Shown: positions 1 through 46,058 of the stretch, in pieces
Layout of the letters: each line of letters starts with the position of its first letter
Numbering within the stretch: the stretch's first letter is position 1
From: Bigelowiella natans CCMP2755
Taxonomy: Eukaryota > Protista > Cercozoa
DNA length: 46,058 bases
Assembly: GCA_000320545.1 (NCBI GenBank)
Contig: ADNK01002885.1
Location: 1-46,058, forward strand
Direction: 5' to 3'
Made by a program: the position numbers and the translations under genes
The notes under the pieces: generated by a model
Told to the model about the DNA's origin: nothing
Database searches by the model: none
The model's input: the letters and a program-made list of their open reading frames with translations, nothing else

Positions 1-216
1 TAACCCTAACCCTACCCTAACCCTAACCCTAACCCTAACCCTAACCCTAACCCTAACCCTAACCCTAACCCTAACCCTAACCCTAACCCTAACCCTAACC
101 CTAACCCTAACCCTAACCCTAACCCTAACCCTAACCCTAACCCTAACCCTAACCCTAACCCTAACCCTAACCCTAACCCTAACCCTAACCCTAACCCTAA
201 CCCTAACCCTAACCCT
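1..216. repeat. Telomeric repeat array (CCCTAA)n = (TTAGGG)n; chromosome left end
   Basis: Continuous CCCTAA units from base 1 to 216, with one 5-nt variant CCCTA near position 10-14. The array ends abruptly in CCCTGG. Confidence 0.98.
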
Positions 217-583
217 GGCTTTTGTGGTCACGTGGTTTTGTCATTGTGCAGTGCCAAGGTGGGTGGGGCCAGTTGATGACAGAGAAAATGGTGGCCGCGC
301 ACGTGCGTGACCAGAACTGTCATCGATCTCGCTCATGATCAAATGTTCGATTGCATTGGATTCAGTTGTTAGGGATGTTTGCGAGAATTGCTTGCATTGT
401 TCACGATGCAAGCTGTGAACGTGCACCAAACGTGCACTGAGCTCGAGACAGCACATGTCTTTGGACACATGCATGAGCTGCACAATGACGTTTTTTGTCG
501 ATGCAACACATGCTCGCCACACAACGTGCTAGCGTGCAAAATTGCAACAACAGCAGTCATTCATGTTTCTTCACACGTCTCTT

Positions 584-1164
584 TCACATTCTTCTTGGTG
601 TGGCACTGCTTCTTGAGTCTGGTGTGTGATCGTGACGACTTCGCCGTGAGGAAGACGATGTTCTGTGCCTACTTGTCGACACATGAGATTGTCGTCTCAT
701 TTCGGAACAATGCTCTCCATGTTGCTCCGCATGAGCTGCTCAAACAACTAGAGAAATACAAAATGTGGACGTACCTGATGTGAGGCGACTTGTAACTAGC
801 GCGCAATTGGTTGTCAGAGCGTGTTTGTCCCCTCTTTTTCTTTCTTGCTTGAAGTACTTTTATCGCAGCTGGAGACAAATCTACCACCCTATGAATATGT
901 AATTTAGACATCATCATTTGCTGCAAACGACGAGCGAATGAAAGATGATCACCTATTTCCTTTTGGAGTACGAATGGGTGTTGCTGAGGGAGTTTGCATA
1001 CGCTTTCTCTTTAATCGTCTCTCTTTATGTTTATCCACCAATCTGAGTCCTAATCGCTCCCTTAATGGCATGTCTGGTACCCTGTATGTTAATCAAATCG
1101 AATTGCCGACCTCACATGATTGCAAAAAATCATTGCATATCAATATATCAATACATCAATAAAT

Positions 1165-1201
<37 letters not shown>

Positions 1202-2710
1202 GTGTGTGTGTGTGTGTGTAACATGTTCACCTAAACTCAGACTGCTTCTGACGAATTTCCCCTTCAAATTTATCAATCGGATCCTCCTCCCTATTCATCG
1301 TCAATTATCAATTTCAATCGTCCTCAATAAATCTTGGTAAGAATGGAATTCTCATACTCTTCATATACATTTGTGCGTGTGTGTGTGTGTGTTTGGTTAT
1401 GTGTCGTACGGAGGACTCACTTAAGGTGCATAGGTGTTGAAGCAATGTTTCCCCACGTAATTATCGGTGAAGCCTGATGATAGCAGCATTGGGATATCAT
1501 CATCATTATTATTATTATTATTATTATTATTTTCAAAAGGTACGTAATGATAAGATAATCACAAGGATTATAATGATGATAATGATGATGACGGTGATGA
1601 TGGCAAGAACGGGTGGATGAATGATTTTAAAAAAGCAGACACATGTGCATATATTGTTCGCCTTTTTCTTCTCTCGTCGCAATATCTTAGCATGTTCCAC
1701 TTCGACTCATGATAAAGGAGGAGGGGGATGAGTAGCATATATACTACAGCTATATTTTTGAAAAAGTATTTGAATAGTAGTTGCTGCTATGAGCGTTGTT
1801 ATTACATTTCCTGCTTGATTTGGAGAGGGAGAGGGGGTTCTCATTAATTTATATCCTTTCACCATCGGAGTACTGCTGCTACTACTTCCCGCCTTCATTT
1901 AAAGAATAGAATATTAAGCATAATATTGATTTTGTACCATCATCTATCAGCAACTCATGAAATATAACTAGTATAAATTATTACCACGGTTGAATGGTGA
2001 CGTATCATGGGTGTCCGCATTGATTCAGCTATATCCTGCATTATCTGATTATGACAAAAATAGTTTTAAGACGCTATATTGGCGACAATTATTTCCTGCT
2101 GCATGATGTTATTCTTATAGATGTTAGATGGACATCAACCATTCGTTTCACCCCTACTACTACTACTACTACTACTACTACCTACTACTACTACTACTAC
2201 TCCAGAAAATTTCAATTTTCATTATTACTTGTGTTTCTATTGTTCCTGGAAATCTCGTATTCGTAGCAATAGTTTTCTTAGGCTCTTTGAAATTCTTTGG
2301 TTTGGGAGGTAATCTTGAACACCAACGACAAGAAAGAAAGACAGATATAAAGAAACAGTTAAAAGAGGACTTCAGAAAAAATATTTCACAATAGGTCGTA
2401 TAAGAGCTACAACTCCTGATAAAAAGGGGAAAAAGGGGATGAGAGGGGGGGGGTAATCAAGTGACATGTATATTATGTTGGTAATTATCCTATGAAGTTT
2501 AGTCCAGCAAACTCATAATGCCAATTGACGACATGTATATACTACTATCTTAGTAGTCATTATTCATCTAGCTCTAGCAAACCTACCCTTCAGGGTTATA
2601 CATCAGAGCATTTTTATTGGTGTAATTCCAAAACTTTACGCGTCCTTACATCATATACGAATATCACCATTAGTCCCTCTTCCAAAGTTATATGAAAAGT
2701 TGTTAATTTG

Positions 2711-2741
<31 letters not shown>

Positions 2742-3569
2742 ATACGACTCCTACTCTTCCTCTCCTACCTGTAGAGGTAGTATCGCCACATCCTTTTATC
2801 ATCATTTTGGTGCCTTGGAGATCCTAACAACATATTATAAATTCTTGCTTTTCATATCACCAACATCGTTGCTTTTATCTCTCTCTCGTTTGCCTGCTTT
2901 GAATGATCGTCGTCGTCATCGTCGTCGTAAAAAGTTGTGACACATATCAACCATAGTGGCCACTACTACTACTACCACTACTACTACCTTCTCTTTTAAC
3001 CACCAATATGACTTCTGTAGCTTTAATCGGTCCTTTTCAGAAGAAGAAATAGCAAAGCTTTTAGAATATTATTATCAGTTGTTATCAGCTCATCACGACA
3101 CTGCACCGTCATGGCAGAAACCACAACAATCACCATCACAACCATAATTATTCTCTCTGCTTATGCCAACTCTCAGATGTTGCGTCAAATAATGAAATTT
3201 CACCATCAACATCGCCATTACAGCAGCATATATTATATAGCAACAAGCTCAAATGTCATCTACCTTTGCTAGAATCTCTTGAAATGAAGCATTGTCTTCA
3301 CTCGTATGAGTTGCTACGAATTCGCTTAGTTTCAGATCCTACGTGTAGTAGTAGTTGGTAGTCGTAGTAGTAGTAGTATTAGGGAGAGCATCATAAAACA
3401 AAACACAGTCAAACTAGCAGTTGATAAAAGCAACTTTTTTGTTCCCCATGGCGAGTATGTGTAGATCAGCTGAATCCATTCCTCCTCTGTGCTACTACTT
3501 ATGGTGAGATAAGCTACTACTACTACTACTAGTACCTTGCCCTTTTCTTACTACTACTTACCCCTACTG

Positions 3570-3607
<38 letters not shown>

Positions 3608-4812
3608 TTACTACTACTACCTTAGCCCTCTTCTTCGATATCAAACGGCTGCTGCGTGTGAGAGAGGATATTACGCTTCCCTGAAATATATAGGTATTAC
3701 TTTATTTTTTGGACTTAGCCAGATCAGACCAACTGATTCGACTACGTAGTCGTATGCAACAGTATTAATGAGTGGTAGTAGTGGTAGTGGTAGTAGTACG
3801 GTCATTTCTGATTTGGAGTCTTCAAAATCGGTAGTAACTCTTCTTCTTCTACTGCTTGGAATTTACAATGCAAAAACAAACTACTTAGATACACGCAAGC
3901 GAAGAACAGTGCCCTAATGCCAACGTGCTGATAGGCAGATAGACATACAGCCAGACGAGGAAGTTTCCATTCGAAAATAAAATGGCCTTTAGAAGCTAGC
4001 TACTACAACCTTGATGTATGGTCTGGCCGTAGGTCATCGATAGGATCATGGAGTAAGTCCCGTGTTGTATGCGGAGTTTCATCCTCAAATGACGTTCCCC
4101 TTCCTCTAAGCTGAGAGACAGGTGTGTCTCCTGCTCTTCTCAATATACTGCTACTACCACCGTTTGAAAATGATGTTGCTGGAGTCATTCCTGTTGTTTC
4201 CGAATATTATCAATCTCTTTGATATAAAGGAAACATTACTTTGGATGTTTCATATGAATAAGGAAACAAAATCAAGTGCCGTTGTTCGAATATAGAATGC
4301 AAGGCTACTACTTACTACCCGGGGTCTGATCCCCTGCTGAAGACCCTTGAATGGTCTTATCGATTGCGTGAAGGTCAGGAAAGTAATCCCTCCTGTAGCA
4401 TGATCAGAAGAGCAGTCATATAACTCATTCATTATTTCGTGCCGTTTAATGAGATATTACCGAATTATATGTTCCATAGTACTGACATAAGTGTCCTCAT
4501 TGAGAATTTTCTTCCTCCTCACTTTTGGTTTCGGAGCCTTAAGAAGGTGGATTAGTTGTATGCATGAGGCCCTTTCGACAAAGATTGTGGGAATCAAATC
4601 AAAGACCTTAAACTCCATTTTGCTGACAGCATTAGCAGCTTTCTCCGCGCCTGGAAGTCGGGAAATTTCGTTGGCGTTTGCAATTGCTGTTCCTTTACCA
4701 CCACCAGCCGCACCGGCTCTTACCTACAGAGAGCTTATTATAAGATCCTAGCAAATGTAACTCTAGAAATGTATTTACTGACCAGTGAGTTTGAAACCTT
4801 GGGCTTGGTCAT
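584..4812 (-). CDS. ESS2: Splicing factor ESS-2 / DGCR14 (nuclear protein Es2) homolog, multi-exon
   Basis: Spliced minus-strand exons give KKILNEDTYVSTMEHII-RRDYFPDL (~4510-4370), LSEFVATHTSEDNASFQEILAK (~3335-3265), MVKGYKLMRTPSPSP (~1865-1820), SPIITWGNIASTP (~1470-1430), FRVPDMPLRERLGLRL (~1080-1035) and LSPAAIKVL...DNQLRASYKSP (~875-785). These match Es2-family motifs in order. The last exon is 668-584 and ends in TGA. The start (MTKPK at 4812) is tentative. Confidence 0.88.
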
Positions 4813-5278
4813 GTTAATTAAACAGCTACTTTCTTTCTCCTTCCTCCGAGGAGGGCTGGGTAAACCACTTGTTCGAAGGAGTTCTCTGGAGATCCTGAGA
4901 TCCCCTGAGTTTTCACATGCATCTCTGAATGATCTCGAGATGGATATTTCAGATACGTTGTCGGATTTTTGATCCCGTAGATCTTTCGAGCATTGCTCAA
5001 CTCTCTTGGGCAACATATCAGCGAAAATCTGCCCAAAGCACCCTCGCCATTCCTACATTCCACACTTGATAACACAAAATTCAGTGGTCCGAATGTTGGT
5101 AATAATATTTTAGTTATTTATTCGGTATATTTTGTTATTACAAGGACCTTGTCGCCAGTAACGAACTCTTGTTTTTTCCCACGACTTCCTTAGACCTCAT
5201 CTTCCAAAAATCCGTCATCAACTCGCCTCCCAACCCCCGCCCTCCCTAAGCATCCATTTTATATTCTACCAATAGCTG

Positions 5279-6571
<1,293 letters not shown>

Positions 6572-7249
6572 CTGTAACAATATATTGAGAAGACGTAGGA
6601 ATTTGTATTTGTTTTGCCCTAGAGTTATTTGACACAAGGGGTAATGGAAGCTACACCACATTATATACCACGCATGTAGCGTGTTGCGTGTTATCGCTCC
6701 ACATCAGATATCAGAGGGTTTAGAACAAGTAGGGGATGGTGCTGAGATAGGTGGCAATTCATGCCTCTGTCTTAGAGTTGTATGCACTTGAAACACATAT
6801 CTGAGATACATTGGATATATTATACGACTGAGTTGTGTGCAAGACAGTACTTTAAAATAATATTAGGATCTTTTCTCAAAATTATGCTGCCTATCTAGCT
6901 ATCTAGCTATACATGCAAGCAGCATCGCATGACGAGCTCACGTCGCGCCGCTAGTGATAAGCAGCGATGACATTTCAGATTTATTTGGACAAGCTACTGG
7001 CAAGGCATGCTAGCATGTTAGAGATCGTACATGCATGTCGCAGGCAAGAGCGTAATGTTCACTGGCGCATCGGAGTATATGGCACAGAGTTCGTATCCCT
7101 ATCTAGCTATGTCTAGCTATATTTGTTCGGTTGCTGCATCTGATCAGATACGAGATGTACGTACTACGTATACACGCACTGCTTGACTGCTGTCTAGCTA
7201 TATAGCTGCGCACGAAATGCGCGCCATTGCTGCATGCAGACCGAAAGAA

Positions 7250-7570
7250 CATGCATGATATTTGATCGCATGCGAAACACATCTTAGCGGAGACCAACAG
7301 ATTTAACATCAGCGCTGCATCATTGCACAGCTACATGAGGATGACCAGTCTAGCAGTGCTAGATTGAACAAATTTAATTTAATTGTTCATTCTAGCATTA
7401 CATGTATCCGTCTTACATGACAGCAGGGAACAGATGCTTTTAAATGCATGAAACACATAATGGACGAGACAAATATATACAACCTAAGCGCTGTAGCCGC
7501 TGCGTTGCATAGCTACATTAGGATGACTATTGAAAATATTTAATCACTTCATTATATCCGTCTTACATGT
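7250..7570. repeat. Diverged ~180-bp direct repeat (2 copies), first copy containing a hairpin
   Basis: Shared blocks gaaacacat, agcgctg, ttgcaYagctacatKaggatgac and tatccgtcttacatg occur at ~7274-7419 and ~7450-7569. Inverted repeat tgctagattgaacaa...ttgttcattctagca spans 7357-7397. Confidence 0.7.
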
Positions 7571-7709
7571 GCATGATTGCTACGACACATGCACTAGGGA
7601 CACGTATAGGCATTCACACACACACACAAACACACACACACACACACACACACACATATGTGTGTCTGTTCACAATGCCATGACACACTAGGCACACATG
7701 TAGGCATTG

Positions 7710-7750
<41 letters not shown>

Positions 7751-7819
7751 GTACATGTGTACCTAATGCACCAACAAATGTAGCAACAGTTTTTCAGAAA
7801 ACATAGCATTTTGCTAATG

Positions 7820-8122
7820 TTACAAATCAAGAGCAACTCTGAGACTTTGAGCAGATTTTTTGACTACATCATCTGAGTTCTTTATCAAAATTCCAAAGAT
7901 TTCTTCCAAAGCTGGGCGGGGGGGGGGAAAAACCAATGAAAAACATGTTAAAACTTGCATGCATCGTACAATGAAACATGCAGAAGGGGGAGACCTGTTT
8001 CAGCCTGACTTGTAATCATCATTATCGTTAAAGTAATTCTCCCTGCTTGCGACACCTCATTCAAAATCTACAGATATGAATTTATGTTTATACTCTTAAG
8101 CGCGGAACAAATCGAGACAGAT

Positions 8123-8156
<34 letters not shown>

Positions 8157-8186
8157 TATATTAACACCTACTACCGCCACCACCAT

Positions 8187-8219
<33 letters not shown>

Positions 8220-9358
8220 CGATAGGCATTCGTGGGGGAATTTGTCCACCACCACCTCTCTCAAGCACACCAAAATGTTACTTAGCATTTCATTGTCCAA
8301 CGATCCTACCAACAACCAGAAGACGACACATATGATGATAAGTAAATGCATAACAATGACTCTTATTAACACTAAAAGCGACTGCTACTGCTACTACTAC
8401 TACTACCACTACTGCTATTACTACTGTCATATAATACCTTCTGGCTTAAATATGTTGGCCAGAGTATTTTTTTCGAGATTCCTCAAATAAGTGAAGAAAC
8501 CTTTGTGCTTCTTTATCCTATCGTTCTGATCACCACTGTCTTCTTCTGAGAAGGGGGGGAAAAACTTTCGAGTTTGCGTTCTGAAGTCATAGGATGTACG
8601 TGGAAGAGGCTGCTGCTGCTGCTGAGCAACCTTTGCTTTATTTTCTATTGGTGCGGAAGAAGAAGAGCTTTGGTATTTTGTGGAGTCATCACTTGCTTTA
8701 TTTCCATCATCGTTGTTGTAGTCGTTGTAATGACTATTGCTATTATTTTCGTCTTTCACGTCATCTCCCCCTCCCTGAGTTCTTGTGCTTGAACCATCAT
8801 TTTTGTCACCTTCATCATCATCATAATCATCATTATCATTATCATTCTTGTCGTCATCATCATCATCCTTAATTGTCAAACATACTCTCTACTATTTCTC
8901 TGCTTCTTCCTTCGCGTGCAGATACAACTCGTTCGGTCGGTCAGCATAATTTCCATCAAAACATCACCATTACGACAAGCATAATTTCTACCAACATCAA
9001 CATCATAATCGTTGATGTCTTCTTCAGTTATACATTAATTGATGGAGAGGGCATTTTAACATGATAGGCTGGTGATTTATTATAACAACTGTCTGTACGC
9101 ACAAACACACACGCACGCTATTATTATATATGCATAGAGAGAGGGCTCACCATGGTGCTTTGGTGGTGGATGATGAGCATCCGCTGAAGCCTCCCGAAAT
9201 GCTGTTGCGACAACCATCGATGCCCTTTCTGATAAATAATAGAAATGATTAGTAACTCGAAATATTTGATATTTATCTTTAATATTCAACATAAAAAAAA
9301 TAACAGCAGCACCAACATCAACTGGTGATTCTCCCTTTGCTGCTGCTATTGCGACGAT

Positions 9359-9390
<32 letters not shown>

Positions 9391-9473
9391 CTACTACTAT
9401 TACTATATATCTCTGATCTTTAGGTTTCTTCCCGTAAATCCAACTTCTATCACTACTTCCACTGTTACTACTG

Positions 9474-9505
<32 letters not shown>

Positions 9506-12021
9506 GACTGCTGCTTTTACCCATAGCATTTTCCATCTCCTTAAACATTTCTAACGGGTCCACTTTTCCAGATTTTAAACTGAACGCATTATTAGGGTAA
9601 ATAAGTGTTACGAAAAGCTGCTTCTTAACGATCAGCAGACAGAGTGCAGCGTACGATGGGCAATCTTCTTCTTTTTCTTCTTCTTCTTCTTATTATTATC
9701 ATTTATCATTGTTAACGATAGTAACAGCGCATCCAACATACCCACAGTATTTAGAAAGCAGCAGCAGTACTAGCTACTACATCCTGCCCTCCCCCCTCCC
9801 TTCCCTCTCCCTACTACCATCACCAAAACAACAACAACAACAACTACTACTACTACTACTTCTACTACTAGTACCGTTGATCCCTTTCTTTCACATATTG
9901 ATCTAATTTCCGTTTAGCTTCAGGATCTTCCATGATCGACGAGGAGGAGGAGGCGGAGGGGGTTGAAGCAATACGATGATTTCCAGCATCATCACTGCTA
10001 TTAGAGGGTATAGTAGCAGTAGAAAAAGTGGTGGTGGCTGATGATAATATCGATATTTCCTTCTCATTCTTCATCTTCTTCTTCTTCTTCTTCTTCGCCT
10101 TTTGCTGATAGGCTTGTGTTGGCAGTATCGTCGTAGTATCTTCTTTGTACTTGACTCCTACTACCATGTTTGTTAGAATGAGATATATAGTACCAACATA
10201 GTTAGTTTCATCTTTACTAGCAATCAACATCATCGTCTCTCGCTTTCAATGTTACCCCCTCTATTTTAAGAAACGAATATGGTTTATAATATAAGGTGTT
10301 CCTTTCTTCTTTTTCTTTTTCTTCTTCTTCTTTTTCTTCTTCTTCTTCTTCTTCTTCTTCTTGTTCTTCTTCTTCAGCCGCAGCATCATTGTCATTCATT
10401 CACCATCCATTCATGATTTCATATATAGTAGCATCAACATAATTACGAGGAAGAGGAGGGGCCTTATCCACATCCCTTCGCTCCTAGATTGCCATGAGTC
10501 ATTATAACACACACAATTAATGATAATACTAATAGTACTACTAGTAATAATAATAATAATAATTCGTTTGGATCTGATGATACAACGTCCTCTCATGATA
10601 ACCACCCGTTAAAAATGGGGCCTTTTCTCATCAATATTAGCATTGACCTTGGTTTCTTCATGTTCCCCCTCTTGCTCATCTTCTTCCTCCTCCTCCTCCT
10701 CTATTTGTATTGCTATTCTACGATATCTACCAGATGATGAACGCCCTGCTGCATGTAAGTGCAAAGTATATATTATAGATCTTAAGTGTGTGAAAGTATA
10801 TTATAGATCTTTTGCTATCGATGACGAGTACAATACTACATTGTTATAATTGCTGATCTAACATTAAATATTGCTAGGTAAATATAACGATAAGTAGCAA
10901 GCTATACATGTCTACTGACCGTTATTGTCTTTGATGTTTGGGGAGGCAGCACCTGCGTGAACACCACCACCACCACCACCACCACTACTACTACTACTAC
11001 TACAACTACTTTTTACTCCGACATCTCCTCCTGCAGCTATCTCCTTTGCTCTTTTTGGCTGCTGTGGTTGTCTTTTTTGTGTGATAATATGTATTTGTTT
11101 GCCATCATCATCCATCTTCGTCTTTTCCTTCTCCTTCTTCTTCTCGTTCTCCTCCTTTACCTCCTCTTCACTGGTTTTGATAATGATGTTAGGTTGCTGC
11201 CTGAGCGCTGGCTTTTGTTTAATGGTGGCAGCCTCTTCTATACATTTTTGACGGGCAAATGCCATCTCACTCTTCCAACATCCAGGATTTATATTAGCAG
11301 TAGTAAGAGAAGGAAGAGAAGAGAGCAGTAACAGAAGGATGGGAAGGAGGAGAAGGAGAAGGTCAAAAAGAAATGATATTAGTATGATCAATAGCAATTG
11401 ATAATTGTATATGGTATTTGATTTTATGCTTTATAGGGAAATCTCTAGAGGTCAGCATAACTCTAATGATTGTTGAAAAACTCTTTTCTTGCTACTTCTT
11501 ACCTCTAACTGTTCAATAACTCTTTTATTTGTACTCCCCCCTCCTCCTCCTCCTCCATCTCTTTCGAGTTGGGCGAGACCAACAGCAAATCTAATGAAGA
11601 AGAAGATAAAAGCAAATCATTTAAGCGAGGACAGAGCAAATATTATTCGTGAAGTTATGCTACTATGGTACTTGACTATGGTACTTCCTTTCTTCATGCA
11701 TGCTTCTTGTTAATCAAGAGAGGAGAATAATATACATATTAATAACAAAAACACTATTAACAATAATAACAATAATTATAATAATAATAATTAATAATAA
11801 AATTAAAGTCATAAAAAATATAAATGATAAGACTGATATTTGAAAAAGAAGAGGAGGATATTATGCTTATATGAAATAATGAACGAGTAAACGAGATGAA
11901 GTTATTACTAATACCCAAAATCTTCAGCTGCTAATTTCCACTTGCACATCGCTTTCCTGATTACAGATTCATTATTTACTTACAGTGTAATACAATGCAA
12001 TGTAACAAATAGTGGAACAAA

Positions 12022-12054
<33 letters not shown>

Positions 12055-12124
12055 AACCATGGCAAACTGACTGATTCACTGACAGACAGCGTCTCCATCT
12101 TACTCGATATAATATATACATATT

Positions 12125-12162
<38 letters not shown>

Positions 12163-13315
12163 ATTGTTGTTATATATGAAATAACTATTGAATCATGCTG
12201 CTGGTGCTACTGATGATGATGATGATGATGATGACGACGACGATGACAATATTCCTCAATTCAGTGAAGAGTTATTATCAATTCTATGATCATCGCAGAT
12301 GAAGCACATATGTTATTATATCATTGAATTTAAGTAGTCTTGTAGATAACCGTATGATAGCGCGTCTTTTGTTGGCCTTCAAGCTGAAAGGATCAACTAT
12401 CAAAGCCTTACTGCAGTCTTCCTCAGCCATTTCTAGACGGCCTAAGTGGTGGTGGTGGTCGTGGTTTGTATAATATGACGTATCATCATGACACCTATAC
12501 TATAGATTGGCGAAAATCAATTAGGAGGTAGTAGGTGAGATAATGTGATAGATGATCAACACTTAGCTTGTGTCAAAACGGGGCAGCAGCAATTTTAGAT
12601 GCAGCTCATAAATCCAGTCACACACATCTCTAGTAACATTAAAGGAGGAGGAGGAGGAGGAGCAGCACCGATTTTGTAGTGGCAGAGTGCTCGGTTATTC
12701 CACAGAATGTGGATAATGTCTTTCACCTTCAACAACGATGTAGTAGTAGTAGTAGTTCGGTTACTTCTTTCGTATATTTATATATGCGGCGACAATCGTG
12801 ATATTCGTTCTTTTATTGCACAAGAAGGAGGTTGTCGTCATTTTTGAGGATATCATGAATGCTACAATTATATAGACGACGGACGCACCTTTTGATCCAG
12901 ATTTCTTACATTACTGATGAGAGGTACCTTGATGACAATGATGATGATGATGATGATGACGATGATGATGGTAATAACAACAAATCTCAAGTGTTGAATT
13001 TGAAGCTAATAAGATCCGTAGATTGCTGGCTGAAAGACAAGTGACAGGTAAATGATGTAATATAACACTAACGTTGCAATATGTTTCAAAGAAGATAAAA
13101 GAGCACATGTGTAATAATATTTCTATGCTAAACTTATGCGCTCTGTAACATGTATGCTACATCATATTTTGTTTGTGTGATGTGCTGTGCGCTACTAACG
13201 TCAGATTTAAGAACCCAGCACCTTTTCTACTGCATCTGTGTAGTGCTTTATGGCATCTTTGTACTGTGATGCCCGAAACGCCTGCAGCAGCAGCATGATG
13301 CCCATAATTAGTGTT

Positions 13316-13359
<44 letters not shown>

Positions 13360-13445
13360 GTTTGACGTAGTCGGTTGCAGTGAGACTCATATATCTACAA
13401 CATACCTTATTTCCTTTTTCTTTCAGATTCTGCAGCAAGTCTAAC
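7820..13445 (-). CDS. TPR + RPAP3_C domain Hsp70/Hsp90 co-chaperone (RPAP3/SPAG1-like), multi-exon; 5' end uncertain
   Basis: TPR exons LKEKGNK|AFRASQYKDAIKHYTDAVEK, ILWNNRALCHYKI|GRLEMAEEDCSKALIVDPFSLKANKRRAII|RKAMCKWKLAAEDF. The C-terminus LPRTSYDF...FFTYLRNLEKNTLANIFKPEG|SLDNEMLSNILVCL...ILNEVSQAGRITLTIMMI...ALEEIFGIL...DL* resembles RPAP3_C. Stop TAA is at 7822-7820. The start codon was not located. Confidence 0.78.
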
Positions 13446-13709
13446 ATCTGAAATATTTACTTGCGAGATTTTGGAACAAATTTTGCAAAGTCGGATGATG
13501 AAGTAATCGTTGCAAGATGGCATTGATGACGGGTGATAGGATGACGACGGATGATAAAGTAATCGTTGTATGATGACGGTGATAGATGGCGATGGGTAAT
13601 CGCAGAACTGATCTCCCATTATTTATTTTGTGTGGAAACAATATTGAAGGGAGGTTGATCAACAAGTAACGAAATGAAAAGCTATTCCAAGTTACAACAC
13701 CTATCACTA

Positions 13710-13742
<33 letters not shown>

Positions 13743-14086
13743 TGAGGAATAATAATGCCTCTTAGTGTTCGTATCAGATCTACCGTGCAATGGGGTCGGT
13801 CGCTCGGTCGATCAAAGATAATCTTTGAGTATAAGATCAGTCTTAAATCTCTATGCTGTGCTTAATTTCTACCTAAAATCACCGATAAACGATGATATAC
13901 GACAAGGTAGAGGAACCTTCCAGTCTTAAAGTTCAACATAAAAATAGTGTGCGACATAAAAATAGTGTTGTCGTAGTAGATATTTGGTGGTAGGGTTGTT
14001 ATGAGTACAATTATGTCTTAAACAAGTTCTGCTGTTACCGACGACAGACACACATCATAGCCAGAGCAATGTGATGCATCATCATT

Positions 14087-14123
<37 letters not shown>

Positions 14124-14279
14124 CCGAAGGGATGGGCTAGATAAATGGGCAAAAGATTGATGTACAATGATTTCTTTCACATTGGGCAAGGAAGAATTTT
14201 TCATCTTGAAGCTTGGTAACGGCCAAACGATGCTGTTATATAAATCTTTTTTCTGGATATGATGCCTTTAGCAATCGCC

Positions 14280-14553
14280 ATGGCCGATGAAAAACATGTA
14301 GCTGGAAACCATTTCGATGACGAGGATGATGTAAGAGACGATGAAGATGAGACTGAAAAGGTTGACTTATCCAAACTAGTAAGATAAGCAATCAGAAGAC
14401 AAAAAAGATAATAACACGTTTGGTACTGTTGTCCAATAAACACAAATTTCACTAGGGAGAGGTAGGTCTTGAAGATGAGGAAAAAAGGCTTGCTGAACTC
14501 AAAGTTCGTATACATTCATATTTTGTAATATTTACTGCAGATGAGTGGCAATA

Positions 14554-14593
<40 letters not shown>

Positions 14594-14595
14594 TA

Positions 14596-14654
<59 letters not shown>

Positions 14655-14656
14655 TA

Positions 14657-14695
<39 letters not shown>

Positions 14696-14728
14696 AGTGT
14701 GTGTGAGTGTGTGTGTTATTGCCCACTC

Positions 14729-14767
<39 letters not shown>

Positions 14768-14799
14768 ATAATATAATAGATATTACTCTTAACAACATA

Positions 14800-14879
<80 letters not shown>

Positions 14880-15986
14880 TATGTGTATTTATACATATAT
14901 GCGTCACACGCACGCATATATGTATGTATGTATGTATGTGCATATACTAGGAGCTGTATGTTTTCAAAGAGCAAACATAATTTTAGTGGGGACTGCTTGG
15001 GATTATGTTGTGTATACACAAACAATACACGCAACAACCATATGTGCACAGAGATTTTAACGTGTAGGCAGCATCAAGTCTTTCCGTGATTTTTTTTCAA
15101 CATTCAAATTTTTCTGTAATGCAGGTTGTGTTTTCTTCATTCGACACTAACAACAACGGGAAGATAATAAAATCAGAGCTGGATGCTATATTGAATGCAA
15201 TGGGACAAAGTGCAAATGACAGCTTACTTAAAGATATTATAAATGAGGTGGTTTGATATCTATGTGACCCTAAATCGCAGAGATTAGGATATATGGAGAG
15301 TGATGCATTTTCATTTTTTCTTGTTGAAGTATAGATACGAAGATACTTCGTGGCTTTCATTAAACTTTAGCATGTGTGACTATTATTGGTGAGTGAGAAC
15401 GTTGATATTGTAGGTTGACAATGATGGCAATGGGTATATCACATTCGACAACTTTGTATCAATGATGACCGACAAGAACATAGAAGAAATCACGGATGCC
15501 TCTGAGGTAAATGAACTTCACCACCAGAAAAAAATCGTAGAAATTCAAAATTTTCCCCGCTCCCTCCCTCCTCTATTATTATGTCCTGGGTACCACCACC
15601 ACCGCCACACCTATTTTAGGCAGAGGCTAAAGGTGCTTTTGAAGTGTTCTCAGAGCGCAGTGCCGGACGGTGAGCCCTTTTATGTATTTGAATACTCAAA
15701 GTCCTCTTCCCTAAATTAATTTCAAAATTCTCAAGAAACAGTGATAATCTAACAAATGAACGACCATGTTCTGTATCGTCGCTATCATCTTCAACATCAT
15801 CGTCGTCACTATCAATGCTTGTTGTTTAGGTACATTTCTCTTGACGGATTAAAGCATACGCTTTCAACTTTTGGTCACGACCTCACACTAGCACAATGCA
15901 AAAAGATAATGGAAGAAATCGGCCCAGAAGAAGACGGGAAAATAACATATGAAGAGCTAAAAATTTTCATGTCGAAAGAGGAATGA
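14280..15986 (+). CDS. Calmodulin/centrin-like EF-hand protein, 6 exons
   Basis: MADEKHV...|...LAELK|VVFSSFDTNNNGKIIKSEL...DIINE|VDNDGNGYITFDNFVSMM...|AEAKGAFEVF...|YISLDGLKHTLSTFG...IMEEIGPEEDGKITYEELKIFMSKEE*. Four-EF-hand layout: loops 1-2 near-canonical, loops 3-4 degenerate. Confidence 0.88.
14560..14880. repeat. Compound (CA)n-(TA)n-(TG)n microsatellites inside EF-hand gene intron 2
   Basis: Two consecutive CA/TA/TG blocks are seen directly. They are representative of the many intronic microsatellites in the window. Confidence 0.9.
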
Positions 15987-16328
15987 TTAACTGCGAATGA
16001 CATGTCGAAAGAGGAATGATGAATTGCGAATGACATGTGTGCATCTCTAGATTTGCATGCGGCATCGTGCACGATGCAGCGATTGTCATGGAATCGATGA
16101 ATCCACAGCAACGTAGGCTGCACTGATGAAAGGCCCAGATTCATTTGTCGTGCTGAAATTTGAATTGATGTTTGTACATTTGCTCGCTGTGCGTTCACAA
16201 CGCTGACGACGTGCATGCATGCACGTGTTCATTGCACGTGTGCAACGCCCACATGCTGAAGTTCTCCAGAGCAGAGACAAAGTCCAGAAAGCAGCAAGCA
16301 CATCATGACATTTGTGCATTGCCAGATT

Positions 16329-16738
16329 CACAAGTCCGTCAAACCCGGTGACGACGGGTTTGTGAACAGTGCAGCGCTTTGCGACGCGCTTTGAAGCAGC
16401 AGGCAGTTGCTAGACAGTCAGTCAAAGAAAAGTCATCAGAACTTGTCCGATGGCCAAACCTCAAAAAGTGACCGAAACATTGACCAAAATGTCCATTTTC
16501 AAGGCCTCAAAGTGTGAAAATTCACACCCGTTGTGCAGCGGATTCACGCTGCGCGTTTGTTCTCTGCCACATTTTGAGTGCTTTTGCGTGTGCGTTTGAC
16601 CAAACGTGACATGCACGAAAAATTTCAAAGAAATGCGAGCAAATCCAACGTCCATTGCATCACATGACGCGCTTGGTCGCGCGCAAAAGCTTCCAAATGC
16701 ACACTCTGGCGATTCGTTGCAGGTTTGACGGACTTGTG
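16329..16738. mobile_element. Non-autonomous TIR element (MITE, ~410 bp), probably Tc1/mariner-type
   Basis: Perfect 17-bp inverted repeats cacaagtccgtcaaacc (16329-16345) and ggtttgacggacttgtg (16722-16738). No coding capacity recognised between them. The outer CA/TG may be a mutated TA target-site duplication. Confidence 0.7.
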
Positions 16739-17356
16739 TTGGCACGCACTGAACCTTGACATTGCCTGTGCGTGACCACGATCAAGTGGTGCTGGCTTTG
16801 TCATCGTGCACTGTGCGTGCATGCTTGACTGGCGTCTCATCACTTCCAGACTTGCTGGCTTGCATCACTTGCTGTGTGTGTGGGGACATGCACGTCCACG
16901 TGCGTGCACGCGCAAGGAACACACGTGCCCATGCACACCACACACACGTGCCTGATGAGCACACGTGCTCTGTTCACATCCACACATGCACCAAACAAGC
17001 CACTGCACATGCACCGAAAACCACGACAAGCAACACGTGGTGCACATGGACACATGCATGCACACGTGAGCGCCATCACTTGGCAAACGTGCAGTTGCAG
17101 GTGCCATGGTGCGTGTGAAGTGGGTGATGCACGTGTCGTGGACTGCTCACACGCATGGGGACATGCATGTCCACATGGCTGAGTTTTGCATCAACGACAA
17201 CTGTGTCATGGTGCACGCCAAAGTCATCGCAATCTCCAGATTGCTTGCATGACAATGCACGCGCTGGCACGTGCACACGCACGTTGCCCTTTCCAGCTTT
17301 GTTCACGCATGACCGTTTGGAACTGTCAACCCTGCCTGCAACCCAAAGTTTGCTGG

Positions 17357-17790
17357 TGAGTGAATGAATGAATGAGTGAATGAATGAAGCATTGATCAAA
17401 TCCACAACGAGAACAATGCGAGAACAATGGTGAAAAATTGCAGCTCCAAAGTGTGACAAGAAACTTGCAGTGTGAAGTGCAGTGCCTCGAACTGGCTTCC
17501 GTGAGGACTGACTAGCAAGCTAGCGGGGTTCATGCAAATTGGCACGAACTGAACATTGAATGCATCGCAACTGACAGCTGAGTGACGACGACGCAAAGCA
17601 TCCATCCTGAGCAGGAACTTCCTGACAGCCACGTCCACACGGAGATCAACGACGTCAGGGACAGTCGAGGGGGCGCCGAGCAAGACTCTGGTTTTGACAG
17701 AATCAGGGGCATCAAAAAATGAAGAGCAAGCAGGAGATGCAGGGCCGAGAGCTGCTCTGATGCTGGAGAACAATTGAGTTCTCACAGCAT
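17357..17790 (-). mobile_element. 5'-truncated non-LTR retrotransposon (LINE) 3' fragment with (TTCA)n-like tail
   Basis: Peptide AVRTQLFSSIRAALGP...FFDAPDSVKTRVLLGAP...DLRVDVAVRKFLLRMDALRRR resembles the helical C-terminus after the zinc knuckle of LINE ORF2 (recalled pattern). It is followed by a short UTR and a simple-repeat tail at 17357-17388. Confidence 0.55.
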
Positions 17791-18678
17791 TCAAGTGAGT
17801 GACATGTCTGTCCATTCCACCAGCAAACGAGAATGTGGTTCACTTCCACCCGAAAAGCCAACAGAGCACAGTTGAACAGCTGTGATACCAACACATGAGT
17901 TGGTTCCATTTTGGTGAAATTAGCCAATGTTTGTTTTCCGAAGTGAGCTTTTCTTGACTCTTCTTGTCGTTGTGAACTACGAAAGACCTTCAAGCACTTG
18001 AAGTGGACGAGCATTAGCTAGATACGACGTGGTGTGGAGGTTGTCGCTGCAAGAATATCTGCTATGGAAGTATACTACGTAGTAGGGCTTGGCAGAACAT
18101 CAAGGGATGTTCATGTCAAACATGTATTGTAGATGGTCGTGTTGGTAAATTTCGCAAAGTAATGTGTACACTCGATCTTGAAACACAAGCTGTCTGAAGA
18201 TGAAGTCCAGGTTGTTCCCTTGGTGTTTTCGTTGGGTCTCATTTCATTTGTGGGGGATGTTGCCACATTCATGGCATACACCCTCTAAACCAATTAAAAT
18301 ACTAAATTGAGCAGCTGTAATGTTTCCATGATCTCTCTGCTCCTTTCATGTGTACCTTACAACAATCAGAGTGCCGCCTATTAAGATCGGACTCACGAAA
18401 TAGTCTTAGTTCCAACTCAGTGAGTTTAAAAGATATGACTAACCCGACATCATTAGACTGCCAATTCGGTTCAACACCCAATCTATAAGTCGAAGAGAAT
18501 TTTATTTATTCCTATTTATTCGTTAATACAATTGGACAGTAAGTAAGACGAGAGAGAATATAAGTCATCTCATTTCCCCTCTCTTCGTCATCATTTTGGC
18601 CATTAGGAAGTTCGTAGAATTTCTCTCTAATTCCTTCTCGTGGTGCACTGTTGCTTTCTTTGGTAGGTTGGCCAGAGG

Positions 18679-20689
18679 ATGGCATTAAGCGGGTAGCGTA
18701 CATATTTGATCCGCCGCTTCCTGTGTAGAATGTGAAATTCATTACGCATTGTGGCTGAGATATCATGTACTCTTTTTTTTACTTGTCCCCGCTCCTGTTT
18801 GTACTATTAGAGTGTCTTCGGAAAACTCAGGAGGCTCTGTTTCAGATGAGGAAATGGAACAGTGGAGGGAAATAATTGCCGACAGCGTAGATTTCCATCG
18901 TGTAGTACCAGGACTCCTCAGACTTCTCGACTTCGATGGTGCAGAGGTTTTTCTGAATGCATAACCAATAGATAAATGTTAATATTGGCATGATGAGATA
19001 TTCATATTTGTTTTCCAAAAACAAGAGCTATCATTTTCTTCTTCCTACTGAGAGTTGAGAAACTAAGAAGTAAAGTTACGTGAAGGTGGTAGATAATGAA
19101 ATATTGACGTTTGTATTTTTACTTTCCTCAAAAAACCACTAATGTTGGTAGCTATGGGCTATGGATCAAAGCTGTGGCCGCATACGCATGTGCGCTCATA
19201 ACGTGAAAGACGATGGAGTGTTTCAGTATGAACGATACAGCACATACTATGACTTTGCGAGAGGACAGGGGTACGATAAAAAAAAAAGAGGCTTTATATA
19301 CTACCTTTAATATGAATAATATTTGGTTTCGTGTTAATGTTAGATTGGTAGGACGTGTGTTTTTGTCTGGTTCTTCTGAATGGCAACCAGATGTCTCAAA
19401 GACGGATAGGGAAGTCTTTCATAGGTAATCATCGCAGCACCACGAATTATTTCTGGTACAACAGAACAAAGCAGCATATATCTGGCATCATTCTTAATCT
19501 TTGTTGTCACAACAATATCAGATTTGCTGGGGCGAAAATGCATGGTATAAAGGGAGTCGCTGGTAGTCGTTCGTTAGTAGTCAAATATTGAAAATTAAGC
19601 AAAGTGACAGCAACAGCAGCAGCAGTAGTAGTAATGTTAGTAGTAGTAGTAGTAGCAGGTCGAGTAGTAGTCGCTAGAGGCTGCTTTGTCGTAGTAATGT
19701 TGTAGGAGTAGTAGCAGGTCGAGTAGTAGTCGCTAGAGGCTGCTTTGTCATCCTCACCCACCCAATTTGTCGGACGTCTCAATTTTATTTTCAACCTTGA
19801 GATTGTCGCATCGCATTCATAGCTGCAGCGCTTGGATCATAAGTGCTGAAAATATCCTCCTGCCTCCTTAAATGATAGGATTGTTGTGTGATGCTACCTA
19901 CCTACTCGATATATGATTATCATCAGGCATAGCATGCAATTTTCAGACAGGAGAGAAATGTGTGATCTGTTTGGTTTCTCAAGATGTTCTCTTCGTCTCC
20001 CAAGATAGAAGAACGTTGGTCGAAAATATGGTAGTAGTAAGAGTAGTAGTAGTAATACTAGTAATAGTAGTAGTAGTAGAACACTAATACAATAATATCA
20101 TCATCATCATCATCATCATTGCTCCTGTCTGCTCCTAGTGGATGCTTTACCAAATACAACCTGCATCTTCATTTTTTCCTCTCCCATCTAATTATCACAT
20201 TAATTTGATAGCATTCTAATCCCATCATCCATGTTGCTTGACTTTCAATCGCAGATCCGACGCTGGATTGCTAATTCTGATGGCGAGAGTGAATCTAAGC
20301 TGCCACCATATGGAATAGGAGTTTTTACATCCAACAATAATACAGCTGCTGTCGTTGGGAAATCATCACCATCTCCATCACCATCATCATCATTTATGCT
20401 GACTAGTACGACTAATTCTAACAATGTTTCTTCACGTGTATCTGCTCTTGCTGCAAATATTCTCTCACCGACGCCGACGATAACTATGGTAGTGTGATTG
20501 ACAACTACTTCTTTTGTTAAATTATTGTTTAATTCTACATACAAGCTGTGATGATGTAACGTCGCTACTTGGCATCATTCCGTGATTATTATTCTTGTGA
20601 AACAATTGTCCTCCTCCTCCCTCTGCCTCGTTCCTGTTCTTTTCCCTTATCATTATGCTGCTCTTTATTATTTCGATGGTGACTTACCT

Positions 20690-20721
<32 letters not shown>

Positions 20722-21023
20722 AGGGCATACCATCCTCTGCAGCAGCAGGAGCTTCTTTGCCTCCTCCTTCGCTACTACCCCACTTATCATCATCATCATC
20801 ATCATCATCATCATTATCATATAAGCAGCGACCATCATTACCTCTTCCATCATCATTAAACCTGCAGCAATGTGTTTCCTCCTCCTCCTCCTCATTGATT
20901 CCCGGGGTCACTGCTTTGAAATATAAGACTTTGTCCCAACTATCCCAGAGTAGTATCGTACACAATCAAAATGAGGTAGTAGTAGTAGTAGTAGTAGTAG
21001 TAGTTGTAGTAGGTCATAATAAT

Positions 21024-21058
<35 letters not shown>

Positions 21059-21714
21059 TTGGGAACCAATCGAAACAATCGACACGACAAACAACGATGA
21101 TTTATGTTCTTTCGTGCTTCTTCTCTCTCATCTTCTTCTTCTGTTTCCCAAGAATGTGAACAATTGGCCGCCGTTTCATGAATACACAACGCTAGTTGTA
21201 CTATCTAAACAGTGTTTATTTGAATATTTTAAATATGTTGAACGACGATGTCGCTGTTAATGATAATTACTCATCAGCAAACTGCCATCTTCGGCTCATG
21301 GATCTTCGAGGGAAAGAGTACTGATCCAGTGGTATGTTATTTGTCTTTAATGTGTGTGTGTGTGGGGGGGGTTGCTGTAAGTGCTTATTTTTAAAAGTAT
21401 TTACTTTGTGAATGTTATTGCTTTGATCATTTTCATCACTGATGTAGCAATACAATTCCTCATATGACCAACCAATCAGCATCATATGAAGCTCAAACTG
21501 ATGGAACTGTTTCTATCATCTATGGGGGTAAGTAAGTAGAGTAGTATCTAAAGGGAAAGTAAGTGTGTTCTACAAGTACCTTCCTTTAGACAACATAATC
21601 AACATCATCATCATTATCGATCATAATGATGTGTGCGAGACATGGCATTTTTCTTGATATCCTCTTCTTGTAGTTGCTACTATCTGTTTCCTATTTTTTC
21701 TTCTCCAACTATCA

Positions 21715-21745
<31 letters not shown>

Positions 21746-23033
21746 GCATCATATATTTTTGATCGATCTATCCATCCCCTATTATTATTAACAACGTCGA
21801 TGACCATGATCTATCCATCCCCTATTATTATTATTATTAACAACGTCGATGACCATTCTCATCATCACATTGCTAATATGTGCTAGTCTATAACAACTGA
21901 GCTCGACTTTGAAGGCTCTGAAGTATGGGTTGAGGAATTTCCAAATGCAGGTACTACTACTAGTAGTAGTAACATGCTCTCTTCTTCTTCTTCTTCTTCA
22001 TGAATGATTATAATCCAATCGTTCTGTAATCTCTCTTCTTCTTCACGAATTATTATGTACAAATCATTCTCTTCTTGTTGTTCCTTCCTTAGGAACGGCT
22101 TTTCATGGAGTGACGATTGCGCAAGATAGATCGCATCGTGAATGGGCAGCTTACAGCTCACAGTTTAAGTTTGCAAGCAAACGATCTATGATCGGCAGAA
22201 TAATTAATTATTCAAAATCGGAATTTCATTCTGACGTGTGCTCCCTCCCACTCTCTTCTTTCGTAAGGTCTCCGGTAATGTATCATCATCATCATCATCA
22301 TCATTATCATCATCATTATCATTTATCCAGTTAAAAGAAGGAAGGAAAACAATTGATGATGGGTGGATAGGAATAGATATGGGTGGATAGGAATAGATAC
22401 GGATGGATAGATGCTGCTGATCATTTATTTAATTACATTACAATATAACATAATATAATATATTTTTTATTTAGGGAGCGAAACGGTGCGGTGTACGTGC
22501 TATGGCAGGTCCTAGCGATGATGATGATGATGATGATTGGTGGTGATAGGTGTATTATGAAGCGCAAAATATTATATGCACAATTAGTCCTTGGTATATT
22601 ACAATGGTGATGATGATAATGTGATGATGATAAACATCACCAAGGTATTGATGACAAATTAACTCCTCCTCCTCCTCCTCTTATTGTTGTTGTTCTTATA
22701 TCTGATGTTCATCCAGGCATCTACCACCGCACGGAGGATGGACTACGCGCAGTGATTTGTCTCTTTAGCAAGAAAACAATTCATTTTACGGAGTCTTTTA
22801 AGAATCGTATCAATCAGACGGTACTACTACTACTACTACTACTACTACTATGTTCATAAGCTTCTACCCCTTATGATGCATCATCATTGTTAATTGTCTG
22901 ATATCCTCGCCGTCGCAATTACCATGATCATACGTCATCTATATAGTACATATAGTAATCTCGTCACCATAAACTACTACTACTCCTACTACTCTACTAC
23001 TACTACTACTACTACTACTATTACAACTTCCCA

Positions 23034-23068
<35 letters not shown>

Positions 23069-24563
23069 GATTCAGCTGTGGTCACTGGGGTTATCACCTC
23101 AATCTATCCGCCCTGTCCGTTGGATGACGAAGACGTTCTCCGCTGTCTCCACCACGAATAACAACAATAACAACAATACCGCCGCTGATATGAATACGAC
23201 GACGACAACCACGAGGATGATGAAAATAGGTAGTAGTAGTATTGCTACTGCGGAGACCAATTACTTAGTAGTAGTATGTGGGTTAACAACCTATTCACAT
23301 GCATGCTTCCTCCTCCTTTATATAATATAATGATATAATGAGAGAGAGAAAAACAGACTTCTCGGTTATCTTGACCTACTTTGTGATATATTTCACACCA
23401 TCATGATCTATAATGATTTGTATATATTTTGTTGTACATAGCAGGAACAAAGCAAAGGAGAGGAGGAGGCACTACTACTACTACTACTTCTTCTTCTTCT
23501 TTTACTACTACTACTAGTAGTAGTAGTAGTACTAGTAGTAGTAAGAAAAGAAGGGATAGGTCGTACGCATGTGAGTACTGTGCTAAGGTGTTTCAGAAGA
23601 GAGGAAACTACCAAGTACACCTTAGAACACACACCAAGGAGAAACCTTTTATGTGCATTGATTGTGGGCGTCAATTCACCCAAAAGTCAAATATGAAGAG
23701 ACATAGACAGAAAATCCATAACGTTGGGTTAAAGCCATCATCGTCATCATCCTCATCATCATCCTCATCATCATCGTTATCACAAGCAATAGTAGCAGCA
23801 GGAACAACAACAACAGCAGCAACAACAACAAGAGATGTAAGGACGATGACAACTTCCACCACCACCACCACCAGTAGCACTTTTACGTCAGCAGCAGCAG
23901 CAGCAGCGTCTAAGAACGTTGATAGCTGTTTAGCACCCACTGATACTCTAGCAGGAGGAGAAGGAAAGATGATCGTATTATCAGGAGGAGGTACAATGGG
24001 AAGTATAAAGTCTACTGATGATTCAAGAAGAGGGGAAGGAGGAGGAGGAAATAATAATAACAATGCTGGTGATGAGAAAGGAGTGACGAGGAAGAAGAGT
24101 GCTGTTTCTGTTCCTATTCAATTAGATGACGACAACGACGCCAGCATCAATAATATCAACAAAAATAACAGCTCACAATATGCCTTGACAGCGGATAATA
24201 ATAATGATAACAACATCACTCATACTACTTTGTCTGCTAATCAAGCAGCTGCTACATCATCATCATCATCATCAGCAGCAGCATCATCATCATTAGTATC
24301 ACAGAAACCTATTCCACGAGTATCAACTAGTGGTGGAGATGGCGATCCTTACCATGTAGGAGGAGGGGGAGGAGGAGGAGGAAGAGGGAGAAGAAAGCGC
24401 CCACGTACTCATCTTTCATTAACAAACGCACACCATCATCATAAACCAATAGTCGCTGCCGGGGATAATGATGCTGATGATGATGATCAGAAGGAGGTGA
24501 ATCAAAACATTAGTAGTATTATTCACATATCATTACGAATGGCAACGACAATCTGATAATATT

Positions 24564-24599
<36 letters not shown>

Positions 24600-24607
24600 T
24601 ACATATA

Positions 24608-24644
<37 letters not shown>

Positions 24645-25165
24645 CGCATAATCTAACGAGCGATCATAATCTACATAAATTTAACCAAATCTTCTTTGTT
24701 GATTTCTCTTTATTTCACCCCCTTCCCATAAATTAGCCCCCCGCGTTGAGATCCCGCCCCTTTTGTCCTCATACTCCTCCACCACCGAATAATTCTTCTT
24801 CTTCTTCCACCAGAGAGCAGCACCCTACTCGTCATCATTCTCACCACCAACAACACCATCACCCGAATTCTCCAACGCTATTATCTTCTTCTTCTTCTTC
24901 TTCGTTTTATGCAGCATCATCATCATCCGATAATATTCAACATTCCTCAGTAGCAATACCGTATTCATCACCAGCAGCAGTGTCTTCCTATGAACAACCA
25001 AAAGGGGGCGGAGGAGGAGGAGGTAGCGACAGTGCTGCAGGACATGTGTTACCAGCAGCGCTGCCAAAAACACCATTATCCCTTCAAGATAGTTGTAGTA
25101 TCAATGACAATGGGAATGATGCGGGTGATGATTTACTGTCTTCATCATCGCTTTGGTGGGGTTGA
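18679..25165 (+). CDS. Transcription factor with two NLP/NreA-like GAF domains and two C2H2 zinc fingers, multi-exon
   Basis: Phase-consistent exons. GAF-A: LLDFDGAE|LWAM...YERYSTYYDFARGQG|LVGRVFLSGSSEWQPDVSKTDREVFHR|FAGAKMHGIKGVAG|IAC...CVICLVS. GAF-B: ELDFEGSEVWV...EWAAYSSQFKFASKRSMIGRIINYSKSEFHSDV...FVRSP|GAKRCGVRAMAG|IY...AVICLFS. Then YACEYCAKVFQKRGNYQVHLRTHTKEKPFMCIDCGRQFTQKSNMKRHRQKIH (~23565-23720) and a low-complexity tail. Confidence 0.82.
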
Positions 25166-25239
25166 GGTGTTGCCTCTGTCTTGCGTTAAAGCAAAGTAGA
25201 TCGGACCTCTAGGGTGTATTGTAACGATAGAATAAAATC

Positions 25240-26170
25240 ACATTGTAGTTCCAAGTGTATTTTGAGTATTCACTTGAAATGTGTGTAAACTACTAATCCA
25301 CGCAGCATGCTGTTGTGACATGGTGGCAACTTCCGAGCATTGGCTTCGATTTGTTGGAAGTGCATTCGCATCGTAGCAGTGCCGATCATGTCTGCAAGCT
25401 AGCATTATTAGCAAGCCACAGCGCAAGAGTGATACAATCGAAAATGATCCATGAGTGAAAACATGTTGCATGCTAGTGAAGCTAGCTAGCTAGACAGTCC
25501 AGCGTGCAAAACTAGAATGGCTTTTGTGCAGAGTGAGACAGCTGTGGCGGGGGCAGAAGCAGGCGTCAGGACCAGAGGAGTGCACGATGAGTTCGCAGCA
25601 ATGACAACAACAATGAATCATCATCGCGACAGTCGAGACGCAAGCGTGTGCTCGACAAATGAGAACAAGGCGAACACACCTCGACATTGCACAATCCCTA
25701 GAATCCTGAAAGAAGACAGCAAACCACATGAGCTCTGAATAACAAGAAAACGTGATTCTCGTTCGTTGAAATGGATGGTTCCAAGAGTTCGATGTGGAGT
25801 TTGCAGTAGATGTCTCGCACAACCAAGCTAGCAAGCTGCATGCGAAGCGAGTCTAGGAGTGGGCACGTGGGCACAAATGATCCAAGATTTCCTGCGATCA
25901 AATGTTGCCGTTTTGGTGTTGTCCACGCCTACACGACTACGAAACAGTCATGTAATGGCACTTAGTGTGTGTCTAGTCGTGCATTCAAGGGAAGGATCAT
26001 GATGTCTAGTCTCATGGTTCGCTTCAGCAGCAATTGGTGTCAGTTAGTTCATGAACACGCAGAAACTTCGATCATCGCAATTGAGCCAGCTTGGCACATG
26101 AGGCAGGCAACAATGCAACAATATGATGTTTTGCAGACGCCACACTGTCGTGTGATCCATTCACCATAAT
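25240..26170. other. TpA-depleted intergenic island of unidentified (probably repeat-derived) origin
   Basis: TG/CA-rich with few TpA, many of them in CTAG (e.g. gctagctagctag at ~25481-25493). No microsatellites. No recognisable protein. Confidence 0.6.
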
Positions 26171-26212
26171 AGATTCAGAGAGATTGATCAGTTCTCGTTG
26201 AAATACTACACA

Positions 26213-27813
26213 TTAGGCCATAGAAGACAAAGAGCCAAGACAAGGCAGCTTTCCACCTTGATACTTTTCAACGAGTAATTTTGCGAGAGGGATAGAGAGG
26301 CCTTGGAGGTCTTGCTCCTTTGTAGTACCACCAATCTTTATTACAACACCCTTTGGAGGAACCTGATTCATGATGGAACCATTTTCGTACATTTACACAC
26401 ATCAAATCAACAAATCTAGATATAACTTATATCAAGATTTCAAGATATATTAGCGATATTGATATTCTATTAGACTTTACAAATCATGTGTTATTATCCG
26501 TGTTATACATGTTGCAAAACTGCACACCTCCTTGAGAACGGAAGAACAATCGAAGACATTGCCGTCAATGACAAGAGTAACCGAATTACGTATTTCTTTG
26601 ACTTGAGCGAGAGAGAAATTCTTAGAAGGAATCCTCTTTGGATCAATTCCCCCAAGAGAAGCATACAATGCTTGAGGCCTGACCTTTTCATCTTTAGGCA
26701 CCATCCACCCTCCAGGTTGAGGGCCTACGAACAAATACGAGCATTCATTGATCAATATTTTAGACCCATCATCATCCTGCCCTGCATATATCTGATAATA
26801 AACTTGTTTACCTGCAAGAGTAGGACACTCAAACCATACAGCCCCGTTCCCCTCCTTTCTGTCTTTATCTTCACATTTATGAATTTTTAGTCTATAGGAG
26901 CTGTTGTTCAGCATACCCATTACCTAAGAAGAAGAAGAGTGTTCAAAGTCAAAATAAATCTCTCATCATTCATATCATAATACAGGTAAGCTAATCTACT
27001 GATCTAGACTCACATTCCAGGCGATGTGAAGTGGTTGCGTATTATGGTCAGAGTCCCATGCACGACACCGGATTTCAGACGAATTACAGAGCAATTCAGT
27101 TTCGAGTTGAATGGACCTTTTTGTAAGATATATGGATATCAAGAAGAACTCATATCATATCAATCAGCATCAACGATGGATTTGGGGGAGGAGAGAAATG
27201 AGATCATGTATTACTACTACTACTACCATGCGAACAATAATAATCCTTGATTTTATGCGGATTTTGTTTAACATTAGAACATTGCAAATCCGATCCCTGC
27301 TACCAACCCAATCATTATTACCAGTGTATCCAGCACCAATGTTTCCCTCTCGAGTCGAAGTTGTCCATGCATTTCTCCTTCGCATTCTTCTTATACCTAG
27401 ATTATTAATTGAAGAACACATGGTGCATATATATTATGTTGTTGTGATCATTATCATCACCAGTACTTTATCATCCTCAAACTCCTTGACATTATATAAT
27501 CGTAGCAGTAAACATCATTGTTATTTTAAAGATAGTAGTGAGAAGAGTGTTACAACTACTACTACTACCACCACGCACTATGATTACCATTCACGTTCAA
27601 ATCTTTGGATCTGTGCGGCCATCCACGTCACCCCTGTAATAAAGAATCAACTAACGAATCAACAATAACAAACATAGAGTAATACAATTAGTAGTATAGT
27701 AATGGTAGTAGTAGTAGTAATAGCAGCAGCATATATACGGCAAAATGATCAGAAATAACAATCATCACATAGAAATAAATGTCAGTTTATGATGGTACTG
27801 GTGCTCCACCCAT

Positions 27814-27850
<37 letters not shown>

Positions 27851-27874
27851 TTATAAAAATAAAAAATATATTTC

Positions 27875-27916
<42 letters not shown>

Positions 27917-30665
27917 TTGTACGTTATCTTTCGTATGATTATCACCTTGATCGATTGACACTTCACACCGAATAACCTTCCTCCCTCCTCCTCCATAAGC
28001 ATACCCCCTTACAGTGTATTTCTTACCAGGGGCTGGATGGATGATTTCCTTATGCTCTGGAGATCTGATTGCCTAAACAATATTAGTAGCACACATGTGT
28101 TCTCCATCAGTCAAGAAGGCAAGGATATTAGAGACGATAAGAACAACGAGAAGATGACATGCCATCTTTGGTAAAATGCGTCGTTATGTTGTGTGTGTGT
28201 GTGTGTTGGTCCATCCAATTAGATTCCTAGTGTAGTAGTAGTAGTAGTAGTTGTAGTATTAGCAGTAGTAATAGTATAACCGATTGGATATTGATATCGT
28301 TGATAATGAAGTCTGGCCTGTGCCACCAATCTTCTTCATTAGCACGCTCAGCTGTTACCTGAGGAAAGTGAGTGGGAGGAAGAGGAGGAGGAGCATCACC
28401 ACCATCATACTGCTGCTGCTGCTGCTGCTGCTACTACTACTACCACTACTGCTACTACTACTACTACTACTACCTCCGAAGGAAGTACTCGGTTATCATA
28501 GTAATGGAAGTGGTTTGTTGACTCTTTGTCAGATACTTCAATGTGTGATAACCACTTGACCATACGTCCTCCAATAAATCCAGGAATGATGATACGAAGG
28601 GGAAACCCGTGGTCAGGGGACAGAGGTAATCCTATTATAATTATTATTATTATTATAAATACCAGAGAAGATAAATGTATAGAATCAATGAGAAGAGGAG
28701 GAAAAACAATTCCAACGCAAAATGTGCGGATGTCATGTCAACAACGCTTAATATAAAATCCATTTCGAGCATCATATATGTACATATATTTTGTGGTGCT
28801 ATACATATATACTCACACTATATAAATCAACACCGTTCTGTGCATAGGCCAAAATAACATCCCAATTATCGTTCATTGCACGATCGATGGCGATAGAAGT
28901 ACCATATGATCCTGTGTTATTAGGAAGAGGAAGGTGGAAAAGAAAGAGGGTAGTAAAATTAGTCTAGTGGTTAGGTTCTTCCTATAGTCGGATAGTTAAA
29001 AGCTGCTACGCATCAGGTATTTCGGGTTATTCTTCTCTTCTTATTTACTTCTACTTTGTTCTTTTTTACTACCATCTTGTCCTTTAGGCAATTCTTTCAA
29101 AGGCCCTCGAAAGCAGACGAATTTGGCAGATTTAGTAGCAGTGTCGGCAATACCTCCACAGTGTTTTATAACTGTGGACAGTCGTACTCCTACAGGTGGG
29201 GCGGTGTATGTATTATTATTTGCTCGATAAATGGAGCTATTTCAGGGGAAACTTAATTTATCATGCTACTATATCCTCTTCCCTCCTATAGTACTCACTA
29301 CTACCTTTCCAAACACTGGTTGCATGTGCAGCAGCACCCCATGAAAAGCCAAGGCCCTTCTTGACCATATTCTCCTCTTTACGACGATTACCAGCACAAG
29401 GAAACGTACACGGAAATTCATACGATGGCAATGATGCTAGCTGATCCTAAAAAGAAGAAGAAGAAGAATAGAGAGGGAGATGAAGAGGAAGATGTTGTTG
29501 GTAAGATTGGTAATTAGGAACAGGGGGTAGTAGTATATGGGGAGAATGGTTATAATGATAATGTTACGACTCTTATGATGGATAGCACTATCAATAGGTA
29601 TCATTTTGTGGAAACCAAGCAACGAATATTGTTGACTTAAGTAATGTAAGGGACAACATGCCTTCAAAACTGGTTTTACTGGTGATACTGAGATAGACAT
29701 TAGAAACTAATAATACAAATACAACCATGGTGAAAGTCGTTTTGTTCTTCACAAGACCCGTCACAGTAACACGATGTTCATCCCACGATATCCTTGGGAC
29801 CTTCAATTGTTTGTACTTGAAGAACATATACTCCACTTCGAATTGTCATAGATCGAAATGAAGTGGTATTGTAATGATAGTTGAGTTTTTCTACCATTCA
29901 TATATTACCTTCCCGTGGTTGCGAACGAAGTGAATCTTTGTAGGTGTTATAAACCCAGCATCAAACAGATCTTTTAATGGAGGCTCACAGTTAAATGGAT
30001 GGCGTCCTGATTAAGTATATAGTAGTGTGAATAGTATAAGCTAGTGTTCATATCTTTCAGATCTCTGCTAGAGGGTGATAGGAATTCAATTCAAATTTCA
30101 TCAAACAGCACCCAACTAACCAGTAAGACGAATAAGAGAAGGATCTCTCTTAATCCAGGTGTCTGGAGTTCCTGTGTCGCGGCCATCTACATATCCCACC
30201 AACTGACGTGGCTTGTATCTGAGTAGTAATAAGTATATGCGACAGTGACCTATATATAATATTCTGTACAGTAAAGCATATGTGTGTATGTGTGCATATG
30301 TGTGTGTGTGTGTGTGTGTGTGTATTATGATTACCCCATTGCCCTTGGTGAGGGCTTCACGGCGTACGCTATAGAATTCTACAGTGCATGGAATAAGTAA
30401 GTTATTATTAAAGATCTAGCTTACTAGTAAATGTGTGATCATGCAGAATTGAACGTATATTTTCAACACTAAGCTACTGAACCTGGAAAAGGTACGAGAA
30501 AACGGCAAGGACAACTGCCAAAATTAAAAATGTCATGATCATCCCAGAGCCCTGGGCGGCATTTGCGAGGGAATCCACGTTTAAAGCAATAGCAGATGTG
30601 ATGCCTCCAATAAGTGAGGCGATCATCATCATTATCCTTTGTTTTTGAGCTTCTTCGCCGTATCT
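26213..30665 (-). CDS. NIA: Eukaryotic assimilatory nitrate reductase-like protein (Moco + dimerisation domains, degenerate cytochrome b5 start, no FAD/NADH domain seen); 5' end uncertain
   Basis: Exons give [23 protein letters not shown]|[10 protein letters not shown]...[96 protein letters not shown] and RAWD...WN|VMGMLNN...PTLAG|PQPGGWM. These are diagnostic NR motifs. The start could be ~30339, ~30632 or as far as 31147. The terminal exon is tentative. Confidence 0.9.
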
Positions 30666-31149
30666 GCAAGTGCGTGTCCATAACTTAATATTCATGTTGC
30701 TGTAAGGAATTAAATAAAATTGGAAAGGCACCAAGAGGAGTAACAACAGTGGAATCTGGCGAGTATCTTGGGGACACACTTGTGATCGATTAGGAGGCGG
30801 AACCTTTAGTGTCTCTCATCATCATCGCTCAACATCACCATCGACGATTGTGAAAAGACCAAGAAGAGGCGTTTCGACTTCGTTTTCGGTTGCGACATCA
30901 TTTTTTCCATGTCGCACTTAGAAACTGGCTGCTACGTCTTCGCTTCGATTGAAACTTCTTCTGTTCGGCAAAAGCCACGCTTTGACAGAGGAAGGGCAAC
31001 CGCCGAGCAGTCATTGTCGCAACCCATTGGATGCCCTAAGTTTGCGAACATCGTCATGGATTTCTTCGGGTCGTTTCCCATGATTTTCTTCTTGAATAGC
31101 CGTCCTTTTTCAGAAGAACAACCTGCAATGCAAGTACGTAATGCCATGT

Positions 31150-31461
31150 AAATTGTTTAATCGTAGATCATTTCTAGATTTTTAAATTAAAAAGCATGGA
31201 CGCATATGTAAAAATGGAGGCCATTTTCACATGAAAAAGGCGCTGTTCTCGACGAACCGTGTTGTTAAAGAACACCAGAATGGAGCTGGAGGAAGAGAAG
31301 AAGAAGAAGATTGTGATGATGCAGCCTCAGATAATCATTTCATAGTCGAAAGTCAGGAGAAAATCATCTATCTCACACTTCAAGTCCGAAGCTCCTCCCT
31401 ACCAACCACAATTTGTTGCACAGAGGCTCTTTTAAGGAACAACCCCAAAGCGCCATTCTCT
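31150..31461. promoter_or_regulatory. Putative bidirectional promoter between nitrate and nitrite reductase genes
   Basis: The genes are head-to-head with a short, repeat-free spacer. The call rests on position only. Confidence 0.45.
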
Positions 31462-31822
31462 ATGCTGAGACTGTTGCTCCTTTCCGCCATATGTACAGCG
31501 ATTCCTGTAAATGCTGCGATAAGAAGAACATCGTTATCCGGAGGTGATTGCTGCCCTTGCGATATGACAGAGTCGTTGATGTATTTGTGTAAAATATCCT
31601 TGTGATGTTCATCCTGGCTTATTAATTAATCATTTCTGCTGCAGCAGTTTCCCGATCAACAACTCCTCACCGGTCCACAAAGGAGTTTGGAAGGAAGAAG
31701 AGGATGCTACGGTTATCAAAGTAAATATTTTCATTTTAAAATATGTAACATTAGAACAACACCGAACAACATCAGTAAGTATCAGCCAGGCTCCTCAGGC
31801 ATAACAACACAAGATTACAAAC

Positions 31823-31856
<34 letters not shown>

Positions 31857-32372
31857 GTAGAATGATACACGATGAAAAGAGAAATGATGAACGTGCATTG
31901 AAAGGTGCTGTTTCTCAATTGTATCATGTAGATTTACTACGACAGCAACTGCTGGATTCACTGAGTCATCTTATGATGACGACAACGGTTACAAGGTGAT
32001 GATGATGATGATGGTGATCATGATGAATGTTTAATAACGTGCAATATTCGAGTTACAAGGTGATGATGATGATGGTGATCATGATGAATGTTTAATAACC
32101 TGCAATATTCAACGACAGTTGGTTGTTACGAAAAAGGAATTACATTTGATTTTATTTATTTGTCACATATTGTTCCCAGAAAGCATCAGAAAGAAGATTT
32201 GGTGATAGTGATTGGCCACAGGTGAGTGGGAGACATACTGCCTATATAAATCAACAATAATAATTCATCAAACTGCAAGATGATTACACTTCCATAACTC
32301 TAGGTGGGTCATGGTATATTGTAGATAGAATTTTCAACGTTGCGTACTTTTTTTTAAGTTTTAAACGAGGCT

Positions 32373-32408
<36 letters not shown>

Positions 32409-32865
32409 TCTCTCCCCTTTCTCTCTGTCACATAAAACTTCATTATGATTGGTTTTTTACTCTATTTAAAAAATAATAATATGTGAATTAATAGTAGCTA
32501 TCCCCCTTATTATTCTCTCTCTTTTATTGATGATAATACGAATACAGTATGGAACCAAGTATCTCCCAAAGCAGACCATAGAAAGGGCCGAAAGGGTAGT
32601 TAGTAGTACATTGTTTACCAACTATGTGTATAATACTGAGAGAACAACGCTGATGCTATCGTCAATTATGAGGGAAACAAAATTGAGAAGCTAAAGCTAG
32701 AGAAATGTGGGTCAGCTGCCTTTGAAGAAGTTCACGAATTTGCAGGTTGAAGTTACTCTTATCATATCATTGTTGTTAATGTTGGTGGTGGCTAGTAGCA
32801 CTTGTGTAATTGGCACATGAATGAAATAAAGAGTGTGATATGAGTGTGCATGTGTGTGCATGTGT

Positions 32866-32911
<46 letters not shown>

Positions 32912-33213
32912 TAAATGGGTTGTTTATCAGCGTAAAAAAAATAATGTTTGAACAATGCTGTGATTACTGCACTTATGATCAGTCCAATCATCATCACTTA
33001 TGCCGTACTGTGTACACGGATACGACTACTTACTCTTGTTGATTTATCATCAGCCGCTATTCGAGAGGGTACAACAACGTGGGAAGATTTAGATATCGAT
33101 GATGCTGATGTGAGACTCAAGTGGGCTGGGCTATTTCACAGAAGGTTATATTATTATTAACAGCAAATACTAACCTAACTACTGCTGCTACCACCTTTCT
33201 TCTTCTTCATCTT

Positions 33214-33249
<36 letters not shown>

Positions 33250-33515
33250 AGTTGGTAAGTCGTTGATGATCTGTCTTACTCGTCTCACTCATCATAGGAA
33301 AAGAACACCGGGGAGATTCATGATGCGGCTTAAAGTTCCTAATGGGCTGTTGACGTCAGATCATATGCGGTTCTTCGCCGATACCGTTGGGATGTAATAG
33401 AGTGTGTGTGTGTGCGCGTGTGTGTCTTATATATATACATCCAGAGAGATAAATGCTTTTGTAAACATCATTATTATCATCATCACTACTAAATACCACA
33501 TATCTAATGAATTTT

Positions 33516-33547
<32 letters not shown>

Positions 33548-33704
33548 TCATGAACCATGTTGTTTATTTACTTTAAACCACACATCGTTTGCTAGATATC
33601 CTGCTGATGTTGGAGTCATCGATATCACCACAAGGCAAAACATACAGCTTCGAGGTGCGAGTTAATATCCATACATATATACATACATATATTCTATTTT
33701 TTTG

Positions 33705-33772
<68 letters not shown>

Positions 33773-34089
33773 CATAGGTTTTGGTCAATTGATTAGAATT
33801 GAGGAATAATTCTTTTCTGTAATATTAATTATTATTATTCTATCTTGCTCCATTCTACTTCTTTTTCTTTTTCTTGTCTTTTTGTTCTTCTCCTTCTCCT
33901 CTTTATTATTATTACTATTTCTATAACCACAGGCATTGAATTGCAGGATATGACTGAATTAATCGATGGGTTGCAAATGGTAGTAGTTGTTGTTGTTGTT
34001 GTGGTGATGCAGATGTAGTAGCATAGAGAGAAGAAGAAAAGGAACAAAACAATACCAAGAACACATCTAACGAATCTCCACTTGTACTA

Positions 34090-34125
<36 letters not shown>

Positions 34126-34907
34126 GCTTAGTAATACTCATGCCATAGGATGATAAGAGAGAAGTGGCCTCTCAAACGTACAAATACTACTACTGCTACT
34201 ACTACTACTCATGTGATGATATCAGAGAGGCCTCTCAAACGTACAGAGCGGGATGGATAATGTAAGGAATCTTGTCGGATCTCCCATTGCTGGTGAAACT
34301 ACTACACTGCTACTAGTAGAAGATCTAATTTGCCTATTCTTCTTGTCATCATCATGACCTTAGTGATGATCATCATCAATAGCAAGCAACTTCGTGCTGT
34401 GACTACTATTATTCATTCATTCACTAGGTATTGATCCAGAAGAGTTGGTAGATACTCGTGACATTGCGAAGGATATTGATGCAATGATTACAAATGACGG
34501 AAAGGGGAATCCAAAACTAGCTAATCTTCCAAGGAAGTTCAACATAGCAGTGTCAGGTGATTGTAGAAAGATATTTAGAACCTTTTCCAGTGTATTTTTG
34601 ACTTGTTTCACAACTCACCATCATCCGGAGGATTCTCATTCGCCTTTTCACTCTCTCACATATAGTAGCAAGAAGATCCCCATTAGCCTGTTCACTCTCA
34701 TATATAGTAGTAGTAGTACCTGAAAGCAGCCTTCTCCTCCTATTACTCTACTATCACAAATCTCCCCTCCCCCTCCCTTCTTAGGATCGCGTGATGATTT
34801 CGCTCACACAAGCATTAACGATATCGGACTGAGACCTTGCCCAAATAAGGTATGAGTATCATCATATGTTGTTGCAGCAACTGATTAATACTTTAACAAC
34901 ATTTAGT

Positions 34908-34951
<44 letters not shown>

Positions 34952-35002
34952 TATTCAGTAGAAGGATGGAAGGACGGAAGAATCAGCATGATCATACATT
35001 TG

Positions 35003-35038
<36 letters not shown>

Positions 35039-35460
35039 ATTTGAAGAATACAATGCATTGCATCGATATTGCTATACCTCTTATGATTTAAACAATGGAA
35101 GAGGAGGATGAGGAGACTTTCCTTCTTACTGGTGGTCTCTTTCTTTCCTTCCTTCATCTCCTGCTACTGATACTCCTACTACTATTACTTACTTCCTTAC
35201 TCACTCACTCACTACTACTACTACTACACCTGTTTCCCCCCCTCTACCTGATTTGTCCCTTCGTACGTTACGTGCTACTACCATAGGAATCTGGGGAAAT
35301 GGGATTCAATGTGATTGTAGGAGGCTATTTTAGCATTAAAAGGGTTATGGAGTCGATTCCTATGGATATCTGGTAACTATTAAGTAATAGAGCTCATTTA
35401 TACTAACAGCACTCACCATATATTCATTTGTTACTATTGTAAGGGGATGATGATGATGAC

Positions 35461-35496
<36 letters not shown>

Positions 35497-35591
35497 ATGT
35501 TCTAATGATGGTCTTCGCACCGTAACAACATCAAAGGATCAAAGCAGAGGATGCTGCAAGATTTTGTGAAGCAGTGTTACTATACTTCAGG

Positions 35592-35624
<33 letters not shown>

Positions 35625-36432
35625 AACTACAACCACTGCTGCTACAAGTACCTTTTACGTGTACTTTCTATCAGCATGGGTACAGATATACCTTATACCT
35701 ATACTTTCTATCAGCATGGAAGGATTCATTTCTTTTGTTGATATTGTTCAGTTGAATGCAACAAGACTGTTAGTTATACTTCCCAATGTATGGACATTAT
35801 CATCATCATCGTCGTCATTATCATCATCAATATCATCTGTGTATTGATATCCCTTTAAAGGGATAATGGCTCTCGAGGCGATAGGCAAAAAGCAAGACTC
35901 ATATGGCTGATAGAAGATATGGGGTCAGTATGTAAGAACAACAAAGAAGATGAGAGATACTGCTAAAGTCTTATCGAGCTTATTCTATTACAATTATCAT
36001 CTATATTTAATATTACTATTACTATTCACATGTATAGAATGGAGGGATTCCGTCAAGCCATTTCTGACAAATATGACGAGATGTTCCCCAAGAAAAAGGG
36101 AGGAGCGGTAATTCTGACACACAATGATAATAATAATAATAACAATAATAAAAACAGGAGGACAACAAAAACATGATGATGACGATGCTGATGCTGGTGT
36201 GCACGTGTATACAAATATCGTTGAGAATAGCTCATTCAAAGAGTAGTAAGAAGAATGACGTATTACAGTGAACTTAATATAGCAAATTATGATGATGATG
36301 GAATTTTGGTTAAAATGCTGTGTTTGATGTATTGTAAGGCAATTCCAGCACAACCAGAGCCTTGGGCAGTAGCAGGTTTAATAGACGTATGTACCTGTGT
36401 GTTTGTGTTTGTGTTTGTGCGTGTGTGCGTGC

Positions 36433-36477
<45 letters not shown>

Positions 36478-38783
36478 CTGATCTGTGTATCTCTAATGTA
36501 GTTATCAACATACGTGATGATGATTCTTCTGTCCTTGTTTGACTGCAATGAGAAATGAATAACGGCTGATAACAGCAGGGACTAATACTCCTACTCAACC
36601 GCACAAAAAGAGAGATATACTAGGTGTCCATTCACAGGTAATAGGTAGCGGTGATTGATTGTTATGTGCTTGCTTTAATGTAAAATATCATCGAAACATG
36701 ACTGCTACAACAACAACAACAGGCAGCAGTATTTCATCCTTCATATTGCAGTATTAATTGTAGTCACACTGTTCGTCTCTTCGTTGTGTTTGTGATTACT
36801 TCTATAAAACTATCATTATCTCCACCACCACCATCATCATACCTATTCGTAGAAACAAGAGGGCTTAAGTTGGGTTGGCATCAATGTCCCTGCAGGAAGG
36901 ATCTTGCCTGATGAGGTGGTAGCAGTAGTTCTTGTACTAGTACCTGTAGTTGCTGTATTGATCAAGATGAGATAGTGATTATGATGATGATGTTGTTGTA
37001 GCAGTTGTGGTAGTGGTAGTACGTAGCAGTAGTAGTAGTGACTTGATACGTCATTATTTGAAGGAATAGCGTCTGAGTAGTACTCTCATTACCAAATTGA
37101 TTCATTTGAATAATATGTGGTGTTGTATATAATGCTGTTATTCAAGGCTATGGCTCTTGCTGATATTGCTGATAAGTACAGTCAAGGAGAGATTCGGTAT
37201 TATTATTTGTGGAGTGATGATGATGATGATGATGATGATAAGATCCAAATATATGGTGTATGAGAAGTGAAGATATAATAAGTTACTTCTCACCTGCTAA
37301 TGTGATCAATATTGTTTTTCAATAGTAAAATTGTTCTAGTATTGAATTGATGTTGTCCAAATGTAAATAAATATATGCAATCATCTTTTCATATATTCTT
37401 CCTTGTGATGATGCTGACAATATGACAATCTCATCATCATCCTATTAGCCTTACAGTAGAGCAGAATGTAATCTTCCCCAACGTCAACAACACGAAGGTC
37501 GTCATTAAACGAATAAAAAACAAACAGAAGAAGAAGAAGAAAAAGAGCAGCAAGAAGAAGAAGAAACAATGGCGGTTAGCCGAACTAAACCTAATGAGAT
37601 AATGATGATAATGATGTTGATAATGATGATGATGGAGATGGAGATGGAATGGAAGACACTATCTTTCCATGTAAAAGATATATCTAATCCTCCCATTGTA
37701 TGAGAGGAAGAGTCATTGATTCACGTAATTCGTTTGTGAAGAATTGACCGTATATGATGGTTGCCCTTATGTATTGAAGGTTTCTGAGTTGCTGCAGGAG
37801 CCTCTATTCAACATCGGCCACTATTTTATCCCAAAAACAGACAAGGATTTTCCCCTCTCCCGCGGGTAGTAGTGGTAGGCAGCAGTAGTTGATACTACGT
37901 TCATGTCTCACACACTAGGCAGTAGGCAGTAGTAGTAGTACTAGTAGTAGTAGGTCCCTAATAGTTGTAGTAATAGTGTGAATTCTCACATTGTTTCATC
38001 GTCCAAGCAGATGATGACATCATATCCTTTATTATATTTTCTAACCACTTGTCTTGTAATGGTGATTGATGTCATCATCCTTGTTTGTACATCTCTTTAA
38101 TGATTTATATCATTATTATCATCGATACTACCAGACTTGTTTCCTGCACAGGATCGCAATTTTGCGGTGTAGGTAGGTAGCATCAGTGTGGTGTGAGAGT
38201 GTGTGTGAGTGTCTCTTCCAACAAATACAGTGTGGTGTGAGTGTGTGTGTGTGAGTGTCTCTTGCATCAAATACACGTTAGTAATTACTATTTACTGTTT
38301 CGAGTCTGCGATGGATGATCTCCTTAAGATTTGTGAACCGACTAGATTCGCTTGGAACAATTCTGCTGCTCAATTTAGCGCCTGATTTATGTTGATGACG
38401 CAGTTACTATTGTATGTAATGATATGCAACCGCCATCCTTTGGTGTGACATTAAGTAATATCACTATTACTACTCCTACTACTACTATTACTACTACTAT
38501 TGCTACTACTTTTATGACTTCTGCTATTACTTACTACGACTGTTATTATTACATACAGCGTTGATCGAGACTAAGAATCGTGCTATAGAACTTTCAAAAC
38601 GCCTCGAGGAAGAATTAAAAGTAGTAGTAGAAGTAAGTAGTAGTAACAGTGTTCAGTAGGAGGAGGAGGAGGTATATGTGTCGGTCGACATCTATCGTCA
38701 GAATATCATGATGATGATGATGATGAGAATTATCATGATGATGATAACCAATGCGTGACGTGAGTCAACAAATTGGTGAAAAG

Positions 38784-38823
<40 letters not shown>

Positions 38824-39593
38824 GGTAGATATGCCTGTGCGAATACACTGGACAGGGTGTCCTAATTCATGCGGTCAAGCTCAAGTTGCAGATATTGGCT
38901 TAATGGTTGGTTGGTTGTTGCTAGATTAAATAATCATAAGGAAACACCTGCTGCTCACTGAGAAACTAATTGCTGTCTTTAGCTACCAGCGATCAACGCT
39001 GTAACAAACAACACATCGACGAGTTTGAACATATTGATAGACAGTGTTGTTTCACATGCATCTTGAACTCACACATCCTGTGTGAATGAACGATAAATTA
39101 GGGAGGTCCTGCTAGGGTTGAGAAGGAAATTGATGGAAAAGTCAAAAAGGTTGCAGTTGAGGGAGTTAACATCTTTCTTGGAGGAAAGGTTGGCGAAGAC
39201 CCATTTCTAGGCGAGGTAATGATACTTAGTTATAACATCTATAATAATAGCAATGGCAAAGTCAATTTATTCCAATGCATACAAATCATGGATCAACAGA
39301 TGGATCTTGCCCTAATCTGCATCACGAATAGCTTCTTAGTAGCAACTTTGAGCATCATCATCATTATCAATAAGACAATGACATATTTAAAGGTTTACAA
39401 GAAGGGAGTGCCTGCAGATTATAAATATCTAATCCCTATCATGAAGGTAAAAAGAGGAAAATATTGATTACTTGTACTTGCACGCGCACACTAAATATGT
39501 ATACGTAAATGTGGTTGTTTCATGTAATGCAGCACTCACGTGGTATATCATTAGGACATCTTAAAGGAAAAGTTTGGAGCGATGGAGAAGTGA
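31462..39593 (+). CDS. NIR: Ferredoxin-nitrite reductase, plastid-targeted (bipartite leader), multi-exon
   Basis: Signal peptide MLRLLLLSAICTAIPVNA is followed by a Ser/Arg-rich transit-like exon. The mature part has RLKWAGLFHR|RKRTPGRFMMRLKVPNG, DITTRQNIQLRG, SGMDNVRNLVGSPIAGID, NLPRKFNIAVSG, NDIGL, CTGSQFCGVALIETK and RIHWTGCPNSCGQAQVADIGLMG (siroheme/4Fe-4S cysteines). It ends DILKEKFGAMEK* at 39593. Confidence 0.95.
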
Positions 39594-40029
39594 TAGCAAG
39601 TCATTGATGCACAAATATCGATAATGAAATATGTATGTGTTGGGATTCGAGGACCACGGCCCATCCTAGCGACGATAGCTGCGTGAGGCGCGGCATCTCA
39701 GTCGTGCAATGGTCATCCCAACGCACATGCCATATGTAACACACATCACACGTAGTTTCATACATGTGTCCAAAGATGTGCGGTCGCGCTGTGTGTGAAA
39801 CACCGAGATATGTTGTGTCTTGTGCACGTTCATTCACGACGTCGTGATCAACGATCAATCAAAGTTAAAAAGAAGGCAAATGCAACTAGCCAACCGTCAT
39901 CAGAGTGCACCAGTGCATTGTGCATGCTGTGTTGACTGCACTGGTTCAAGCGTGCTGGCGCGCGTGCAGCGTTCAGTGTGATCGGAGTAAAAATCCAACA
40001 GAGAAAATGGAAGCTCAACAGAAAACCAA

Positions 40030-40880
40030 AACCACGTGCAAATCGTGCTCACTGTAAAGCCTTGAAGGCTCCATGGCGTACGCACGTGCACGAACATGTG
40101 TTGCGCGGTGTTTTTTGTGTCAAGTGTTGCAACGCACACCAACACTGGCGGAAAGTGCAGATTTTCCATCATCGCTTAGGAAGAAGAATGCAGATGTGAC
40201 ACCAAAAAGGACACCACAAATGTAGTGGATGACACATGTGCTGACAGGCTGCACGCCACAGAGCCTTGAAGGCTCCGTGTCACGAAATCATCAAAGTGCG
40301 CAAAAAAGAATTTGTCATCATTGATGTCTAGATGTGTTCGATGTGGGAGAAATGAGAATTCCTGCAGAATTTGTTGGTGAGCATTTTGGATCAGCATTGG
40401 CATGTGCATGTGTGCCTCTGCCTGCCCATCACAGTTTTCAAGGATCATCAGTTGCGATGGACCTGTCACTGTGTTTGACACCAACACCTGTGCTAGCTGA
40501 GGAATTGATCGCAAGTGGCCATTGACTGCCATGGCTCGCTCAACTGATCTGTCACAAATGCAAGTGCATCAACACAGCGACAAGGAATGCTGCAGATCAA
40601 AGGAAAGTGTGATTCATCAAAAACTGCGAATGAAAACAGCTTCACACAAATCTCAGGACAAAAGAGCTGGCAGAACATTGGGATGAAAAGGAACACATCG
40701 ATGATGAATGGATGAGCAGAATCGCTGGTAAACATCCTTTTTGTCCTGTGTGCAAATGCAAATTTGCTGCTGATGATGTTTCATTTCTGTGGATGGAATC
40801 AACAATGATCTGTCCCACCTCTGGAATGACTGCAGACTGGCCCGTGCTAGTGTGTGGATTGCAATCTGAGTGGAAACAAC
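40030..40880 (+). mobile_element. Degenerate Polinton-like/viral relic: SF1 (RecD/Pif1-like) helicase C-terminus fused to an HNH/EndoVII-type nuclease; frameshifted
   Basis: Across frameshifts: EHF...HSFQGSSV.DGPVTVFDTN...DRKWPLTAMARSTDL (helicase motifs V-VI), KTASHKSQDKRAGR..EHIDDEW...CPVCKCKF, and ISVDGINNDLSHLWNDCRLA[8-bp insertion]CVDCN (the DRxxNxxxHxxxNxxxxCxxCN motif). Family assignment is from recalled motifs. Confidence 0.68.
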
Positions 40881-41696
40881 CAACAGACCTATCTGTCCAT
40901 CATTTGGTGGATGCACTCCTCAGGATGTTGAATTTGAAGATGGCTTTGAGGATCAATGGGTGAAACCTGGGTGCGAAAACACCATCACCGGGCTGGAGCT
41001 TTGAGGCATCGTGTTCCCGCCATCGGCCACACGTGTCAGTTCTTCACCGGAGACTCTCCCAGTCCCGACACTAACGGACACTAACGGCGGAACACTAACG
41101 GGCAATAATAAGTGCGTGTTGTGCATGGACCAGATTCAAATGATGATGGTCAAATTTGCAAAGGGAAAACATCGTGAACCCAACATGAAATTAACGCTTG
41201 AAATCAGTCAAGTCGTTATTGCACATTCCGCGCGCGTCTCATTCAGAGACAAGTCCGTGAAATAAATCTCCTGGAAGTCTCCGCGGACCTTGTCAACTGG
41301 TCAGATGCGTCGTGTCCAAACTTGAGACATGAGTTGCCGTGCGTGTGCTGCAATATTGTTCGTTTAAGTTCGAATATTGACAACTTTCACCTGCATTTTA
41401 TCCTTATTTGGTAGAATTTAAATCTCCCATTACAGCAATTAAGTGAGTCCTGGTCAAGCACGTGGGTTTATGGGGGGGGACACATTAAAAAATCAAACGT
41501 TCTTTTGCTCGAACATCTCACCATAGGGAAAACCTAAAATTAGAAAGGGATTGTAGGGTACTTATTTGTATAAAGTTTTCAAATTTTGGGAAGGGGATGG
41601 TTCGATAAGGAGATTTGCTGCGTGTTAGCTGACAGCTGTCTGCGATGTTCGCAGCAGGAGAAGAAGAGAGAACGACGGGAGAGTGAACACTGCATC

Positions 41697-41969
41697 ATGG
41701 CATCTAAGGAGGAAAAGAAGGTACCTGTCTTTACTTTGATCGAATTTTCCAGTTACATCTTGCTTCACAACGGGGAGTTAGAGAACGAGCAGAAATGATG
41801 ATAGACGGACATGAGAATTTTGTTACACCTAACCGATAACCAATGGCATCAGGGGGAGGGAAAGGCAGCCACCTTTCAACTAGGTAAGAATGATGCTGCT
41901 GCCTATATTGTTTTCGTCGTAGAATTTTGGCTTTTCCTTCCTCCTCCGCACTTCCGTCTGATTCTGCAT

Positions 41970-42008
<39 letters not shown>

Positions 42009-44228
42009 ACACTCAACCCCACGCTCATATGCCCAGTCATAGTAGAGATAATAGCTTTCACAAGTATAAAGTAATATACGTGTTTGTATAAAGTAATATA
42101 CGTGTTTGTGTTGAGTGTATAGTTAAAAGCTTCTTTGTGATTGTATCACCAATGAACGCTGCTAAGCTGACTATTAACTAAATCATCATCAACTCACAGT
42201 CGAAGACTCTCCTAAATTTCCTAAAATCGAGGAAGATATGCTCAAACAGTGGAAAAAGAATAACACATTTCAGGTTGGTACGATAGCTTCTATTACGCGT
42301 GTTGTCTGCGTGTCTCCCCCCTTTTCTCTCCCTCAAAATCTCTCTCCTTACTGCTGTCGTTTAATCACATATTCACTCAGGAATCTTTGAAAAGATCTAA
42401 AGAGGCGAAACTTCCAGAATACATGTTTTACGACGGTCTGATATATGATTGATTGCTAGCATTACGAACGGATCTTACCACCATCTCACTACCTACTATC
42501 ATCATTGCTATGGTTACTACTACTTCTACTACTACTACTACTACTACTACTACTATTACACCATTTTTGTCGTCTATTTGATCATGATCATCCATGATAA
42601 CTTAGGACCTCCTTTTGCAACTGGATTGCCGCACTACGGTCACATATTGGCAGGAACCATCAAGGTATTTTAGTCACATTCTTGGTGTAATAATAGGTAA
42701 CACCAAGATCTAATAATGATGATGGAAATAATTCTGTGTTTAAATCAACACTATTTTTGTTATCTCACAGGACATCGTAACGAGGTATGCTCACCAAACG
42801 GGTCACCACGTTGAGAGACGATTTGGTAAAACACACGTAACATATCATACAGCAACAACTACTGAAGAATTATGTTCAATACATGCGCTAAGTACTGATT
42901 ATACTTGTGGCTAGAAAAATGGGTGATATATACAAGGCAAGAATGATAAGAAGATGCGTGTGCTATCTAAGACATTAATATGTATGAGAGAGCAAAAGCT
43001 AGGATGATAGTTTGATCCTCAAGAGTAAATCCTTCCTTAACGTACGATGTGAATGTGTGTTGGTGGTGGTATTCAGGTTGGGACTGCCATGGTCTGCCAG
43101 TTGAACATGAAATCGATAAGAAGCTTGGAATTAAGGTAGTAGTAGTAGTAGTATCTAAGGATGGGGGGGGGGAAGGGGACGAGATGAGGAGAAGATGAGG
43201 CCTGTTTGTTAACAGCGTATCAAAGAGTATTAGCTTCTATAAAGCAAACTGCAAGTTGTTCGTTGTAATGCATGAATGAATGACCGTGTTGGCATTAGAC
43301 TAAGGAGGATGTAATGGAGATGGGAATCGATCGATACAACGCAGAATGTAAGAATTAAAAAATGGACTATTTGTTGTTGTCATCATCATCGCCTTCGTCG
43401 TTGTACCAAACTGTTTTGTCATATTATACACCCCCGTCGCTCATTATTTTATTGTACGATTACTCCTTCAACATCATTGCCCTTGTCTTGTACCCCAGTA
43501 AGTAAAAAACCATATTAAAGGGGGGGGCTGTTACTTCGTGTGTGGTGATCATCCTGTGTGTATCTCACTTGTGCATGCTGCTGCTGCTGCTCAGGTCGTT
43601 CCATTGTGATGCGGTATTCTGGCGCATGGAGAGATATTGTCACGAGGTAACCTGCCGTCATTGTTGCTACTGTTAATTTTGGAATTATTTAAGTAAATGC
43701 TCTTATCCACTGTCTGTTTCTGTTTTGTAACCCAGTTTGTTTGTTTGTTTTAATAATGCCCTTTGGTTGGTTGGTTGGTTGGTTGTTGTAGGTGTGGGCG
43801 ATGGATTGACTTTGACAACGACTACAAAACCCTAGATACTTCCTTTATGGAGAGGTACTACGACAACATCATCTACTCTTACGTTACTACAAAGAGGAGG
43901 AGGAGGAGGAGGAGGAGGAGGAGGGAGGAGGGAGGAGGGAGGAGGGAGGAGGGAAGAGGAGTAAGGCAACGTCAACCAACCAATCATCACATGTTCCACC
44001 ATTCAAATCGTAGGTATTTTCACATTGAAATCATGACTAAATGTTGCTATTTTGTCGACTTTGACGTGTTGTATGATTGGTAGTGTCTGGTGGGTATTCA
44101 AGCAGCTTTTCGAAAAGAAGCTTGTGTACAGAGGATTTAAGGTATTAGCCATGATGATGATGATGATGCTTCTTGCTGCTGCTTCTGTTGGTGGTAGTTG
44201 TGTTGGTGAAGATGCGCTCTCAATGATG

Positions 44229-44277
<49 letters not shown>

Positions 44278-44828
44278 TTCTCTCTATCTCTCTGTGATTC
44301 TTTTACTGAATTGGTATTAATGTGTTGTTCTGTCTGAGTTACTTATTATTGGCTACTAGGTTATGCCGTACTCAACAGCCTGCACGACGCCTCTTTCAAA
44401 CTTCGAGACGCAGCAAAACTATCAAGATGTCAGAGATCCAAGTGTAATCGTTAGCTTTCCAGTCGTCGGTGGGAAGGACGTAGTAGGAGGTAGGTCAATA
44501 TGAAGCATTCATCATATCCATGATGATGATGTTATATTTATACATATATAATGAATATTTTTATATATATTGCACAACTGCAGCGTGTTGTTTGTTCCAC
44601 TTCTAAGGAGTAGTCTTGTACTGCCTTGATGATGATGATGATAATAACGTGTTGATCACGATGTAAGGCGGTGAGGAAACAGTGCATTTACTGGCATGGA
44701 CGACAACGCCATGGACACTTCCATCGAACGTGGCGTTGTGCGTCAACCCTAAATTCACATATGTTAAGGTAGGAGAACAAGAAGAGGAACAACAACAACA
44801 AGAAGAAGAAGAAGAAGGAATAAATACG

Positions 44829-44885
<57 letters not shown>

Positions 44886-46058
44886 TAATGTTACTGCTAC
44901 TACCACCACCAAATAATGAATTGGTTTACAGTGGAACAAGTCAGAGAGATAAACAATTAAGGGAGTGGTGTGGGATGTGGGCAAGATGAAGAAGAAGAAG
45001 AGAAGTAACACATGAATCATGGGCATTTTCTCTCGGTCCCCCACCAACTTCTCCCCCCTCTCTTCTCTCTTCTTCCCTCTCTTTCCGAGCGCGTGCATGT
45101 GCACTACCATTGTTACCATCGTGTTCTCTCGTCTATTCTCCTCTCTTTCCTTCCTTTGTCTCGATAGAAATGTATTTGTCGTTGGTTCATTGCATCATAG
45201 TCATCATCACCATCAATTACCATCATCATAGCTCAAAGATAACAAGAGAAACAAGATATTCATCATGGCTAAGTCGCGTCTCAGCTTCCTATACAGAGAG
45301 TAATAAATAACCACAACTTGCTAGATGATCGAAATATGATGATGATGATGATTCATTTGTTGTATAAACACAAACGATGATACTCCTGGAAACACGTTCT
45401 TATGAAGTCATGTCTAGTCCCCCGTAATAGCAGCAGCAAGCACTTGTTATATCCCTTAAGTATTCTACTATTAGTTTTCTTCATCTGACCGCTAAGACCT
45501 AAGCAACGTTCCTCCTAATACTACGTGATATCATTGTTGTGCAGTACGAAGAAGAAAAACACTGATCAGAAACAAGGCGGCGGCAAGAAGAAAAAGGTAT
45601 TAATAAGCCCCTTTAAGAAGAGGAGGAAGAGGAGGGAACCAACGCAATACACAATCCAATCAAATTCAATCCAAGCTGCTCAATAATAGCGATGATTCAT
45701 GTATGGTGTGAATACTATGTTCAGTCGAAGAAAAAGAAGAAGAAGAAGAAAGGAAATGATGCAGCAGCAGCGCAACCTGCAAAGAAAGCTGATGCCAAGG
45801 AAAAGGTTAGAAAATGATGATGATGATGACGACGATGATGATGATGAAGATACGATATGCTCTTGCCACGACAATATTCAGTGTTTTCTCTAAACTGCTG
45901 CTACTACATTATGAGTACAAAAGTACTTAAGTCTTGCTCACTATTTGACTGGTATAATATGAGCAGGAAGAAGGGGACAAAGTCAGAGGAGAAAAGGTCT
46001 GAACTTTAGTGATGATGATGATGTTAATGATGATGATGCTGATAGTCATGATGATGAT
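41697..46058 (+). CDS. IARS1: Isoleucyl-tRNA synthetase, cytosolic type, 5' part (runs off window)
   Basis: Exons give FYD|[20 protein letters not shown]|[18 protein letters not shown]|[43 protein letters not shown]|[16 protein letters not shown] and [20 protein letters not shown]. The HIGH-like HYGH motif is present. Start is MASKEEKK at 41697. Confidence 0.96.

What the first reader, a model, noticed from the sequence alone, without database searches (positions are those of the whole stretch)
18679..25165. Candidate new nitrate sensor-regulator: tandem NLP/NreA-like GAF domains fused to C2H2 zinc fingers, next to NR and NiR
Seen: one phase-consistent gene with two internally homologous GAF repeats and two C2H2 fingers, about 1 kb from the end of nitrate reductase. 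Known: plant NIN-like proteins sense nitrate through N-terminal GAF-like regions (motifs GLPGRVF...PEWTPDV and KGQGVAGRAF) but bind DNA with RWP-RK. Chlamydomonas NIT2 is GAF + RWP-RK, and fungal NirA is Zn2Cys6. Here GAF-A reads RGQGLVGRVFLSGSSEWQPDV. Inference: this is a pathway-specific nitrate-responsive factor built by domain shuffling. The ORF track shows only the finger exon intact, so the fusion is easy to miss.
Basis: partly seen in the sequence, partly recalled or inferred. Interest (0 to 1): 0.85.

Follow-up and report, generated by a model that had tools for sequence, protein, structure and literature searches.

The report
Tandem-GAF zinc-finger regulator beside nitrate genes
This is a real, expressed 17-exon gene of the alga Bigelowiella natans for a DNA-binding regulator with two GAF-like sensor domains and two classical zinc fingers; it sits next to the nitrate and nitrite reductase genes, which makes it a good but unproven candidate nitrate regulator.

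Summary
Window 18679-25165 (+) is one 17-exon, all GT-AG, 1036-aa gene of Bigelowiella natans. RNA-derived contigs show or imply 15 of its 16 introns, and a public transcript ORF shows the last one. The protein has two internally homologous GAF-like domains, a KKRR basic patch, two Krüppel-type C2H2 fingers, and a low-complexity tail ending in a conserved SLWW[G/N] motif. A single 813-aa Chlorarachnion reptans transcript encodes the same layout, so the fusion is real and conserved. The JGI gene model (288 aa) is truncated and lacks the fingers.

The GAF-like domains belong to the plant bHLH-MYC_N / NLP-GAF superfamily. Structurally they are closest to EGL3 and MYC3 (Z 15-17), with NreA next (Z 14). 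The protein has no RWP-RK and no PB1 domain, so it is not an NLP or NIT2.

The nitrate-sensor reading rests only on position: the gene lies tail-to-tail about 1 kb from the NR-like gene of the known NR/Fd-NiR cluster. Its paralogue, the GAF-only relative and two distant relatives have no nitrogen-related neighbours. Nitrate dependence and nitrate binding are untested.

This scan already found the same architecture on other DNA of this genome (a paralogue, s1-731826). The new points here are a second orthogroup, the corrected gene model, and the link to NR/NiR.

The parts
18679..25165 (+). Whole coding region of the GAF-GAF-C2H2 gene: 17 exons, 3111 nt of CDS, 1036 aa. Exons: 18679-18692, 18811-18946, 19152-19270, 19344-19424, 19522-19562, 19927-20030, 20255-20488, 20724-20975, 21278-21331, 21480-21527, 21887-21950, 22093-22274, 22475-22508, 22717-22820, 23070-23229, 23442-24496, 24737-25165.
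   Evidence: Model built and translated. Public proteins P0008 and P0153 cover exons 1-6 and P0158 covers exons 16-17. The model aligns collinearly with the C. reptans transcript ORF P0156.
18845..20287 (+). GAF-A (aa 17-176), spread over exons 2-7. It contains RGQG|LVGRVFLSGSSEWQPDV across the exon 3/4 joint.
   Evidence: hmmsearch domain 17-176, E 1.1e-44 against the paralogue profile. AlphaFold model of P0153 has pLDDT 90-98 over residues 20-160. GAF fold: Z 17.3 to EGL3 and Z 14.0 to NreA. Pfam bHLH-MYC_N 26.2 bits and GAF_NLP 18.8 bits, both below cut-off.
20288..21328 (+). Ser/Thr/Pro-rich low-complexity linker (rest of exon 7, exon 8, most of exon 9). The JGI model omits exons 7 and 8.
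   Evidence: Translation. Contig X1 record 2 and X2 record 10 cover it. The ortholog has a shorter linker here.
21329..23093 (+). GAF-B (aa 345-497), spread over exons 9-15. It is an internal repeat of GAF-A. Exon 12 carries KRSMIGRIINYSKSEFHSDV.
   Evidence: Repeat alignment score 156 against 28.7 +/- 4.3. hmmsearch domain E 4.5e-18. It groups with GAF-B of the C. reptans ortholog (96/90) inside a GAF-B clade (98/95).
23543..23554 (+). Basic patch KKRR just before the fingers; likely nuclear localisation signal or DNA contact. A second patch, RRKR, is at aa 859.
   Evidence: Regex on the model. The function is inferred.
23561..23716 (+). Two Krüppel-type C2H2 zinc fingers (CEYC...HLRTH and CIDC...HRQKIH) joined by an HTKEKPF linker.
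   Evidence: Pfam zf-C2H2 E 3.8e-9, 36.9 bits, cut-off 25.2, 2 stretches. About 90% identical to the C. reptans ortholog over the two fingers. The ortholog's fingers hit many solved DNA-binding fingers, including two-finger ADR1.
23717..25147 (+). Long Ser/Thr/Asn/Gly/His-rich low-complexity tail, interrupted by intron 16 (24497-24736, full of CA/TA microsatellites).
   Evidence: Translation. P0158 shows the spliced form.
25148..25165 (+). Conserved C-terminal motif SLWWG followed by the stop codon.
   Evidence: The same ending is seen in orthologs: P0156 ...SFWWN and P0159 ...SLWWN. Paralogue type...FPWMRTS.
26213..30415 (-). Neighbour: NR-like molybdoenzyme gene, convergent with the regulator. 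Only part of its extent was mapped.
   Evidence: Pfam Oxidored_molyb (33.3 bits) and Mo-co_dimer (57.9 bits) on exons. 3' end taken from P0166. [21 protein letters not shown] is NR-type by my reading.
32945..39300 (+). Neighbour: ferredoxin-nitrite reductase gene, divergent from the NR gene. Approximate extent.
   Evidence: Pfam NIR_SIR_ferr and NIR_SIR on exons. The B. natans euknr/Fd-nir cluster is described in PMC6400420.

Best explanation
The gene encodes a nuclear, sequence-specific transcription factor of a family defined here. The family has two N-terminal GAF-like domains of the bHLH-MYC_N/NLP type, a basic patch, two C2H2 fingers, and a disordered tail with a conserved C-terminal SLWW motif.

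Shown: the gene structure, its expression, the domain identities, the internal duplication, and conservation of the whole layout in other chlorarachniophytes and some unidentified eukaryotes.

Inferred: the fingers together with the basic patch bind DNA. The tandem GAF-like module is the regulatory input, either a small ligand (as in NLP7 or NreA) or a partner or repressor protein (as in MYC/JAZ and EGL3/MYB), and it gates activity or nuclear residence.

The gene is the immediate neighbour of the de novo assembled NR/Fd-NiR cluster. No RWP-RK regulator was detectable in the genome. The most likely specific job is therefore control of nitrate assimilation genes, but that step is conjecture. My estimates: transcription factor about 0.9; nitrate-pathway regulator about 0.3; direct nitrate binding about 0.12.
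For: - Gene model and RNA joints.
- Transcript ORFs: P0008, P0158, and the ortholog P0156, which carries GAF-GAF-ZnF on one 813-aa ORF.
- C2H2 above the Pfam cut-off.
- GAF fold modelled at pLDDT above 90. Z 15-17 to EGL3 and MYC3, Z 14 to NreA.
- Family profile against PDB sequences: EGL3 E 5.6e-10, MYC3 E 4.9e-8.
- Ortholog and paralogue pass the bHLH-MYC_N cut-off (39.8 and 33.9 bits).
- The tandem duplication is older than the paralogue split.
- NR and NiR neighbours confirmed. The cluster is known and arose within this lineage (PMC6400420).
- No RWP-RK match in the genome at E <= 0.01, and no other locus hits GAF_NLP or bHLH-MYC_N.
Against: - The nitrate link is positional only and is seen once.
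- The paralogue on C3389 and the GAF-only relative on C1218 have unrelated neighbours (O-acetylhomoserine sulfhydrylase, TrmE, an acyltransferase-like membrane protein).
- Distant GAF-GAF-ZnF genes P0007 and P0009 sit among protease, pseudouridine synthase, UCH, PX and glycosyltransferase genes.
- The nearest solved relatives of the GAF-like domain bind proteins, not nitrate.
- The window's own GAF-A is below the Pfam cut-offs for both bHLH-MYC_N (26.2 against 30.2) and GAF_NLP (18.8 against 24.1).
- GAF-B has lost the conserved Trp (EF instead of EW).
- There are no expression data under different nitrogen sources.
- The RWP-RK search was six-frame on an intron-rich genome and could miss a split 49-aa domain.
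- The neighbouring NR-like gene itself looks atypical: no FAD/NADH module was seen.
Confidence: 0.75

Rival explanations
1. Direct nitrate sensor and regulator. One or both GAF-like domains bind nitrate as in NLP7 or NreA. Binding releases the C2H2 fingers to activate the adjacent NR and NiR genes, so the protein functionally replaces NIT2/NLP in chlorarachniophytes.
For: - Immediate neighbour of NR/NiR.
- GAF_NLP is the second-best Pfam family.
- NreA is the best non-plant structural match: Z 14.0, rmsd 2.8 A over 129-134 residues.
- The Arg in G-L-V-G-R-V is nearly invariant in the algal homologues, whereas MYC3 and EGL3 lack it in the alignment.
- No RWP-RK was found in the genome.
Against: - Only 12% identity to NreA, and no sequence-level hit to it.
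- Many other GAF domains score Z 12-14.
- Nitrate-contact residues could not be compared.
- Family members elsewhere are not linked to nitrogen genes.
- No binding or expression data.
Confidence: 0.12
2. Transcription factor regulated by a protein partner, unrelated to nitrate. The GAF-like domains act like the MYC/EGL3 N-terminal domain, as a docking platform for a repressor or co-factor. The position next to NR is chance.
For: - Best sequence and structure matches are EGL3 and MYC3 N-terminal domains solved in complex with MYB and JAZ peptides.
- bHLH-MYC_N is the best Pfam family for 73 of 77 homologues.
- The other family members have no nitrogen-gene neighbours.
Against: - JAZ proteins and R2R3-MYB partners of this kind are plant-specific as far as I know, and no partner is identified here.
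- By rough count, the chance that one of two or three family members lands directly beside the NR/NiR pair among about 21,000 genes is about 3 in 10,000, though this was computed after the fact.
Confidence: 0.4
3. Two separate genes (a GAF protein and a zinc-finger protein), or an assembly or annotation artefact, as the 288-aa JGI model would suggest.
For: - The JGI model P0153 stops inside GAF-B.
- The 23229|23442 joint was not displayed by read laying.
- De Bruijn contigs break in the low-complexity repeats.
Against: - X6 record 18 (889 nt) and X2 record 12 continue 59-60 nt past exon 15, consistent with the start of exon 16.
- The phase is kept, and contig depths are similar across the gene.
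- The C. reptans ortholog carries both GAF domains, both fingers and the same C-terminal motif on one transcript ORF and aligns collinearly.
- P0001, P0007, P0009, P0015 and P0016 have the same fusion. P0007 and P0009 are single uninterrupted genes.
Confidence: 0.03

Closest known systems
Plant NIN-like proteins (NLP7) and Chlamydomonas NIT2
   Same: Both are transcription factors with N-terminal GAF-like domain(s) of the same superfamily. The G-L-x-G-R-V...W motif is shared. A role in nitrate assimilation control is plausible from the gene's position. NLP7's N-terminal region binds nitrate (reviews PMC13766177 and PMC11062454).
   Different: - No RWP-RK and no PB1 domain; DNA binding is by two C2H2 fingers instead.
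- GAF_NLP scores are below the Pfam cut-off (18.8-23.4 against 24.1).
- Nitrate binding is untested.
Plant bHLH-MYC_N domain factors (MYC2/3, EGL3/GL3)
   Same: These are the best sequence and structural relatives of the GAF-like domain (Z 15-17.3, rmsd 2.0-2.8 A; profile E 5.6e-10 to EGL3). In both cases the regulatory domain lies N-terminal to a DNA-binding domain.
   Different: - There is no bHLH domain.
- The domain is duplicated in tandem.
- The JAZ and MYB partners are plant-specific.
- Identity is only 14-19%.
Staphylococcal NreA (single-GAF nitrate receptor)
   Same: Same compact GAF fold: Z 14.0, rmsd 2.8 A over 129-134 residues.
   Different: 12% identity and no detectable sequence relationship. 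NreA is a stand-alone protein that acts through the NreBC two-component system. Conservation of the binding pocket was not assessed.
Paralogue in the same genome (C3389; earlier finding s1-731826) and its transcript-level relatives P0001 and P0010
   Same: Same GAF-GAF-2xC2H2 layout. The fingers are 76% identical. GAF-A and GAF-B each form clades across the two genes.
   Different: - It is a different orthogroup: C-terminal FPWMR(T/S)S instead of SLWW[G/N], and finger helices KKGNWQAH against KRGNYQVH.
- Its GAF-A is intron-free.
- It is not next to nitrogen genes.
Pathway-specific regulators encoded inside nitrate clusters of yeasts (Ogataea/Hansenula YNA1 and YNA2, Zn2Cys6) and fungal NirA
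   Same: They are a precedent, from my own knowledge, for a dedicated transcription factor gene lying in or beside a eukaryotic nitrate assimilation cluster.
   Different: The protein families are unrelated (Zn2Cys6 binuclear cluster, no GAF), and the lineage is different.

Membership tests
NLP / NIT2 (RWP-RK nitrate regulators) | RWP-RK DNA-binding domain | tested here: not met
   No RWP motif in the 1036-aa model. No PF02042 hit in the full-length ortholog P0156 or in any scanned exon. None of the 150 best homologues has the motif.
NLP / NIT2 (RWP-RK nitrate regulators) | C-terminal PB1 domain (NLPs) | tested here: not met
   No PB1 hit in P0156 or in exons 16 and 17.
NLP / NIT2 (RWP-RK nitrate regulators) | GAF_NLP domain (PF22922) above the gathering score | tested here: not met
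   18.8 bits for the window's own GAF-A in P0153 and 23.4 bits for ortholog P0156, against a cut-off of 24.1. The domain is related but sub-threshold.
NLP / NIT2 (RWP-RK nitrate regulators) | Nitrate binding, or nitrate-dependent activity | not testable with these tools
   Needs ITC or MST and nitrogen-shift expression or localisation data.
bHLH-MYC_N domain (PF14215) | Domain score above the gathering cut-off (30.2 bits) | tested here: inconclusive
   The window's own GAF-A scores 26.2 bits, below the cut-off. Ortholog P0156 scores 39.8, the paralogue-type P0001 33.9 and P0009 38.0, all above it. The family profile hits EGL3 at E 5.6e-10.
bHLH-MYC type transcription factors | bHLH DNA-binding domain C-terminal to the MYC_N domain | tested here: not met
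   No HLH family was reported for P0156, P0001, P0007, P0009 or P0015, or among the 25 most frequent families of the 77 homologues.
GAF fold (Pfam clan GAF) | Antiparallel sheet flanked by helices, matching solved GAF domains | tested here: met
   AlphaFold model of P0153 has pLDDT 90-98 over residues 20-160. Foldseek gives 267 PDB matches at E <= 0.001, with GAF domains prominent among the best listed. VIA-align Z is 12-17 over about 130-140 residues.
Classical C2H2 zinc finger (PF00096) | C-x2-C-x12-H-x3-5-H units above the cut-off, with a TGEKP-like linker | tested here: met
   36.9 bits against 25.2, two stretches. The motifs are at aa 586 and 614 with an HTKEKPF linker.
NreA-type nitrate receptor | Nitrate-contacting pocket residues | not tested
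   Only fold similarity was obtained (Z 14.0, 12% identity). I had no residue-level superposition and no reliable list of contact residues.
Eukaryotic nitrate assimilation cluster member | Conserved linkage with NR, NiR or NRT2 in relatives | tested here: inconclusive
   Linked in B. natans. No genomic context is available for the true orthologs, which are known only from transcripts. The paralogue, the GAF-only relative and distant relatives are not linked.

The most novel reading that the evidence does not exclude
Chlorarachniophytes lack RWP-RK regulators and use this GAF-GAF-C2H2 protein as their nitrate receptor and transcription factor. The tandem GAF module binds nitrate directly. The gene was recruited next to a nitrate cluster that this lineage assembled de novo from genes of green-algal (NR) and ochrophyte (NiR) origin. 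That would be an independent wiring of an NLP-type sensor domain to a different DNA-binding domain.
Probability: 0.12. Interest if true: 0.85.

Novelty: new variant of a known kind. Interest (0 to 1): 0.55.

Why it matters
How algae outside the green lineage sense nitrate is largely unknown. Nitrate control matters for marine primary production. This gene offers a concrete, testable candidate in Rhizaria: an NLP/MYC-type GAF sensor module joined to zinc fingers instead of RWP-RK or bHLH, encoded beside the NR and NiR genes.

Even without the nitrate link, it defines a conserved transcription-factor architecture absent from the literature I could search. It shows that the MYC_N/NLP GAF-like domain, usually treated as plant-specific, is widespread in other eukaryotes: 232 representatives at E <= 0.001. 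It also corrects a truncated public gene model (Bigna1 144074).

Tried and rejected
- **Pfam on single GAF exons by reference.** No hits; the exons (26-84 aa) are too short. I therefore used contiguous public proteins (P0153, P0156) and intron-free paralogue ORFs.
- **MAFFT of exon 12 with exons 3 and 4 (A1).** Misaligned, so I dropped it.
- **phmmer of the C1218 relative against PDB.** Only noise.
- **AlphaFold with a 2-sequence alignment.** pLDDT 44, unusable. I repeated it with 123 sequences.
- **Synteny test in relatives.** P0007 and P0009 have no nitrogen-gene neighbours, and P0015 is only a transcript. I found no genomic contigs for the true orthologs.
- **RWP-RK, GAF_NLP and bHLH-MYC_N scans of the genome.** No RWP-RK was found, and only this family gives weak hits to the two GAF-type models. 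The RWP-RK absence is not proof, because the search was six-frame on an intron-rich genome.
- **Literature.** I found no paper describing GAF plus C2H2 factors, RWP-RK in Bigelowiella, or nitrogen-shift transcriptomes of B. natans. Supplements of the iron-response paper do not mention protein 144074. Liu et al. 2022 is not held, so I could not check the NLP7 pocket residues.
- **Raw RNA run X21.** Only 20 reads were laid, too few to be useful.
- **Joined model.** Exons were searched one by one by reference. I joined them only inside local scripts, for translation and for alignment with proteins already fetched.
- **Two-gene or artefact reading.** Rejected (see the rival explanations).

Full report
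**What is there.**
The window is intron-rich eukaryotic DNA of about 40% G+C. Only one long ORF is visible in 18.6-25.3 kb, the 375-aa zinc-finger ORF. Reading the three plus-strand frames and the sequence itself, I assembled a 17-exon model. Every intron is GT..AG, every phase fits, and the product is 1036 aa with one terminal stop.

**Organism.**
A cluster look-up shows that the first 165 residues are identical to JGI model Bigna1 144074 of Bigelowiella natans (P0153). The assembly has 91.4 Mb in 3736 contigs. P0153 has only 288 aa. It skips exons 7 and 8, goes wrong inside GAF-B and lacks the fingers.

**Transcript evidence.**
- Twenty public runs from 7 studies hold 0.39-0.56 of the sampled words of the 6487-nt stretch, 19 of them 0.39-0.51. 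That matches the exon fraction 3111/6487 = 0.48, as expected for spliced RNA.
- Read laying on 18600-24599 shows eight GT..AG joints directly in three contig sets: 18692|18811, 18946|19152, 19270|19344, 19424|19522, 19562|19927, 21331|21480, 21527|21887 and 21950|22093.
- Contig arithmetic supports the other joints. X1 record 2 (804 nt) runs from exon 2 through exon 7 plus 87 nt that fit the start of exon 8. X2 record 10 links exon 8 to exons 9-11.
- X6 record 18 (889 nt) and X2 record 12 link exon 8 or exon 12 through exons 13-15 and continue 59-60 nt further. That fits the first 60 nt of exon 16 before its Thr/Ser repeat.
- Depths of the contigs are similar along the gene.
- The last intron lay outside the 6000-letter limit. 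The MMETSP ORF P0158 reads ...DDDDQKE|PPALRSRPF...LLSSSSLWWG, which is exactly 24496|24737.
- Only the 23229|23442 joint was not displayed to me.

**Independent support from an ortholog.**
Chlorarachnion reptans transcript ORF P0156 (813 aa, MMETSP) aligns collinearly with the model across every exon junction. It is 41% identical overall, about 52% in each GAF domain and about 90% over the two fingers. It ends in ...SFWWN, where the window gene ends in ...SLWWG. Another ortholog fragment, P0159, ends in ...SLWWN. So GAF-GAF-ZnF on one transcript is conserved in chlorarachniophytes.

**Domains.**
- The two GAF halves (aa 17-176 and 345-497) align with score 156 against 28.7 +/- 4.3 for shuffled sequence.
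- They share two intron positions and phases (GVA|G with AMA|G, and ENM|I with NQT|I), and exons 6 and 14 are both 104 nt.
- Pfam finds two C2H2 fingers in exon 16 (36.9 bits, cut-off 25.2). They have an HTKEKPF linker and a KKRR patch in front.
- The single GAF exons are too short for Pfam.
- The window's own contiguous GAF-A, as in P0153, scores 26.2 bits for bHLH-MYC_N and 18.8 for GAF_NLP, both below cut-off.
- The ortholog scores 39.8 bits for bHLH-MYC_N (above the 30.2 cut-off) and 23.4 for GAF_NLP (cut-off 24.1).
- An AlphaFold model of P0153, built with a 123-sequence alignment, has pLDDT 90-98 over residues 20-160.
- Foldseek and VIA-align place the model in the GAF fold. EGL3 and MYC3 N-terminal domains match at Z 15-17.3 (rmsd 2.0-2.8 A, about 135 residues). 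NreA follows at Z 14.0, then fRMsr and many sensor GAFs at Z 12-14.
- A family profile hits EGL3 (E 5.6e-10) and MYC3 (E 4.9e-8) among PDB sequences, and does not hit NreA.

**The family.**
- The genome holds three relatives: this gene, a GAF-GAF-ZnF paralogue on C3389 with fingers 76% identical, and a gene on C1218 where only GAF-A was seen.
- A profile search of 1.84 billion representatives found 232 proteins at E <= 0.001.
- Seven of the best hits carry a C-terminal C2H2 pair (P0001, P0007, P0009, P0010, P0014, P0015, P0016). None of the 150 best has an RWP-RK motif. Most share G-[LIVM]-x-G-R-V.
- Of 77 scanned, 73 match bHLH-MYC_N, 16 match GAF_NLP and 12 match GAF_2.
- A domain tree puts all GAF-A copies in one clade (97/95) and all GAF-B copies in another (98/95). 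The window gene pairs with C. reptans in the GAF-B clade (96/90), and P0156 is its nearest relative in the unresolved GAF-A subclade. The tandem duplication therefore predates the paralogue split.

**Neighbours and the nitrate question.**
- A molybdoenzyme gene with NR-type sequence lies on the minus strand (Oxidored_molyb and Mo-co_dimer). It ends at 26213-26215 according to the transcript-derived P0166. That is 1.05 kb from this gene's stop, tail to tail.
- Fd-NiR follows on the plus strand from about 32.9 kb.
- This euknr/Fd-nir cluster of B. natans is known. It is thought to have formed de novo in the lineage from genes of different origin (PMC6400420). That paper does not mention a regulator.
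- In favour of a nitrate role: the adjacency; the relationship of the domain to the one that binds nitrate in NLP7 (reviews); and the apparent lack of RWP-RK in the genome (with the caveat of split exons).
- Against it: the closest solved relatives are protein-docking modules. The paralogue, the C1218 relative and two distant GAF-GAF-ZnF genes have unrelated neighbours. The true orthologs are known only as transcripts. No nitrogen-dependent expression data were available to me.

**Verdict.**
The protein is a GAF-like-domain transcription factor next to NR/NiR. It is neither an NLP (no RWP-RK, no PB1) nor a MYC (no bHLH). Nitrate sensing remains a hypothesis, at about 0.3 for a pathway role and about 0.12 for direct binding.
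- The architecture appears undescribed in the literature I could search.
- This scan had already met it in a paralogue (s1-731826, s1-417589).
- I class it as a new variant of a known kind: sensor-domain transcription factors of the NLP/MYC superfamily with a swapped DNA-binding domain.

Exons were searched by reference. Public proteins returned by the tools (P0153, P0156 and others) and intron-free paralogue ORFs served as contiguous proxies. Joining was done only in local scripts.

Noticed in passing
window 26213-26923 (-): The NR-like gene seems to end after the Mo-co dimer domain plus a tail of about 90 aa. The tail starts like cytochrome b5 ([30 protein letters not shown]) but has no HPGG. 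Transcript-derived P0166 splices to [12 protein letters not shown]...GSLSSMA and stops. I saw no FAD/NADH exons in 25.2-26.2 kb. Two further Mo-co_dimer loci exist in the genome (C1957:26071-26607 and C3043:2525-2719).
   Followed up: partly
window 18679-22274 (+) versus public model P0153: JGI model Bigna1 144074 (288 aa) is a truncated, mis-spliced version of this gene. It skips exons 7 and 8, leaves exon 12 early, and lacks the fingers.
   Followed up: yes
window exons 5/6/7 and 13/14/15: Two introns lie at the same position and phase in the GAF-A and GAF-B halves, and exons 6 and 14 are both 104 nt. By contrast, GAF-A of the C3389 paralogue is intron-free within a 401-aa open frame. This suggests old introns that the paralogue lost, or parallel gain.
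   Followed up: partly
G000:C1218:168943-170121 (L012 943-2121): A third family member with a single clear GAF-A domain and a KRRR patch. I found no fingers within 5 kb downstream. It is flanked by an O-acetylhomoserine sulfhydrylase-like gene, a multi-pass membrane acyltransferase-like gene and a TrmE-like GTPase (my reading of the translations).
   Followed up: partly
P0158 (MMETSP ORF): Its last 220 aa or so are this gene's exons 16-17. Its first 225 aa or so are unrelated, probably a chimeric transcript assembly through a Ser repeat. It has one residue difference from the window (DSSSIND against DSCSIND).
   Followed up: no
window 15068-15983 (+); 16177-17885; 39900-41070; 42000-45200 (+): Other contents of the window: an EF-hand (calmodulin-like) gene; two G+C-richer stretches (about 50%) that earlier readers called transposon debris; and a class I tRNA synthetase gene that looks like isoleucyl-tRNA synthetase (tRNA-synt_1 hit).
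   Followed up: partly
L015 (GCA_977009605.1 contig, gene 2952-4829) and L016 (ENA metagenome scaffold, gene 10001-13000): Intron-free GAF-GAF-2xC2H2 genes occur in unidentified, more compact eukaryotic genomes. This shows that the architecture is found beyond the cultured chlorarachniophytes sampled here.
   Followed up: partly
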